A DNA stretch of 64,000 bases from an uncultured bacterium (GCA_903839725.1 CAIMDG010000001.1:3558-67557), one strand, 5' to 3'. Positions 1-64,000 are shown, counted from the stretch's first letter. The notes: generated by a model not told the origin, from the sequence alone. A program made the numbers and translations.

Positions 1-610
1 GTACATCTTACGTAAGAATATACCGACGTTATATTCAGCAAATTGAATGTATTCAAGGAGATTTTGAGGTGTACGAACTTTGATAGCTGGAGTAACAGCC
101 ATAACTTCAGGATTACTGAAATAAGGAAGCATCCGTTGTAATGCTTCTGGGTGTACAAATGAGTCCGCATCCAAACAACTGATGAGATCACTTGTGCTGT
201 GTTCAATGCCAAAATTGACTGCAGTATGCTTGCCACCATTTTCCTTATGAAATATTTGAACACGTGGATCATTTCTATATTGTTCGAGATATGACCAGGT
301 ATTGTCTGTACTTCCATCGTCAACAGCCATGATTGAAAGTTTGTCAGCAGGATAATTCATGCTCTTCAAAGATTCGATAGTGCCAATGACCGTTGCTTCT
401 TCGTTGAAACAAGGAACAATGACGGTCACTGTAGGGTAGTTGATCGGTGTTGGGGAGCTACCAGACGCTTGCGCCACAACAGTGAGTTGTGCCCGTTTCT
501 TCTTTTGCTGTGCATCGTAGTACTCGAAAAGGGTGATTATCAAAAAAATCTGCACATAGAGTGAGATAAATAAGAATGTGTGTACAGATATAGACGCCAA
601 AGAGAGCATA
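1..610 (-). CDS. Family-2 glycosyltransferase, N-terminal part (gene continues beyond window start)
   Basis: Minus-strand translation from ~610 downward gives MLSLASISVHTFLFISLYVQIF...TVIVPCFNEEATVIGTIESL...MAVDDGSTDNTWSYLEQY...GGKHTAVNFGIE...LDADS. This is the classic GT2 DxD/DDGSTD N-terminal Rossmann region. The ORF is open to position 1. Confidence 0.7.
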
Positions 611-661
611 TGTCCTACTAGCATACGGTATATTCGATGTTTTTTCAATCTTTTATATTCA

Positions 662-785
662 GAACGGCACAGGAGGTGTGTGTACTCATTTTGTGCAGAA
701 GTTTGTAAACATCGAGGTAAGCGGTGTAATGTACATGTCTCTAAACTTCTGCACAAAATGAGTACACACACCTCCTGTGCCGTTC
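662..785. repeat. Palindromic hairpin element copy 1: ~43-bp perfect inverted arms (662-704 / 743-785) around a 38-nt loop
   Basis: Seen directly. Arm gaacggcacaggaggtgtgtgtactcattttgtgcagaagttt matches its reverse complement exactly. The loop gtaaacatcgaggtaagcggtgtaatgtacatgtctct is conserved in the copies at 24661-24790 and 29476-29603. Confidence 0.85.
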
Positions 786-832
786 TTCGTTAAAAGATGA
801 AAAACATCTAATTTTCTGCTAAAGTATGTGAC

Positions 833-1543
833 ATGAACCCAGATCAGAAAGGCCATCTTCACCCGATAACACAGGTTATTCGAGAAATATACCCATTATT
901 CCAAGGATTGGGTTTTTCTATTGCTGATGGGCCAGAATTGGAAGATGAGTTTCATAACTTCGACGCCTTGAATGTTCCCAAGGATCACCCAGCTCGTGAC
1001 ATGCAAGATACGTTTTGGATCAAGAATTCAAAAGGCGATGCTGGTCAACGACTTGTTTTGAGAACACACACGTCTCCGGTACAGATTCGATATATGGAGA
1101 CGCACCAAGCGCCGATCCGCATTCTTGTCCCTGGAAAAGTATTTCGTAATGAAGCGACTGACGCTACACATGAAGCACAATTCTTCCAGACAGAAGGGTT
1201 GTATGTTGATACACACGTTTCTTTGGCGCATTTGAAGGGGACACTTGAGGCTATGTTCAAGAAACTATTTGGTGATGATGTTGAGATTCGTTTTGTACCG
1301 AGCTTCTTCCCATTCACGGAGCCAAGTGTTGAAGTACATATGCGTTGGAAGGGTAAGTGGCTTGAAATGGGTGGCGCAGGACTCGTCAATCCGGTAGTTC
1401 TCAAAGCTGCAGGAATTGATCCTGCTAAGTGGCAAGGCTATGCGTTCGGTTTTGGCCTTGATCGTATCGCTATGCTCAAATTTGGCATTGATGATGTGAG
1501 ACATTTGTATACAGGTGATTTGAGATTGATAAATCAATTTTAA
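833..1543 (+). CDS. pheS: Phenylalanine--tRNA ligase alpha subunit (short form lacking the N-terminal coiled-coil region)
   Basis: FNFDALNVPKDHPARDMQDTFWI and the GLDRIAMLKFGIDD class-II motifs are present. An in-frame TAA at 809-811 prevents a longer N-terminus. Confidence 0.9.
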   Translation: MNPDQKGHLHPITQVIREIYPLFQGLGFSIADGPELEDEFHNFDALNVPKDHPARDMQDTFWIKNSKGDAGQRLVLRTHTSPVQIRYMETHQAPIRILVPGKVFRNEATDATHEAQFFQTEGLYVDTHVSLAHLKGTLEAMFKKLFGDDVEIRFVPSFFPFTEPSVEVHMRWKGKWLEMGGAGLVNPVVLKAAGIDPAKWQGYAFGFGLDRIAMLKFGIDDVRHLYTGDLRLINQF

Positions 1544-1545
1544 GT

Positions 1546-3498
1546 ATGAAAATTTCCTACAATTGGCTCCAAAACTATTTTGAGAAACCACTTCCAACTC
1601 CAGAAAAACTGAAGGATGTATTTGATTTTCATTCATTAGAAGTTGAAGGATTTGATGAGGTAATGGATTCATCCCTGCCTGCGCAGGCAGGAGAAAAAGT
1701 AACTGAAACAGTTTTTGATATTAAAGTACTCCCCGATCGTGCGCATTTTATGTTGTCGCACAAGGGTGTAGCTGAGGATTTGTCAGTACTCTTAAATATG
1801 CCTTTGAAAAAGAGCGAGATTCCACCTCCACCAGCTCCAACTATTGCGACTGCACCACATATAACTATTCAAGACCCTCAATTCTGTCGTCGTTATGTAG
1901 GCCAATATGTTGAAGGGATTACTGTAGGCGAGTCACCGGCATGGATACAAACATATCTTGAAGCAGTTGGTGGTCGCCCGATCAATTCTATTGTTGATGC
2001 GACGAATATAACGATGTTCAATATAGGTCAACCATTACATGCATTCGATGCTGACAAGGTAGTTGGAGATATCGTCGTGCGAACTGCGACTGATGGTGAA
2101 AAGATAACACTACTCGATGGTGCTGAAGTTATGTTGAAGGCTGGTGAATATGTCATTGCTGATACTGAAGGACCTCTCGCTATTGCTGGAGTAAAAGGTG
2201 GTAAGCGTGCAGAAGTATCTGCTTCAACAACAAAGATTATCGTTGAATCTGCGAATTTTGATCCAACAATAGTTCGTCGTACATCAACTCGTCTCAATCT
2301 TCGCAATGAATCTTCAAAACGTTTCGAAAATGAAATTACTCCCGAGCTCACTCTCCAAGGTATGAGCGATATGATGGCTTTGGTCAAAGAATTGTGTCCA
2401 CAAGCGAAATGGGGACCTGTTGTCGATATATATCCTACCAAAGCACAACAGACTGTTATTGCTTTCAATCCTGCATATATCGAAGAACGATTGGGTGTGA
2501 AGATTCCTGAGACTGATATAAAAAATATCCTTGAAAGGAGTGGAATTGCTATTGATTCGAAGTGGAACCTCACCATTCCATTCAAACGCCTCGACCTCAT
2601 CATCCCTGAAGATATTGTTGAAGAAGTTGGTCGTGCATATGGACTTGAACATATAACTGGAATACTTCCACCACAGACAGAAAAGCCTGTTGAAGTATTG
2701 TCTACGTACTATCTGTCAGAAAAGATAAAGAATATTCTTGCTGGTATAGGTTTTTCAGAAGTAAGTTTGTATGCACTGGTCGCAAAAGGGGATATTGAAA
2801 CGTCATATCCATTGGCACGTGATAAAGCATTCCTTAGAAAAAATCTTGCTGACAACATGATGGCATGTGTGGAGAAAAATGCATTGAATGCAGATTTGAT
2901 AGGTCTTGAGGCAGTAAAGGTATTTGAAATTGGTCATGTATTTTCTAAGGGTGGAGAGACCATTTCACTATCACTTGGTGCCGCTCAGATAAAGAAGGTC
3001 AAGGGATTTAAGCCAGAACAAATTATCACTGAGGCTATTCAAGCCTTGAATGAAGGGCTTGCAGTAACTATTGCCGTACCAAAAAATACTGTAAAAGGGA
3101 ACTATGTTGTGTGTGAAATAAATTTGAGTGAACTCGTGAAGTCATTCAAGTCGAGCGAATCATATTCTGATTTGAATTTTGGCAGTACATCAGAAAATCG
3201 TTATAAGAAAATATCACCATATCCATTTATGGTCCGTGACATCGCAGTATTTGTACCTGAGGGTGTTCAAGATACTGCGGTCTGGGAAGTTGTCCAGCAA
3301 GGTATAACTGAATCAAAAGCTAATGATTTACTTGTACGTCATGCACTTTTTGACACATTCAAGAAAGATGGAAAGACGTCATATGCATTCCGTTTAGTAT
3401 TTCAATCAATGGAGAGAACACTTACTGACGATGAAGCCAATGGAATCATGGAAAAGATTTACACAGGAATGAAAGTGAAGAATTGGGAGGTGAGATAA
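1546..3498 (+). CDS. pheT: Phenylalanine--tRNA ligase beta subunit (650 aa, compact)
   Basis: Canonical PheT N-terminus MKISYNWLQNYF. It starts 3 nt after pheS. B3/B4 and B5 domain-like regions are recognisable. Confidence 0.9.
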   Translation: MKISYNWLQNYFEKPLPTPEKLKDVFDFHSLEVEGFDEVMDSSLPAQAGEKVTETVFDIKVLPDRAHFMLSHKGVAEDLSVLLNMPLKKSEIPPPPAPTIATAPHITIQDPQFCRRYVGQYVEGITVGESPAWIQTYLEAVGGRPINSIVDATNITMFNIGQPLHAFDADKVVGDIVVRTATDGEKITLLDGAEVMLKAGEYVIADTEGPLAIAGVKGGKRAEVSASTTKIIVESANFDPTIVRRTSTRLNLRNESSKRFENEITPELTLQGMSDMMALVKELCPQAKWGPVVDIYPTKAQQTVIAFNPAYIEERLGVKIPETDIKNILERSGIAIDSKWNLTIPFKRLDLIIPEDIVEEVGRAYGLEHITGILPPQTEKPVEVLSTYYLSEKIKNILAGIGFSEVSLYALVAKGDIETSYPLARDKAFLRKNLADNMMACVEKNALNADLIGLEAVKVFEIGHVFSKGGETISLSLGAAQIKKVKGFKPEQIITEAIQALNEGLAVTIAVPKNTVKGNYVVCEINLSELVKSFKSSESYSDLNFGSTSENRYKKISPYPFMVRDIAVFVPEGVQDTAVWEVVQQGITESKANDLLVRHALFDTFKKDGKTSYAFRLVFQSMERTLTDDEANGIMEKIYTGMKVKNWEVR

Positions 3499-3505
3499 TA
3501 AAAGC

Positions 3506-3537
3506 CACCGGAGAAATGTCCGATGGCTTTGCCCAGT
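3506..3537 (+). terminator. Probable rho-independent terminator after pheT
   Basis: Imperfect hairpin aaagccaccgga...tccgatggcttt directly downstream of the pheT stop. Confidence 0.4.
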
Positions 3538-3547
3538 AATTGAATTA

Positions 3548-3964
3548 CTAGGCTACGTTTTGGGGTGCGAGGTTCTCCTCGATCACCTCATGAAATAAGG
3601 TGCGGAATGTTTCCAGGACGCGGTTGAATGAGACCTGTTGTTCATTCGCGAACTCACTCAATTGTCCGCGGAATTGCGTATTGTGACGCTGGTTCTGAAC
3701 AAGGGTTTTGCACAGTAACCATGCGATTTCTCCAGCCCGCTTTTCTTTGAAGCTGTTATGCAGATTGTTGTTCAATACCGCATTGTGAAAACGGTGGATC
3801 TCCCCGTGGGGAATCCCAGTCTTTTCCTCAAGCGTCTTACAGGCACGTCTTGATTTTTCGCTGTTGGGATTCTTGAAGGTGATGCGAATCTTGAGGCTGA
3901 TAATGATTACAGCCATTTGGCGCAACTCCTCGTCTGTCATGGTTCTTTTCATAATTTCTTTCAA
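3548..3964 (-). CDS. Hypothetical protein (138 aa)
   Basis: Intact ORF in an AT-rich segment between pheT and gyrB. No recognisable motif. Confidence 0.4.
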   Translation of the reverse strand: MKEIMKRTMTDEELRQMAVIIISLKIRITFKNPNSEKSRRACKTLEEKTGIPHGEIHRFHNAVLNNNLHNSFKEKRAGEIAWLLCKTLVQNQRHNTQFRGQLSEFANEQQVSFNRVLETFRTLFHEVIEENLAPQNVA

Positions 3965-4071
3965 AAGCCAAGCCTGTGCCTGGCGAACAATTTTTTACAT
4001 ATATAACACACGAATTGTGCTATTGTCAATGTATATAAAAACACCACTTCCTGGGGAAGTGGTTGAGTGAA

Positions 4072-4437
4072 TTATTTGCATTTGTAAGTGACACGAATCT
4101 CGCGAACACTACCCGTGTCATCTTTGAGAAAGAAAAGTTCTTGTTTTCTTCCTTTCTGATCTGTGGCCGGGACTCGAGATGAGACTGTTGTGCCGAAAGC
4201 GACAATAATTTCTTCTGAATATAGTGTGATGCGCCGAGACACATGATGCTTCGGAATCTTTTTCTTTGATACGCAAGGAATCAAATTGATTGTTAACCAT
4301 TCAGTTTTTGGTGAAGGTTGTCCAGAAATGTCTTTTTCGAGAAATAATAGTCCGTGGACTTGCCATCGTTTTCTCGTGTCTTGAAAATGTGCCCGACAGT
4401 CAGAACTGATAAGTACCCTAACTTCCCCAAGGTTCAT
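4072..4437 (-). CDS. Hypothetical protein (121 aa)
   Basis: Intact ORF co-oriented with 3548-3964. No recognisable motif. Confidence 0.35.
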   Translation of the reverse strand: MNLGEVRVLISSDCRAHFQDTRKRWQVHGLLFLEKDISGQPSPKTEWLTINLIPCVSKKKIPKHHVSRRITLYSEEIIVAFGTTVSSRVPATDQKGRKQELFFLKDDTGSVREIRVTYKCK

Positions 4438-4632
4438 AAATCCTCCTATGCAGTTAATTGTTTGTCTGGAATATATTCTCTACCTCTATTTGATATATGT
4501 CAACAAAATAAGGCTCAAATACAGAACATTTCCCCAATTCGTCAATAGCTTTATGTTCATAATTTTGCTATAATTATGAGGTAAAAATTAAGTAGAAATT
4601 GTCTTATACAAAGAGCTCAACCTCTTCATTTT

Positions 4633-6756
4633 ATGTCTGAAAAACCCAAGCCAACTAAAGCAAAAAAAGAGAATAGTTACAGCGCCGATTCGATTCAGGT
4701 CCTTGAAGGGTTGGAACCAGTTCGCAAGCGCCCCGGTATGTACATTGGTACGACTGGACCAGACGGCTTGCATCATTTGATCACAGAAATTTTCGATAAC
4801 TCACGTGATGAAGCGATGGGTGGTTTTGCCAATGATATTGAAATTGCGCTTCTTCCTGGAAATAGAGTTCGTGTTGTCGACAATGGCCGTGGTATCCCTG
4901 TCGATATCCAAAAGCAGACCAAGGTATCAGCTCTCGAAACAATCATGACCGTTCTTCACGCCGGAGGTAAGTTTGGTGGTGAAGATAGTGGATACAAAGT
5001 TTCAGGAGGTCTTCACGGTGTGGGTGCTTCAGTGGTGAACGCTCTTTCCGTATATACACAAGTTATCGTACACAAAGATGGTGGGGTATACATGCAGGAA
5101 TATTCTCAGGGCAAACGCAAGGCTGCGGTGAAGAAGATTGGCTCTTCAAAACTCCATGGAACTATCGTTACATTTGAACCAGATCCCATTATTTTCAAGG
5201 AAGGCGTGATATTCGATTGGAATCGTGTCGTAAATCACATGCGTCAACAGGCATACCTCGTTCCAAGTTTGCGCATTTCAGTGATCGATGCACGCAATCA
5301 AATCTCTGGTTTTGGCTCAGACAATGAAATTTTCTATCTTCGTGAGACTGGAGTTGATGCACCATCATTCACATTCTATTTTGAAGGAGGTCTTTCATCG
5401 CTTGTTCGATTTACGAACCAGTTGATCAAGCCAATTCACAAAAATATTTTTTATGTCGAGAAGAAGGTTGAAGGCGTTGAGTCTGTAGAAGTTGCTTTGC
5501 AGTATGCTGACGACGTGTCTGGACGTATTCTTGGCTTTGCGAACAATATCAATACACCAGAAGGAGGTACTCATGTGACCGGATTCAAGACCGCACTTAC
5601 ACGTACACTCAATACCTATGCCAAGAATAACAATATGGCCAAAGGTGACGGCGATACATTCACTGGAGATGATGCTCTCGAAGGATTGACCGCTGTTGTT
5701 TCGGTGAAGCTCCGCGAAATACAATTCGAAGGTCAAACCAAGGCAAAACTTGGTTCGATGGAAGCGCAGGGTGCTACCGCCAATGTATTTGGTGAAGCAT
5801 TTGCAATGTTCCTTGAAGAGAATCCTGATGATGCACGCAGTATCATCAACAAGGTTATTCTTGCCATGAAGGCTCGTAAGGCTGCGAAGGCTGCAAAGGA
5901 CTCTGTGCTTCGTAAGGGTGCACTCGAAGGTATGACACTCCCAGGCAAGCTTGCTGACTGTCAGTCAAATGATCCGAAAGAATCAGAACTCTTCATTGTG
6001 GAGGGAGATTCTGCGGGAGGTACTGCCAAGCAAGGTCGCGATCGCAAATTCCAAGCTATTCTCCCACTTCGTGGAAAGATTTTGAATATTGAACGTGCTC
6101 GTCTCGATCGTATGCTTGGTTCAGAGCAGATCAAGAACCTCGTGCTCGCATTCGGTACAGCTATTGGTGATACTTTTGATATTACCAATCTTCGCTATCA
6201 CAAGATTATTCTTGCAACAGATGCCGACGTTGACGGTGCTCACATTCGTACACTTATTTTAACTCTGTTATTTAGATATTTCCGCCCACTCGTTGATGCT
6301 GGTCATATATTTATTGCACAGCCACCATTGTATAAGGTGAAGCGTGGTAAAGAGATTCTTTATTTCTATAGTGATGAAGAAAAGTTTAAAGCTCTTGGTA
6401 AAGATGTTGACGAGGCTGCTATGGCGGAAGCTGAGAATGCAGGAATGGAAGATGATAAGGATCGCATGCTCGATGCTGCAGGTGCTGATAAAAATGTTAA
6501 GGCCGAAGAAACTGAGGAGGTCAATACCAAGAAGGCTCCAAAGATTTCAATTCAACGCTATAAAGGTCTTGGAGAAATGAACCATGATGAGTTGTGGGAA
6601 ACTACTATGGATCCGATGAGACGTATTCTTCGTCAGGTGACAGTAGATGATGCCATTGAAGCTGATAAGGTCTTCGATATGCTCATGGGTGATGATGTGC
6701 CTGCAAGAAAGTCATTTATTCAGTCGAACGCTAAGTTGGCGAATCTCGACATTTAG
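4633..6756 (+). CDS. gyrB: DNA gyrase subunit B
   Basis: LEGLEPVRKRPGMYIGTT, the GHKL ATPase region, EGDSAGG, and the QRYKGLGEMN Toprim/tail motifs are present. Confidence 0.9.
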   Translation: MSEKPKPTKAKKENSYSADSIQVLEGLEPVRKRPGMYIGTTGPDGLHHLITEIFDNSRDEAMGGFANDIEIALLPGNRVRVVDNGRGIPVDIQKQTKVSALETIMTVLHAGGKFGGEDSGYKVSGGLHGVGASVVNALSVYTQVIVHKDGGVYMQEYSQGKRKAAVKKIGSSKLHGTIVTFEPDPIIFKEGVIFDWNRVVNHMRQQAYLVPSLRISVIDARNQISGFGSDNEIFYLRETGVDAPSFTFYFEGGLSSLVRFTNQLIKPIHKNIFYVEKKVEGVESVEVALQYADDVSGRILGFANNINTPEGGTHVTGFKTALTRTLNTYAKNNNMAKGDGDTFTGDDALEGLTAVVSVKLREIQFEGQTKAKLGSMEAQGATANVFGEAFAMFLEENPDDARSIINKVILAMKARKAAKAAKDSVLRKGALEGMTLPGKLADCQSNDPKESELFIVEGDSAGGTAKQGRDRKFQAILPLRGKILNIERARLDRMLGSEQIKNLVLAFGTAIGDTFDITNLRYHKIILATDADVDGAHIRTLILTLLFRYFRPLVDAGHIFIAQPPLYKVKRGKEILYFYSDEEKFKALGKDVDEAAMAEAENAGMEDDKDRMLDAAGADKNVKAEETEEVNTKKAPKISIQRYKGLGEMNHDELWETTMDPMRRILRQVTVDDAIEADKVFDMLMGDDVPARKSFIQSNAKLANLDI

Positions 6757-6782
6757 TCCACTGGTTTTGTACAATAGAAGCG

Positions 6783-7260
6783 ATGCAAATACGCAAATGC
6801 ATGCGAATGACGCGAATAAACGCATCCTTTTATTATGGTTCATCAAGAATCAAAGGTTATTTATCCAGAACTCTCCTATGTTATTACGGGGGTTTGTTTT
6901 GATGTACATAATCAAATAGGAAGATTTGCAAAAGAAAAACACTATGCAGATTTGCTTGAGGATCAATTAATAGAAAGAAAAATAATATATAGTAGAGAAC
7001 ACATTATTCCTAATACAGGCGACAGAATCGATTTTCTTATTGATGAGAAGATTATTGTAGAAATAAAAGCAAAGACACTGATAGTAAAACAAGACTATTA
7101 TCAAACTTAAAGATATTTACATGCTACTAACAAGAAATTAGGTTTATTGGTCAATTTCCGTAGTCGTTATTTGAAACCTATAAGAGTAATTAATGCCGAT
7201 ATACACTAAATAAGGATGCGACGTATTCGCGTCATTCGCAGGCATTTGCGTATTTGCATC
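6783..7260. repeat. Cassette bounded by 46-47 bp imperfect inverted repeats (6783-6828 and 7214-7260) enclosing the GxxExxY gene
   Basis: Left arm is GATGCAAATACGCAAATGCATGCGAATGACGCGAATAAACGCATCC. The reverse complement of the right arm is GATGCAAATACGCAAATGCCTGCGAATGACGCGAATACGTCGCATCC, giving ~41/46 identity. Confidence 0.8.
6835..7203 (+). pseudogene. GxxExxY-family (PD-(D/E)XK-like) protein gene interrupted by an in-frame TAA at ~7108-7110
   Basis: LSYVITGVCFDVHNQIGRFAKEKHY...RIDFLIDEKIIVEIKAKTL...QDYYQT*RYLHATNKKLGLLVNFRSRYLKPIRVINAD. The family-typical C-terminus (YLKAT..LGLLINF...RV.N) continues in the same frame after the stop. Confidence 0.6.
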
Positions 7261-7261
7261 G

Positions 7262-7726
7262 TTATACTGTCTTCACTTTCAACCTTGCCTGCTTCTTCTT
7301 ATCCAACTTAGGAAGTTTCAAAATAAGTAACCCATGCTTCTCGACAGCCTCAGCTTCATCGACATCTATCTCTTCAGGGAGCTGAATAGAACGAGAGAAT
7401 GAACCCCAGTAGAGCTCACGGACGTAGTAGTCTTCTTCTTTGACACTGCGCTCTTCTTCACGTTTACCATTGATGGTGACCATGTCGCGGGTGATAGAAA
7501 TATCGAGGTCTTCAGGGCGTACGCCAGCTATCATACTCTTGATGATGATCATGTCACTTGTCTGGTAGATATCAACAGTGAGTTCGGCATCCTTATCACT
7601 TTCTTCTTCTATCCACGAAACTGCTTCCTTGTCAGAAGATTTTTTTGAAAGTTTTGTTTCACCTTCCTCATTCATGCGAACTGTTCCTGTTAAGCGTTCA
7701 AAAAAGGTTCGTGTATCTTTTGCCAT
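7262..7726 (-). CDS. Hsp20/alpha-crystallin small heat-shock protein
   Basis: The alpha-crystallin domain ITRDMVTINGKREEE...YYVRELYWGSFSRSIQLPEEID...EKHGLLILKLPK is present. Confidence 0.85.
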   Translation of the reverse strand: MAKDTRTFFERLTGTVRMNEEGETKLSKKSSDKEAVSWIEEESDKDAELTVDIYQTSDMIIIKSMIAGVRPEDLDISITRDMVTINGKREEERSVKEEDYYVRELYWGSFSRSIQLPEEIDVDEAEAVEKHGLLILKLPKLDKKKQARLKVKTV

Positions 7727-7762
7727 AATAATGATGTGATTAGACGCGTAATTGTTTGATAA

Positions 7763-8461
7763 TTATACACCAGACTGTAACTTTCTCATATGCACAGCTT
7801 TTACTTCTTCAAATAGAATAATAAGGAGTACTACAGCACCCCAAATCCAACCAAATGTGCGAAGTGTTTGTTCGGTAGTTGCATTGAGTATTGAAATATT
7901 GAATAAGAAGTGAATAGTTATTGCCGCAATAACTCCGAGGCACGTTGCTGCCAACTTTACGAAACGTCCGTAGTAGTACACATATCCGATAGCAAAACCA
8001 ATAGAAGCAGAGCTTACGATATGTAAAAGTGTTGATCCGATAAAGCGCATATTTCCTGTAATCAAGCCTCGGGTAACCTCTCCGTTCAGTAAGGGGTCCA
8101 TAATGAAGAATGTATTTTCCAATGCAGCAAAACCGAGAGCAACAACAATACAATATATCATCGCATCGATAGGTTCTCTATTTTGCGTAGAGTGAAGGGC
8201 AAGAATGGCGACAACCATGAGCTTGAGTAGCTCCTCAACTGCCGCCCACAGGGCATACTGGATATTTGTATCAGCTATAACTTCAGAAATATATTTTTCG
8301 GTAAATCCAGCAATGATAACTGAGAACATTCCTGCAAAGAATAGGAATGCAATCAGTGAGCGTGGTTGTGCGTGAGAGTCTTCACGAAGCCAGAAAAAAA
8401 GCCAGATGAGAGAGGGGAGTATTCCGGCTACTGCGGCGTAAAAGAATGAACTTACAAGCAT
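7763..8461 (-). CDS. PrsW-like intramembrane metalloprotease family membrane protein
   Basis: Multi-TM protein with an EELLK (EExxK) motif and downstream His-containing TM motifs typical of the PrsW/CPBP superfamily. Confidence 0.45.
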   Translation of the reverse strand: MLVSSFFYAAVAGILPSLIWLFFWLREDSHAQPRSLIAFLFFAGMFSVIIAGFTEKYISEVIADTNIQYALWAAVEELLKLMVVAILALHSTQNREPIDAMIYCIVVALGFAALENTFFIMDPLLNGEVTRGLITGNMRFIGSTLLHIVSSASIGFAIGYVYYYGRFVKLAATCLGVIAAITIHFLFNISILNATTEQTLRTFGWIWGAVVLLIILFEEVKAVHMRKLQSGV

Positions 8462-8638
8462 ATTACATGTAATTATACGACAAAGATGAGTTGTGTCCTA
8501 TTCTTGACAAAAGCCCAATTTGTTGCTATACATAAAACTAGTTCCAAGTTCTGAATCTTGTACGAAATAAACTCTTGAGCAAGTGTCGCTCGCGCGACCG
8601 GTTTATTGAATATGGGGTTCTACAACTGAATAAAACAA

Positions 8639-9694
8639 ATGAAAAAAACATTGAGCGTTATTGCCCTGGCATTGTGCCTTGGCAGTAGCAAAACTGTCTG
8701 TGCGGCAACCTCGTCTGTGCCCGACATAACCGTCCGTTACTTCATCGTTACGGCCCCAACATCTCCCAGCAATTCGCTGTGTCTCCAGAATGTCATGGAC
8801 TATGTGGACAAGGGCGGCGTGACTGGACTGATTCCGACTGGTTATGCCAACGATCCGTTGGCACTCTATCAGCCGCATATCCTGCGGGTAAGTGACTTCA
8901 TCTACACTCCATCCAACTACTTCCTCCACGACGCAACAAATGGACCGACCGGTCCCTTTGCTACTGCTAACGGCGGTCGCATCGGCTGGAGTTGCGACTG
9001 GAAGTGTCGGACGCCATTCTATGCGAATGAAATCAACTTTGGGTGCGATAGTGATGAACCGGCACATTCGCTGTATTACATCGGCAACATTGCCACGAAT
9101 ACAGCAAACGGACTGGCTCTGACGTTCTCTTCGACACTCCGCGGTGAACTCTGGGACGCGAATGGAAAACCAATCGCGTGGTATTACAACGGCGAAGCTG
9201 TTGCGACCCACCCAGTCAATCGGGTGATTTGCCTCATTCGTGAGGGTTACTATGCAGCCAACACGAATCAAGTCGTGCTCGATCTCAACTACTTCAAGGG
9301 GCATCACCCCATGAAAGCCTGCGTTCAGTTTTATATGAACAACGGGCAAAGTGGGGGATTGTGCATGGACAGTCGTCCGTGGTTCGGTCTGACAGGGGTT
9401 ACCAATCATATTGGAGTTTACGCCCTCGAATGCCAGCGCCAACTTGGGCTGACATACACCATTCAAGGGGTTCCTGAAAATATGAACCCGCCTCAGTTGT
9501 GGGAAAACCTATATTCTGGGGTTGGTGACAGTTTCAGCTTCGTTGGTCCGTATTACCCCAATGGGTTCTTCCGGGCCTTCGAGGGAACGGTCATCATACC
9601 GCCCTCCCCGTCTGTGCAGACGTCGTTTGTATCAAAGGCTGCGTCAGCCTGGAAACCGTCGGTTCAAATCTCCAACGGTTCCCAGGATGAGTAA
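8639..9694 (+). CDS. Secreted Cys-rich hypothetical protein (signal peptide), encoded in a GC-rich island
   Basis: N-terminus MKKTLSVIALALCLGSSKTVCAA. Local GC is clearly higher than in the flanks. The antisense ORF 8603-9466 is judged spurious. Confidence 0.55.
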   Translation: MKKTLSVIALALCLGSSKTVCAATSSVPDITVRYFIVTAPTSPSNSLCLQNVMDYVDKGGVTGLIPTGYANDPLALYQPHILRVSDFIYTPSNYFLHDATNGPTGPFATANGGRIGWSCDWKCRTPFYANEINFGCDSDEPAHSLYYIGNIATNTANGLALTFSSTLRGELWDANGKPIAWYYNGEAVATHPVNRVICLIREGYYAANTNQVVLDLNYFKGHHPMKACVQFYMNNGQSGGLCMDSRPWFGLTGVTNHIGVYALECQRQLGLTYTIQGVPENMNPPQLWENLYSGVGDSFSFVGPYYPNGFFRAFEGTVIIPPSPSVQTSFVSKAASAWKPSVQISNGSQDE

Positions 9695-9874
9695 TTCATT
9701 TGGCTTGAAAAGATTCACAACCCCTTGCTGGCAACAGCAAGGTGTTTTTTATAGTATGTTGACACGTAATCTGAAGCAGGGTAAGAGTGTAGATAGATTG
9801 ACAATTAGTATATGTTGTGATAGGGTATCAACCTACATAGCCTAAACAGGTTTTATAATAATTAATACAAATTT

Positions 9875-10711
9875 ATGAATATTTCATCAAAGATAATCAA
9901 AATCTCAGTTCTCGGTATAGCTTTTGCCGCATGTGCGCCAATGGTTTTTGCTCAGTCATCTGATTTTGTCCCTTCATTGGGTCCAGCTAACAATTCTGAA
10001 GCAGGTGCAACATTGGTCCCCACAAATCCTGGCTCAAATGATGCTGAAGGAGGTGTGACTTTGGTCCCAACTACTGGTGGCCAGAATGGTACCGAAATCC
10101 CCGTTACTGCTCCAGTAGTAGATGTTCCAGTCGTTACAACTTCTAGTGGAGGCGGTAGTTATACTGGAGGAGGCTCGTTTGCTCCTAGTGCTCCTATTAT
10201 TCCTGCAGGTACTTCATGTCCTTTGATTACTTCATTCATGTCACTCGGTGCAACTAATAATGGTGCTGAAGTTGCAAAGCTTCAAGCATTCTTGAATAGT
10301 TCTGAAAATCTCAATGTTGATGTAAATGGTATTTTTGATCAAAAGACTTCAGATGCTATTAGTTCATTCCAGCTCAAATATCGTGCAGATATACTCGGTC
10401 CATGGGGAGCAGCAGTTCCTTCAGGTCGCGTCTATATCACTACACTAAAGAAGATTAATGAACTCGCATGTCAGTCACCACTCACATTGTCAGCTGATGA
10501 ACTTGCTATCATCAATACATTCAAGAATCGTTCTACAACAGGAACATCTACTTCAATCATTGGTGAAAACGGAGGCACAACAAATGCATCTAGTTCAGCT
10601 TCAACTTCTCAGGAATTCGGTTCTAATGGAACAGGAAATTCAAACACAGCAGCAGCTGCTAATACATCAGTATTCGGTCGCTTCTGGAACTTCGTGAAGA
10701 ATCTCTTCTAA
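9875..10711 (+). CDS. Secreted low-complexity (G/T/S-rich) protein with a peptidoglycan-binding (PG_binding_1-like) domain
   Basis: Signal peptide MNISSKIIKISVLGIAFAACAPMVFA. The PG-binding pattern LQAFLNSS...VNGIFDQKTSDAISSFQLKYRADILGPWGAAV is present. Confidence 0.6.
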   Translation: MNISSKIIKISVLGIAFAACAPMVFAQSSDFVPSLGPANNSEAGATLVPTNPGSNDAEGGVTLVPTTGGQNGTEIPVTAPVVDVPVVTTSSGGGSYTGGGSFAPSAPIIPAGTSCPLITSFMSLGATNNGAEVAKLQAFLNSSENLNVDVNGIFDQKTSDAISSFQLKYRADILGPWGAAVPSGRVYITTLKKINELACQSPLTLSADELAIINTFKNRSTTGTSTSIIGENGGTTNASSSASTSQEFGSNGTGNSNTAAAANTSVFGRFWNFVKNLF

Positions 10712-10722
10712 TATATAGCCTG

Positions 10723-10754
10723 AAAAATCCCGCATACAATATGCGGGATTTTTC
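10723..10754 (+). terminator. Rho-independent terminator
   Basis: Perfect hairpin aaaaatcccgcat acaat atgcgggattttt immediately after the stop at 10711. Confidence 0.7.
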
Positions 10755-10777
10755 TATGCATTCGTTAAATTAAGAAA

Positions 10778-10873
10778 CACCCTTCACGGCACAACTTTCT
10801 TCCGTCGCCTGCGGGCGCTAATCGCTGGCTACCCATCCTCGGCGCACTACAGAAAGTTGTGCCGTGAAGGGTG
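10778..10873. repeat. GC-loop hairpin element, copy A: 23-bp perfect stem around a 50-nt GC-rich loop
   Basis: Stem cacccttcacggcacaactttct / agaaagttgtgccgtgaagggtg. The loop tccgtcgcctgcgggcgctaatcgctggctacccatcctcggcgcactac is the reverse complement of the core of the loop at 20511-20584. Confidence 0.8.
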
Positions 10874-10883
10874 CAAACTCAAT

Positions 10884-12176
10884 TTATATACCTAACTTTT
10901 TGGTACCGTCAGCCTTCAAGGGTTTCGTATGTGTTTGAGTATCTAGTGCACCAGCAAGAGCAATCATAAGAGCATTGTCACCAGAAATATGTTGATTGGG
11001 CATGTATAGAGGAATACTGTATTCATCCGCTATCACCTGGAATCGTTTTCGAAGAAGATGGTTCGCGCTAACACCACCACCGATGATGATTGTCTGGGCA
11101 CCTGTCTGCTCTATGGCTGCACGAAGCTTCGTTTCGAGGGTTTCTGCGACTGCTTGCTCAAACTCGTAAGCCAGGCCTTTTTTGAAGGTTTCTGAAAGGG
11201 GTCCTGTTGCATTTGATGCTTCACGGACCGCATAGAGTACTGCTGTTTTGAGTCCTGAGAATGAAAAATCAAGGTCCTTACTATTGATCATTGGTCGAGG
11301 TAGTTTGACAGGTGAAGGGATCTTTTGTTCCCAGGCTTCATGGGAGTATTTTGATATATGAGGTCCGCCAGGATATGGTAGTCCAAGAAGTCGTGCAGCT
11401 TTATCGAACGCTTCTCCAACAGCATCGTCCTTTGTTTGGCCGATAATTGAATAGTGCATGCCTGATTCAACATTGACCAATTCAGTATGACCGCCGCTGA
11501 TGAGAAGAGCGATTGCAGGGAATGCGAGAGGTTTGAGTTTTTGCCATGTGCCGTAGGGAACATCAGTTTGAAGTAGTGAACCAACGACGTGTCCTTCCAT
11601 GTGATTGACGGGAATGAGAGGAACATTCCACAGGTCGGCAAGAATTCGTGCGAAGCTGATACCGACCCAAAGTGCAGGTTCAAGGCCTGGACCTTCGGTG
11701 ATTGCGATTGCATCTATGGGAAGTTTTTCTTTCAAAAAGTCAGCGTGTGATATTGATTCAATGAGGTCAGGATTGGAAACTTGCAGAGTTGGGCGGAATG
11801 AGTCGATGATTGTATTGAAATGTGTATCAGTATCGACGTCACCCGAGACAGAAATATCTTCTGAGCGGATTCGCGCACGCTCCGCTACAATCCGCTCAGA
11901 AGAATTTCCATCCCGGGTAACGTCTCGCTGAGAACCGATTTCCCTTAATGTATCTTTTGAATCAATGATAAGCTTGTGGAGTAAAGGTACAATATTTTTA
12001 CCATGTTCACGTTTTGCGAGAGTAGGAAAGACTCCACCATATGCACTATGAAGATCTGCCTGAGAATGTACTAACGATGAAATAACTCGGCACTCGAGTT
12101 GAGTACCAGTTCCACGTGTTTCTATAAATGCGAGTGCTGTATCGTCACAGCTTGTTTCGATGCCGAGAATTATCAT
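10884..12176 (-). CDS. tsaD: tRNA N6-adenosine threonylcarbamoyltransferase (Kae1/TsaD family) with a ~70-aa internal insertion
   Basis: MIILGIETSCDDTALAF start. Conserved HMEGH and GGGVSANHLLR motifs are present. The ORF track extends to 12242 (TTG), but those 22 codons overlap tRNA-Val, so the ATG at ~12176 is preferred. Confidence 0.85.
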   Translation of the reverse strand: MIILGIETSCDDTALAFIETRGTGTQLECRVISSLVHSQADLHSAYGGVFPTLAKREHGKNIVPLLHKLIIDSKDTLREIGSQRDVTRDGNSSERIVAERARIRSEDISVSGDVDTDTHFNTIIDSFRPTLQVSNPDLIESISHADFLKEKLPIDAIAITEGPGLEPALWVGISFARILADLWNVPLIPVNHMEGHVVGSLLQTDVPYGTWQKLKPLAFPAIALLISGGHTELVNVESGMHYSIIGQTKDDAVGEAFDKAARLLGLPYPGGPHISKYSHEAWEQKIPSPVKLPRPMINSKDLDFSFSGLKTAVLYAVREASNATGPLSETFKKGLAYEFEQAVAETLETKLRAAIEQTGAQTIIIGGGVSANHLLRKRFQVIADEYSIPLYMPNQHISGDNALMIALAGALDTQTHTKPLKADGTKKLGI

Positions 12177-12182
12177 GTAAGT

Positions 12183-12258
12183 GGTGCGCGATACAGGATT
12201 CGAACCTGTGACCCTTCCCACGTCAAGGGAATGCTCTACCAACTGAGCTAACCGCGCG
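12183..12258 (-). tRNA. tRNA-Val (anticodon GAC), CCA encoded
   Basis: GCGCGGTTAGCTCAGTTGGTAGAGCATTCCCTTGACGTGGGAAGGTCACAGGTTCGAATCCTGTATCGCGCACCA. Acceptor, D, anticodon (loop TTGACGT) and T arms all pair. Confidence 0.85.
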
Positions 12259-12448
12259 ATTTTCCTTTCCCAAGGAAAATCGGATCGAGTAATTCCTGTT
12301 GCGTAAGCAACGGGAATTACGAGACCAGAATTTCCTCTTCCAACTTTGACACTATATCTACGTAAATTACTCTATCAAAAAACTCTTAAAAAATCTATCA
12401 TCTCATGCTAAGATACGTTTACTAATAGTAAGTGTAAATATACTCAAA

Positions 12449-12868
12449 ATGAAAGCATTACATGGGTTCAAAGAGTTTGTATTGCGTGGCAATGTGATTG
12501 ATCTTGCGGTTGGTGTTGTTATCGGTGCCTCATTCAGCGGCCTTGTGACTGCTCTGGTAAAAGATATCATAATGCCTATCGTTGGAGCCTTCGGCAAAGT
12601 ACCCAATTTTTCAAGTCTGTCTTTCGCTATCAATGGTAGTAGATTCATGTATGGAGATTTCTTGAATGTCCTTATTTCATTTCTCTTGGTTGCGGTTGCT
12701 GTGTATTTCTTTGTGGTATTGCCAGTCAATGCGCTTGTTGCTCGTACAAGAAAAGACCCATCTCCGGTGGATTTGAACACAAAAAAATGTTCAGAGTGTC
12801 TAAGTGACATTCCTCTTCATGCAACTCGCTGCGCACACTGCACAACGAAAATATCAAAAACTGCCTAG
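12449..12868 (+). CDS. mscL: Large-conductance mechanosensitive channel with a C-terminal Cys4 zinc-ribbon-like tail
   Basis: Conserved MscL N-terminal motif MKALHGFKEFVLRGNVIDLAVGVVIGASF. The C-terminus is CSECLSDIPLHATRCAHCTT. Confidence 0.85.
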   Translation: MKALHGFKEFVLRGNVIDLAVGVVIGASFSGLVTALVKDIIMPIVGAFGKVPNFSSLSFAINGSRFMYGDFLNVLISFLLVAVAVYFFVVLPVNALVARTRKDPSPVDLNTKKCSECLSDIPLHATRCAHCTTKISKTA

Positions 12869-13869
12869 TACTCAGTAGCACCTGTGACAGTAACTCCTGT
12901 ACGAGTCAGTAATGTCTCGTATAAAGTTGTATGCATAATTTTAATATGAGTAGCATCCTTCACAATTTGAAGTTTGATTACATTTCCTTTCATAACGTCA
13001 GCTGAAAAATATTGGTCAAAGAGAAGATTACCAAGAGAATAATATACTGGCACATCTTCAATCATCTCATATTCTTGAATAACGTGCGGATGAGAACCGA
13101 TAATTGCACCAGCACCTGCAGTTATCAATTCACGGGCTTGTTTTTGTTGTAGGACTGATGAAGTAGTTGCATATTCGGTACCCCAGTGAGGCATAACAAT
13201 AACAAAATATCCCTGGTGTGACAGTCGTTCTACGTCACTCAGAATACGACTAAACCCCGGTTGAAATTGGTGGTAGCCAACAAAAGCAACAGGTATTCCA
13301 TGTTTAGTCACGGTTGCTTCTGTACTTGAGGCATTCCATGGATTACCAAAATATCCAACACCTGCACGAGTGAGTACATCTTGGGTCTCATTGAATCCTT
13401 CTATGCCAAAATTGTCAGTATGATTGTTGGCGAGACTAACAAATGAGATACCAATTCTCGCGAGCAATTCTCCAGTACTTGTTGCAAATGTGAAAGCAAA
13501 ACTTTTTGATGTTGATCCGTTGGCTAAAAGTGTTTTTGAAGAGCTTGAAGTGATGGGACCTTCGAGATTGGCAACGATAATATCAGATTGCTTGAATAGG
13601 GGAATCAGATCAGTGAATAATGAATCATAGCCGTGTTTGTCACCTTGTCTACGTATTGAACGGTCGAGCATGATATCTCCACCGATCAGTATTGTGAGTT
13701 CTGATGATGTTGCTTGAATGTGTGAGGGTATCTTATTGGTATGCTCAGTTTGAATCGCTGTATAGTGTATTCGAGAAGGTGAGTTAGTCACTACTACAAG
13801 GAGTGCAAGAAAAAGAGTGATGCCGATGAGTATCCAGAAAATAGTGAGTGTGTGTTTCTTGAGCGACAT
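12865..13869 (-). CDS. CapA/PGA_cap family metallophosphoesterase (poly-gamma-glutamate capsule CapA-like)
   Basis: Signal/TM N-terminus. ILIGGDIMLDRSIRRQ, GNHTDNFG, MPHWG and GAGAIIGSHPHV are metallophosphatase motifs. Confidence 0.7.
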   Translation of the reverse strand: MSLKKHTLTIFWILIGITLFLALLVVVTNSPSRIHYTAIQTEHTNKIPSHIQATSSELTILIGGDIMLDRSIRRQGDKHGYDSLFTDLIPLFKQSDIIVANLEGPITSSSSKTLLANGSTSKSFAFTFATSTGELLARIGISFVSLANNHTDNFGIEGFNETQDVLTRAGVGYFGNPWNASSTEATVTKHGIPVAFVGYHQFQPGFSRILSDVERLSHQGYFVIVMPHWGTEYATTSSVLQQKQARELITAGAGAIIGSHPHVIQEYEMIEDVPVYYSLGNLLFDQYFSADVMKGNVIKLQIVKDATHIKIMHTTLYETLLTRTGVTVTGATEY

Positions 13870-14023
13870 AGGTTAATTGTCGCTTATTGGGAGATGGAAG
13901 ACAAATTATCTAATACTCGGTGGTTTTTATGTGCCTGTTTCTGTGATCAATTGAAATAGTATTGTAAGAAAGTGGTATTGACATATTCAAATATAAAATG
14001 TAGTATTTTTTTAGATTCGGACG

Positions 14024-15010
14024 TTGAAAACACGCAAATGCCTTCCGAATGTCAGGTATATTGAAGTCCTACAACTCATTGCTTATATGAATACTACTAT
14101 TGCAGATACGGATTCAGCTGTGCAACGTGCAGCTAAAACCGCCGTTCCTGTTGCGCCTGATGCTTTGGCTCAGGTATTTCGGACCGCTGAAAGCGCCCGA
14201 ACCGAGCTCAGCAACCTTTTGCCGCTTGAACAAGGGCAGAAGGAAAAGCTCAACACGGTCGCCCATACCAATACCCACAAAGTGGCGGTGCTCGCAGCGA
14301 TGCAGGCGACTGGCGAAAAATACCTTGAGTTCCCGATGGAACCGATGACGTGGCGTGATGATAAGAAGCTGCCCGAACTCGTGCCGTTCAGTCTGACGCA
14401 AAATTCGGTCATATTTCATAGCTCTGGATTTTCTGAACAGAGTGTTCCGACCTCGGTTCGCGGCCTTTACAAGGACGTGAATCAAACTTTGGCCGGCGCA
14501 CTTGCCACGAAGAATGCAGCTACCAATGCTGCACAAAACAAAATGTGGCTTAAGTGGTGGTTGATGTGTCTGCCGGTCATTGCCCTAATCATGTGCTTGA
14601 TACCTGGGTCCTTCCTCGGTATTGCTGGCAAGATTATTTGGGGCATAATCGCAACAGTTGCTGCATGCGGTGTCACAAACTGGATCACGCAGGTTGTTTG
14701 CGAGAAAAGATACGGGAAGCTCGTCGAGGCCTATCAAGTCAGGGCTAGTTTCGATGGTCTCATTCCCGAAACGATTCGGCAGAAGATTCGTCGCGCAGCA
14801 TCCCTCGGCATCTTCACGGAAATATTCGTTCTTGCGGAAGTTCCGGGCCTTAAAATTGAAGAAGGTCAAGCGCCTCGTCTGGCTCGTGTCGGCGACCCGC
14901 TCGTGATCGGATATGATGGTTCGGGATTCTGGCTTATTGCGGCGTTTGATACATCGCCAGCGGAAGCTATTGCAATGTCAATGACTTTATCTCCTGGCGG
15001 TCAGCGGTAA
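14024..15010 (+). CDS. Hypothetical membrane protein (GC-rich gene; true start probably ~14090)
   Basis: Soluble N-terminal half, then two or three TM helices (MWLKWWLMCLPVIALIMCLIPGSFLGIAGKIIWGIIATVAACGV), then a C-terminal domain. GC is clearly above backbone. Confidence 0.5.
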   Translation: MKTRKCLPNVRYIEVLQLIAYMNTTIADTDSAVQRAAKTAVPVAPDALAQVFRTAESARTELSNLLPLEQGQKEKLNTVAHTNTHKVAVLAAMQATGEKYLEFPMEPMTWRDDKKLPELVPFSLTQNSVIFHSSGFSEQSVPTSVRGLYKDVNQTLAGALATKNAATNAAQNKMWLKWWLMCLPVIALIMCLIPGSFLGIAGKIIWGIIATVAACGVTNWITQVVCEKRYGKLVEAYQVRASFDGLIPETIRQKIRRAASLGIFTEIFVLAEVPGLKIEEGQAPRLARVGDPLVIGYDGSGFWLIAAFDTSPAEAIAMSMTLSPGGQR

Positions 15011-15027
15011 AGTGTCTCAGTGTTCTA

Positions 15028-15058
15028 AGCGGCGAAGTAAACCTTCGCCGCTTTTTTG
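15028..15058 (+). terminator. Rho-independent terminator
   Basis: gcggcgaag taaac cttcgccgc followed by tttttt. Confidence 0.7.
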
Positions 15059-15071
15059 ATAGAGGAATAAT

Positions 15072-15096
15072 AAGATGTGGTAGCCCTACGGGGAAT
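15072..15096 (-). repeat. Duplicated 3'-end fragment of tRNA-Glu (~21-25 nt), putative att/integration scar
   Basis: aagatgtggtagccctacggggaatc at 15072-15096 repeats the tRNA-Glu 3' end and flank (aagatatggtagccctacggggaatc at 15230-15256). Confidence 0.55.
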
Positions 15097-15233
15097 CTCG
15101 CCTTACAGGCGCAGTACAGTCTTCGCGTGGTACTCGCTTCGCTCCGTTCCACATGCTCAGACTTTTCGATTCCCCGCCGCAAGTCGCGCAGGCGACTTGC
15201 TTAGGGACAAGGTTTAGTTTGTTTAACAAGATA

Positions 15234-15308
15234 TGGTAGCCCTACGGGGAATCGAACCCCGATTACCGCCTTGAAAAGGCGATGTCCTAACCGTTAGACG
15301 ATAGGGCC
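15234..15308 (-). tRNA. tRNA-Glu (anticodon TTC), CCA encoded
   Basis: GGCCCTATCGTCTAACGGTTAGGACATCGCCTTTTCAAGGCGGTAATCGGGGTTCGATTCCCCGTAGGGCTACCA. The cloverleaf pairs, with a G-U at 1-72. Confidence 0.85.
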
Positions 15309-15422
15309 CTGCTACGCTGAGGTTTTGTAGGGTAAACTCTATAAAACTCATGCAGTAAAGATATACTAGCATTTTTTGTAAAAATGGCAAAAAATGGTAA
15401 GGTTTATGGATTCAACTAATAG

Positions 15423-15509
15423 GGAAAGGTGGCTGAGTGGTTGAAGGCACCGCTCTCGAAAAGCGGCAGGGGCGCAAGCTCCTCGGGAGTTCAAATCTCC
15501 CCCTTTCCG
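15423..15509 (+). tRNA. tRNA-Ser (anticodon CGA), long variable arm, CCA not encoded
   Basis: GGAAAGGTGGCTGAGTGGTTGAAGGCACCGCTCTCGAAAAGCGGCAGGGGCGCAAGCTCCTCGGGAGTTCAAATCTCCCCCTTTCCG. Confidence 0.8.
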
Positions 15510-15703
15510 CAAAACAATGAGTGAGCATCGCAAACGAATATGTTTTGCGAGAAACTAACAAAGCACCTGCGTGCTTGGGGTATTCACCATATAGTAACTA
15601 TAACTGTCCGTGTCATATATATACTGCTCAGACGGCATACATGTACCTGGGAAGGTTATTGTGACAGGTCGAATATCTACACTATTACTAATTATATAAT
15701 TCT

Positions 15704-16093
15704 ATGAATACATTAAATAAATATTCCAAAGTTTCAGCGATCATTGTCGGGGCAGGTGTTATGCTTGCACTTACTCTAACTTTTATTATTTCTACTCCTC
15801 AAGCTCAAGCCGCTCAATATCCAAATATTATTTTAGGCCAAGATATGGCAGTTGGATCTACCGGTCAGGGAGTCGTTGTTCTCCAAAGTCTTCTCTCGGA
15901 GACAGGTTATCTCATTATTCCAGCTGGAGTTCCATTCGGATACTATGGCTCTCTTACCATGGAAGCAGTAGCTCGATATCAAAATTCTCTCAATATCGTT
16001 CCTTCAAACGGATATTTTGGGGCAATAACCAAGTCAGCAATGTATAGTCACTTTGCAGTACATGGTTGGTTGGATCTGTTGGGTTGGAGATAG
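15704..16093 (+). CDS. Small secreted protein with a peptidoglycan-binding (PG_binding_1-like) domain
   Basis: Signal peptide. GQGVVVLQSLLSETGYLI...GYYGSLTMEAVARYQNSLNIVPSNGYFGAITKSAM matches the PG-binding pattern. Confidence 0.6.
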   Translation: MNTLNKYSKVSAIIVGAGVMLALTLTFIISTPQAQAAQYPNIILGQDMAVGSTGQGVVVLQSLLSETGYLIIPAGVPFGYYGSLTMEAVARYQNSLNIVPSNGYFGAITKSAMYSHFAVHGWLDLLGWR

Positions 16094-16229
16094 TTCGTGG
16101 GTATAGTTTGTGGCATTATAGTCAAAAATACTTTGCAGTAGATACTGTAAAGTATTTTTATATATATTATGTTTTGCTATACTACCTCCACGAAATACAC
16201 GCATTCATGCCTGCCACGTATGAATAAGA

Positions 16230-16772
16230 ATGAAAACAAAATATATAGTTTCGATATGTGCGAGTATATTACTCCTTGTAAGTGTCTGGTACATCGTCCG
16301 TGCTTCTTCAGAAATCTCTATTGATCAGAATGTATATTATCCTGTCACCTACGTGGTCGACGGCGATACATTCAAGGTCTTAATAGGTGGAAAAGGTATA
16401 ACTGTTCGTATGTTGGGTATCAATACACCTGAAACAGTTGATCCAAGAAAGGCTCCTGAATGCTTTGGTCATGAAGCTTCAGATGAAACAAAAAGGTTGC
16501 TAGGAGGTAGGAAGGTGCAATTACATTTCAATCCACATAGGGAACTCAAAGATAAGTATGGTCGCTATCTTGCATACGCTTACCGTGATGATGGTTTATT
16601 CGTGAATGAGGAATTACTTAAGCAAGGTTTTGCTCGAGAATATACATTTGGTACTGCGTATTCATTTCAGCGGGAATTTCGAAATATCGAAGTTGTAGCG
16701 CAGAAAGAAAATAGGGGATTATGGGGTATGTGTGGAGATACAGCTAAAAGATTGGAGAAATCACATGATTGA
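16230..16772 (+). CDS. Secreted thermonuclease (staphylococcal nuclease/SNase homolog)
   Basis: N-terminal TM/signal. SNase motifs VVDGDTFKV, VRMLGINTPE, ECFGHEASDETKRLL and DKYGRYLAYAY are present. Confidence 0.8.
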   Translation: MKTKYIVSICASILLLVSVWYIVRASSEISIDQNVYYPVTYVVDGDTFKVLIGGKGITVRMLGINTPETVDPRKAPECFGHEASDETKRLLGGRKVQLHFNPHRELKDKYGRYLAYAYRDDGLFVNEELLKQGFAREYTFGTAYSFQREFRNIEVVAQKENRGLWGMCGDTAKRLEKSHD

Positions 16773-17151
16773 TAAGAATTTTGATGTATGGAATGATCTT
16801 AAAAAGACTTTACATACATCAGTTAAAAATCATAAATCATTTCACGAAGGTGATATTTGGTGGTGCTCGGTCGGATTAAATGTCGGTTCTGAGCAGGACG
16901 GTAAGAATAATTTGTTTGAACGGCCTGTTATTGTGATTAAAAAAATAAATAATGATCTTGCTATCATTCTTCCTCTCACTTCAATTGTGAAGCGTCCTTC
17001 TTATTATGTTCATTTGGAACATGGCTACGTGATGTTATCACAAGTTCGCTTGATTAGTGCCAAAAGATTCCAACGTTTTATCACGTCAGTATCAAGCAAT
17101 GATTTACTTGATATTAAGAAGAAATTTATTAATATAGTCTTCGATATATAA
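16762..17151 (+). CDS. PemK/MazF-family endoribonuclease toxin-like protein
   Basis: GDIWWCSVGLNVGSEQDGK..RPVIVIKK...LAIILPLTS...VHLE..QVRLISAKRF matches the MazF/PemK fold. The ORF-track start 16732 (GTG) or the ATG at ~16762 both overlap the nuclease gene's 3' end. Confidence 0.7.
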   Translation, partial: HMIDKNFDVWNDLKKTLHTSVKNHKSFHEGDIWWCSVGLNVGSEQDGKNNLFERPVIVIKKINNDLAIILPLTSIVKRPSYYVHLEHGYVMLSQVRLISAKRFQRFITSVSSNDLLDIKKKFINIVFDI

Positions 17152-17301
17152 ATTTCAAAGCCCCATCTTCATGGGGCTTCGCGGCTTCCCTTTATCCAGT
17201 GGAATAATCCAAAGAAGGGTACCTCGGAGGTTACATGCAGTCTTTTCATCCCGTAACCCTTTGTGTTAAAAGTTTAACAAAAATGAGTTGTTTGTCAATT
17301 C

Positions 17302-18228
17302 TTAGTGAGAATGAAGATATGAATAAATATCCTCTAATGCCTTTACTGCATCTCCTACAGCAATATTGTTTTGATGATAGAGACCGTCCGTAACGTCGCC
17401 CGCTGCCCAAATTCCAGTAACAGATGTACGTTGATTGCGAGCGTCGACGACGACGTGGTTGTGTTTGTCTAATGTAACTGTATCTTTTGCAAAATCAGTA
17501 TTGGGAATCGAACCAATTTCGACGAATATACCAGTGACAGGGATTTCAATATCTTTGCTAGATTTTGTATCAGTATATATAAGTGAGTTAACAAATTTGT
17601 CCCCCTTAACCTCCTTGGGTACTGCAAAACTAATTGCTTTCATCTTTGGGTTTGAGAGTACTTTCTCAACAGTACCTGGATCAGCCTTGAATTCGCTACG
17701 TGCCAATAAAGTTACACTCTTACAATATGCGAGTAATTGAGCTGCACTCTCGAAGCCAGCATTTCCTGCACCAACAACAACGACATCTTGGTCTGCATAG
17801 AGTGGTCCATCGCAAGTTGCGCAGTAGGTGAGTCCTTTGTGTTCAAATGTATCAGCACCTTTCACTTCAAGTTTGCGGCGACTACTTCCTGAGACAATAA
17901 GAACAGTTTTCGCAGCATAGACTCCTTTGTTTGTGGTTACATCAAATGCGCTAGAATTTTTGGTGATGTTTTTTGCATATTCTCCATCTTTGAAATCCAT
18001 AATATCTTTACCATATGCTTTGGCATGCTTTTCAAGACTCTGTGACAATTCAAGGCCAGAGATTGCGACTGTACCAACCCAGTTTTCAATCTTCTCTGAG
18101 ACATTACTTTGGCCGAGCCAATCCTTTGTAATGAGGATAGTCTTGAGGCGCTTGCGAGCGGCATATACTGCTGCAGCTGCTCCTGCTGGTCCACCACCGA
18201 TAATTGCGAGGTCATATGTAGTATTCAT
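17302..18228 (-). CDS. trxB: Thioredoxin-disulfide reductase
   Basis: YDLAIIGGGPAGAAAAVYAARK (FAD). Redox-active CATCDG. NADPH-binding VVVVGAGNAGFESA. Confidence 0.9.
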   Translation of the reverse strand: MNTTYDLAIIGGGPAGAAAAVYAARKRLKTILITKDWLGQSNVSEKIENWVGTVAISGLELSQSLEKHAKAYGKDIMDFKDGEYAKNITKNSSAFDVTTNKGVYAAKTVLIVSGSSRRKLEVKGADTFEHKGLTYCATCDGPLYADQDVVVVGAGNAGFESAAQLLAYCKSVTLLARSEFKADPGTVEKVLSNPKMKAISFAVPKEVKGDKFVNSLIYTDTKSSKDIEIPVTGIFVEIGSIPNTDFAKDTVTLDKHNHVVVDARNQRTSVTGIWAAGDVTDGLYHQNNIAVGDAVKALEDIYSYLHSH

Positions 18229-18274
18229 GGGAATATTGTAACAAAAGGGTATTCATTAAGCCATTTTGAAGAGA

Positions 18275-18329
18275 TTGACACTAATCAATAAAATGTGCTA
18301 TAATAGTACCTACGATACACGTGTATCGT
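18275..18329 (+). promoter_or_regulatory. Near-consensus sigma70 promoter (TTGACA-N18-TATAAT) followed by an 18-bp perfect palindrome (putative operator)
   Basis: TTGACA at ~18275-18280 and TATAAT at ~18299-18304. ACGATACACGTGTATCGT at ~18312-18329 is a perfect palindrome. A strong AAGGAGG RBS precedes the ATG at 18369. Confidence 0.55.
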
Positions 18330-18368
18330 GTTCTTTTAAACAAATAAACCATCAACCAAGGAGGTCGT

Positions 18369-19025
18369 ATGTCAGATTCCAAAAAGACGACTGCGGACCT
18401 TGTGTTTGGTTTGCAGATCATTTTGGCTTGGGTTTTTAGTATAGCCCAGGCTCGACAGATGCTCATGAAGGGCACCCAGGGAACAACCATTACATGGTTT
18501 TTATTTTTTGAATTATTCCTGTCCGTCAATTTGTATTTGGCGTATGGGGTATATCAAGAGATAAAGGACCGCAAAACCTTTCAAATTTTGCTGGTCTATC
18601 TCAATTGGGTGCTTCTCATCACGGTTAACCTCGCGATTATCATGTGCAAGGGCACATGGAAAATTGATGACAGTATCGTCTCGATATTTGTTGTCATCGG
18701 AGTCGTTTCGACTCTGTGCGTGGGCTACCGTGGAAGCATCAGAAACACAATCGGGGACCCGGTAACCAAGGGTGTTGCGGCCATTTTCTTCAAGGGCGTG
18801 CCGCAACTATTCATGGGCTATTGCATCTACCGTGACCATGGTGGGACAGGTCTCCACTGGGTTGCACTGGTAGGAGGGCATTGCACGGTGTGCTTGCGCC
18901 TCATGGAGATAACCATGGAAATCCGGAAGATCGGGTGGAATAGGAAACTGAAAGGCCTATTCATCGGGGAAATTGGAAATTGGGGAAGCTGGATAGTTAC
19001 CTCAATAATTTGGATTGCAGTGTGA
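18369..19025 (+). CDS. Hypothetical polytopic membrane protein
   Basis: Intact 218-aa ORF with five or six hydrophobic helices. It is preceded by the promoter/operator above. Confidence 0.5.
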   Translation: MSDSKKTTADLVFGLQIILAWVFSIAQARQMLMKGTQGTTITWFLFFELFLSVNLYLAYGVYQEIKDRKTFQILLVYLNWVLLITVNLAIIMCKGTWKIDDSIVSIFVVIGVVSTLCVGYRGSIRNTIGDPVTKGVAAIFFKGVPQLFMGYCIYRDHGGTGLHWVALVGGHCTVCLRLMEITMEIRKIGWNRKLKGLFIGEIGNWGSWIVTSIIWIAV

Positions 19026-19055
19026 AAACCCGAAGCTTGCTTCGGGTTTTTCTTA
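19023..19055. terminator. Bidirectional rho-independent terminator (between 18369-19025 and ftsZ)
   Basis: aaacccgaagc ttgc ttcgggttt flanked by A/T runs. Confidence 0.65.
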
Positions 19056-19091
19056 TACAAAAAATGACCTCAAGGGTCATTTTTATGTGTA

Positions 19092-20282
19092 TTATTTCAA
19101 TCTTGATCTTCGAAGAAATGCTGGAACTGCACCCCAATCATCATCGTCATCCTTCGTCTCTTTCTTTGGTTCAGTCTTTTCTACAGGCGCTTCTTTCTTT
19201 GATTCAGAAACTGAATTGTAGATCTTGCCTGGTGTAGATGCTGTCTTGTCTGCACTTTTGTTGATAGCGATAGTTGATTCTGTGGAAGTTGATGTTACGC
19301 GTGGTGAAGCTCCTCCAGTAATAGAACCCTCAGGGAAACCAGTAGCGATAACGGTAATCTTGATTTCATTTTTCTTGAGCTTATCATCGCGAACAGTACC
19401 GAAGATAATCTTGGCTTCTGGATCGATAGACTCGGTAATGATCTTTGCAGCATCTTGGATTTCAAACATAGTAAGATCTTCACCACCAGCGATAGAGAAG
19501 AGAACGCCCTTTGCTCCGGCAATAGAAACATCGAGAAGCGGAGAGTTGATGGCGGCCTTGGCAGCTTCGATAGCACGATTCTCGCCTGAAGCAGAACCGA
19601 TACCCATAAGTGCTGATCCGGCATTTTCCATGACGGTACGAATATCAGCGAAGTCGATGTTGATGAGACCGGGAGTGGTGATCAAATCAGAGATACCTTC
19701 AACTGCTTGGCGGAGAATCTCATCACACATAACGAAAGCATTTTTGACTGTTGTTGCTTTGTCGATAGCTGAAAGGAGGCGATCGTTCGGAATAACGATA
19801 ATAGCATCTACTTCTTTCTTGAGATCCTCAAGAGCAGCTTCAGCAATACGACTACGCTGACGTCCTTCAAAGTAGAAAGGTTTGGTAACAACAGCAACAG
19901 TGAGACAACCGAGTTCTTTTGCAATACGTGCAACTGTAGGACTAGCTCCACTACCAGTTCCTCCGCCGAGACCGCAGGTAACGAAAACCATGTCAGCACC
20001 CTTTACTGATTCTTGGATTTCTTCTTTTGTTTCTTCAACTGCACGACGTCCGAGGTCTGGATTCATGCCTGTACCGAGACCGCGAGTGAGATTCTTACCG
20101 ATATGCACACGTTTCTTGGCGAGTGAGCGATGAAGATCCTGAGAATCTGTATTGATCGCCATGAAATCAACTCCACGCACTTTGCTTGCGATCATGTGAT
20201 TGACAGCATTCATTCCTGAACCTCCTACACCAAGAACCTTGATGCGTGCGAATGCTTCGATGTCGGGAGTAATGTTGGGCAT
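19092..20282 (-). CDS. ftsZ: Cell division GTPase FtsZ
   Basis: GVGGSGMNAVNHMI and GLGGGTGSGASP tubulin motifs. C-terminal conserved peptide DDDDDWGAVPAFLRR. Confidence 0.95.
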   Translation of the reverse strand: MPNITPDIEAFARIKVLGVGGSGMNAVNHMIASKVRGVDFMAINTDSQDLHRSLAKKRVHIGKNLTRGLGTGMNPDLGRRAVEETKEEIQESVKGADMVFVTCGLGGGTGSGASPTVARIAKELGCLTVAVVTKPFYFEGRQRSRIAEAALEDLKKEVDAIIVIPNDRLLSAIDKATTVKNAFVMCDEILRQAVEGISDLITTPGLINIDFADIRTVMENAGSALMGIGSASGENRAIEAAKAAINSPLLDVSIAGAKGVLFSIAGGEDLTMFEIQDAAKIITESIDPEAKIIFGTVRDDKLKKNEIKITVIATGFPEGSITGGASPRVTSTSTESTIAINKSADKTASTPGKIYNSVSESKKEAPVEKTEPKKETKDDDDDWGAVPAFLRRSRLK

Positions 20283-20478
20283 AAAGATAAGTTAAAAGTA
20301 AAAAGTTAAAAGGAGTGGCGTTCGTGCCACCTTAATTCTAATAGGACATTAAAAGTTCTACGGACGTACTCGACATGAAGGGGTAGGCCTTCTTTCTTGT
20401 ATGCACTGTATCATATCAAGTTATAGAAGGGGTGCAAGTCGATTTGGTCAATCAGAAGCTTGACAATATGTGGATATT

Positions 20479-20615
20479 GGGAAACGTATCTTTGCAGGAC
20501 ATAACTCTTCGAAGTGCGCCGAGGACGGGTAGCCAGCGATTAGCGCCCGAGGGCGAGCACGGCCTCCACTGGGCAGGCGACGGAGAAGAGTTATGTCCTG
20601 CAAAGATACGTTTCC
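20479..20615. repeat. GC-loop hairpin element, copy B: 31-bp perfect stem around a 73-nt GC-rich loop, in the ftsZ-ftsA intergenic region
   Basis: Stem ggaaacgtatctttgcaggacataactcttc / gaagagttatgtcctgcaaagatacgtttcc. The loop contains gtgcgccgaggacgggtagccagcgattagcgcccgagggcga, homologous (reverse complement) to the loop at 10801-10850, plus a 24-nt insertion. Confidence 0.8.
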
Positions 20616-20626
20616 TAGGACAGTAA

Positions 20627-21808
20627 TTATGGCAAGAATTGTTTGAACCAACGAGAAACTTTTTTCCAGAGATTTTTGAAAAAGGCAGATGTGGTGTCGA
20701 TCTCAGGTCCTTCGTCGGCGTGTGTACCCCAAATACAGAGTCCATAAGCGACTGCCCATGTGGCATCCTTGAAAGAAGACTTACCTTCAGTAAGACCAAG
20801 TGAGCCGATGCGTGAAGGGAGTTTGAGAGCTGCTTTGGCCATCTCGTCAATCATATTCAAGCCAGAACCTCCTCCGGTAATGATGATGCCGGCTGGCAAC
20901 AAACCATTTCTACCAATCTTCTTCAAGTGAGCTTCAACGAGATCAAATATATCTGAAACACGTGCAGATATGATTTCTTCAAGTTTTTTGCGAGGATATG
21001 AACTGCCGGTAATAGCTCCAATCTTAATCTGTTCTGCTTCCTCGAGGGGGACTTTGAGTCCAAGAGCAATGTCATTGGTGATGTCAGTAGAACCAATAGG
21101 GAATACTTCGAGAGAAGTTGGAATATTATTTTCGAATACAGCAATAGATACAGTTTCTGCTCCGATATTGGCGAGTACTGAGCCAGCAATCTTCTGTGTT
21201 TTTGAAAGAGTTACGAAACCAGCGGCAATAGGAGAAGCCATAACATCTTCGACTTCGATACCTGCTTCATTTACAGCAGCAATAAGATCTGACACGTGAT
21301 GATCAAGACAGGTGATAAATAATGTTTTTAATTCAAGCTTATTGCCTGAGAGACCTTCAGGATTGCCGAGTGAAGGGGTTCCATCAACTTTATATTGAAG
21401 AGGTATTGCGTAAATGATGCGACGATTTGCTATGGCTGCCCGAGGAATATCTTTTTCAGCTTGTTCATGCAATTTGGCAACATCGAGATCAGTAATCTCT
21501 GCATCTGCTCGTGATGTCATGATGGAGCTAATAACTACTGTTGAAGCAAGACCGATGCCATTTACTCCGACAAATGCTTTTTTGACTTTGATACCAGCTT
21601 TTTCCTCGGCACGTGATACTGCAAGGCGGATACTGTCTGCAACTTCACGAACATTGGTGACGTATCCATGTCTTAAACCACGTGATTCTGTAGTGCCAAC
21701 TCCTATAATTTTAGGGAACCCTTTGTCAGTCTTTTCTCGTCCATCAGCAATAACCACTTTGATGTGGTATGTTCCGACGTCAATTCCGGTAATGATGTTT
21801 CGAGCCAT
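20627..21808 (-). CDS. ftsA: Cell division protein FtsA
   Basis: MARNIITGIDVGTYHIKVVIA. Actin-fold motifs. C-terminal amphipathic tail. Confidence 0.9.
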   Translation of the reverse strand: MARNIITGIDVGTYHIKVVIADGREKTDKGFPKIIGVGTTESRGLRHGYVTNVREVADSIRLAVSRAEEKAGIKVKKAFVGVNGIGLASTVVISSIMTSRADAEITDLDVAKLHEQAEKDIPRAAIANRRIIYAIPLQYKVDGTPSLGNPEGLSGNKLELKTLFITCLDHHVSDLIAAVNEAGIEVEDVMASPIAAGFVTLSKTQKIAGSVLANIGAETVSIAVFENNIPTSLEVFPIGSTDITNDIALGLKVPLEEAEQIKIGAITGSSYPRKKLEEIISARVSDIFDLVEAHLKKIGRNGLLPAGIIITGGGSGLNMIDEMAKAALKLPSRIGSLGLTEGKSSFKDATWAVAYGLCIWGTHADEGPEIDTTSAFFKNLWKKVSRWFKQFLP

Positions 21809-21810
21809 GG

Positions 21811-21925
21811 GGAGGAGAAGTATGAAGGTATGAAGGAATTAATGTATGAAGGTATGTGGGTATAAAAGTATAAATGTACTACCGTGTATACGGACATACT
21901 TTCATACCTTCATACTTTCATTCCT
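21811..21925. repeat. Short direct and inverted repeats of TATGAAGG / CCTTCATA upstream of ftsA
   Basis: gtatgaaggtatgaaggaattaatgtatgaaggtatg ... catacctt catactttcattcctt. Several copies in both orientations in the ftsA leader. Confidence 0.5.
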
Positions 21926-22333
21926 TTATACTTTAAATTTCTTTCTCACTTCTACTTCTATACTCTCCATTATAGCGCTATGGTCGTGTCCTTTCAAATG
22001 AACACAACCGTGGATAAAGAGAAAAGGAAAGAAATTTTCATATGATCGATCAAATTTCTTTGCTTCTTCCTTTGTTTCTTTGGGAGATATGTATATTTCT
22101 CCTTCGGTTTCTGAAAGAGGGAAACTTAGAATATCAGTTGGAACTTCTTTGTTTCGGTATTGTGTGTTGAGTTTCTGTATATGTGCAGAAGTAGTAATGA
22201 TGACATTCAAGACATAGTCTTTACCAAGAACTTCATCTTTAATAGCCTCAAATGCTACATGAGGTATTTTCTCTTTTGTTTCGTTGGTAAGGGTGAAGTT
22301 GGACATGGATATATTGTATAGGGAAGGATGCAA
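21926..22333 (-). CDS. ybeY: Endoribonuclease YbeY (rRNA maturation factor)
   Basis: FIHGCVHLKGHDHS matches the H-x-x-x-H-x-x-x-x-x-H zinc motif. 135 aa. Confidence 0.85.
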   Translation of the reverse strand: MHPSLYNISMSNFTLTNETKEKIPHVAFEAIKDEVLGKDYVLNVIITTSAHIQKLNTQYRNKEVPTDILSFPLSETEGEIYISPKETKEEAKKFDRSYENFFPFLFIHGCVHLKGHDHSAIMESIEVEVRKKFKV

Positions 22334-22381
22334 TAAGCAAAGAAGGAAAGATATGTTGATCTTTCCTTCTTTGCTTATTTT

Positions 22382-22636
22382 TTATTTCTTTGGTCCTCCA
22401 CGGCGCTCAGGTTTTGCTGGTGCTTTGCCGAGTTTGATGAGTTCAGCCATATCAGCTTTGCGCTTGAGTCCTTCTAAAGTATGCTTTTTAACTTTGTAAG
22501 GAGACTGAGTGCGAGTCGCATAGCGAAGACTGCGTTTGCGTACAATAACGCCAGAACTTTGGACTTTGCGAGTAAAACGGCGCAATGTACTCATTGCGTT
22601 TTCACCTGGATTACGAGTTATTTCTACATTTATCAT
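22382..22636 (-). CDS. rpsU: 30S ribosomal protein S21
   Basis: MINVEITRNPGENAMSTLRRFTRKVQSSGVIVRKRSLRYATRTQSPYKVKKHTLEG follows the S21 pattern (ALRRFKR... E.R.R.FYEKPS.RKR). Confidence 0.7.
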   Translation of the reverse strand: MINVEITRNPGENAMSTLRRFTRKVQSSGVIVRKRSLRYATRTQSPYKVKKHTLEGLKRKADMAELIKLGKAPAKPERRGGPKK

Positions 22637-22692
22637 AGTGGGAAGTATAGTAGCATGGATTTATTTTGTAGGCAAATCCATTGCGGAGTCAT

Positions 22693-23934
22693 TTATTTCT
22701 TATGCCACTTGGTTTCGAGACTCTTCATATGCTTGGCAATGTCTTCGAGAGGAATGATGTTTTGCGCATGAGTATCATTGTCACGAACGATGATAGTACG
22801 TTCAACAGCCTCCTTTTTTCCTACAACGAGGACATACGGAGTATGATATTTTTCGACAGAAGATACTTGGGCAGTGAGGCGGTCTTTTGCGAGAGAAAGG
22901 TGAAGAGGAATCTTTGCATTACGGAGACACTCAATAATTTCAAGAGATATAAGTTTTGATTCAACACCAAGTTGCACGAATGCAGCGATGGGGCGTTTTA
23001 CTTTGGCGAGAGGTTTACGTAATTCAGTCTTGCCTTCTTTGACAAGAAGAGAGATACCTACACCTTGAACATCTCGTTTGATAGCGAGACGCTTAGCAAG
23101 ACCGTTGTAACGTACACCAACTGCAAGAATACGCTGTGCCTTTGCTTTTTCACTTACATCAGAATTGATGATAGTGAATATTGTTTCAGTACAATATTTA
23201 CGATTACCAATGAGACTATTGTTGATAACATACGGAATAGAAAGTTTTTCGAGATATTCAAGTACTTCTTCAAGGTGGCGTCGGCTCGTCTCAGATAAGA
23301 AATCCATTGATCGTGGAGCCTTAGCATTTATTTCTTGAGCATCAGGATTGCGTGAAGCAAGAAGTTCGAAAGGATCTTGTTTCAAGAGTTGTCGGCACGC
23401 AGCAGACATCGTATTGATGTGCTTTCGGTAATATGAAGTCAGTTCACGAGTAAAACGGGCAATTGATTCACGGTCACCAATAGAGTTTATCTCTACAGAT
23501 GTGTTGGTGTAACCTTCTTCAGTGAGCATGGTGCGTGAAGTCTGGATAAGTGTAGCTTCGGCGATTGGTCCAGATGTTCCGAGAATTTCTAGGTCAGCAT
23601 AACGATGATATTTGCCTTTGCGTGTTGAACCACGAGATGGATCCTTGAAGTAAATCATGACCGGTTGTGTCATGGCATGAAGTTGTTGCTCATGATATGT
23701 GCGGATGATGGCAATTTTCTCTTCTACGTGAAGAGGTAAGTGGGCATGGAGTTCAGTTTCATCATCGACATAATCTCCTTCGAGTATATCTTTTGCGGCA
23801 TCAATGTCTTCTTTGGTGATCGTTGGACTCTTCATTGGTACAAAACCATAGTAGGTCGATATTTCACCAATCTTGTCGAGATGTTCGTATGAAATGAATT
23901 TTGATTCTGTCGGTTTTTTATGTGATGCGGGCAT
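22693..23934 (-). CDS. hisS: Histidine--tRNA ligase
   Basis: Class-II motif 2-like (KGKYHRYADLEILG). HisB-like AVGVRYNGL. C-terminal anticodon-binding domain. Confidence 0.8.
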   Translation of the reverse strand: MPASHKKPTESKFISYEHLDKIGEISTYYGFVPMKSPTITKEDIDAAKDILEGDYVDDETELHAHLPLHVEEKIAIIRTYHEQQLHAMTQPVMIYFKDPSRGSTRKGKYHRYADLEILGTSGPIAEATLIQTSRTMLTEEGYTNTSVEINSIGDRESIARFTRELTSYYRKHINTMSAACRQLLKQDPFELLASRNPDAQEINAKAPRSMDFLSETSRRHLEEVLEYLEKLSIPYVINNSLIGNRKYCTETIFTIINSDVSEKAKAQRILAVGVRYNGLAKRLAIKRDVQGVGISLLVKEGKTELRKPLAKVKRPIAAFVQLGVESKLISLEIIECLRNAKIPLHLSLAKDRLTAQVSSVEKYHTPYVLVVGKKEAVERTIIVRDNDTHAQNIIPLEDIAKHMKSLETKWHKK

Positions 23935-23986
23935 ATGATTGTTGCAGAATATGGATAATGTTTATAAATCAAATCTGAATAGGTTT

Positions 23987-24628
23987 CTATTCATGCTCTC
24001 CTGGCCAAAATGCCAAAGCTGAAAGAGGGAACATTCTCACTATAGGTTTTCCTACAATGAACTTCTTGTCGAGTAATCCCCATACGCGAGAATCAGAACT
24101 CTCTGCGCGGTTGTCTCCCATAACAAAATATTCATGGGCACCAACTGATGATCGGTAAGAATCATGTGATGCGTGAGAAGGATCGACGTATGACTGATCA
24201 AGTGTGATGCCTTTTGGATTTTGCTCGTTGGTGATAGTGACTATACCGTTACGAATATCAACGTATTCATTGGGGAGACCAATAATACGCTTTATATAGT
24301 AGACACTTGGGTTGTTGGGATATTCGAATATGATGACATCACCACGTTTTGGTTCGGTGAATCGGTATGTCAAACGATCGACGATCAAAAATTGTCCTGT
24401 TGAAAAAGTAGGATCCATCGAAGCGCCACTAACGATGAATGGTTCTGCGATGAAGTATCTTACCGGGAGTGCAATAACGAGTGCGATGATAATGACTTTT
24501 ACCCATTCAGCAACATTTTGCCAAAAAGTTTTTGCTTGAGGGGAGAGGATAGGCTGATGTGGTTTATTTTTGATATCAGCTGTATCCATAAGTTGCTCTA
24601 TTGTAGTACAAAATGTCATTTGACACAA
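23987..24628 (-). CDS. lepB: Signal peptidase I
   Basis: SGASMDPTF (catalytic Ser box) and GDNRAESSDSR boxes. N-terminal TM. Confidence 0.85.
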   Translation of the reverse strand: MCQMTFCTTIEQLMDTADIKNKPHQPILSPQAKTFWQNVAEWVKVIIIALVIALPVRYFIAEPFIVSGASMDPTFSTGQFLIVDRLTYRFTEPKRGDVIIFEYPNNPSVYYIKRIIGLPNEYVDIRNGIVTITNEQNPKGITLDQSYVDPSHASHDSYRSSVGAHEYFVMGDNRAESSDSRVWGLLDKKFIVGKPIVRMFPLSALAFWPGEHE

Positions 24629-24660
24629 GTATAAAATGAGTGTTTATGTATGTTTTAAAT

Positions 24661-24866
24661 ACAAAACGCGCAGGAGGGGTGTGTACTCATTTTTCTCCCA
24701 TAGGTTAGAGACACTTACATTACACAGCGTACCCCAATGTTTACAACCTATGGGAGAAAAATGAGTACACACCCCTCCTGCGCGTTTTGTGCAGCATCTC
24801 AAATATGTAATCTTCATTAAAATTTGATTCTTTTTTCATCACATCTTCATTTCAGTTTGATATGGT
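24661..24866. repeat. Palindromic hairpin element copy 2 (24661-24790; loop inverted relative to copies 1 and 3) plus ~75-nt conserved leader (24791-24866) upstream of the pilB-like gene
   Basis: Arms acaaaacgcgcaggaggggtgtgtactcatttttctcccataggtt / revcomp. Loop agagacacttacattacacagcgtaccccaatgtttac is the reverse complement of the copy-3 loop. The leader tgtgcagcatctcaaatatgtaatcttcattaaaatttgattcttttttcatcacatcttcatttcag is ~90% identical to 29600-29680. Confidence 0.85.
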
Positions 24867-26000
24867 GTGGACATGAATATGATACACACATCAGTAGTAC
24901 AGGAATTTCCGCAACATCCAGCTACAGCGGTTGAGGCAATAGAAGGTATTCTTGCGTATGCAACTAGTCTGGGATGTTCTGATATTCATATTGATCCGAC
25001 TGACAAATATACCATTGTACGAGTGAGAATTGATGGAACGATCGAAGTGGCAGGAATGGTTACAAAACGACTTCATGATGAGATGATTTCTCGTTTGAAA
25101 ATACTTTCAGGTGCACGCACGGATCTTCATGCATTACCACAAGATGGACGTTGGAAAACAGATATTCTTGGTCGTATATATAATGTCCGAATTTCATTCG
25201 TGCCAACCTATCATGGTGAGAATGCGGTACTTAGACTTTTGCCAACAGATTCAGTTGTTCAGGTTTCATTTGCTAAACTTGGTTTTACTCCGGATATTGT
25301 AAGTATGATTGATAGGGCATTACAACGAACACATGGTCTTATTTTGGTAACGGGGCCCACAGGTTCAGGTAAAACAACCACATTACATAGTTGTCTCGCT
25401 CTCAAATCTCATGAACCTCTCTCGATAATAACTCTCGAAGATCCAGTTGAATATGAGATTGCTGGTATTCGACAGATTCACATACGTCATTCACATGGAC
25501 TTACGTTTGCGCATGGATTGCGAGCATCATTACGACAAGATCCAGATGTCATTATGGTTGGGGAAATACGAGATTCCGAAACTGCCAAAGTTGCGATTCA
25601 TACCGCACTTACTGGCCACTTAGTTTTGTCTACGCTTCATACAAATTCAGCACTCGATGCTATTCCTCGACTTATTGATATGGGAGTTGACGCATATTTA
25701 CTCGCATCAACACTCAAGGTAGTAGTTGCTCAACGTCTGGTAAGAAAAGTATGCGATGAATGCAATGGTAGTGGTTGTGTTGTGTGCCGTATGACCGGAT
25801 ATGTTGGTCGATTAGTTATTGCTGAGGCATACGAAGTTGATGAAGAAATGCAAAAATTACTAATCAAAAAAGCGTCAGTCGCCACATTGCAAGAATATGT
25901 AAATAAAAAAGGATTTCGAAATCTGGCAGATGATGGTAGAGAAAAGATTGAATGGGGAGTCACCACTCAAGAAGAAGTATTACGTGTGCTTTCTGAATAA
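24867..26000 (+). CDS. Type IV pilus/type II secretion assembly ATPase (PilB/GspE family, short form)
   Basis: Walker A LILVTGPTGSGKTTTL. Asp box, His box and the C-terminal tetracysteine CDECNGSGCVVC are present. The ORF-track start is GTG; ATG at ~24873. Confidence 0.85.
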   Translation: MDMNMIHTSVVQEFPQHPATAVEAIEGILAYATSLGCSDIHIDPTDKYTIVRVRIDGTIEVAGMVTKRLHDEMISRLKILSGARTDLHALPQDGRWKTDILGRIYNVRISFVPTYHGENAVLRLLPTDSVVQVSFAKLGFTPDIVSMIDRALQRTHGLILVTGPTGSGKTTTLHSCLALKSHEPLSIITLEDPVEYEIAGIRQIHIRHSHGLTFAHGLRASLRQDPDVIMVGEIRDSETAKVAIHTALTGHLVLSTLHTNSALDAIPRLIDMGVDAYLLASTLKVVVAQRLVRKVCDECNGSGCVVCRMTGYVGRLVIAEAYEVDEEMQKLLIKKASVATLQEYVNKKGFRNLADDGREKIEWGVTTQEEVLRVLSE

Positions 26001-26003
26001 TAT

Positions 26004-27050
26004 ATGACATTACAACGTACATGGAAACGAAGTAACAGCATTATATTTTTTGAAAGTCTTGAATCATATCTATCCGCAGGTTTGTCTCTTGATACTTGTA
26101 TACGGATGATTGGCCAGAGTTCTGCTTCTTACAAGAAGAATGTGTACACTCGTATGAATGAAGTTATTGAAAGGGGAGGATTATTCTCGGATGCTCTTGC
26201 GGAGACTGTTTCGATGCATATAACTACAATACATTTGATTCGTCACGGTGAATCGTCGGGAGATCTATTGAGGAGTATCACCCTCGCACGTTCTTTGTTG
26301 GAACATCAAGATGAGCTTATAAAGAATTGTCTGTCAGCTATGGCATACCCGTGTATTATTGGTTTCTTTGCGATTGTTTTAGTTATTGGTTTGATACGTG
26401 GGGTCATGCCACAAATTATTCCTATGTTAATTGGTTTACATGTGCAACTCCCCATTCTCACTCGCATCGTCATCTCGATGTCAGATATAACTACAAAATA
26501 TGGCTTGTATATAGTATTGGGTATATGTGTTTGCATCTCTTCATTTGTATTCATATATAAAAGATATGAAAAGTGTATGTATATGTGTCACGTAGTAATT
26601 CTCCATATTCCAATTATTGGAAAACTTGTTCGTAGTTATGCCACATCGGTATTTTTACATTCATGTGGGGCACTTCTTGATTCAGGGGTAGGTATTAGTA
26701 AAGCATACCCAAGTACCACTTCGACCATCTCAGTCTTACCGATACGATCCTATATGTCTTCATTTTGTACACGCATAGACAATGGTGCACAGCTCAGTTC
26801 AGTTTTTTATCATAAAGTTTTTCCACCATATATTTCAGCACTCATATCAGCAGGGGAATCATCAGGAACTCTGGGTCAGTCCTGTATTCGTGCCGCCCTT
26901 ATCACCGATCGTAATATGAAGCATTCATTGAAACGACTCACATCTCTTATTGAACCAATCATGATGGTTGGAATGGGTTTGATCATTGGAGCGATTGCTT
27001 TATCAATTTTGATGCCTATTTATGATATTTCAAAAGTACTACAAAAATAA
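26004..27050 (+). CDS. Type IV pilus platform protein (PilC/GspF family)
   Basis: Two GspF-like repeats with TM helices. Follows the ATPase gene in an operon. Confidence 0.75.
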   Translation: MTLQRTWKRSNSIIFFESLESYLSAGLSLDTCIRMIGQSSASYKKNVYTRMNEVIERGGLFSDALAETVSMHITTIHLIRHGESSGDLLRSITLARSLLEHQDELIKNCLSAMAYPCIIGFFAIVLVIGLIRGVMPQIIPMLIGLHVQLPILTRIVISMSDITTKYGLYIVLGICVCISSFVFIYKRYEKCMYMCHVVILHIPIIGKLVRSYATSVFLHSCGALLDSGVGISKAYPSTTSTISVLPIRSYMSSFCTRIDNGAQLSSVFYHKVFPPYISALISAGESSGTLGQSCIRAALITDRNMKHSLKRLTSLIEPIMMVGMGLIIGAIALSILMPIYDISKVLQK

Positions 27051-28452
27051 GTTTTATACTCTATATAATTCAACCATCAATACAAGACGAGGAATACTTT
27101 TGGTTGATATTATCGTGGCTCTTTCTTTGTCAGCTCTTTTTGTGGTACTTATCACTGAATCTTCCATGAATGCTCGTGAGGTGTTTCGTCACGCGCATGA
27201 ACGTTCTGAATTATTGGATATATACGAGACACGCTCAAACGAAATTAGCAGTTTATTGCCATATGGAATATATTCTAAAAATGGTCTGTCAGCCAAGGCA
27301 CGTTGGTATGGTAATGAACGTATTCAAACAGATGTTGAAGTAGAGAGTACTACATCATCTCAAACAGTTATGTTTACGATGGTGCGCACATATCCATTTG
27401 CGCGAATATCAGAGGCTGCAGGAACACCTATGTGTTCAGTTGATTTTCTTGAAGGTTCAAAAAATATAATGATCACCCCAATCTCACTACCAATATCCTC
27501 GTCCATTCTATTGACTCATCTTGAGGTTAGAAATGGTATTGCATACATCTCAGCTGATTCACCCAAAGCTTCGGATGCGGATATATTCGTTGTTGATATA
27601 AGAGAACCACTTCATTCAAGTTTGCTGAGTCAAATAAATACTGGTCCCGGGATAACCTCATTTGTCCTAGCTGGAAATCATATATATGCAGCCGCAGCGA
27701 GTACTGCTGCCCAACTTCATAGCATTCGCCTTGATAGTTTGCAGAGTCTTATTCTTGAAAAGAAATATCAAATTCCGTTACCGTATGCTACTGCAACACC
27801 TCCGTTGGGAAGTAGTATATTTTTTAATAAGAATACAATATATCTTGGCACTGAAAAATGGGATGGTGATGAATTTTTTATTATAGATGCATCTAGTCCA
27901 TCACAGCCCATTACAAAATCAAGTCTCAATATTGATACAAAGATCAATGATATAGCTATTCGAGGTGATCGTGCATACATTGCCGCTTCTGGAGAACAAC
28001 AGATGGTTGTCGCAGATATTCAAGATGTATTGTCTCCTCATATTATTGCTTCATTCGATCCTTCAGGATGGTCTCGACAAGAAGTAAAAGTCATTTCTGT
28101 TTTTGAAGATAGTTTGAATCTTGGACGAACTTCTGGTGGTTTTAATATTGCTCAGGATCATGAATTATTTGCATGGGCCTCAACTTCCTTGAATTGGCGA
28201 CCTGATGTAAGTTCTCATCAATCCGTCGATATTCCTGCTGGCGTATACGGAATCGTTACCAATCGAAATCGTATATATCTAGCGACACGACAGATTGGTA
28301 AAGAATTACAAATATTTGATATGCCATTGTCTACAAGTACGCTTGTTTCGTATGCATTACCAGTTGCGCCACAAGGCATGACATGTGACGGGGATATTAT
28401 CTATGTATTAGGAAAAGGAGCTTCTGTCATATATAAAATTACTAGTAAATAA
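27022..28452 (+). CDS. Large pilin-like protein (N-terminal prepilin-like TM helix, D at +5; tip/minor pilin candidate)
   Basis: RRGILLVDIIVALSLSALFVVLITES resembles a class-III signal and α1 helix. The remainder is beta-rich repeats. Position in the pilus operon supports the call. Confidence 0.45.
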   Translation: MIFQKYYKNKFYTLYNSTINTRRGILLVDIIVALSLSALFVVLITESSMNAREVFRHAHERSELLDIYETRSNEISSLLPYGIYSKNGLSAKARWYGNERIQTDVEVESTTSSQTVMFTMVRTYPFARISEAAGTPMCSVDFLEGSKNIMITPISLPISSSILLTHLEVRNGIAYISADSPKASDADIFVVDIREPLHSSLLSQINTGPGITSFVLAGNHIYAAAASTAAQLHSIRLDSLQSLILEKKYQIPLPYATATPPLGSSIFFNKNTIYLGTEKWDGDEFFIIDASSPSQPITKSSLNIDTKINDIAIRGDRAYIAASGEQQMVVADIQDVLSPHIIASFDPSGWSRQEVKVISVFEDSLNLGRTSGGFNIAQDHELFAWASTSLNWRPDVSSHQSVDIPAGVYGIVTNRNRIYLATRQIGKELQIFDMPLSTSTLVSYALPVAPQGMTCDGDIIYVLGKGASVIYKITSK

Positions 28453-28462
28453 TCTTTTATAT

Positions 28463-28630
28463 ATGGCACATAGAATTAGTCTAAATGGACAACAGGGAAT
28501 TACATTGATTGAAGTCCTCATATACAGCGCCCTTCTTTCTCTATTAATAAGTGGATTTATTAGTTGTGTGTACGGTGTTCATATACAAGATATTAGATTG
28601 ATTGATGAGATTAATGATTCATACAAATAA
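28463..28630 (+). CDS. Minimal type IV prepilin (55 aa; 43-aa mature product, essentially the α1 helix only)
   Basis: MAHRISLNGQQG|ITLIEVLIYSALLSLLISGFIS has a canonical G/ITLIE prepilin peptidase site with Glu+5. Not in the ORF track (<60 aa). Confidence 0.6.
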   Translation: MAHRISLNGQQGITLIEVLIYSALLSLLISGFISCVYGVHIQDIRLIDEINDSYK

Positions 28631-28634
28631 TATG

Positions 28635-28865
28635 AAGCATTATCGTGGTTTTATAGCGCTTATAGCAATAATGACATTGGCCTTAGGAACATTCGCATTT
28701 TCTATTGGAACAATGTCCGTAGCGATGTCATATCGTGATGCTGTATATGCCCGAGAAATAAGAATTCAAAAAAGACTTGATCAGCAGGCATGTCTCGATG
28801 CATTTGAACTTATGAAAGCAAAAGATTATTTCTTTGTTGGAGATTCTAATTGTGGGAAAATGTGA
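28635..28865 (+). CDS. Small pilin-like protein (degenerate prepilin N-terminus)
   Basis: MKHYRGFIALIAIMTLALGTFAFS is pilin-like but lacks Glu+5. The ORF-track start 28602 overlaps the preceding gene. Confidence 0.35.
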   Translation, partial: KHYRGFIALIAIMTLALGTFAFSIGTMSVAMSYRDAVYAREIRIQKRLDQQACLDAFELMKAKDYFFVGDSNCGKM

Positions 28866-28871
28866 TATTCA

Positions 28872-29447
28872 CTAAAATCCAAGTGTGCATGTCATTGCTT
28901 GGGATTCCGGAACTTCCCATGTTGATGTATCAAACTTTATTTCTTTGAGTGTACCGAGTTCCTTATATTTGAGAGATTTATTCTTGAATGCGTAGTCATA
29001 GAGGTCTTTGGTGAGTCTGACATCTTCAATACAATACTTGATGATCTTATCTACTTCACCAGTCCTCCACCATTCTACAGCTTCGAGACCATGTCCAGAT
29101 TTGTTTCTATTGAGTGTAGCTTCTCCGACACTATCAAGTTTGAGACGTCTACCAAGCACTTTTTGAACTTCTCTCATAAGATCGAGACTCTTGATTCGAG
29201 TCAAATCACCAGGGTAATACTTATTAAGAAGAGGTATGTCAAAATGATCACCATTCCAACTAATCAACATGTCCGCTTGTTCCAAAATAACCCAAAGGTC
29301 CTTGAAATCTTTTTCGAGATAACTCGAATATTCATCGGTGAGTGAATCGTGAATACAGACAACGGAAATATCGAGATCTACGGGGTCATTTGAACCAACG
29401 TCTTGGAATATATTTTTAGTTTCAATATCAAAAGTTATTTTTCGCAT
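28872..29447 (-). CDS. DnaQ-like DEDD-family 3'-5' exonuclease
   Basis: Exo I FDIETKN, Exo II WNGDHFDIPLL, Exo III YCIEDVRLTKDLY. Confidence 0.7.
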   Translation of the reverse strand: MRKITFDIETKNIFQDVGSNDPVDLDISVVCIHDSLTDEYSSYLEKDFKDLWVILEQADMLISWNGDHFDIPLLNKYYPGDLTRIKSLDLMREVQKVLGRRLKLDSVGEATLNRNKSGHGLEAVEWWRTGEVDKIIKYCIEDVRLTKDLYDYAFKNKSLKYKELGTLKEIKFDTSTWEVPESQAMTCTLGF

Positions 29448-29475
29448 GGGTAGTATTGTAACATATTGTTTAAAT

Positions 29476-29709
29476 ACGAAACGCGCAGGAGGGGTGTGTA
29501 CTCATTTTCTGTACAAGTTTGTAAACACTGCGGTACGCTGAGTAATGTAAGTGTCTCTAAACTTGTACAGAAAATGAGTACACACCCCTCCTGAGCGTTT
29601 TGTGCACAATCTCAAATATGTAATCTTCATCAAAATTTGATTCTTTTTTCATTACATCTTCATTTCAGCTTGATACGATTGTTGTATTAGTAATGTAATT
29701 ATTTTTTGT
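29476..29709. repeat. Palindromic hairpin element copy 3 (29476-29603) plus conserved leader (29604-~29690) upstream of the major pilin gene
   Basis: Arms acgaaacgcgcaggaggggtgtgtactcattttctgtacaagttt / revcomp (outer ends imperfect). Loop gtaaacactgcggtacgctgagtaatgtaagtgtctct. The leader matches 24791-24866. Confidence 0.85.
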
Positions 29710-30288
29710 ATGAATAATAGAAAAACTCGTATACAGGTTTCGATTCGCATACGTGAAAGAAAGATTAAATGTATTATTCGTGATCCTGTCAGACTTTTTC
29801 ATGCGCGCCACATGAATCACATACAACATATGAGGAATAAGGCTTTTACTTTGATAGAAGTCCTTGTGGTTATTGGTATTATTGCAGTGCTTGCGGCTAT
29901 AGTACTTGTAGCGGTCAATCCTGCACGTCAGTTCAAGTTGGCGCGTGATTCACAGCGTGTGAGTAATGTGAATGCACTCTTGAATGCGATACACCAGAAT
30001 ATGGCAGAGCATCGTGGAATTTTTACTTGCAACGGAGTAGCTCGAACTATTCCGACAAATACAACTCGTGTTCGTGATAGTTCTGTAGGTTCCAGTGAAG
30101 GTGATATTGCATCATGTATTGTGCCGGACTACATATCATCAGTCCCATTTGATCCATTATTAGCTGATGCACACTTTAATTCAACTACAGACTACAATTC
30201 TGAGTATGAAATATTTAAAGATGTAAATGGACGCATAACCGCAAGTTCCACCGGAGAATTAACTCCAACAATATCAGTCACCAGATAG
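29710..30288 (+). CDS. Type IV pilin (major pilin candidate; probable true start ~29830, MRNKAFTLIE)
   Basis: KA|FTLIEVLVVIGIIAVLAAIVLVAV is a classic pilin N-terminus. The cleavage-site residue is Ala rather than Gly. The long ORF-track N-terminal extension is unlikely to be translated. Confidence 0.8.
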   Translation: MNNRKTRIQVSIRIRERKIKCIIRDPVRLFHARHMNHIQHMRNKAFTLIEVLVVIGIIAVLAAIVLVAVNPARQFKLARDSQRVSNVNALLNAIHQNMAEHRGIFTCNGVARTIPTNTTRVRDSSVGSSEGDIASCIVPDYISSVPFDPLLADAHFNSTTDYNSEYEIFKDVNGRITASSTGELTPTISVTR

Positions 30289-30299
30289 CACGTGGTACA

Positions 30300-31271
30300 A
30301 TGGTAGTGATGCATATTACTCGAAAAAATATAGTACTCATATCAACATGTTTGTGTATTCTTGGCGTTATCGCGGGAATTCGACTTGCGTATAGAGAATC
30401 AGATATTACTCCACAGACAACTGTAAAGATTGAAAAAAGTGCACCTGTAGTTGTGGACAATAATAGTACTGTATTAGATTTTAAAAAAGCACCACCATTT
30501 GTTTCTGCAACTACTACAATTAAGACCACTTCAATACCTGCTGCAGATGTGATAACAGCTCGAGCATATCTTGTTGGCGACGTTAAAACAGGGACAATAT
30601 ATTTTGAGAGAAATTCTGTAAAAGCACTACCAGTTGCTTCAATGTCAAAACTAATTACTGCAATTGTGGCGACTGATACACTTTCACCAACTACGACAAT
30701 TACAGTTACTGATTTGAATATGAGTGTCGCTACTGATACATCGAAACTTGCATCGGGTGAAATATTCACCATGCACGAATTGCTGTATCCGATGCTTCTC
30801 AATTCATCGAATAATGCCGCTGAGGCACTTGCGTCAACAACTGATCGTTCCACATTCTTGGCACTGATGAGTAGTTATGCGTGGGAAGTTGGCGCGGCAA
30901 CAGCTTTCTTCGCTGATCCTTCCGGTCTAGATCCTCGTAATGTTGCTTCTGCACAAGATTTATTTTCGCTCTCTCGATATTTGTATAATAATAGACCAGA
31001 TATTCTTGAATTAACTCGTGTTGCAAGTACATCAGTTGCTACAACTACCGAACACGGTGCGCATGTATTTACGAGTATTCACCCATTCATAAAAGATCCT
31101 CGATTCATTGGAGGAAAAACAGGGCATACAACAGAGGCTGGTGATACGATGATGACCCTTATGTATATCAATGATCACGATATTGTATTTATAATTCTCG
31201 GTGCTGGATCAAGTCAACGCGCACATGATACGACTCTGCTTATCAGTTTGGTAGAAAAAGTATTGAAATAG
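30300..31271 (+). CDS. D-alanyl-D-alanine carboxypeptidase (serine peptidase S11, PBP5-like)
   Basis: SxxK (ASMSKL), SxN (NSSNN) and KTG (KTGHT) motifs. N-terminal TM. Confidence 0.8.
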   Translation: MVVMHITRKNIVLISTCLCILGVIAGIRLAYRESDITPQTTVKIEKSAPVVVDNNSTVLDFKKAPPFVSATTTIKTTSIPAADVITARAYLVGDVKTGTIYFERNSVKALPVASMSKLITAIVATDTLSPTTTITVTDLNMSVATDTSKLASGEIFTMHELLYPMLLNSSNNAAEALASTTDRSTFLALMSSYAWEVGAATAFFADPSGLDPRNVASAQDLFSLSRYLYNNRPDILELTRVASTSVATTTEHGAHVFTSIHPFIKDPRFIGGKTGHTTEAGDTMMTLMYINDHDIVFIILGAGSSQRAHDTTLLISLVEKVLK

Positions 31272-31277
31272 ATTACG

Positions 31278-32030
31278 TTACGCGAGCCATTCTCGTATAT
31301 GTTGTGCGGTGTCCTCTGGACCAGTAACAGAAATACAATCAACTCCAGTGGCACGAGCTGGATAATCATTCCCGCCATGGAAAAGTGCGTCTCCAACGAA
31401 GATAATATCGTCTGGTGTTAATTTCAGAATATCTTCAAGCTTGCGAATACCGTATGCTTTATTAACTCCACGTTTAGTTATGTCGACTGAGGTAGTACCA
31501 CCTATACGAGCATCAAATTCAGGTATTTTTTCTTTGAGTATTGCTACAATTTTTTCACGCTTTTCTCTCGTAGGATCCCATGCTTTCTTTTTTTCTAACG
31601 GAGCTTGCTGACCGAGAGCTGAGAAGGTGATTTGTGAACCACGATCCTCGATAAGTTGACCATACGTTTGTTGCGGAGATATATAACCGATTATTTTAAG
31701 GGCATTGTTCAAGGCAAGAATAACTCTCTCTCGTTCTATTTTTGAAAGTTGTTCAGAATATTGTTCTACCCAATCCCCGCGCCAAATATACATACGAGTT
31801 CCAGAAGTAGGGAGAAGAAATAGATTCGTGAAGAACTCTGAAGTATGTGGCAATGAAGTAATGAATTGTGTTTGAAACTGAGGGAATCCACCACCAGAAA
31901 TAATCGCCACTTGTTTTGTTTGCAAAAGTTGAACAATAAGGTCCGCCACTTCTTTCGACATGGAAGATTTACTTGGTGCTAATGTTCCGTCGAGATCGAA
32001 GATAATGAGTTTTTTTGAAGAGATATTCAT
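31278..32030 (-). CDS. Eukaryote-type phosphomannomutase (PMM family, HAD-IIB)
   Basis: LIIFDLDGTLAPSK, ISGGGFPQFQTQ and FVGDALFHGGNDY...GVDCISVTGPEDT closely parallel the eukaryotic PMM1/2 motifs (FDVDGTLT, GGSDF, FGDK..GGNDHEI..PEDT). Confidence 0.75.
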   Translation of the reverse strand: MNISSKKLIIFDLDGTLAPSKSSMSKEVADLIVQLLQTKQVAIISGGGFPQFQTQFITSLPHTSEFFTNLFLLPTSGTRMYIWRGDWVEQYSEQLSKIERERVILALNNALKIIGYISPQQTYGQLIEDRGSQITFSALGQQAPLEKKKAWDPTREKREKIVAILKEKIPEFDARIGGTTSVDITKRGVNKAYGIRKLEDILKLTPDDIIFVGDALFHGGNDYPARATGVDCISVTGPEDTAQHIREWLA

Positions 32031-32033
32031 ATA

Positions 32034-33941
32034 TTATATTTCTAACATCTTCATAAGTTCATTCATGTGGATAGTAGCAACGCCACTGACACTGTCGCCA
32101 GCACCATAGTACATATAGCCTACACCGTTACGGACAACGAAACCGCAAGGGAATACAACATTAGGAACAATACCTGATTGTTCATAGGATTCTTCAGGTT
32201 CGAAAATCGGTGTAGCGGTACGAGCTTTGACGATAGTTGGATCTGCGAGATCGAGTAGAAGTGCACCCACTCGGTATATACCACTCCATGATATGCCGTG
32301 ATACAAAAGCAACCAACCTTTTTCTGTTTTTATCGGAGGAGTTGATATGCCAACTTTCACGCCATCCCACATACCAGGTCGAGGAGTGATAAGTTCGATG
32401 CATGCATTGATACTTTCTTTGCTGAAATCAAGGGATGCAACAAAATCTGCGCAGATACTTTGTTGTACACGGTGAATGACAAGATACTTTCCGTTGACTG
32501 TTTCAGGAAGAATAACGCAGTCTTTGTCGGGAATATGTGCAGGTGTTATAGCTTGAGGCATCAACCATGCACTCCAATTATTTTTGACGAAATCAGTAAC
32601 AGAGATGGAGCTGACCGCAACTCGAGGTATTGATCCATCATAACCTGTGTATGTCATATATATTCTATCTTTGATGAGTGCTATACGTGCATCTTCACAG
32701 CCAAAATTTTCTTGAGAATCACCATTCATCTCAAAAGGAGCTCGAGGGAAATAGATAGGTTTGTCTGAACGTTCATCAATACTAAAACCATCACTCGAAG
32801 TTGCATATCCGACAGTAGAAACGTTTTGTGAGGAAACTGCGCGATATACGATGTGCGTTGTGTCGCCGATATCGATAGCTCCTGGATTGATAGTGCCACG
32901 TGTTTCCCAGAGATTGCCTGGGCGAGGTGCGAGTATTGGGTTGCCTTTGAAACGAGCAAATCCTTTTTGTTCCTTGTCTTCTAATATGCTTGCAAGAAGA
33001 TTATCAAGCGGAATTGTGGCAATAGTACAGTGAGTATCAGCTGCACCATAATAGATTTCAAGAATATTGCCCTTGATGAGTGTACCTGTCGGAAAAATAA
33101 CGTGCGGGACTTGTCCGACATGATCGTAATAGTTTTCAGGAACCATAAACGGTCCTTTGGTACGTCCTAAAATTTTGAGTGGATTGTTCACATCAAGAAG
33201 TACTGCTTCAATACCAAATGCTTGATCAGGTCTTCCATATCTTTGGATATGTGAATAAATCACAAGCCAGCCTTTATCGGTTTTAACCGGCGGAGCACCA
33301 AGTTCTATTTGATCCTCAGGCTTTCGTCTGACATGTACCTTGTGCGCATCAAGATTGTTATACCAATTGTGCCAATAGTCAGGGGACCACATCTCTTCAG
33401 GACTGTTGAATTCAGCGTAACAAATATCTGAAGGTTTACGATCAGTATTCACCGTGACAAGCGCTGACATTTTTCCGTTTATCTTTTCAGGGAACAATGC
33501 CATGGCCTTGGCATTGAATGGCGTTACCAAATGTTTTTCGTATATTGTGTGTAGATCTTTACTCAATGCAACAGCGACTTTGATATTGTCTGCAGAAAAT
33601 GGATATCCGCCGAGACCTGTATAAAAAATATAGTATATTCCATCGATACAGGTTATACGCGGATCCTCACATCCGTATTGGTCAAATTCTGCATCCGGCG
33701 AAATCAATATATGTCTATCGGTGTAACTTACACCATTGTTATTTGAAACTGCATGGCCAATAACAGACGTGCGCATATGTGGCTCCTTCAAAAGATTGGG
33801 ATCTGACATGGCACGATATACAAGGTGAGTTGCTCCATCTTTGATGATAGGACAACCATTGAATGCGGCTGCTGTTTCCCAGTAGTGTTCTCGGAGTGGT
33901 GATAGGACAGGGTTGTATTCAGGGTAGGTAACAGTAAACAT
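32034..33941 (-). CDS. Tandem-domain GH130-family glycoside phosphorylase (mannoside phosphorylase-like, two GH130 domains)
   Basis: Two copies of GH130/DUF377 signatures (QYGCEDPRITCIDGIYYIFYTG, NFGCEDARIALIKDRIYMTYTGY) plus repeated NPGA...VYRA blocks. Confidence 0.7.
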   Translation of the reverse strand: MFTVTYPEYNPVLSPLREHYWETAAAFNGCPIIKDGATHLVYRAMSDPNLLKEPHMRTSVIGHAVSNNNGVSYTDRHILISPDAEFDQYGCEDPRITCIDGIYYIFYTGLGGYPFSADNIKVAVALSKDLHTIYEKHLVTPFNAKAMALFPEKINGKMSALVTVNTDRKPSDICYAEFNSPEEMWSPDYWHNWYNNLDAHKVHVRRKPEDQIELGAPPVKTDKGWLVIYSHIQRYGRPDQAFGIEAVLLDVNNPLKILGRTKGPFMVPENYYDHVGQVPHVIFPTGTLIKGNILEIYYGAADTHCTIATIPLDNLLASILEDKEQKGFARFKGNPILAPRPGNLWETRGTINPGAIDIGDTTHIVYRAVSSQNVSTVGYATSSDGFSIDERSDKPIYFPRAPFEMNGDSQENFGCEDARIALIKDRIYMTYTGYDGSIPRVAVSSISVTDFVKNNWSAWLMPQAITPAHIPDKDCVILPETVNGKYLVIHRVQQSICADFVASLDFSKESINACIELITPRPGMWDGVKVGISTPPIKTEKGWLLLYHGISWSGIYRVGALLLDLADPTIVKARTATPIFEPEESYEQSGIVPNVVFPCGFVVRNGVGYMYYGAGDSVSGVATIHMNELMKMLEI

Positions 33942-33945
33942 GATA

Positions 33946-35076
33946 TTAGTTTATCTTCCCGTATCTGGTGAGCCATTCAAGTAATGCTTGAAGTGGAGTT
34001 TCAGCAACACATACATGTCTATCTCCACCACCGTAATATACGAGAAGGTTACCATTTTTGATAACAGCACCTGATGCATATACAACACCAGCTTTGGAAT
34101 CATTTTCATATGACATATTCGGCTCGAGAATTGGTTTTGGTGAACGATACAAAATGACTGTTGGGTCATTGAGATCAAGGAGCATTGCTCCAAGTTTGTA
34201 TTTGTCCGGATCATTCCTGTCCATAGCATGATAGAGCAATAACCACCCTTTATCTGTTTTGATTGGAGGAGCTCCTGCACCTCTCATCCAATTGTCCCAA
34301 TGTGTAGCACGTCCACCTTTTGGTGATTGGCTAAAAATAGTCTCAGCTGAATATGGATTGCTGAGCGAATCAACATAATCAACCAATATGCGTGGTGATA
34401 TTGAGTGTAATATGACAAATTTTCCTTTTATTTTTTCGGGGAAAATAACCCAATTTTTATTTACTTGTTTTGATGAAGAAATAATTTTTGGTTTTTTCCA
34501 ATTCCAGCGATTGTTACGAAGATCTTTTTCAGAGATTGAAGTAACGCCGATACGTACAGAATTCCAACCTTCAAAAGCTGTATATGTTACGTATATTCTG
34601 TCTTCAATTTTGACTGCACGAGGATCTTCACAGCCAGCCCATCCACCACCTGAACGATGTGCCGTTGGGTCATATGCAAGTGGTCCTTGAACAGTATTAG
34701 GATCTGGCATGCCATATCCTCGACTAGGTTGATATACAGGGAAGCTTGAACGAGAATCAATATGTTTACCGTCTCGACTCGATGCATGACCAATTCTCGA
34801 TACACCATCATCACCAACAGCACGATATAGCAAGTGAACTGTACCTTCGTTGTCAGTCACAGCTGCAGGATTGAATGTGCCACCCGACTCCCATTCTTGG
34901 TGTGGGCGAGGTGACATGATGGGGTTACTGTCGTGACGAGACAAATCTTGTCTATGTGCAGGTTTTTTTCTCAGTAGTGATTGGTGCCAAAAATATGCGA
35001 TGAAATATACAATAAAAAGTATCACAATTGTGAGTGTGATGTTTGTTGGTGTAAGAATTGTGCTGATAAAGATCAT
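33946..35076 (-). CDS. GH130-family glycoside phosphorylase (membrane-anchored)
   Basis: N-terminal TM. GGTFNPAAV..VHLLYRAVG and GCEDPRAVKIEDRIYVTYTAF are present. Confidence 0.7.
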   Translation of the reverse strand: MIFISTILTPTNITLTIVILFIVYFIAYFWHQSLLRKKPAHRQDLSRHDSNPIMSPRPHQEWESGGTFNPAAVTDNEGTVHLLYRAVGDDGVSRIGHASSRDGKHIDSRSSFPVYQPSRGYGMPDPNTVQGPLAYDPTAHRSGGGWAGCEDPRAVKIEDRIYVTYTAFEGWNSVRIGVTSISEKDLRNNRWNWKKPKIISSSKQVNKNWVIFPEKIKGKFVILHSISPRILVDYVDSLSNPYSAETIFSQSPKGGRATHWDNWMRGAGAPPIKTDKGWLLLYHAMDRNDPDKYKLGAMLLDLNDPTVILYRSPKPILEPNMSYENDSKAGVVYASGAVIKNGNLLVYYGGGDRHVCVAETPLQALLEWLTRYGKIN

Positions 35077-35099
35077 AATGGTAAGAAAACAAATAACTA

Positions 35100-35462
35100 T
35101 TAGGTTCGTCCGTATCTATCTTCGAGTCGAATAATGTCATTTTCATCAAATTCACCAAATGCGAGTTCTACAATGATGAGTGGTGAAGTTCCTGACTCTA
35201 GTCTATGTTTCATTCCTCGGGGAATATAACAATCACTATTTGCACCAATAGGAATTCGTGCTTCATCGATTGTTGCAAACCCATCTCCAGAAATCACATG
35301 CCAAAACTCGTCACGATTGTGGTGAAATTGAAGGCTCAGTGTTTCTCCGGGATTCACTTGTAGCAGCTTTACCATCGAGGGACTCTCGTGTTCTTTGGCT
35401 AACCACAATTCTGAGCCCCACGGACGTATGTCACGATAGGGTTTTGGTATTTGTACTGACAT
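35100..35462 (-). CDS. Cupin-domain protein of the mannose-6-phosphate isomerase type (PMI cupin / ManC C-terminal-like)
   Basis: WGSELWLA...KLLQVNPGETLSLQFHHNRDEFWHVISG...YIPRGMKHRLESG...IIVELAFGEFDENDIIRLEDRYGR. Confidence 0.6.
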   Translation of the reverse strand: MSVQIPKPYRDIRPWGSELWLAKEHESPSMVKLLQVNPGETLSLQFHHNRDEFWHVISGDGFATIDEARIPIGANSDCYIPRGMKHRLESGTSPLIIVELAFGEFDENDIIRLEDRYGRT

Positions 35463-35537
35463 TTTATGAGGTAATTATACTATACATACCCATATGCTGG
35501 GTGATTCTCTGTATGTGTATAACTTACGAAATAAGGA

Positions 35538-36296
35538 CTAGGAGTGGTGCGCTGTGGTAGTACCGTGTGATTCGATGAACATTTTTTGATCTTTTGGAAA
35601 AAACCTTTCTGAAATGTGAAATATTGTATAGGTAATGAAAAATGCAGATAGAACGTCGATAGAATAGTGGAAATGACCAAGTAGAACAATGATGCCGAAA
35701 AATAGGGCACTTATCAAAGAGAATATACGCATTGGTCGGTGCTCCCAGAAAACGAGACACATCAAAAATGGTAGTCCGGTATGTCCAGAGAAGAAGAGGT
35801 CGTTACCTGTACTTAAGAAAAAGAAATTACTTATACTATATATTGTATGGAGTACTCCCGTTCCAAATGTATCTATTGGAAACTGGTCAGGAAATGGTCC
35901 GATATGTGTCAGCGTGATGAATAATGAACGGGTGACAATAAATAAAGCGACACTTTTCAAAATAAACGGAACCTTGCGTGGGTCATGAATACAAAAAGCT
36001 GCAATAACTGCCCAGAATATGATAGGACCATACACGAAGTATATATTTACATTCATGGTAGGGAAATTACTCAATATAATATCTGTCACTGAGCTACTCA
36101 CGCGTTCTTGGGCATAGAGAGCGGCGTGATAATTTACTACGAGACTTCCTGCAAAGAGGGCGAGACTCGAAGCAAGTGCCAGTATGAAAGATGGAGTAGT
36201 AGTATGTGTTCGATATCGAGCAATCGTGCGTTTTATAAATGGAATCATATTAGTGAGATATTTTGTAACCAAGAACGATACCGGCCACACCGCCAA
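35538..36296 (-). CDS. PAP2-superfamily membrane phosphatase/phosphotransferase
   Basis: Polytopic. SGHT and HYSIDV motifs (PAP2 C2/C3). Confidence 0.55.
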   Translation of the reverse strand: MAVWPVSFLVTKYLTNMIPFIKRTIARYRTHTTTPSFILALASSLALFAGSLVVNYHAALYAQERVSSSVTDIILSNFPTMNVNIYFVYGPIIFWAVIAAFCIHDPRKVPFILKSVALFIVTRSLFITLTHIGPFPDQFPIDTFGTGVLHTIYSISNFFFLSTGNDLFFSGHTGLPFLMCLVFWEHRPMRIFSLISALFFGIIVLLGHFHYSIDVLSAFFITYTIFHISERFFPKDQKMFIESHGTTTAHHS

Positions 36297-36440
36297 TCGT
36301 ACTTAGAATAATTGATGACATAGAGAACATACTATCACCCCAGAGCGCAGGTACAAACCCTCCAACCGTTGATCCGACAATCATACCAATCCAAATGAAT
36401 GGCCGTGAATTCATGCCCCAAAGTATATCATTAAAGATTC

Positions 36441-37307
36441 GTGCGGTATAATAGTCGCATGAATTACATTCAAGCGATATTTTTAGGAGGATTTCAGGGT
36501 ATTAGTGAGTTATTTCCTATCTCGAGTCTGGGTCACAGTGTTATTATTCCGAGTTTGTTTGGCTGGAATATGTCACAAGCTGATAATACGTTTGTTATTT
36601 TCTTGGTGGCAACACATCTGGCGACAGCACTTGTGCTTCTCGGTTTTTATTACAAAGATTGGCTGCGCATTATTCAAGGTGTATTTCGTTCACTACAACG
36701 AAGAGTCATCGATGAATCTGATGTATATGCAAAACTCGGTTGGCTTATTATAGTAGCTACTATTCCTGCAGGAATACTTGGTTTGTTATTTGAAGATAAG
36801 CTCAAACTTTTGTTTGCTTCACCGAGATCAGCGGCTGTATTTCTCATAGCAAACGGTATTGTTTTGTGGATTATGGAATTATTCCGTGTAAAAAATGTTA
36901 CACGTCAATCAAGTGATCTTGATACTGCTGTTTCAAAACTAACCTGGACGCAGGCTATCAAAGTTGGTTGTGCCCAGTGTCTTTCACTTCTCCCAGGGTT
37001 TTCACGTACAGGTATGTCTATGGGCGGGGGACTTGTTGTCGGTTTGGGTCATGAATCAGCGCTTCGTTTCTCATTCTTACTTGCTGCACCTATCATTTTT
37101 GCCGCAGCAGTCTTGAAATTGCCAGAATTATTGTCGGCAGGGAATGTGGGAGCCGTTGGTCCTATTCTCGTCGGTTCTATCACGTCCGCTATCACCGCAT
37201 ATGCGGCAATTCGTTTTCTTTCAAACTATTTCAAAACAAAAACTCTCAAACCTTTTGCCGTGTATTGTATGCTGTTTGGTATTTTGAGTTTGGTGGTTTT
37301 GTTGTAG
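36441..37307 (+). CDS. uppP: Undecaprenyl-diphosphatase
   Basis: QGISELFPISSLGHSVI matches the BacA/UppP signature. 8 TM. Confidence 0.85.
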   Translation: MRYNSRMNYIQAIFLGGFQGISELFPISSLGHSVIIPSLFGWNMSQADNTFVIFLVATHLATALVLLGFYYKDWLRIIQGVFRSLQRRVIDESDVYAKLGWLIIVATIPAGILGLLFEDKLKLLFASPRSAAVFLIANGIVLWIMELFRVKNVTRQSSDLDTAVSKLTWTQAIKVGCAQCLSLLPGFSRTGMSMGGGLVVGLGHESALRFSFLLAAPIIFAAAVLKLPELLSAGNVGAVGPILVGSITSAITAYAAIRFLSNYFKTKTLKPFAVYCMLFGILSLVVLL

Positions 37308-37324
37308 TTTGGTAAGCTTTTTAT

Positions 37325-38185
37325 ATGAAAGAACGTATTTTCTCACAGGAAAGTGTCGAAAAGCCCCAGAAGGTGCTATTTGAAAGAGTGCCAGAAGTAG
37401 CGACTGCCTATATTAGTATTAACAACGGCGAAAAGAATATTGTATCACTTGAAGTTCTCGGTGAACTGGAGAGTTGTATCGATAGACTCAAAGAAGATGC
37501 TGAAATAAAATACGTTGTTTTTCATTCAGGGAGAATTGTCGGACAGGATTCAGAGGATGTACCTCCAAGAATTAGTTCGGAATATGCTGAGTGTTCTGGA
37601 TATTTTAGTACAGGTGCTCATGTCAGAGAGATGTCTGAATTATCAAAAGAAGAAGCGTTCGAATATTCGAAACTCGGCCAGCGTATTATGAAAAAGATTC
37701 AAGATTTACCACAGACTACTGTTGCAGTTATTCCGCAAGGATTTTGTGTGGGAGGTGGCTTGGAGCTATCTATGTCTTGTACGTATCGAATTGCTCATAA
37801 AGGAAGTGTATTCCAAATGCCAGAAAAGAAATTGAATATTATTCCTGGCTGGAGAGGTACTCAAACATTGCCGTATCATATAGGTGTACAAGAAGCCGAG
37901 GCGTGGATCAATAGTGGTGGTAAAAGTATGAAAGCTGAGAAAGCATATGAATTAGGTCTTATTGATTATCTATATGAAAATCCACTTGGAAATACAAATG
38001 CAATGATTCAGCATGGTATTGATTTTATTTCTAGGTCAAAACACGATCCAGCAAAAATAACTCTCAATGGTAAAAAAATTGAAAATGATGATGACGAAGC
38101 TACACTTTTTGCAGATAGTTGGAATAACGGAACTCCACAGGGAATGATTAGTTTCTTGGAGAAGCAGAAAAAGGCTACTAAATAG
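37325..38185 (+). CDS. Enoyl-CoA hydratase/isomerase (crotonase) superfamily protein
   Basis: VAVIPQGFCVGGGLELSMSCTYRIA and NIIPGWRGTQTLPYHIG form the crotonase oxyanion-hole pattern. Confidence 0.6.
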   Translation: MKERIFSQESVEKPQKVLFERVPEVATAYISINNGEKNIVSLEVLGELESCIDRLKEDAEIKYVVFHSGRIVGQDSEDVPPRISSEYAECSGYFSTGAHVREMSELSKEEAFEYSKLGQRIMKKIQDLPQTTVAVIPQGFCVGGGLELSMSCTYRIAHKGSVFQMPEKKLNIIPGWRGTQTLPYHIGVQEAEAWINSGGKSMKAEKAYELGLIDYLYENPLGNTNAMIQHGIDFISRSKHDPAKITLNGKKIENDDDEATLFADSWNNGTPQGMISFLEKQKKATK

Positions 38186-38474
38186 TATTTTTCTTTCCAC
38201 TTTTGAACCATGCATATGCAAATAGTGCGAGTCCGAGAATAAATGAACCGATTCCGTGTTTTACGTGAATAGTAGCTGAACCTTGGATAAATCCCGGAAT
38301 GATATGGGGAAGTGAACCTGCTGGAATGGTCCAGTATATGATGGCGAGAATGATGAAAAGAATGCCGAGAATAGTAGATATGATGCTGAGGCCTTTGGTG
38401 TTCATGGGAATGTTATTTACTTGTATGGATGTAGTATAGCATTGAGTAAAGTTAAACCCACTGACGCCTAACAT
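38178..38474 (-). CDS. Small hypothetical membrane protein
   Basis: Two hydrophobic helices. Start uncertain. Confidence 0.35.
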   Translation of the reverse strand: MLGVSGFNFTQCYTTSIQVNNIPMNTKGLSIISTILGILFIILAIIYWTIPAGSLPHIIPGFIQGSATIHVKHGIGSFILGLALFAYAWFKSGKKNTI

Positions 38475-38930
38475 CAGTGGGTGACTTGCGATTGATTAAC
38501 CTCCGAACAATGGCGTCCAATGAGTGCACGTTTCAAGGCGTGCGGTCGCCGCTTCAGATATAGAAGTTCCGACGAGGTCGAGCTGGTAAACGATCCACAA
38601 TCCCACCCGATACGAATTCGCGATGTATGTGGTACCAGAACTTTGCCGGGCTTCTTTGTTCGTATTCAGACATCCGACGTGTCTCACCGAAACCACCATC
38701 CCAGTCTGCGCTCGTCAAGGATAGAGGACATGCGTTACATGCACGGATGCACCAACACTTATCCACGGTGAAAGAGAATTGTGGGCAGATTGTTATCCAT
38801 TGTTTGCAACTCATATCGGCAATGGGTTCTGTTAATCCCGCAGGCTTTCTCTCTTATCAAGGCGAAACAACCACAAGCTGAAAATGATTCTCTGCTTTTG
38901 GATATCAAAAGTCAAGTAATTTTTTTAGTA

Positions 38931-39263
38931 TTACTTCTTATGTTTCTCCCCAAAGACTCTCAAATTTTCAATAATAGTATTTAATTCACGTCCTTTTTTA
39001 GTAAGTGAATATTCAACACGTGGTGGTACTTCTGAATATTGTGTTCGTTCAATAATGTTGTGTTCTTCGAGGAATTGAAGCTTCTTGGTGAGGGTACGTG
39101 AACTAACTCCTTCAAGTGATGAAGTGAGTTCACCAAATCTCTTGGTACCAGAACACAGATCACGAACGATCATGAGTGACCATGTATCACCGATAATATT
39201 TGCCGTTCGAGCAACAGGGCAGTCAGTACACATATTCTTGCGTTGTTTCTTGGTTCTGAACAT
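38931..39263 (-). CDS. HxlR-family winged-helix transcriptional regulator
   Basis: CPVARTANIIGDTWSLMIVRDL...RFGEL...VSSRTLTKKLQFLEEHNIIERT...PRVEYSLTKKG. Confidence 0.8.
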   Translation of the reverse strand: MFRTKKQRKNMCTDCPVARTANIIGDTWSLMIVRDLCSGTKRFGELTSSLEGVSSRTLTKKLQFLEEHNIIERTQYSEVPPRVEYSLTKKGRELNTIIENLRVFGEKHKK

Positions 39264-39374
39264 AGGTGCAGTTTCTCATAGGAATATAGAGCTGTCAATA
39301 CTTTACAAAGTAAAGTGAGGTATATATACTGTACTGACCTATTATAAATAATAATTCATTTCTACTATTTAGGA

Positions 39375-40025
39375 ATGACATATATACATATGAAAAATAC
39401 AACAGAAGCATTGATGTGGCGCTATGCCACAAAGAAGTTTGATCCTAGTAAGAAGTTGAGTACAGAACAGCTCGATACTATTCTTGAAGCGCTACGTTTG
39501 TCAGCGTCTTCATATGGTCTCCAGCCATGGAAGTTCATCGTTGTTACCAATCCTGAGATTCGTGCCAAGCTCCGCGCGGCTGCATGGAACCAAGCTCAGA
39601 TTACTGATGCATCACAACTTATTGTACTTGCAGTACAAAAGAATGTTGATGCTGCATACGTCGACCGATTTGTTGCAACAGTTGCAAAGGTCAAGAATGT
39701 ACCAGTCGACGCTCTCAAAGGATATGCAGATATGATGAAAGGCTCTGCCTCATCTCGTACTCCAGAAGGTGTCAAAGAATGGTCTTCACGCCAAGTGTAT
39801 ATTGCACTCGGTACAGCTCTTACAGCCGCTGCTGTTTCAGGCATTGATGCATGTCCTATGGAAGGATTTGATACCAAGCAATTCGATGACATTCTTGGTC
39901 TCGAAAAGTTAGGTCTCGAATCACGTGTCCTCTTGCCAGTCGGCTTCCGCGCTGCTGACGATGAGTCTGCCCAATCTCCTAAAGTACGTTTCAGTAAAGG
40001 AGAAGTAGTTATTGAAGTTAAATAG
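39375..40025 (+). CDS. NAD(P)H nitroreductase family protein
   Basis: RYATKKFDPSKKLS...LEALRLSASSYGLQPWKFIVV. Divergent from the HxlR regulator, a common pairing. Confidence 0.8.
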   Translation: MTYIHMKNTTEALMWRYATKKFDPSKKLSTEQLDTILEALRLSASSYGLQPWKFIVVTNPEIRAKLRAAAWNQAQITDASQLIVLAVQKNVDAAYVDRFVATVAKVKNVPVDALKGYADMMKGSASSRTPEGVKEWSSRQVYIALGTALTAAAVSGIDACPMEGFDTKQFDDILGLEKLGLESRVLLPVGFRAADDESAQSPKVRFSKGEVVIEVK

Positions 40026-40088
40026 TTATTTTCTCAAGATATCCACATGACGAATACATGCAGAACTACTCTGTAGTATAATGATCTT

Positions 40089-40283
40089 ATGGATATACAA
40101 TATAGTACAGATAATAGTTATCAGAGAACTCCCGTTAATAGTGAAGCACATAGTAAGTCAGCCCTTGTTAATTTCCTGATTAACAAACATGTTGCAAAGA
40201 CTGAGGGTCAGGCAAATACTATTTTGATCCTCTTCATTATTGTTGGTTTTGGTATAACTATTTACACTATTTTCAACCGATAA
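40089..40283 (+). CDS. Small hypothetical membrane-anchored protein (64 aa)
   Basis: C-terminal TM helix. Followed by a perfect hairpin terminator aaaactctag attttttc tagagtttt at ~40283-40311. Confidence 0.3.
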   Translation: MDIQYSTDNSYQRTPVNSEAHSKSALVNFLINKHVAKTEGQANTILILFIIVGFGITIYTIFNR

Positions 40284-40340
40284 AACTCTAGATTTTTTCT
40301 AGAGTTTTATTGTTATATGATGCCAGATATGGTATAGTTT

Positions 40341-42398
40341 TTGCTCATGCAGAAAAAACAACATACTAAGAAAAAGCCCCAGAAAGGCCAATCTCACAAG
40401 CCTTCTCCAGCAATCGTCATCACTGGTGTTGTATCAACAACACAGAAAGGTGCTGGATATATCGACAATGAAGATCCTAAAAAAGATTCTATTTACATAG
40501 AACAAGGAACACTCAATACCGCCTTGAATGGAGACACGGTAGAGGTTTCAGTTTCCAAGAAGGCAATTCGTGGAGTTGTACAAGACGTTGGTGTTGTCAC
40601 CAAGGTTATTTCCCGTGCCAAAGATACGTTCGTCGGTACTGTAGAAGAAGGAAAAGAATTCTATTCTATTGTTCCTGATGATAGAAAAATGTATGTAAGT
40701 ATTGTTATCCCTATTACAGAAACCAAACATCTCAAGAAAGATGAAAAGGTCTTGGTCAAATTACTTTCATGGACTGATGCAACAAAGAACCCTACAGGCA
40801 AAGTTATGCGTGTACTTGGAAAAAAGGGCGTGAATGATGTCGAAATGGAATCTATTGTTCTTGAAAAAGGATTTGAAGTAGGTTTTCCAAAAGCCGTTGA
40901 ACATGAAGCAGAGGCCATCGAAAAAAATAAGGAGATTTCAGCAGAAGAAATATCAAAGCGTCGTGATATGCGTACAACGCAGACATTCACTATTGATCCT
41001 TTTGATGCAAAAGATTTTGATGATGCGATTTCATTCAAGCCTCTTCCTGGAGGATTGTATGAAATAGGTGTTCACATTGCAGATGTGTCTCACTATGTTC
41101 GTGAAGGAACAGCGCTCGACGCAGAAGCAGTCAAACGTGGCTGTTCGGTATATCTCGTTGATCGTACGATCCCCATGCTTCCTGAAGTTCTCTCGAATGA
41201 TGTGTGTAGTTTGAACCCACATGAAGATAAGTTGAGTTTCTCATCTATTTTCACTATTGATACAAAGGGAAAAGTTCATTCACGTTGGTTTGGTCGCACA
41301 GTTATGAATTCGACACACCGTTTTACCTATGAGACAGCACAGGCTGTTATAGACGGTAATCCTCAAGCTATCACTGCGTATTCAAGTGATACTCAGACAG
41401 TTGCATCTGCCGAAGCGGGTATGCAGTATCGTGAACAGTTGGTGACCTTAAATGCTATTGCTAAACATCTTCAAAAGGAAAAATTCTCGAAAGGTGCTAT
41501 CGAATTTGAGCAAGAAGAAATCAAATTCCGTCTGGATGAAAAGGGTAGACCTATCGGCGTATACCGCAAGGAACGCTTGGATACACACAAGCTTGTTGAG
41601 GAATACATGTTGCTCGCCAATCGCGAAGTTGGTAAATATATTTATGATTCTATTCAGAAAAAGGGAAAGCGCGATACTGGTTCTATATATCGTATTCACG
41701 ATGTGCCTGATAAAGATAAGATTTTGAATTTGGCCACATTCGTCAAGGCACTTGGCTACAATCTGCAAAATAAAGATGGCGAGGTTACCGCTCATGCCTT
41801 GAACCATCTCCTCGAACAAATCGATGGTACACCACATGAATCATTGATTCGTACAGCGACGATTCGTTCTATGCAAAAAGCTATTTATTCAACCAAGAAT
41901 ATTGGTCACTTCGGCTTGGCATTTGAATTTTATACTCACTTCACTTCGCCGATTCGTCGTTATCCAGACTTGCTTGTGCATCGTGTATTGGCGAAGCATT
42001 TGAATAACGAACCATTCAAGGATACTGAAATTAACACACTCCAACATATCGCTGAAAGTTCAACTCGTCGCGAAATCAGTGCAACTGAAGCAGAGCGCGC
42101 ATCCAAGAAGTTGAAACAGGTTGAATATATGAGTTCTCGCGTGGGCCAGGTATTCAAGGGGACAATTTCAGGAGTAACTCAATATGGTATCTATGTCGAA
42201 GAAAATGAAACCAAATCTGAGGGTATGATCGCTATACGTAATATTGGTTCAGATTATTATGTCTTTGACCAAAAAACCTATTCTATTGTTGGTGAAAAAA
42301 CAGGGGAACGATTCACACTCGGTGATCAGATTACCTTCAAAGTTATGTCGGCCGATCTCGATAAAAAGATACTCGATTTCACTTTGGTAAGAGGATAA
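40341..42398 (+). CDS. rnr: Ribonuclease R (RNB family 3'-5' exoribonuclease)
   Basis: RNB motifs FTIDPFDAKDFDDAIS and HFGLAFEFYTHFTSPIRRYPDLLVHR. C-terminal S1 domain. Confidence 0.9.
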   Translation: MLMQKKQHTKKKPQKGQSHKPSPAIVITGVVSTTQKGAGYIDNEDPKKDSIYIEQGTLNTALNGDTVEVSVSKKAIRGVVQDVGVVTKVISRAKDTFVGTVEEGKEFYSIVPDDRKMYVSIVIPITETKHLKKDEKVLVKLLSWTDATKNPTGKVMRVLGKKGVNDVEMESIVLEKGFEVGFPKAVEHEAEAIEKNKEISAEEISKRRDMRTTQTFTIDPFDAKDFDDAISFKPLPGGLYEIGVHIADVSHYVREGTALDAEAVKRGCSVYLVDRTIPMLPEVLSNDVCSLNPHEDKLSFSSIFTIDTKGKVHSRWFGRTVMNSTHRFTYETAQAVIDGNPQAITAYSSDTQTVASAEAGMQYREQLVTLNAIAKHLQKEKFSKGAIEFEQEEIKFRLDEKGRPIGVYRKERLDTHKLVEEYMLLANREVGKYIYDSIQKKGKRDTGSIYRIHDVPDKDKILNLATFVKALGYNLQNKDGEVTAHALNHLLEQIDGTPHESLIRTATIRSMQKAIYSTKNIGHFGLAFEFYTHFTSPIRRYPDLLVHRVLAKHLNNEPFKDTEINTLQHIAESSTRREISATEAERASKKLKQVEYMSSRVGQVFKGTISGVTQYGIYVEENETKSEGMIAIRNIGSDYYVFDQKTYSIVGEKTGERFTLGDQITFKVMSADLDKKILDFTLVRG

Positions 42399-42583
42399 AA
42401 TCGCGCTATACTATAGTCATGCAATCAACCTTGCAAACAATCGTTATCATTATCATCATCGCTGGTATCGTCTACTTCAATTCTGGAGGCAAGAAAAAAG
42501 ACGACAAAAAAGATGGTAAGAAGGATGATAAGAAGAAATAACTTAGTAATTACTTTACGTAAATGTACTAAGCGCAGAGGTCT

Positions 42584-43097
42584 CTATTCCAAAATAGAAT
42601 ATTTTTTGTGTATGCTAATAGGAAGTCCTGATTTTCTGGCCTTATCAATTGTGTCCTGAGTTCCAACACTATTGTTAACTTGGAATGCATACACTTCATT
42701 AGAATTCTTTACTTCCTCAGTATCTCTCAGGAGGTATTCTTCTTGTGTGATGATTTGATAAGGCATTTCAATCAAGTGTTCAGACTTGAAAGCTTTGAAT
42801 TTTCTAGGAAATAAAGCCAGAATATCTATGTCTTGTGTCGTGATTGGTTTTTTGCACCAGTTTGTATGGTAGTCGGTTATATAATCTTCGAGGTATGCGG
42901 GAATAATTATTTTTAAGGTGTGAACCATCAGGTTTTAGTTTCATTGCTTCATCCATGGCAAAATAATCAACACCAGTAGCTCCTCCTGTGAGAACTCCTT
43001 CACCACGACCTATAACTTCTCTCACTGCTAATCGTACATCAGCTTCAACTTGTGGATTGGTGAGTCTCCATGTGCCTGTGAATAATATCCATTTCAT
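42584..43097 (-). pseudogene. SLOG/DUF2493-like (DprA-like Rossmann) gene split by a frameshift near an A5 run (~42925-42935)
   Basis: N-terminal frame WILFTGTWRL...VLTGGATGVDYFAMDEAM. C-terminal frame HTNWCKKPITTQDIDILALF...SVGTQDTIDKARKSGLPI. The two ORFs overlap by ~125 nt in different frames. Confidence 0.5.
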
Positions 43098-43112
43098 ATA
43101 TAATTTCTTTGA

Positions 43113-43757
43113 TTATTTCTTACCATCTATTTGCCATTGCTGTATTGCGGGAATAGGATCAACGAGCATAATAACATTCAAGGTAAGATTGTCACGTACG
43201 TAGTACGCACAACCAAGTTCCATGGTGATAATGAGTACAATACTGATCCATACCTTCGAGAATGAAGCGAACCAAAATCCGATAGCCATCCATACAATAT
43301 CTGAGACTGAATTGAGAATACTGTCTCCGATGTATCCAGTCGCAATTGTTGCGTCTCGATAGCGATTGATGATAAGAGGGGAATTCTCAAGAATTTCCCA
43401 ACCTGCTTCAATCAGTATTGCAATAACAAGGCGATATTTCTTGGGAAGCTTTTTTGCTACAAGACCAAGGAACCAGTAAAAAATAAGTCCATGAGCTATG
43501 TGCGAGAATGTATATGGATCTGCGATACGCTGTGAATTCTCATTGCTCCATATATCACCATCCCACCAACCAAAGTGTCCATCTGGCCCAAGTGGTGAGC
43601 GACCGAGAAGATATTCAATACAGGCAACGATGACGAGAATACCTATAAAGCTAAGGATTACGCCTTTATGTTCTCGGATGAATCGAGTTATTTTGTGTGT
43701 GTAGCTTTTCATACATTTTATTATAGCCCATGTCATGAATGATTGCAGGAATAACAA
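43113..43757 (-). CDS. Hypothetical polytopic membrane protein
   Basis: Intact 214-aa ORF. Several TM helices. Confidence 0.4.
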   Translation of the reverse strand: MLFLQSFMTWAIIKCMKSYTHKITRFIREHKGVILSFIGILVIVACIEYLLGRSPLGPDGHFGWWDGDIWSNENSQRIADPYTFSHIAHGLIFYWFLGLVAKKLPKKYRLVIAILIEAGWEILENSPLIINRYRDATIATGYIGDSILNSVSDIVWMAIGFWFASFSKVWISIVLIITMELGCAYYVRDNLTLNVIMLVDPIPAIQQWQIDGKK

Positions 43758-43795
43758 AACACCCCAATGCTTATGAGTATTGGGGTGTTTTGTTA

Positions 43796-44074
43796 TTACT
43801 CGAGTTTTTTGTCTATAAGTTCTTCTATTTCTTTTGCGTCAGCTTTGAGAACTTCTGTCGTTGCACCACCAGCTTTCATTTCAAGATATCTGCGTAATCT
43901 ACCCATAACTTCGCGACTGTCTTCTTGATCAGTTATTTTTTCCAAAACTTCGATAGGGGTATCTTGATTAAAAATACCTACTTCAAGAGTATTCTGATCG
44001 TCTGCGGATAACTTCTCAAAAAAAGTTTTTAATGAAAATGATTCCTGTTGATTTATTTTATCGATGTTAGACAT
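43796..44074 (-). CDS. Hypothetical acidic protein (92 aa)
   Basis: Intact ORF. No motif. Confidence 0.35.
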   Translation of the reverse strand: MSNIDKINQQESFSLKTFFEKLSADDQNTLEVGIFNQDTPIEVLEKITDQEDSREVMGRLRRYLEMKAGGATTEVLKADAKEIEELIDKKLE

Positions 44075-44261
44075 AATTGTATTGATTATTGTAAATAGAG
44101 TATAGCGCTTTTTATGAAATGCAGTAACTGTAGTATTATACTACTTTTGTATATATCTGTCAATTCATGTATATATGGCTTGAAATAGAGGTATTTTGAG
44201 ACAATGAGTGAATAATAAAAGCGCATTCTGAGAACAGAATGCGCTGGCGTGAAGTAGATCT

Positions 44262-45770
44262 TCACGAGCCCATCAGATACTGAAGGGCAGTGGCCGCTGA
44301 ATAGGTGTGATCTTCAACTTTCATCAAATGCTTGAGGAAAGAGAGGTCGTCACCCAAAGTAACGATTGCGGGTTCTCCCAAATCACCGAGGCTGAGTGGG
44401 TCAGCAATACCCGGTGCAACTATTGCAGCCGCTGCAATGAGTCCATTGCACAGACAGCGTGCATTCGCAGCATCTTCGAGTGTGCCATGTTTACGGAGAT
44501 AGTTGTCTATCGGTTCCGCGGGACAGCGATAGATGATTGAGTCATCTTCTTTCACGAAAAGTGTTCGGAGATAGCACTGGTTGCAGACTCTCTGACGATT
44601 GTTGAATACGGTTGTATCGTAGAGAGTTCCTGCTATCGGAGCTACTTTGAACGGGAATCCTGTAGGTGATGCTTGCGGATCCGTGCGGATTCGTAGCGCA
44701 TTGTTGAATCCTTGTTTGCGCGCTTCACGAGTGTATTGAGGAGCGAGTCCTGATTCTCGTGAAAGAGCAAACATGGTGCCGACTTGAATTCCCGCAAGAC
44801 CAATTGCACGAACTTTCTGCAATAATTCTGGTGATGCATACGAACCGCCGATCCATATAGGGATTCCAAGCGCTACCATCTTGTGAAGATCCACAACGTC
44901 GCGTTCTCCATAGACCGGTTCGCCGAGATCATTCAAAATGACTGGCTTGCCGCGTGGTGGAGCATTGTGTCCACCTGCAGTTGATGTTTCTGCAACCAAT
45001 CCTTGAATTTTTCCAGTGGCACGTCTGCCGAGAAATACCTCTCCAAGGCTGATTGAAGAGATGATCGGCAAGAATGCCGGCCGTTTGAGTCCGGGGAACG
45101 GTGTTCCGAAGAATTCATTCCAAGAGAACCGTATTGATTGCGGAGCGATTTTCTTTCCCTCAACATCTATAATGTATTCACCTACACCATGTTGTGAAAG
45201 TGAATCCAGAATACCAGGAACTTGCCGAGCTATTCCCGCACCCATAGTGAGGCAGTCTACTCCTGCCATCATGACGCCGACAAAGCTGGCGATATGTGGC
45301 ATCTGCATTTTTTCGAGGAAGTTCACGCTGATCAAGCCATTGTGTCGTATACCATTCTCGTCATGCAGGGCAAGCCATGCCATGGCGAAAGTTGATGCTA
45401 TTGTAAGGCTCGTGAGAAACCGTGATGGTTTGAGCGTGTAAGGAATAACCGTCTTGAAAGGTTTATCCATCGGTATACCACCCTCGACAAAATATTCATC
45501 GAGGATAGGTTGCACATGTTCCTGATAGGGGAACTGGGAGAGTGCCAAGCGATAATGTCCACCAGGATCTCCTCGTTGGAGTATCCGAGTGAGAATGACG
45601 GGAGCTGCGACACCAGAGAAGGTGCCGAGAGCACCACACATCGAGGTGAGGCGTGCGAGAAACGGCGTCGAGACATATGGTCCCATACCGCCTTGAATAA
45701 CTGAGGGTCGATTATCTGTAAACATATGTTTATTTGTCGACGTACGTTGAGACATATTTATTCCGGCCAC
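44262..45770 (-). CDS. Nitronate monooxygenase (NMO)/FabK-like FMN-dependent oxidoreductase family protein with a C-terminal Cys-rich extension
   Basis: VIQGGMGPYVSTPFLARLTSMCGALGTFSG is the NMO/2-nitropropane dioxygenase N-terminal signature. GC-rich. Confidence 0.65.
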   Translation of the reverse strand: MAGINMSQRTSTNKHMFTDNRPSVIQGGMGPYVSTPFLARLTSMCGALGTFSGVAAPVILTRILQRGDPGGHYRLALSQFPYQEHVQPILDEYFVEGGIPMDKPFKTVIPYTLKPSRFLTSLTIASTFAMAWLALHDENGIRHNGLISVNFLEKMQMPHIASFVGVMMAGVDCLTMGAGIARQVPGILDSLSQHGVGEYIIDVEGKKIAPQSIRFSWNEFFGTPFPGLKRPAFLPIISSISLGEVFLGRRATGKIQGLVAETSTAGGHNAPPRGKPVILNDLGEPVYGERDVVDLHKMVALGIPIWIGGSYASPELLQKVRAIGLAGIQVGTMFALSRESGLAPQYTREARKQGFNNALRIRTDPQASPTGFPFKVAPIAGTLYDTTVFNNRQRVCNQCYLRTLFVKEDDSIIYRCPAEPIDNYLRKHGTLEDAANARCLCNGLIAAAAIVAPGIADPLSLGDLGEPAIVTLGDDLSFLKHLMKVEDHTYSAATALQYLMGS

Positions 45771-45905
45771 GGAATAGAGGGATGTCGTAGTGATCTGTAT
45801 TCATCATAACAGAGTGGAGTGTATTTACACAGAATGATATAAAAAATAGCGCTACCGTGAGGCAGCGCTAGGAAGTGGGATACCACAATTTTGTTATTTC
45901 GACGG

Positions 45906-46142
45906 TCAGTTCTTTCTTGTTTTCGAGCGATGGAAGAACATTTCGAAGCCGACGACGGTGAGAAGTGAGATGAAACCTGCCCAATTGAGTAGTTTATCGA
46001 TATCACTTCCCGGACTTACACCTGGTGTAAGCTTGTAGCACAGGAAGAGCAGTGCAACGAAGCTCGGCAGCAGGATGAACAGACCAATCCGATTGATTAA
46101 TGTTGTTGGTTTCATATTAAATCCCATCAATACCTTCACCAA
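45906..46142 (-). CDS. Small hypothetical membrane protein (78 aa)
   Basis: Two TM helices. GC-rich operon context. Confidence 0.3.
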   Translation of the reverse strand: MVKVLMGFNMKPTTLINRIGLFILLPSFVALLFLCYKLTPGVSPGSDIDKLLNWAGFISLLTVVGFEMFFHRSKTRKN

Positions 46143-46629
46143 TCACTTCAAGTTGTTCCTTGAAGATTGCATAGAGAGACAATGGAGGTGTATCACTGGC
46201 TTGGTCGTCAAGACTTGTTTGTCTATGTTCGAGATACAGACTCCGTATCTTCCGTCGAGCTGCGTCGACGAGTTCGAAGTCTTCCAAGTAGTATTGCTCT
46301 CTGTGGAATTTGTTGGCCCATTTGGCATGCCACACTGACATCGGATCAGTGTCTATTTTTACCAATTCGACCCATCCACATTTGCATACCGTGAATGTAA
46401 GTTTGACTGGACGTCTGATGAACCAGCGCCATTTACCCGCAGGACTTCTATAGGAGATTGATTCGTCCTGCGGAAGAAGTATTTTGCAGACCCGTTTGAC
46501 GTCGATGCGGCCACAGGTTTTCTTGCGACACCGCCGAGCGACTTTCTTGTAAAAACGATGGATAGCCCAACAAACTACGAGGATAATGACAGCTATTACA
46601 CTGCCAATGATGGCAAAAAACGTATTCAT
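46117..46629 (-). CDS. Hypothetical membrane-anchored Cys-rich protein
   Basis: N-terminal TM followed by a Cys cluster CRKKTCGRIDVKRVCKIL. Confidence 0.35.
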   Translation of the reverse strand: MNTFFAIIGSVIAVIILVVCWAIHRFYKKVARRCRKKTCGRIDVKRVCKILLPQDESISYRSPAGKWRWFIRRPVKLTFTVCKCGWVELVKIDTDPMSVWHAKWANKFHREQYYLEDFELVDAARRKIRSLYLEHRQTSLDDQASDTPPLSLYAIFKEQLEVIGEGIDGI

Positions 46630-46766
46630 AATCTAACCGCAGTATATATCAAAGAGTCACGTAACGCACGTGCTGTAAACCCTCATGTAAAATGAGTAAT
46701 TGTGTAGTAAAAATGAATAAAAATCCCCGCCGGTAGCGTTGCTACAGGCGGGGGGCGATATTGCTT

Positions 46767-47984
46767 TCAGAATCTGATCCGGCGATAGCCAGACTGACTG
46801 CTGGCTCGCATGGCCCAACGGTTATCGTGCGGGGCGACGATCAGGGTTGAGCGGAGTTGACTCGGGTTTGGCATCCGAAGCAACCAACTCGTGTCCACAT
46901 ACATGCGCCCATCGTATTCACGAAAGACACTGTAATTCGGATGAGTGGACATGAGGACACCTTCCTTGGTCCACGGCCGATCCTGGAACACCTCATAGAG
47001 ATGCAGTGCCGGTTGGCTGTCATCAGTTTGACTCTTGGCGAACTGAACGAATGAGAGCCAATGAATCCACTCGCCGATTTTTTCCCCATTTGCCAAGACG
47101 AAACCGATTGGTTTTTCCTTGGGCTGCAATGAAGAAAGATAGAGGACACGTGACGGTCCCCCAGGAATGCCATAGTGGAGGAATTTTTTGGCATCCTTGG
47201 CGGACATAAGTCCGCTATCATTGAAATTTTCTTGGTAGCCAACTTTGCCGACATCTCCAAGAAACGTGACAAATCTCCGCATACCACCAACTTCGCCGAC
47301 CATGCTGGGGAAGGTGATTGTAGTGCCGTGCGTGAGCACATGTCCCAGATTGATGTTGTCTGGACGTTCATCCGGCAGTTTGATTTTTCTGTTGCCGGCA
47401 GCACAGGAAATCGAGAATTCCTGCGTGGTGTAGTTCACGATGATTGAGAAGATGGGAACACCTCGTCGGATGCAACTGATTGCAGACGTTGCTCCGCTGA
47501 TAGTTGCCGGGTTTCCATACTTTTTCTCCCACAAAGCCAATGTTTTTGGATTGCCGAGAATTTCCCCAATTTTTTTCTTAGGAGGGAATCCGGCAAGGAA
47601 AGCTTTGAGTTGGTTTGAGCGGTCCGTCGGATCGCTGATGAAGACAGTCCGGAACGATTGTGGGTCGTTCGGACGAAACGAATCATTGAAGCGGATGCTT
47701 TTCGAGCCTGCTTCTTCGGTCACCACGACGGCCCCGGCATCATATCGGCCGAGCGCTTCGCAGATGGTGATTTCCGGCGCTGCATCCATGCCGAGCGTGT
47801 CTTTCTTGCCATATTTACTGATCGGACGTAGTGCGTCTTCGACCGTTGAGTGCCGAAAGTCATAATAGGCCTTCAGCGCAGCTTCAATTGCTGCGTTTAA
47901 GTGGGCGATTTCTACACCTTGCATATTGGGGGTCTTTCTGGGTTTAGTGTGATGATATACCACACCAGATTCTTGTTTTGTCAA
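46767..47984 (-). CDS. Divergent inositol-monophosphatase/FBPase (FIG) superfamily phosphatase-like protein
   Basis: VVVTEEAG (cf. IITEESG) and FISDPTDRS (cf. DPLDGT) motifs. No clear WD..GG motif. Extra C-terminal domain. Confidence 0.35.
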   Translation of the reverse strand: MTKQESGVVYHHTKPRKTPNMQGVEIAHLNAAIEAALKAYYDFRHSTVEDALRPISKYGKKDTLGMDAAPEITICEALGRYDAGAVVVTEEAGSKSIRFNDSFRPNDPQSFRTVFISDPTDRSNQLKAFLAGFPPKKKIGEILGNPKTLALWEKKYGNPATISGATSAISCIRRGVPIFSIIVNYTTQEFSISCAAGNRKIKLPDERPDNINLGHVLTHGTTITFPSMVGEVGGMRRFVTFLGDVGKVGYQENFNDSGLMSAKDAKKFLHYGIPGGPSRVLYLSSLQPKEKPIGFVLANGEKIGEWIHWLSFVQFAKSQTDDSQPALHLYEVFQDRPWTKEGVLMSTHPNYSVFREYDGRMYVDTSWLLRMPNPSQLRSTLIVAPHDNRWAMRASSQSGYRRIRF

Positions 47985-48049
47985 GATTCTGATTCAATAC
48001 TAATACTTTGCACGTAAAATGCAAGTAAGAAAAATATGACATGCGCAGG

Positions 48050-48934
48050 CTACTTTTTCTGATCAAAATAGTCGAAAAGTGCCTTGATGCCCGAAAGGTT
48101 ACGCTCCCATTCGATAGAATTGTGAGTTTGGAGTTCTACGGTAATTGCAGGAATATTGATAGAAGCCAACCAGTCATCAGCGGCTCCTGTTGTTGAGTAT
48201 GCATCGAAAGATGTGTTGGAAGAATATTTTGAAGCCTTTGAATATGCATTCATAATATCGAGAGTAGTTGGAAGAATGCCGTGTAGACATTGAGAAGCAT
48301 AAATTGCATTTGACTGACTATGCCAGAAGATAACTGCATCTTGATGGACACGAGTCGTGAATGATTTGAGAGCTATGGATTCAGGTTCTGAAAAGGCAGT
48401 AGCTCCAGCACTGACTATTTTTGTTTGCCACGTGCTTTGTGGTTGCCATTTACAATCAAAGTTGCGATTGAGATCAACTGTATGTGCATTGAAACGACCT
48501 GATGCAAGGATTGTACTACTTGTTGATACGTCTGAGACTACAAAACGACCTTCTTTATTTGTTACTGCATACACTCCGTCCGGATTTGCTGCGGGAATGA
48601 TGGTAACAGTTATATTCTTTGGAATAGTATCTGGGTTTGCTTCGAGATAGTCCATGAATGTATATGCAAGAAGCACGCTATTCCATTCATAGCCACCATG
48701 AATACCACCAACAAAGAGGAGATGGGTTGCACCAGTGCCATACGAATATGCATCAATAGTGCGTCCTTGAAGAGATTTCCCAATGACCACATGTTGTGGT
48801 TCGAGTTGTGCAGGTTCAGTTTGTGTGACAGGTGGAGTCGAACTATGTAAACGTGTAAATACAATTACACTAATACAAAGTATAACGAGGATGATACCGA
48901 TAATAAAATATCGATTCGAGAGGGTAGATCGCAT
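48050..48934 (-). CDS. Secreted M14-family zinc carboxypeptidase-like protein (paralog 1)
   Basis: Signal/TM. GGIHGGYEWNS (HxxE-like zinc site), PAANPDG, DLNRNFDCKW. Confidence 0.65.
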   Translation of the reverse strand: MRSTLSNRYFIIGIILVILCISVIVFTRLHSSTPPVTQTEPAQLEPQHVVIGKSLQGRTIDAYSYGTGATHLLFVGGIHGGYEWNSVLLAYTFMDYLEANPDTIPKNITVTIIPAANPDGVYAVTNKEGRFVVSDVSTSSTILASGRFNAHTVDLNRNFDCKWQPQSTWQTKIVSAGATAFSEPESIALKSFTTRVHQDAVIFWHSQSNAIYASQCLHGILPTTLDIMNAYSKASKYSSNTSFDAYSTTGAADDWLASINIPAITVELQTHNSIEWERNLSGIKALFDYFDQKK

Positions 48935-48939
48935 ATGTA

Positions 48940-49857
48940 TTATTTACCGTAATAGGTAAGTAGTGCCTGGATACCTGCGAGATTTTTTGACCATTCTGTA
49001 TCTGTGTGATTGGTGAGGAGAACACTAATTGCAGGAATGCTATTCTTGGCAAGCCAATTTGTCATATCTCCGGTTGTTGCATAGAAATCAAAACTTTCAT
49101 TGGCAGAATATCCTGAAGCAGATGCATATTTCTTGGTGAGCGTATCTGTTTCTGTAGAAACACCAGTGTGACAATTTGAAGCATATACACCACCAGCCGC
49201 GCTATACCATACTACAACTGCAGCAGGTGAATGCATTTTGATATATGCTTGGATAGCCTGACTTTCTGGTTCAGAAAATGCTTTTGTACCACCACTTACT
49301 GTCTTGTTTTGCCATGTTCCTGATGATTTCCAGTCACAATCAAAGTTTCTGTTGAGATCAACGGTATTGGCATTGAAACGACCTGATACGACAGTGGCAT
49401 CATCTGTTGATACATCTGTTTGTGTGAAATTACCTGTTGTTGTGCCTACAACAGTATTGAGTCCGTCTGGGTTCAATACGGGAATAACAGTAACACTCAC
49501 ATTTGCAGGAATAATTTTGGAATTATTTTTCAAATAACTTATCAGTTGGTATGCAAGAAGAGACGTATTCCATTCATAGCCACCATGAACACCGGCAATA
49601 AAGAGAAGTTCTGTTGTACCAGTACCATAATGATATGCATTGATATCGCGATGTTCTACTGATGTTCCTATCTTCGTGATGGCACTATTTTTTTGTGCAA
49701 CTTGTTGTGTCGAAGTAGCTTTTGATACTGACGTAGTTACTGTAGTAGAAGTCGTATCTGATGTATCTACGGGTATTTGTGCGGGACTTTTAAAGATGAA
49801 ATAGAGGGCGATGATGACGATAACAATAATGCCTGATGTGATAATGGTTTTTTTCAT
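48940..49857 (-). CDS. Secreted M14-family zinc carboxypeptidase-like protein (paralog 2)
   Basis: AGVHGGYEWNT, PVLNPDG, DLNRNFDCDW. Tandem duplicate of 48050-48934. Confidence 0.65.
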   Translation of the reverse strand: MKKTIITSGIIVIVIIALYFIFKSPAQIPVDTSDTTSTTVTTSVSKATSTQQVAQKNSAITKIGTSVEHRDINAYHYGTGTTELLFIAGVHGGYEWNTSLLAYQLISYLKNNSKIIPANVSVTVIPVLNPDGLNTVVGTTTGNFTQTDVSTDDATVVSGRFNANTVDLNRNFDCDWKSSGTWQNKTVSGGTKAFSEPESQAIQAYIKMHSPAAVVVWYSAAGGVYASNCHTGVSTETDTLTKKYASASGYSANESFDFYATTGDMTNWLAKNSIPAISVLLTNHTDTEWSKNLAGIQALLTYYGK

Positions 49858-49999
49858 ACGTTTATATAATTATTTGAGTCTAATAATGTGAGTAATAAGA
49901 TTGATATACCGTATAGGCCGAAGCGTACGAGAACATATTACATAGCTACTTCATATACAAGTATACCACCTCATAATCTACACAAAAAGATGATTCATT

Positions 50000-50314
50000 A
50001 TGTTGAATATGATATATTTTAACCATATGAAATCAGCTGAAGTATTGAGCGCAGATACTGGAACAGAACGTTTATTATTTCAGGATAAAACTGTAGCCCA
50101 GATTAACGAGTGGGTTGAAAATGTAAAAATAGTCATGGCCTCTGAATCTGAAGAAGATCGTTCTAATCCTGATTATGAAATTCGTATGGATGCACTCGAA
50201 AGAGCTATCCAAGAATACACTTCGGCTCCTGTAGACCAAAAAGAAGAAACTGAAAAGATTGTTCAGGAACGTGCACAAGCACTTCTTGATACTTTGAAGC
50301 AAGGTTCTCGATAA
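50000..50314 (+). CDS. Hypothetical protein (104 aa)
   Basis: Intact ORF. Acidic. Confidence 0.3.
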   Translation: MLNMIYFNHMKSAEVLSADTGTERLLFQDKTVAQINEWVENVKIVMASESEEDRSNPDYEIRMDALERAIQEYTSAPVDQKEETEKIVQERAQALLDTLKQGSR

Positions 50315-50346
50315 TACTCTCGTAAGTGAATATATGTAAAAAACCC

Positions 50347-50372
50347 CGTCACGTGAATGACGGGGCTGTAAT
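50347..50372. terminator. Bidirectional terminator between 50000-50314 and purL
   Basis: ccccgtca cgtgaa tgacgggg flanked by A/T runs. Confidence 0.6.
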
Positions 50373-50386
50373 CGTTGATGATGCGC

Positions 50387-53300
50387 TTACTTTCGATGTT
50401 CCATGCACCAGGTTCTGGCGTTTTGGAACATACGGAGCCAAGGTGAAGCATCAAGACTGTGCCAGGATGATGGCATCCATGGCCATTGCCACAAACGGAA
50501 ACAACGTTCAGGGTGTGGCATCATCGCGAGATGACGACCATCTGGAGAGCAGAGCGCCGTGACACCGTCTGGCGAACCATTCGGGTTGTGCGGATACTCT
50601 TCAGTTATTGCACCGTGCGGGTCGATATACCGGAGAGGTGCAAGTCCCTTTCTGCTGACTTCCCGTTGCACTGATGCGTCGGGGTAGATGAGGCGACCTT
50701 CGCCGTGAGCGACCCAGACACCGAGTTTCGAACCTTCCATACCAGTGAGAAGTATTGATGGACTTGGCAGGATTTCTACCTGAGACCATCGGGATTCGAA
50801 CCGGCCGGAAGTGTTGTGAATGAAACGAGGTTGTTTGTCACCCTCGATACCTTTCCACGGAATCCATCCGAGCAGAGCCATAAGTTGGCAACCATTGCAG
50901 ACGCCGAGCGAGAATGTATCCTCGCGAGCGTAGAAACGGTCGAACATATCTTTCAGTTTTGAATTGAAGAGAATAGTTCCTGCCCAGCCTTTGGCGCTAT
51001 CGAATACGTCCATGTAGGAGAAGCCTCCTGCAAAGACGATGCCCTGGAATTGGTCCAGGCTGATCCTGCCTTCAATGAGGTCACTCATTGTGACGTCCCA
51101 TGAAGCAAAACCAGCAGCCGTGAATGCGGCCTGCATTTCCCGATCGCCGTTCGTGCCTTCTTCTCGAAGAACTGCGACCCGCGGTTTGTCTTGTGCGGAC
51201 ATGTGATCGGGAGAAGTGAATGTTGGGCTGAAGGTGATTGCGTATGACCCTGGAGAAGTGAGTCCAGGATAGCTCATCCGAACGAGCATACGCTCCTCGA
51301 TTGCCGATGAACGATTCATCTGCAATTTCTCGATCTCAAAACTGGTAGATTCCCACCAGGTTCTCAAATCGAGAATATCAGTGAATAATACACAGTCAGT
51401 TTTCGTCGAGACGGTGCACGTTTCCTGATTGAGAGTTTTCCCTATTACGAAGAAGGGAATCTTGTGTGATGTGCATATACCGAGAACACGCGTGACTGCA
51501 CTCGTTTTGAGTTCGATGACGAACCCAGCTTCTTCCGAAAATAATTCGGCGAGAGCTGAACGAGCATCGTTGACGTTGATGTCAAACCCGCATCGGCTGG
51601 CCATGCACATTTCGGCGACTGCGGTTATAAGACCGCCGTCACTGCGATCGTGCATTGCAAGGATGAGATCATTGTCGATCATTTCCTGCACCGCAAGGAA
51701 TGCGTTCAGGAGGAGGTTTGGATTATCAATGTCAGGCGATTCATTGCCTAGCTGATTGTATGCTTGGGCCAAAGCTGAACCGCCGAGGCGATTCTTGCCA
51801 AGACCAAGATCAATCAGACAGAGCAAGCTCTTGCCAGGCATTTTGATATCAGGCGTGACCTTCTTGGTAATTTTGGGCACTGGTGCGTAACCTAGCACGA
51901 CCAGTGATCCGGGAGTCTTTACGACTTCACCCTCAATATTCGCTGCCATCGAAAGGCTGTCTTTGCCTCCATCAACCGCTATGTCAAGTTCGATCATGAA
52001 ATCAGACATGGCTTGTGCGGCGTCATAGAGGAGAGCTCCTTCGTGGGGAAGTTTTGCGGGCCACATCCAGTTGGCGCGGCATCGGATGTCTCCGATATGA
52101 CTGATCTTGACTGAGGCCATATTGGTGAGCATTTCTGCCACCGCCATGCGAGCCCCTGCTTTGGGATCAATGAGCATCTTGATCGGCTGTTCGCCGATCG
52201 CTGAAGCAGTTCCGGTCAGACCGAAGTGACTTTGAGCATTGATGCTCACGTTACCAATCGGTATTTGGGCAATGCCACAACATTGTTGTTGCGCAACGAG
52301 CCCAGTAACACTCCGGTCAACTTTGTGCACGAGGAATCCTTTCGAACCGACGTGCGGAAGTTTGAAGACTGCTTCGATCGCTTCGGCTATTGTGATAGCC
52401 GGTAAATCCAAAGGCTTCAGAACCTCAGTCCGCCGTTGTGACGTGAATGTTTTCTGGGGCATATTTGTGAGAATTTGCTCCAGATTCAAGTCCACAGGCG
52501 TCTGCTGATTCGCGGGATCTTCGACGACAACTTTACCGCTGCCGGAAATACTCCCGAGAACTTCACAGTTCACTCGTTCCCGTGCACACATCGACTGAAA
52601 AACTTCGATATGTTCGGGCTTGATGAGAAGACCGTAGCCTTCTTGGAATTCAGCACTCCAGATCTTGAGGACTGACATTGTTTTGTCGCCGAGGACAATC
52701 TTGCGGATATTGATAGTTCCGCCTGATGGTTCGAGCAGTTCAGTGAGAACATTGCTCGGTCCACCGGCACCTTGATCATGGATGCTAGAAATAGGATTGT
52801 TGTCTCCCATTTCGACACAGGCCCGAATGACGCGATTGGCTTTGTTCTCCATCTCGGCGTTGCCGCGTTGAACGGAGTTGAAGTCGAGCGCTTCGGTGTT
52901 TTGACCTTGCATCATGCTTGAAGCACTACCGCCGCCGACCCCGATGGGGTATGCGGGACCTCCGATACGCACGATGAGCATTCCTACTGCAGGTGCGAGT
53001 TTGTCGAGGTGTTCGGAAAACAAATGTCCGACGCCACCACTGTAGAGGATAGGTTTTCGTGCTTCACGCCATTCTTTGCCGATAATTTGGCCAAATGTCC
53101 GAGTGAAGCCCAGTGTGAGCGGTTCACCGAATTGATTGCCATAGCTCGAAACGCCGTTGCTGCCTTCGATAAGAATCTTGAGCGGCGAAGCGTATGCCGA
53201 CGGTTTATTCTGGCCAGCAACTTCACCGGGTATTGTATGTCCCGGAATGAATAGGTTGCCGACAAAATATCCAGCGACGCCGATACCAGTGATGCCACCA

Positions 53301-54253
53301 CGACCGACTGCGGTATTGTCACGAATCCGTCCACCGGCGCCGGTTTGGGCACCAGGGAAAGGAGCGACGAATGTCGGGTGATTGTGGGTTTCTGCAGTGC
53401 AGGTGATATGAACCACCCTTGCTCGCACGCTCAACTCGGAAGGTTTTCCGGGTGTAAGTGGTTGCAATAGAAACGTGTGGAAACCAATGATGGCGCCGGC
53501 ATTGTCCCTGAAGGCAATGAGGCTGGCATTTGGTCCCGCACCAAGATTGGGGTGCAAGCGAACAAGTGATGCATTTCTCGAATATTCCAATGGTGCCTGA
53601 ACAATTTTGAACAAGGTCTTGTCCATCGGAGTTCCATCAATGACAATCCGGCCTTTGAAATACCAGTGCCGGCTATGTTCACTGTTCGCATTGCCGAGTT
53701 GAAAAAGTTCAACGTCGGTCGGATTGCGTTTGAGCAGATCCACGAAGAGTTGATGATAGTAGTCGATGTCTTTGACGTCCATGCCGAGGCCGAGTGTCTC
53801 GTTCACTTCTTGAAGGGCAGTTTTGCCGCGGCCGATGAGGTCGATAACCTTGGTCGGTTCGGGCAAGATGCCTGTGTCGAAGCTCGTGACGCCTTGTTGG
53901 TAGAATTGCTCCGTCATCTTGTCGAATGCGATTTTTGAAATCGCATCAGCGGACGTGCCGTTCATATCGATTCGACGACTACATTCAATGCGCACCACTT
54001 GCGTCAGTCCCATTGACCGACACATGGATACAGCATTCGAAGAAGAGGGAGTTTCGATCGAAAGGCGCGGGCCGATTTCGATGATATTCGAACCTGACAA
54101 AAATGGGGTATAGCGAACCATGTTTGGCTCAAATGTCTCTGCAATGAGCCAGTTGAGCTGAACCAATTGGTTGTCTGAAAGTGGACCTGTGGTTTCGATA
54201 TGGAAACCAGATTCAAGTCCTTCTGCATGTCGACGATATATGTTGTATATCAT
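50387..54253 (-). CDS. purL: Phosphoribosylformylglycinamidine synthase, large single-chain form (with C-terminal glutaminase domain)
   Basis: ~1290-aa protein. FGAM synthetase core. C-terminal GVCNGCQLMALLGWIP (type-1 GATase catalytic Cys). The ORF-track start 54379 is probably too long; MIYNIYRRHAEG at ~54253 fits the family N-terminus. Confidence 0.9.
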   Translation of the reverse strand: MIYNIYRRHAEGLESGFHIETTGPLSDNQLVQLNWLIAETFEPNMVRYTPFLSGSNIIEIGPRLSIETPSSSNAVSMCRSMGLTQVVRIECSRRIDMNGTSADAISKIAFDKMTEQFYQQGVTSFDTGILPEPTKVIDLIGRGKTALQEVNETLGLGMDVKDIDYYHQLFVDLLKRNPTDVELFQLGNANSEHSRHWYFKGRIVIDGTPMDKTLFKIVQAPLEYSRNASLVRLHPNLGAGPNASLIAFRDNAGAIIGFHTFLLQPLTPGKPSELSVRARVVHITCTAETHNHPTFVAPFPGAQTGAGGRIRDNTAVGRGGITGIGVAGYFVGNLFIPGHTIPGEVAGQNKPSAYASPLKILIEGSNGVSSYGNQFGEPLTLGFTRTFGQIIGKEWREARKPILYSGGVGHLFSEHLDKLAPAVGMLIVRIGGPAYPIGVGGGSASSMMQGQNTEALDFNSVQRGNAEMENKANRVIRACVEMGDNNPISSIHDQGAGGPSNVLTELLEPSGGTINIRKIVLGDKTMSVLKIWSAEFQEGYGLLIKPEHIEVFQSMCARERVNCEVLGSISGSGKVVVEDPANQQTPVDLNLEQILTNMPQKTFTSQRRTEVLKPLDLPAITIAEAIEAVFKLPHVGSKGFLVHKVDRSVTGLVAQQQCCGIAQIPIGNVSINAQSHFGLTGTASAIGEQPIKMLIDPKAGARMAVAEMLTNMASVKISHIGDIRCRANWMWPAKLPHEGALLYDAAQAMSDFMIELDIAVDGGKDSLSMAANIEGEVVKTPGSLVVLGYAPVPKITKKVTPDIKMPGKSLLCLIDLGLGKNRLGGSALAQAYNQLGNESPDIDNPNLLLNAFLAVQEMIDNDLILAMHDRSDGGLITAVAEMCMASRCGFDINVNDARSALAELFSEEAGFVIELKTSAVTRVLGICTSHKIPFFVIGKTLNQETCTVSTKTDCVLFTDILDLRTWWESTSFEIEKLQMNRSSAIEERMLVRMSYPGLTSPGSYAITFSPTFTSPDHMSAQDKPRVAVLREEGTNGDREMQAAFTAAGFASWDVTMSDLIEGRISLDQFQGIVFAGGFSYMDVFDSAKGWAGTILFNSKLKDMFDRFYAREDTFSLGVCNGCQLMALLGWIPWKGIEGDKQPRFIHNTSGRFESRWSQVEILPSPSILLTGMEGSKLGVWVAHGEGRLIYPDASVQREVSRKGLAPLRYIDPHGAITEEYPHNPNGSPDGVTALCSPDGRHLAMMPHPERCFRLWQWPWMPSSWHSLDASPWLRMFQNARTWCMEHRK

Positions 54254-54415
54254 AACAATTCTCTTTTGTTTCGGTTTGTGGCTTACAAAAAGCCATACAC
54301 CCAACGTGGGTGGTTTTCTAATGACAATACTACGCAGAAATCGTCTAATTGCAAGAATATGTTGTATAAAAAATCCCATCGTTCGTGAACGATGGGATGG
54401 TCTGCAAAAGCTGAA

Positions 54416-55093
54416 TTATTCGATGTCGCTCGAGTTGATCGCGTATCCGTGTGGACAGATGAGGGAATCAGGGTTTATTCCGTCCCAACTGATACGACCG
54501 TTGACCACCAGATTGGTGATACGTGGCTGATAATAGTGTTCAGCATCATTCACCCGATGCGCAAGCGATTCGGCGGTTTCGTCTTCGTTGATCTTGACCC
54601 GGTAATTCAGAAAGACCGGACCTTGATCGTATTCGGCGGTAACAAAGTGCATCGAAACAGCAGAGTGTGTGATTTCATGACGCTTGAAAGCGGCGATGAC
54701 TGCTTCGTGGACATGGTGTCCATACAATCCTGGCCCGCCAAATTGTGGCAACGGTCCCGGATGAATGTTGAAAACTGTTTTCGAATTGAAGTTGGTGGCC
54801 GGATCAAGTCCAGACACTTTCTTCAGCCAGCCAGAGAGGGCGCAGAAATCTGCTTCCCATATCTGTGCCCAGTGTTGGTATTCTTCACCGGTAAATGGTT
54901 GGTGAAAATACACGAAGGGAATATTGAGTTTGTCGGCCCGCTGCCGCACTCCTCCATGCTCATGGTTGGAAACGACAGCAACGATATTGGCATCGAGTGG
55001 TCCTCCACGTGATGCTGTGACCAATTGTTCAAAACCAGATCCACCACCAGTGGCGGAGCCAGATGCAAATACAAGGATTCGTGGCTTATTCAT
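54416..55093 (-). CDS. purN: Phosphoribosylglycinamide formyltransferase
   Basis: ILVFASGSATGGGSGFEQL, NIHPGPLPQFGG, and Asn/His/Asp catalytic pattern. Confidence 0.85.
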   Translation of the reverse strand: MNKPRILVFASGSATGGGSGFEQLVTASRGGPLDANIVAVVSNHEHGGVRQRADKLNIPFVYFHQPFTGEEYQHWAQIWEADFCALSGWLKKVSGLDPATNFNSKTVFNIHPGPLPQFGGPGLYGHHVHEAVIAAFKRHEITHSAVSMHFVTAEYDQGPVFLNYRVKINEDETAESLAHRVNDAEHYYQPRITNLVVNGRISWDGINPDSLICPHGYAINSSDIE

Positions 55094-55147
55094 AGATTTC
55101 AGTTTTTGAGTTTTTGTCTGTTGGGTAGTATCGGATAAAAGGTTGTT

Positions 55148-55165
55148 TTTTGCAACATGTTTTGC
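55148..55165. promoter_or_regulatory. Imperfect palindrome resembling a gammaproteobacterial PurR box in the purN-purM divergent region
   Basis: ttTTGCAACATGTTTTGCtg (cf. E. coli pur box GCAAACGTTTGC). Weak inference. Confidence 0.2.
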
Positions 55166-55213
55166 TGCTTGCCATTTAGCTATTAAATAGGTAGTTTAAA
55201 TTATGAAAGGTAG

Positions 55214-56383
55214 ATGGGAATTATCCCAAAATTGAAAATTATGAAAAAAAATGAAAAACCGATGACATATGCTGGTTCCGGCGTTGACTATGAAGCTATG
55301 GACCCGTTCAAACGAGCAGCTCAACTGGCAGGCTTAAGCACTGACAAATATGTGGAACGTTTCGGTTTCAAGGTCGTGCCGTGGACTCGGGGTGAGAGCG
55401 TCTTTTTGCTCGAAACCCCTTTGGGTTATTTGGGCCTTGTTATCGAGGGTCTCGGCACCAAAAGTTTAGTTGCTGATTCTCTTGCCGAGCTGGATGAATT
55501 GGCAGCTAAAATGGAGAGTCTTCTGGGCAAATCATTTTACGACAAGGTTGCGCAATGCAATGCAGCTATGGCCTTCAATGATCTCATTACGTTGGGCGCA
55601 TTGCCTTTGATTTATGGACAGTATATTGCTGTTCAAAATTCAGATTGGTTCAGCAATAAAAATCGTTCCATTGATTTAATTGAAGGAACAAGGAGAGCGT
55701 GTATGCTCGCACGTTGCACATGGGGCTGTGGTGAGACGCCGACACTTCGTGGCATCATCGTTCCTGGCACAGTTGATCTGGCAGGTGCAACTATCGGCAT
55801 CGTTCCTTCCAAGGATCGTTTGATTGATCCGGCCAATATCCGTCATGGTGATGCGATTGTCCTTATCGAAAGTTCCGGCATCCACGCCAACGGTTTGAGC
55901 ATGGCACGAGGACTTGCTGACCAATTGCCTGAAGGGTATCTTACATTGCTCAGCAACGGTAAGACGTATGGTGAGACACTGTTGGAGCCAACTCACATTT
56001 ATGTCAGTTTGGTGGAAGATTGTCTCAATCAAGGTGTAAAAATTCATTACACGGTCAATATTACCGGTCATGGTTGGCGCAAACTTATGCGTGCAAACCA
56101 GCCATTCACTTACGTCGTCGAACATCTGCCAACTCAACTTCCTATCTTCGATTTTGTTCAGCAACGTGGTCCGGTCGAGGATGAAGAAGCGTATGGGAAT
56201 CTTAATATGGGTGCCGGCTTTGCACTCTATGTTTCCCCTGATGATGTCGCGAACGTTATCAGGATCGCTGCGGAGCTTGGTTTCAAAGCCTTCCATGCCG
56301 GATACATTGAAGATGGCGATAAGAAAGTCATCATCGAACCCAAAGGTCTGGAATATGCAGGGAAAACCCTTGGGGTTCGTTGA
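55214..56383 (+). CDS. purM: Phosphoribosylformylglycinamidine cyclo-ligase (AIR synthetase); likely start ~55262 (MTYAGSGVDY)
   Basis: AGSGVDYEAM, GLGTKS and PurM-like AIRS N/C domains. Confidence 0.85.
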   Translation: MGIIPKLKIMKKNEKPMTYAGSGVDYEAMDPFKRAAQLAGLSTDKYVERFGFKVVPWTRGESVFLLETPLGYLGLVIEGLGTKSLVADSLAELDELAAKMESLLGKSFYDKVAQCNAAMAFNDLITLGALPLIYGQYIAVQNSDWFSNKNRSIDLIEGTRRACMLARCTWGCGETPTLRGIIVPGTVDLAGATIGIVPSKDRLIDPANIRHGDAIVLIESSGIHANGLSMARGLADQLPEGYLTLLSNGKTYGETLLEPTHIYVSLVEDCLNQGVKIHYTVNITGHGWRKLMRANQPFTYVVEHLPTQLPIFDFVQQRGPVEDEEAYGNLNMGAGFALYVSPDDVANVIRIAAELGFKAFHAGYIEDGDKKVIIEPKGLEYAGKTLGVR

Positions 56384-56536
56384 TTCCATGAAGTTGCGTT
56401 GATTCGCATCACAATTCAGTAACTCTCTGCCAGTGGCGGAGAGTTTTTTAATATGAAAAATCTATTGCTTACGAATATTGAAAATAAAAAATCCGCCCAG
56501 AGGTTCCGGGCGGATGCGTTCTGAAACAGTTCAGAT

Positions 56537-58159
56537 TTACTTGGTGCCGATCTTGGCCGGTTTGGCCTCAATCATCTTGGGCAGGAATTCATGGTGAACT
56601 GCCGCTCTGCAGGCGCCAAGAAATCCTTCGTGGCCGAAGTAAGCTTTGTCGTTCTCGTCGAGTTCGACAGGACTTCCCGGAAGACACTCAATCGAGAGCT
56701 GTGCCGCCAAGTTGTCTTTTTCGGTGGCACCTTCGAAGGCAACGCCAATCACAGGGATTTCGGGATGATCGAGCAAACAGAGTTCACTTTTCACGATTCC
56801 CGGCAAGGCTGCAGCCATTCCTGCACCAGCGATGACGATGTCAGCTTTGGTGAGGACGTCTTTGACAAACTTGCGGAGTTCGGTCGGATTCCGGTGGCAG
56901 CTGATGACACTGATATTTGCTGACGAGACACCGCCCAATAAGACCATTCCTTCGTGGACTTGTGGCAGATCGCTTTCGCTACCGACCACAATTTCGATTC
57001 GGCGTTTCGGAGCTTCGACATTGATGCCCAGTTTCTGACTTTGATATCTTTCGATCTGCATGTCGGTCAAACGCCAGGAAATATAGCGATAGATCCGGGT
57101 AGTCATGTCGATGACTGATGGCCAGACTTCGAGACCGTCCACAAATGCAAGGTCAGTCGGATTTTCTGGATCAAGTCCGTCGGTTACTCCGACACTTTTG
57201 CCCCATTCACGCACATGTTGCTTGTCGAATGAAGGAGGAAGTTTGCCTTTGGCTTGAGCCTTTGCCCAAGCTTTGGCATCCCAAAACCGGCTGGAGTCAG
57301 GTGTGCCTTTTTCGTCGGCGAGGATGATCTCACCACTACGAAACGTGTCCACGCTGAACTCGAACTTCGAGTCAGCCAAGATGATGCCGCATTTCGCTGC
57401 GTGCGCAGAGATTGCACCGGCAACTTGTAAGGACAACCGTTCACGTCTGGCACCGTCGCGTTTGGCCACGGTATCAGCTGGAATGCTTTTGTCATGCCCA
57501 ACAACAGCTTTTGTTGTTGGTGTGTAGAGAGGGTATGGAAGTTTGTTTCCATCAAACAACCCTTTCGGCAATGGATATTCGAAAGCCATGCCGTTTTCCT
57601 TGTAACTTTTCCAACCATTGCCGGTCAGATAGAGACGGACGATGTCTTCGATGTCAGGGGACGGAACGATACGAACCACGGCTGCCCGTTTTTGAAGTTC
57701 CGGATTATTCCACAGTGCCTCCGGCAAAAATTCATCGATGCGGGAGCCGGCGGCGATGAAGTCAGTTTGACAGATGCCGGGCAAAACTTGATTGGTCCAG
57801 AAATGATTCAACGCGGTCAGGATTTGACCCTTGAGAGGAATCAACGTTGGCAGGACGAAATCAAAGATGCTGCAGCGGTCAGAGGCGACGACGAGCATCT
57901 TGTCTTGATGTCCAGGCAATCCATATGAATCACGGACTTTGCCGCGATGGATAAGATTGAGGCCGGGAATGAGGGGTTGTTTCTCGATTACTGACGCAGG
58001 GATGTGAGGCATATGTTTCGGTATTTCATTGTTGGGTGCTTGCATATCTCGCCATGAGGTATGCACTAGTTTCAATACTACATGTATGTATAAAAAAGGC
58101 AAAGATATAAAAACCCCATCGCTCGCGAGCGATGGGGTGGTATGTGGTCGGTTGGTCAA
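56537..58159 (-). CDS. Bifunctional SAICAR synthetase (PurC, long/ADE1-like form) fused to an AIR carboxylase/PurE domain (PAICS-like order)
   Basis: N-terminus LIHRGKVRDSY...DRCSIFDF...TPDSSRFW (PurC). C-terminus IEIVVGSESDLPQV...ISCHRNP...IVIAGAGMAAALPGIV...IPVIGVAFEG (PurE). True start probably ~58045. Confidence 0.8.
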   Translation of the reverse strand: MTNRPHTTPSLASDGVFISLPFLYIHVVLKLVHTSWRDMQAPNNEIPKHMPHIPASVIEKQPLIPGLNLIHRGKVRDSYGLPGHQDKMLVVASDRCSIFDFVLPTLIPLKGQILTALNHFWTNQVLPGICQTDFIAAGSRIDEFLPEALWNNPELQKRAAVVRIVPSPDIEDIVRLYLTGNGWKSYKENGMAFEYPLPKGLFDGNKLPYPLYTPTTKAVVGHDKSIPADTVAKRDGARRERLSLQVAGAISAHAAKCGIILADSKFEFSVDTFRSGEIILADEKGTPDSSRFWDAKAWAKAQAKGKLPPSFDKQHVREWGKSVGVTDGLDPENPTDLAFVDGLEVWPSVIDMTTRIYRYISWRLTDMQIERYQSQKLGINVEAPKRRIEIVVGSESDLPQVHEGMVLLGGVSSANISVISCHRNPTELRKFVKDVLTKADIVIAGAGMAAALPGIVKSELCLLDHPEIPVIGVAFEGATEKDNLAAQLSIECLPGSPVELDENDKAYFGHEGFLGACRAAVHHEFLPKMIEAKPAKIGTK

Positions 58160-59754
58160 TTGACTGACCTCATGATTTCTTTGAGCTTCTGACGACCATG
58201 CTCAGGTATCTGCAGGTCATTCATGTCGAAGAAATACAAGCGCACCATTTGTGGAAATGTCATGATGCTTTCAATTTCCTCAGCATCCTTCGGACGTGCT
58301 TCTGCAAAGGTGCATGTCCTGTTGTTCTTACGAACGAGGAATTTGTGAACACCATTGCCAGTAACTGACTTGAAGGCGTCAATGATGACGACCATTGATG
58401 GGTCAGCATCGAATTCTCGGGCTCGCCTGGTTGCCGAAGCAACGTCAGGATATTCTTCAATCCGTGAATTTTCAAGATTGTGGAATCGTCCCATCATCGA
58501 ATAGGTGCCGAGCACCTCATCAATTTTGCGTTCGATCCAGTAATCCTGTTGTTCGAGGAGTTCCTTGAGAGTAACGAACTTATTCTCGTAAAGGTATTTC
58601 ACAACACCTTTACCGATCAGATATTCAAAGAATCGGCTATACGGGTTGTAATACAAGCCACGGAACATCAAGGCGCGAAGTTTGAGAAACTGAGAAACTC
58701 GGTCGATGTTTCCAAAGACCAGAGAACCTTTGCATAGTCTCGCGCTTTCCCAGAGAGCACATACATATGGATCATTGCTGACGATGTCGGCAACGGTGTA
58801 GAGGTTTGTGTTACGGGCATCTTTCTTCGCTCCCGTTCTCATGAGGTAAGCGTTCACATCGCGGGCTAAGTATGAACTTTTGTCCGCAACGTCGAGAATG
58901 CGTCCAAGCAAGCCCTCTCCGAGAATCGTTTTGACCAAGATGTCTCGATCAATGTTGAAACGCTGACGGTATTCTTCCCATACATCACCGACGAGTAGTT
59001 CTGGAAAGTGTGCGTCTTCGTCGAACATGGCAGGATCGATAAGTTTGACGGAATCACCACCAGCTGGGGTGAGTGCGTCGTGACTGATTCCTGCCGTGTT
59101 CACAATATTCGATGACTGTTCATCCAGCTTGATGTTTGTAGCAATAATATTTGCTACGGCGTGAACATCGAGCACGTGACAATAGCGGGTATGCTCGAAC
59201 ATGAGAGCGCCAACCGAACGGTCGTGCTCCTTGAGAACCGGATCATGCAAGAAGCTCAATTGCTTGATTCCCGAAAGACGATGAAGGTTGAAAACCTGTA
59301 TCGCATCGGACGCCATACCTGTATCAGGTAGAACATAGCCAAAACCCATGAAAGGGAATTTGGGCACTATCGCAAGCGGATCAGTTCCTTCAGTTATTGC
59401 ATAACTGTATCGGAGATATCTGCGAGCAAATGGTGGTAAAGCGTTCATCCAATACGGTTCATATTTTGTATCCAGTAAGTGGAATGGATCTTCGCGCGGA
59501 ATGAAGTGTGAACCAGAGTGGTTCATGGTGAGGTGTAGCATCTCAAGATTGAGTAAGCCAGACCTCCAATCACCCGAATTAAGAGTAGGAATTGTCTTTG
59601 ATTGCGCCAGCTTTTTGAACCAACGCTGTTTGGGCAACCACTTGGCCAATTTGCCAAGATCTTGCGGTCTCAAATTTTTGTTTGAGAGATACGCCACGTT
59701 TCCAACAATGGAAACACCAGCACCGTCATACATAGATTGTATGGAATGTCTCAT
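58156..59754 (-). CDS. HD-domain phosphohydrolase of the dGTPase/SAMHD1-like dNTP triphosphohydrolase type
   Basis: FNLHRLSGIKQLSF (cf. FQRLRYIKQLG), MFEHTRYCHVLDVH (cf. RFEHSLGV), AGISHDALTP (HD). Its stop overlaps the purC-E start region. Confidence 0.6.
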   Translation of the reverse strand: MRHSIQSMYDGAGVSIVGNVAYLSNKNLRPQDLGKLAKWLPKQRWFKKLAQSKTIPTLNSGDWRSGLLNLEMLHLTMNHSGSHFIPREDPFHLLDTKYEPYWMNALPPFARRYLRYSYAITEGTDPLAIVPKFPFMGFGYVLPDTGMASDAIQVFNLHRLSGIKQLSFLHDPVLKEHDRSVGALMFEHTRYCHVLDVHAVANIIATNIKLDEQSSNIVNTAGISHDALTPAGGDSVKLIDPAMFDEDAHFPELLVGDVWEEYRQRFNIDRDILVKTILGEGLLGRILDVADKSSYLARDVNAYLMRTGAKKDARNTNLYTVADIVSNDPYVCALWESARLCKGSLVFGNIDRVSQFLKLRALMFRGLYYNPYSRFFEYLIGKGVVKYLYENKFVTLKELLEQQDYWIERKIDEVLGTYSMMGRFHNLENSRIEEYPDVASATRRAREFDADPSMVVIIDAFKSVTGNGVHKFLVRKNNRTCTFAEARPKDAEEIESIMTFPQMVRLYFFDMNDLQIPEHGRQKLKEIMRSVN

Positions 59755-59906
59755 AATTTTATTTCAACTGTTTGTTTTCTATTTTGAAATTACATCAAAT
59801 ATCGCATATTGTCAAATTATTTTTTGATGTCAATGGTGTAAAAATTTAATATAAAATCGCTCAGAACTTTCGTTACTGGGCGACTGAATCGAATACGACT
59901 TTGAGA

Positions 59907-60650
59907 TTAGGCTTTGAGGCCGAGGACGTCTTGCATGGAATACAGGCCAGGTTCACGGTTGATGACCCACTGCGCAGCGCGTAATGCGCCGGTCGCAAAT
60001 GTGTCACGGCTAGTAGCCTTGTGTGCGAGTTCCACACGTTCGCCGGTATTGGCGAAGATGACTGTATGATCACCGACAACATCACCACCGCGAATGGCAT
60101 GAATGCCAATCTCATTGTGCGTGCGTTCGCCGGTGATACCCTGGCGACCGTGCCGGAGAGCATCCTTGAGTTGCAAATTGCGGACATTACCCAGAATTTC
60201 AAGCAGGGTAGTCGCTGTGCCACTTGGCGCATCTTTCTTGAGACGATGATGCATTTCGATGACTTCGAGATCGAAGTCCGGACCGAGAATTTCCGCGGCT
60301 TTGCGAGTGAGCCAGAAGAGAGTGTTCACACCAGTCGAGAAGTTTGTGGCTTTCACCATCGGAATCTTCTTCGTCTGGTCGATGATGAGCTTGTTTTCTT
60401 CCGCCGTATGGCCGGTGGTGCCGGTTACCAGAGGTTTGTTATTTTCGGCACACAGTTCCGCGATTCGCGGCGTGATGAGATGAGAGCTGAAATCAATCAC
60501 CAGATCGCAATCTCTGATAAAACCAGCATTTGCGAAATCGCTAGTTGCGTCATCAATACGCCAGGCAATCTCCATTTCAGGCGTTTTTGCCGCACATGCA
60601 CTGATCGCTTGTCCCATACGACCACTTGCCCCGACGAGTGTTATTTTCAT
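59907..60650 (-). CDS. dapB: 4-hydroxy-tetrahydrodipicolinate reductase
   Basis: MKITLVGASGRMG. EMHHRLKKDAPSGTA (cf. EAHHRHKVDAPSGTA). GERVELAHKATSRDTFA. Confidence 0.9.
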   Translation of the reverse strand: MKITLVGASGRMGQAISACAAKTPEMEIAWRIDDATSDFANAGFIRDCDLVIDFSSHLITPRIAELCAENNKPLVTGTTGHTAEENKLIIDQTKKIPMVKATNFSTGVNTLFWLTRKAAEILGPDFDLEVIEMHHRLKKDAPSGTATTLLEILGNVRNLQLKDALRHGRQGITGERTHNEIGIHAIRGGDVVGDHTVIFANTGERVELAHKATSRDTFATGALRAAQWVINREPGLYSMQDVLGLKA

Positions 60651-60818
60651 ACGTTTATTCTCCGAGTTAATGAGCTTATCACTGGTATGTGCTCAGTGTG
60701 TCGAGCTTTTGTTGTGGATGCAGTGACACATCCTATGTTTGAAATCTAGTCTTTTTCAGGGAAAAGTCAATGAAAAACCGCCAACAAACTGACGGTTAGT
60801 CATTTGGCTGGCGGTTGG

Positions 60819-61184
60819 TTATATCCGATGTATCCGCATTCTTTTGCCAACGTGTTTGATCACGTCAGCAAGGAAGCGTTCGTAGGAACGACGGATATTT
60901 GGCCCATAGCTGCGAGGTTTTTTTAAATCCAGTGCATGGTGTAATTCGCGCAGAGCTTCCATTGCACGATATTTCCAGGCGTTCGGGAAATATAAACTAT
61001 TCCTCAGGGCCTCCCGACGTTTGCTGATGATTTCGAGATGTGTGCCGTCAACTCCAGGGACATCCCATTTTTCTTTGCCGTCGAGAAAGTTGTGTAGGCG
61101 ATAGGGGTTTTTCTTTCGTGTGCTACTCCATCCATAAAGGAGTGCAACGACCTCTTCGGTGGTGAATGTGGCTTCTTTTTTCAT
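60819..61184 (-). CDS. Hypothetical basic protein (121 aa)
   Basis: Intact ORF. No motif. Confidence 0.3.
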   Translation of the reverse strand: MKKEATFTTEEVVALLYGWSSTRKKNPYRLHNFLDGKEKWDVPGVDGTHLEIISKRREALRNSLYFPNAWKYRAMEALRELHHALDLKKPRSYGPNIRRSYERFLADVIKHVGKRMRIHRI

Positions 61185-61358
61185 AAGTAGTATGTCAAAT
61201 AACTATTGTTATATATATATCATATATTATTGTATATGTCAAATACAATGAAGCTTATAATGTATATGTTGCAAGACTCCCAATACTTTCAAACACTCTT
61301 GAAAAAACAATAATACGTATGAGATAATATAATCATTATTATATAAACAATACGTATT

Positions 61359-61799
61359 ATGACTGAGTCGTTTGATGCATTAGATATGAATAGAAAGTCA
61401 TCGCGCGAAATAGCGGATGAATTTGTACCCGTGGAGGAGATTCCGGATACTGGACAATTAACTCCTCTTGAAGCATTGATTGCAAAAGAATCTCAAGAAC
61501 TAGAGGTAGAGCAAAATGAATCCGAAGAAGGTGTTGATCCTCATGATCTTACGAGAGCTCCTTCATACGTACTTAAGGATACCGATAGCATGGAACAATT
61601 TGCAGATGTGCCCGGAAGTGAAGTTCCTGACAGAACAGCAGAGATTGCAGAAGGAATTGATGGTATTTTGCTAAAAGGTAAAAAGACAGTTGTTGATAGG
61701 ATAAATCAAAGTCATGGTGTAAGAGGGAAAGTTCCTCCAAGCAAAAATCGTATGAGTCAAAAATTGAACAGTGTCGAAGGAAAACCTGGAAACAATTAA
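61359..61799 (+). CDS. Hypothetical acidic protein (146 aa)
   Basis: Intact ORF after a very AT-rich divergent intergenic region (61185-61358). Confidence 0.3.
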   Translation: MTESFDALDMNRKSSREIADEFVPVEEIPDTGQLTPLEALIAKESQELEVEQNESEEGVDPHDLTRAPSYVLKDTDSMEQFADVPGSEVPDRTAEIAEGIDGILLKGKKTVVDRINQSHGVRGKVPPSKNRMSQKLNSVEGKPGNN

Positions 61800-61926
61800 T
61801 ATACAAACAAAAATCGCTCAACACATTGCTGTTGAGCGATTTTTGTTGGGTAACATGATATTGATTTGCATGTACCCATGCACAAGGTATAGTTGAGAAG
61901 TCAGAGGACCTTGAAAATTAAAATCT

Positions 61927-63285
61927 ATGAACAATTATCCCAAACATTATTGTGGCATTTTCGGCATCAAAGGACAGCCGAAGGCGGCAGAATCGGTGTA
62001 TCGTGGGTTATTTGCTCTTCAACATCGCGGTGAAGAGAGTTGCGGTATTGTGAGTTGTGAACCTAGTGCTGAGAAGGTTTCTTTTTACGAGCACAAAGGC
62101 GTAGGACTCGTGTCGCAGGTTATTAGCGAAAGCGTTTTACGTATTCTGAAGGGTTCTATGGCCATCGGTCACAATCGTTACTCGACAACCGGGGGCACGG
62201 GGTTACAAAATGCTCAGCCTCTATCTATTCTCTACAAGAACGGGCGAATCGCTCTGGCTCATAATGGAAATCTTACCAATACGAATGCTTTGCGAACTCA
62301 GTTGGAGCAAAGCGGGGCAGTATTTTTGACAACGACAGACAGTGAAGTCATGTTGCACCTCATTGCCCGTTCGAATGGTTCAATCGAAGAAGCTATTCTC
62401 GACATGATGGATCAAGTCGAAGGGGCGTATTCGTTGGTTATCATGACCGAGGACAAATTGATCTGTGTGCGTGATCCACACGGGTTTCGACCTTTGTCAG
62501 TCGGCATCTTGAATGGTGCACAGATTGTGTCGAGCGAAACGTGTGCATTCGATATTCTCGGAGCACATTTTGTGAGGGATGTTGAACCTGGCGAAATCAT
62601 CGTTTTCAAAGACGGTGAAATTCAAACTCTTAAATCTCGCAAGAAAGCACCTAAAAGTTTGTGTTCATTTTGCGGAATTTACTTTGCGAAACCAGACAGC
62701 TATCTCGAAGGAAGAGACGTATATAGCCTTCGAATTGCCATGGGCAAGAAATTGGCCGAAGAACATCCTTCTATTCAAGCTGATATGGTAATCCCTATGC
62801 CTGATGGCGGTATTTGTGCCGCACTCGGGTATTCGAGAGCAACCGGTTTTCTTTACGAACCGATCCTCATTCGGAATCACTACATTGGGAGAAGTTTCAT
62901 TAAGCCCAGTCAACTCGAAAGACAGATTGCGGCAAACTTCAAACTTAATCTGATTGCAGGATTGGTCAAAGGGAAGCGAGTGGTTATCATCGATGACTCA
63001 ATCGTTCGTGGAGTTACCAGTCAAGCGCGGGTTAAAAAATTCAAAGAAGCCGGCGCGAGTTGGGTGGGTATGCTCATCAGTTGTCCTCCTCATAAACATC
63101 GGTGCCCTTATGGAATCGATTTTCCCGATCGGGAGGATCTCATTGCCAATCAACTGGACCTTGAAGGAATCAGGAAGACTCTCGGTCTTGATTATCTCGG
63201 GTATCTTTCAGAAGCCGGACTCATCGAAGTTCTGGGCGATGGTCACTGCTTGGCTTGCTTCAATGGCAAATACCCGGCAGGTTAA
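61927..63285 (+). CDS. purF: Amidophosphoribosyltransferase
   Basis: MNNYPKHY|CGIFGI has a propeptide before the catalytic Cys (Ntn). The PRTase motif VVIIDDSIVRGVTS is present. Confidence 0.9.
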   Translation: MNNYPKHYCGIFGIKGQPKAAESVYRGLFALQHRGEESCGIVSCEPSAEKVSFYEHKGVGLVSQVISESVLRILKGSMAIGHNRYSTTGGTGLQNAQPLSILYKNGRIALAHNGNLTNTNALRTQLEQSGAVFLTTTDSEVMLHLIARSNGSIEEAILDMMDQVEGAYSLVIMTEDKLICVRDPHGFRPLSVGILNGAQIVSSETCAFDILGAHFVRDVEPGEIIVFKDGEIQTLKSRKKAPKSLCSFCGIYFAKPDSYLEGRDVYSLRIAMGKKLAEEHPSIQADMVIPMPDGGICAALGYSRATGFLYEPILIRNHYIGRSFIKPSQLERQIAANFKLNLIAGLVKGKRVVIIDDSIVRGVTSQARVKKFKEAGASWVGMLISCPPHKHRCPYGIDFPDREDLIANQLDLEGIRKTLGLDYLGYLSEAGLIEVLGDGHCLACFNGKYPAG

Positions 63286-63416
63286 AAGTCGTCGCACATC
63301 TATCGTCAGTCAGTCTCTTGGCCGCCACTCAGTAGTGGTGGCCATTTTATTTGGTGTACAAAAAGAGGCAACGAAATGTTCGTTGCCTTGTAATGAGTTC
63401 AAATTAGCTGCTTCGA

Positions 63417-63878
63417 CTATTTTTGCGGTTCATTGATTCCCATAAGGATCATAGACGGACCATCAATCGGAACATTGAGTCGAACAATGTTCCAATCTTC
63501 GCAAAGCGCGTAATAACCTGTGTGATCCGAGTCCGAAATGTGAGGAAAGCGAATCAAAATTTCAACACCGAGAATCGCTTGCATTGCCCGGATGTGCGAT
63601 CTTTTAAGGTCGATCCGTTGGGTAACTTTTTTCCGGGCTTCAGGGCTATCTTGCTTTTCGACAAGCAGTTGTAGGCGCCCCGTTTCTTCAATTGTTGTCT
63701 TCAGAAGGTTGAACATGCGGATGACTGTGATGTCAGCCACACCAATGATTACTGAACCAGGCGGCGGCGGACATAGCGGATGTGTCCATTCATTTTTGTC
63801 ACTAATGAGCGCCAACTGAAAGTCGTTCATGAAACTACTTGGAGGAGCAGATGATGGTTTCGTGTCCATAGGCTTCAA
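63417..63878 (-). CDS. Hypothetical protein (153 aa)
   Basis: Intact ORF. No motif. Confidence 0.3.
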   Translation of the reverse strand: MKPMDTKPSSAPPSSFMNDFQLALISDKNEWTHPLCPPPPGSVIIGVADITVIRMFNLLKTTIEETGRLQLLVEKQDSPEARKKVTQRIDLKRSHIRAMQAILGVEILIRFPHISDSDHTGYYALCEDWNIVRLNVPIDGPSMILMGINEPQK

Positions 63879-64000
63879 CTATTTTTGGTTTTTGGATAGA
63901 GGTTACTGTTTGGGCCTCTGTTGGCCGTTTCTCAGAAGACACATGATATCCTCAGAGAAACGGCTAACTACCAAAGCTATTTCAAATAACGAATATAGAT

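Follow-up and report, generated by a model that had tools for sequence, protein, structure and literature searches.

The presence of a block of purine biosynthesis genes in a CPR-like genome raises the question of whether such genes are a foreign island or belong to the lineage that carries them. The block considered here occupies positions 50387–63285 of a 64,000-nucleotide stretch of DNA from an uncultured bacterium (the window), whose backbone is bacterial and CPR-like, with short PheS/PheT, GyrB, TsaD, FtsZ/FtsA and type IV pilus genes. An earlier note on this DNA had proposed a horizontally acquired, possibly partial pathway, on the premise that CPR genomes usually lack de novo purine synthesis. 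The premise is too strong, as a survey of 399 CPR MAGs put the share with the complete IMP module at 32% (PMC11608272). The secreted thermonuclease which the note placed in the same window is real (SNase, 16230–16772).

Gene content and transcription units

Pfam and NCBIfam searches confirmed purL, purN, purM, a PurC-PurE fusion and purF in mixed orientation, where the earlier note had put them; missing from its gene list were dapB, an HD dNTPase-like gene and two small ORFs. The purL gene (50387–54253, minus strand) codes for a large single-chain FGAM synthase of 1288 aa, identified by Pfam and TIGR01735 and starting where other gene callers place it. It is followed along the sequence by purN (54416–55093, minus strand; GAR formyltransferase, 225 aa, Pfam Formyl_trans_N 4e-20), which stands divergent and head-to-head with purM (55214–56383, plus strand; AIR synthetase, Pfam AIRS/AIRS_C). 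A terminator scan placed a convergent pair of intrinsic-terminator-like hairpins (56421–56515) between purM and the purC-purE fusion (56537–58012, minus strand; 491 aa, Pfam SAICAR_synt 3e-47 and AIRC 2e-14). Beyond the fusion lie a gene for a 532-aa HD-domain phosphohydrolase resembling the SAMHD1/EF1143 dNTPases in its invariant residues and fold matches (58156–59754, minus strand; HD532 hereafter), dapB, coding for 4-hydroxy-tetrahydrodipicolinate reductase (59907–60650, minus strand; Pfam DapB_N and DapB_C, TIGR00036 243 bits, above the cutoff), and a 121-aa ORF that the gene calls of independent assemblies also include (60819–61184, minus strand). A 146-aa ORF with a backbone-like GC3 of 0.25 (61359–61799, plus strand) and the amidophosphoribosyltransferase gene purF (61927–63285, plus strand) complete the block. 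Family searches with the 121-aa and 146-aa ORFs returned zero matches.

Terminator-like sites numbered 28, against 14.1 ± 4.1 in shuffled sequences. Besides the convergent pair (56421–56445 and 56515–56491), such hairpins were found 3' of purL, purN, the HD gene and purF (50367–50342, 54398–54373, 58138–58113 and 63319–63344). Since they follow individual genes, the pur genes and the HD gene appear to be separate transcription units. A riboswitch search covering purine, ZTP and other RNAs returned three tRNAs as the sole RNA matches. Compared with Salmonella and E. coli (large PurL, PDB 1T3T), the enzyme families are identical, but the pur genes here are separate transcription units instead of a pur operon, PurC and PurE are fused, and purD, purB, purH and purK lie outside the cluster.

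Purine biosynthesis proteins

PurL carries all five FGAR-AT domains (Pfam FGAR-AT_N, linker, two AIRS_C, PurM_N-like and GATase_5) and reaches the curated equivalog level (1490 bits for TIGR01735, whose cutoff is 1123). It scores 1166 bits against PDB 9N9W (a 1369-aa chain) and 844 bits against Salmonella PurL. The open reading frame extends to 54379 (1330 aa), and other gene callers chose the 1288-aa start; the hairpin at 54398–54373 falls within the longer ORF, and the N-terminal extension is probably not translated. PurF likewise reaches the equivalog level (436 bits for TIGR01134, whose cutoff is 350). Its translation begins with MNNYPKHY-CGIFG and ends with GHCLACFNGKYP, giving a short propeptide ahead of Cys9 and a C-terminal CxxC, which we take to indicate the Fe-S type of amidophosphoribosyltransferase.

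The NCBIfam scores of the remaining proteins are all below their curated cutoffs, with 91 bits for PurN (TIGR00639, cutoff 150), 172 for PurM (TIGR00878, cutoff 236), 230 for PurC (cutoff 251) and 46 for PurE (cutoff 150). The best PDB matches of PurN are nonetheless all GAR transformylases, whose catalytic residues line up with Asn-His (NIHPGPLP) and Asp (YDQGP) of PurN, and the PDB matches of PurM are PurM structures, down to 8e-31. Judged by their sequences, the four are divergent members of their families and not non-members; with such scores, lowest of all for PurE, their activities are predicted ones.

The PurC-PurE fusion

Within the fusion gene, the PurC domain is encoded at approximately 57023–58012 and the PurE-like domain at approximately 56540–57001, and Pfam places SAICAR_synt at residues 70–323 and AIRC at residues 388–494 of the ORF. 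This ORF reaches a TTG at 58159, and homologues begin at the MxHIP motif corresponding to its Met50; the terminator at 58138–58113 is located upstream of the resulting start at 58012. The AF2 model (pLDDT 90.7) has two visible domains. The PurC half is nearest to yeast Ade1 and Mycobacterium PurC, with 33–35% identity.

The class of the PurE half, for which the earlier note had suggested looking at active-site residues, is class-I-like on the sequence comparisons made here. Its 34 PDB sequence matches all belong to class I, with no class II enzyme or PAICS among them. In common with class I enzymes (PDB 1O4V, 3LP6, 2YWX, 1QCZ and the A. aceti enzyme 2FW1), it has the GSxSD phosphate loop, the His-Arg 40s loop and the same fold, with 27–36% identity and an rmsd of approximately 2 Å across some 137 of the 160 residues, and G355, S356, D359, S382, H384 and R385 show little or no variation among the aligned homologues. 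It differs from class I enzymes in two loops. The 40s loop (SCHRNP) has Cys in place of Ala, and the 70s loop (AGAGMAAALPG) has lost the His of the class I consensus AGGAAHLPG, which is replaced by Ala here and by Gln in some homologues; the loop reads AGAGMAA(A/Q)LPG in 30 of the 30 aligned homologues. The fusion also has a six-residue insertion ahead of the IPVIGV strand and a divergent C-terminal third, with Pfam and TIGRFAM covering just about 100 of the 150 positions, and its PurE is joined to PurC, with no PurK nearby.

The earlier note had likened the fusion to animal PAICS. The domain order is indeed that of PAICS (PDB 2H31, 6YB8 and 4JA0), with an N-terminal SAICAR synthetase and a C-terminal PurE fold, and the Foldseek alignment spans both domains (486 columns). 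Identity is however 15–17%, the rmsd of approximately 15 Å means that the domain arrangement is not superposable, and phmmer with the fusion retrieved zero PAICS chains at E ≤ 0.001. Class II PurE enzymes carry the motifs SAHK and AGRSNGLG. In contrast to PAICS, the PurE half of the fusion has class I motifs and neither of these two. The class I motifs, the yeast/mycobacterial type of PurC and the low identity to PAICS therefore indicate an independent, convergent fusion, whose likeness to PAICS is superficial and limited to domain order. The advantage presumably shared by the two proteins would be that CAIR is handed from site to site.

In the searches of this analysis, the fusion architecture was seen just in Patescibacteria and in unnamed metagenome proteins. 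A scan of a genome collection with the PurC-PurE alignment, in which the universal PurC motif dominated the matches, returned solely non-CPR purC genes (35–44% identity). Two candidates for a non-CPR fusion were rejected, as both consist of adjoining separate genes: purE then purC in L007 (Clostridia), and purD then purC in L046 (Solirubrobacteraceae). A literature search for a CPR PurC-PurE fusion or a link to PAICS found none.

The HD-domain gene

Searches of HD532 against Pfam and NCBIfam at default thresholds gave no match. Its approximately 80 homologue clusters are mostly from CPR, some with PF01966, with one match from Omnitrophica, and H193, H225-D226 and D291 are invariant across homologues. 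The AF2 model (pLDDT 90.3) matches 2HEK, 2O6I/4LRL and SAMHD1 in Foldseek (E 1e-9 to 1e-7). With the HD dNTP triphosphohydrolases SAMHD1, EF1143 and Aquifex O67745 it shares the H...HD...D metal-binding residues and the all-helical HD dNTPase fold (probability 1.0, target-normalised TM 0.5–0.7), but only 10–17% identity. It differs from them by a further N-terminal region of approximately 125 residues, a C-terminal alpha/beta domain, and an invariant TPAGGD in place of the GHxPFSH stretch following HD. HD532 is a putative dNTPase-like protein and probably lies outside the purine pathway. We rejected it as a missing pur enzyme, as it is HD dNTPase-like and unlinked to pur genes in relatives. 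A 4-nt overlap between the HD532 ORF and the long purC-E ORF had pointed to translational coupling; this was also rejected, as a terminator lies between HD532 and the real purC-E start.

Base composition

The GC content of the block is 47.7%, compared with 41.1% for the backbone at 1–44 kb; only 8% of its 1-kb windows are at 52% or more, and the highest value is 53%. The 52–55% given previously for the block is thus overstated, and a backbone at approximately 41% GC is not strongly AT-rich. The compositional contrast claimed with these figures is nevertheless real. Mean GC3 is 0.498 (0.44–0.55) for 7 block genes and 0.317 (0.24–0.39) for 25 backbone genes (Mann-Whitney p = 3e-7), the CGG fraction of Arg codons is 0.17 in the block and 0.01 in the backbone, and tetranucleotide z-scores of the block correlate with those of backbone thirds at 0.26–0.40, compared with 0.61–0.64 for the backbone thirds among themselves. 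The shift is abrupt near 50.3 kb. High GC3 is not unique to the block, being found also at 44.3–48.0 kb and in three scattered unknown genes. Spacers are not enriched (36.2% GC in the block, 38.4% in the backbone), and the deviation from the host is limited to coding sequence (GC3, codon usage and tetranucleotides). The non-purine gene dapB has an equally high GC3 (0.54).

The GC3 excess is repeated in the pur genes of three AT-rich relatives (L089, L090 and L091), as well as in HD532 orthologues that stand alone within backbone. In four relatives with GC-richer genomes, purC-E has no such contrast, and these could be donors. As part of the reading of the block as a resident cluster, we think it likely that raised GC3 is a property of these gene families across related genomes and not a mark of recent import. 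The genuinely deviant composition of its coding sequence speaks against this reading. Translational selection was considered as a cause of the GC3 excess and not adopted, since CGT and GGT are less frequent and CGG, CCG and GCC more frequent, unlike what is usual in highly expressed genes; ribosomal protein genes of relatives have no GC3 excess.

Lineage, synteny and origin of the block

Among the best 120 matches of PurL (57–76% identity) and the best 120 of PurC-PurE (48–70% identity), the source is Patescibacteria wherever it is named, and the closest relatives of PurL, with 76% identity, are Patescibacteria. The names attached to homologues of PurL, PurC-PurE and HD532 are Wildermuth-, Andersen-, Kaiser-, Buchanan-, Staskawicz-, Lipton- and Moranbacteria, Paceibacterota and Parcubacteria. 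The divergent module of purM facing purN-purL is repeated in L090 and L091. In L090 it is flanked by an S30AE gene (64% identity) and a PF1765-like gene (46%), both of which are found here approximately 9 kb past purF. PurN is 76% identical to its syntenic counterpart in L090, and PurM only 37%; the alignment of the latter starts at M17, and the true purM start is likely Met17, at 55262. Within the block no integrase domains were found, and flanking it there were no meaningful repeats and no direct repeats. There are no tRNAs near it, all being confined to 12–15.5 kb.

The Patescibacteria homologues, the synteny with L090, the recurrent GC3 excess, the host-like spacers and the lack of mobility hallmarks all speak against the horizontally acquired island proposed earlier, and the evidence agrees best with the fallback offered alongside it, in which the organism is less reduced than one would conclude from the window. 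We consider it likely that the de novo purine genes of the block are resident and typical of their lineage, and that their host is a Patescibacterium from a freshwater lake, of Parcubacteria/Paceibacteria type. The rival that we take most seriously, although we find it rather unlikely, is exchange within the phylum, in which GC-richer Patescibacteria repeatedly supplied the pur genes, dapB, the HD gene and other high-GC3 genes, either as replacements or as new acquisitions. Homologous replacement would keep synteny yet bring donor codon usage, and the codon usage and tetranucleotide signature of the block are indeed unlike those of the backbone. There are GC-richer relatives whose purC-E matches their own backbone, among them L087 (GC3 approximately 0.64), which has the closest PurC-E (approximately 70% identity). 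The high-GC3 genes are patchy and many are unknown or accessory, the contrast between PurM and PurN-PurL in their identity to L090 (37% and 76%) is compatible with replacement in place, and horizontal transfer has been reported among Patescibacteria (PMC12455944). However, 5.8 billion protein clusters contained no near-identical donor (the highest identities being 76% for PurL, approximately 70% for PurC-E and 78% for HD532), and at such distances synonymous sites should be saturated and have drifted toward host composition. The host-like spacers, the repetition of the GC3 excess across several genomes in differing chromosomal contexts and the zero mobility genes found also weigh against exchange.

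A truly partial pathway, making only AIR or SAICAR (for instance for the thiamine pyrimidine) or relying on a partner for GAR and the steps after SAICAR, would agree with a nuclease suited to scavenging and with the purD, purB, purH and purK genes not being in the window or its flanks. We regard it as quite improbable, as the sequence covered amounts to approximately 84 kb within a contig of 359 kb or more, purB and purH lie close by in relatives that share the fusion and purL, and it is unlikely that a cell would maintain a PurL of 1288 aa together with five further intact enzymes for a dead end. Recent acquisition of the block as an island from outside the CPR, to which its higher GC and distinct oligonucleotide signature could point, is highly improbable given that the named close homologues are without exception from Patescibacteria, that the fusion was confined in these searches to this group and unnamed metagenome proteins, that synteny with L090 is kept, and that integrase, tRNA and direct repeats were all not found. 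The abrupt composition change might also suggest an assembly or binning chimera, in which the pur genes of a GC-richer organism were joined to a CPR backbone. To this we give next to no credence: at five loci taken from separate ENA assemblies and per-run Logan assemblies, identity to the window is 99.98–100% over the overlaps, both block edges included, and assemblies of different runs agree over 48.1–64.0 kb and further. A single contig of 358,670 bp holds the pur genes together with GyrB and FtsZ, and the low-GC3 gene at 61359–61799 and host-like spacers are interleaved in the block.

Pathway completeness and implications

As previously noted for the window, purD, purH, purB and purK are not found in it, nor within approximately 10 kb on either side. 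A tblastn search with a PurD across 14 sequences gave no PurD-like match, and no ATP-grasp gene (PurK) was found in the window or in the approximately 20-kb neighbourhoods of nine relatives. In relatives, purB adjoins purC-E or purL, and purH and guaA adjoin purC-E. By analogy with these relatives, which have purB and purH elsewhere in the genome, the purine pathway is probably complete in the host genome.

Steps were assigned from family and structure matches, with catalysis inferred. In the resident pathway that we favour, PurF would form phosphoribosylamine, PurN would formylate GAR, the single-chain PurL would produce FGAM and PurM would close the ring to give AIR. The C-terminal, class-I-like PurE domain of the fusion would convert AIR or N5-CAIR to CAIR, which may pass directly to the N-terminal PurC domain for ligation of aspartate, giving SAICAR. 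Each pur gene would be transcribed separately with its own terminator, and purD, purB and purH would be placed elsewhere on the chromosome, as is the case for purB and purH in relatives. In anoxic lake water rich in CO2 the cell may manage without PurK; for methanogens at high CO2, a class I PurE with no PurK is accepted (PMC3261824). A bolder and tentative proposal, which we consider doubtful, is that the fusion is an independently evolved counterpart of PAICS on a class-I-type PurE scaffold minus the 70s-loop His, carboxylating AIR without PurK and channelling CAIR into PurC. If true, small-genome bacteria would have an ATP-saving, ten-step, animal-like route to IMP.

Two smaller features of this locus are of note: a phylum-wide PurC-PurE fusion whose class-I-type PurE is modified and for which no PurK was seen, and a codon-level GC excess that tracks particular gene families across genomes of differing base composition. 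Tempting as that reading is, a purine pathway in a CPR genome need not be a foreign island. This group of Patescibacteria, at the least, has conserved pur genes of its own, and such cells may rely on hosts for nucleotides less than often assumed.

Gene content and genomic context

The ORF list and profile searches place purL (50387-54379, (-)), purN (54416-55093, (-)), purM (55214-56383, (+)), a fused purC-purE gene with a SAICAR_synt domain followed by an AIRC domain (56537-58159, (-)) and purF (61927-63285, (+)) in the block at 50387-63285, as the earlier note had read them. PurL has the complete set of FGAR-AT domains and the GATase as well (TIGR01735, 1490 bits), and PurF matches TIGR01134 with 436 bits. 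Not included in that reading were dapB (59907-60650), a 532-aa ORF without a family match (58156-59754, (-); HD532 hereafter) and two small ORFs. Judged by aligned homologues and by terminator hairpins, the real starts of purL, purM and purC-E are at 54253 (giving 1288 aa), 55262 and 58012 (giving 491 aa), respectively. Strong terminator-like hairpins lie 3' of nearly all genes (28 found, against 14.1 ± 4.1 in shuffles), and since they end almost every gene, the block is a neighbourhood of separate transcription units and not an operon. Between a 146-aa ORF and purF, at 61806-61847, lies a possible terminator or operator, an 18-bp perfect inverted repeat whose loop is 6 nt long. The large CPR PurL (50387-54253) scores 1166 bits against PDB 9N9W (1369-aa chain), which at a guess from chain size alone is a eukaryotic FGAM synthase, and 844 bits against Salmonella PurL (1T3T).

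HD532 has no Pfam match at default thresholds. Its family counts about 80 clusters, mostly from CPR, with invariant H193, H225-D226 and D291 (H..HD..D) and a TPAGGD motif. The model, which is confident (pLDDT 90.3), matches dNTPase-type HD proteins (Aquifex O67745, EF1143 and SAMHD1); the predicted fold resembles that of the SAMHD1/EF1143 dNTPases. An additional region at the N-terminus and an alpha/beta domain at the C-terminus are also present. Its adjacency to pur genes is not kept in relatives, and it is treated here as an unrelated neighbour.

The backbone encodes short PheS/PheT, GyrB, an extended TsaD, FtsZ/FtsA, type IV pilus genes, GH130 enzymes and an SNase nuclease, the last corresponding to the secreted thermonuclease reported before, and is bacterial and CPR-like. 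The SNase-family gene overlaps a downstream PemK/MazF-type toxin ORF by ~40 nt (16230-17151 (+)). Exact window proteins were found on contigs of stratified-lake metagenomes, the longest of which (358,670 bp) has GyrB and FtsZ on it along with the pur genes. An assembly chimera is ruled out for practical purposes: over both block edges, the window agrees at 99.98-100% identity with five loci taken from separate ENA assemblies and from per-run Logan assemblies.

Base composition and codon usage

The GC content of the block is 47.7%, that of 1-44 kb 41.1%, and 52% is reached in just 8% of the block's 1-kb windows; the 52-55% given in the earlier note was therefore overstated. The compositional contrast is nevertheless real. 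Seven block genes have a GC3 (GC at third codon positions) of 0.498, as against 0.317 for 25 genes of the backbone (p = 3e-7); the share of NNY codons ending in C is 0.50 versus 0.30, and that of CGG among Arg codons 0.17 versus 0.01. Two-fold NNR codons show no shift between block and backbone. Tetranucleotide z-scores correlate at 0.26-0.40 between block and backbone, and at 0.61-0.64 among backbone thirds. The spacers do not follow the genes (36.2% GC in ten block spacers, 38.4% in 32 backbone spacers), and high GC3 is also found outside the block, in a patch at 44.3-48.0 kb and in single genes at 8.6, 14.0 and 18.4 kb. Both observations disfavour a regional or import explanation, and two classes of codon usage are interspersed in the genome.

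The three single genes (8639-9694, 14024-15010 and 18369-19025, all (+)) have GC3 values of 0.51-0.59, are isolated in low-GC3 backbone and have no Pfam or NCBIfam match. Of the products of the second patch (44262-47984, (-); GC3 0.44-0.55), that of 502 aa matches NMO/TIM-barrel weakly, that of 170 aa has sub-threshold matches only, to families of short membrane proteins, and that of 405 aa has no family match; in the last, a FISDPTDRS motif, seen by eye, recalls inositol monophosphatases. Between this patch and the pur block stand two tandem M14 zinc carboxypeptidase paralogues (48050-49857, (-)), with backbone-like low GC3 and 71% identity over one 174-nt stretch.

Provenance of the pur genes

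A horizontally acquired island, as the earlier note proposed, is unsupported, although the gene content and the coding-sequence contrast on which the proposal was built both stand. PurL and PurC-E each have at least 120 homologue clusters (57-76% and 48-70% identity, respectively), and all those with an organism name are Patescibacteria; no near-identical donor was found in a 5.8-billion-cluster database. The block carries no integrase, and neither a tRNA nor a repeat flanks it. L090 and L091, loci of two relatives, keep the divergent purM<>purN-purL module. In L090, S30AE and PF1765-like genes lie directly upstream of purM, and in this genome their counterparts (64% and 46% identity, respectively) lie ~9 kb past purF, so that the module was in this neighbourhood in the common ancestor. 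The intervening stretch, beyond the window end (positions 11400-20650 of the overlapping locus L094), holds ~9 kb of short hypothetical ORFs and a TrmB-family regulator; together with purF, dapB, HD532 and purC-E, it reflects either insertion here or loss in L090. The syntenic PurM (55214-56383 (+); L090 7988-9064 (-)) shares only 37% identity, compared with 76% for the adjoining PurN and PurL, which indicates either very fast evolution or in-place replacement. The place of purC-E varies among relatives: it is found alone on a 1-Mb contig, by guaA, by purB and a ribosomal operon, or by purB and purH.

The GC3 excess is also shared by relatives. In L089, L090 and L091 the pur genes lie ~0.1-0.2 above their neighbours, and in L092 and L093 the HD gene, alone in ordinary backbone, lies 0.12-0.14 above; GC-richer relatives show no pur-gene excess. 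Because it recurs in relatives' pur genes and in lone HD genes, the excess tracks gene families over long divergence, which is unlike a fresh island. The main alternative source of the excess would be recurrent replacement from GC-richer Patescibacteria.

The PurC-PurE fusion

The domain order is that of animal PAICS, as had been noted, but the likeness is confined to that order: PAICS is alignable across both domains, yet with 15-17% identity and no superposition, and phmmer with the fusion matched no PAICS chain. In the confident AF2 model (pLDDT 90.7), the PurC half is nearest to yeast Ade1 and Mycobacterium PurC (33-35% identity, target-normalised TM ~0.8). The PurE half matches 34 PDB sequences, all class I N5-CAIR mutases, and superposes on such enzymes at about 2 Å. 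Its motifs over 30 homologues (GSxSD, SCHRN(P), AGAGxAA(A/Q)LPG) mark it as class-I-like, with three departures from class I PurE: the 70s-loop His is replaced, six residues are inserted, and the C-terminal third has diverged. An exhaustive PurE-domain search (E <= 1e-30) gave 32 representatives, mostly fusions of about 490 aa. Also found were stand-alone PurEs of the SCHRNP / AA(A/Q)LPG type (P0384, P0390) and, in metagenomes, two fusions in reverse order, with the PurE-like domain first (P0440, 455 aa; P0469, 505 aa). From the class-I-like PurE half, the low identity to PAICS and these search results, it follows that the fusion converges on PAICS and is unrelated to it; PurC and PurE have been fused more than once.

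Pathway completeness

By family membership, the six enzymes cover purine steps 1, 3, 4, 5, 6 and 7, which they presumably catalyse; CAIR would be handed over inside the fusion. As the earlier note had observed for the window, purD, purB, purH and purK are missing, also from ~10 kb on each side, and a PurD query matched none of 14 sequences; purD, purB and purH are presumably located elsewhere in the genome. For methanogens exposed to high CO2, it is accepted that class I PurE does without PurK (PMC3261824); the anoxic layer of a lake would suit such an arrangement. The PurE variant of the fusion is a modest curiosity. The view that CPR usually lack de novo purine synthesis is at odds with a survey in which the IMP module was complete in 32% of 399 CPR MAGs (PMC11608272), which makes the pathway unremarkable in CPR; the other reading offered at the outset, an organism less reduced than the window suggests, is supported.
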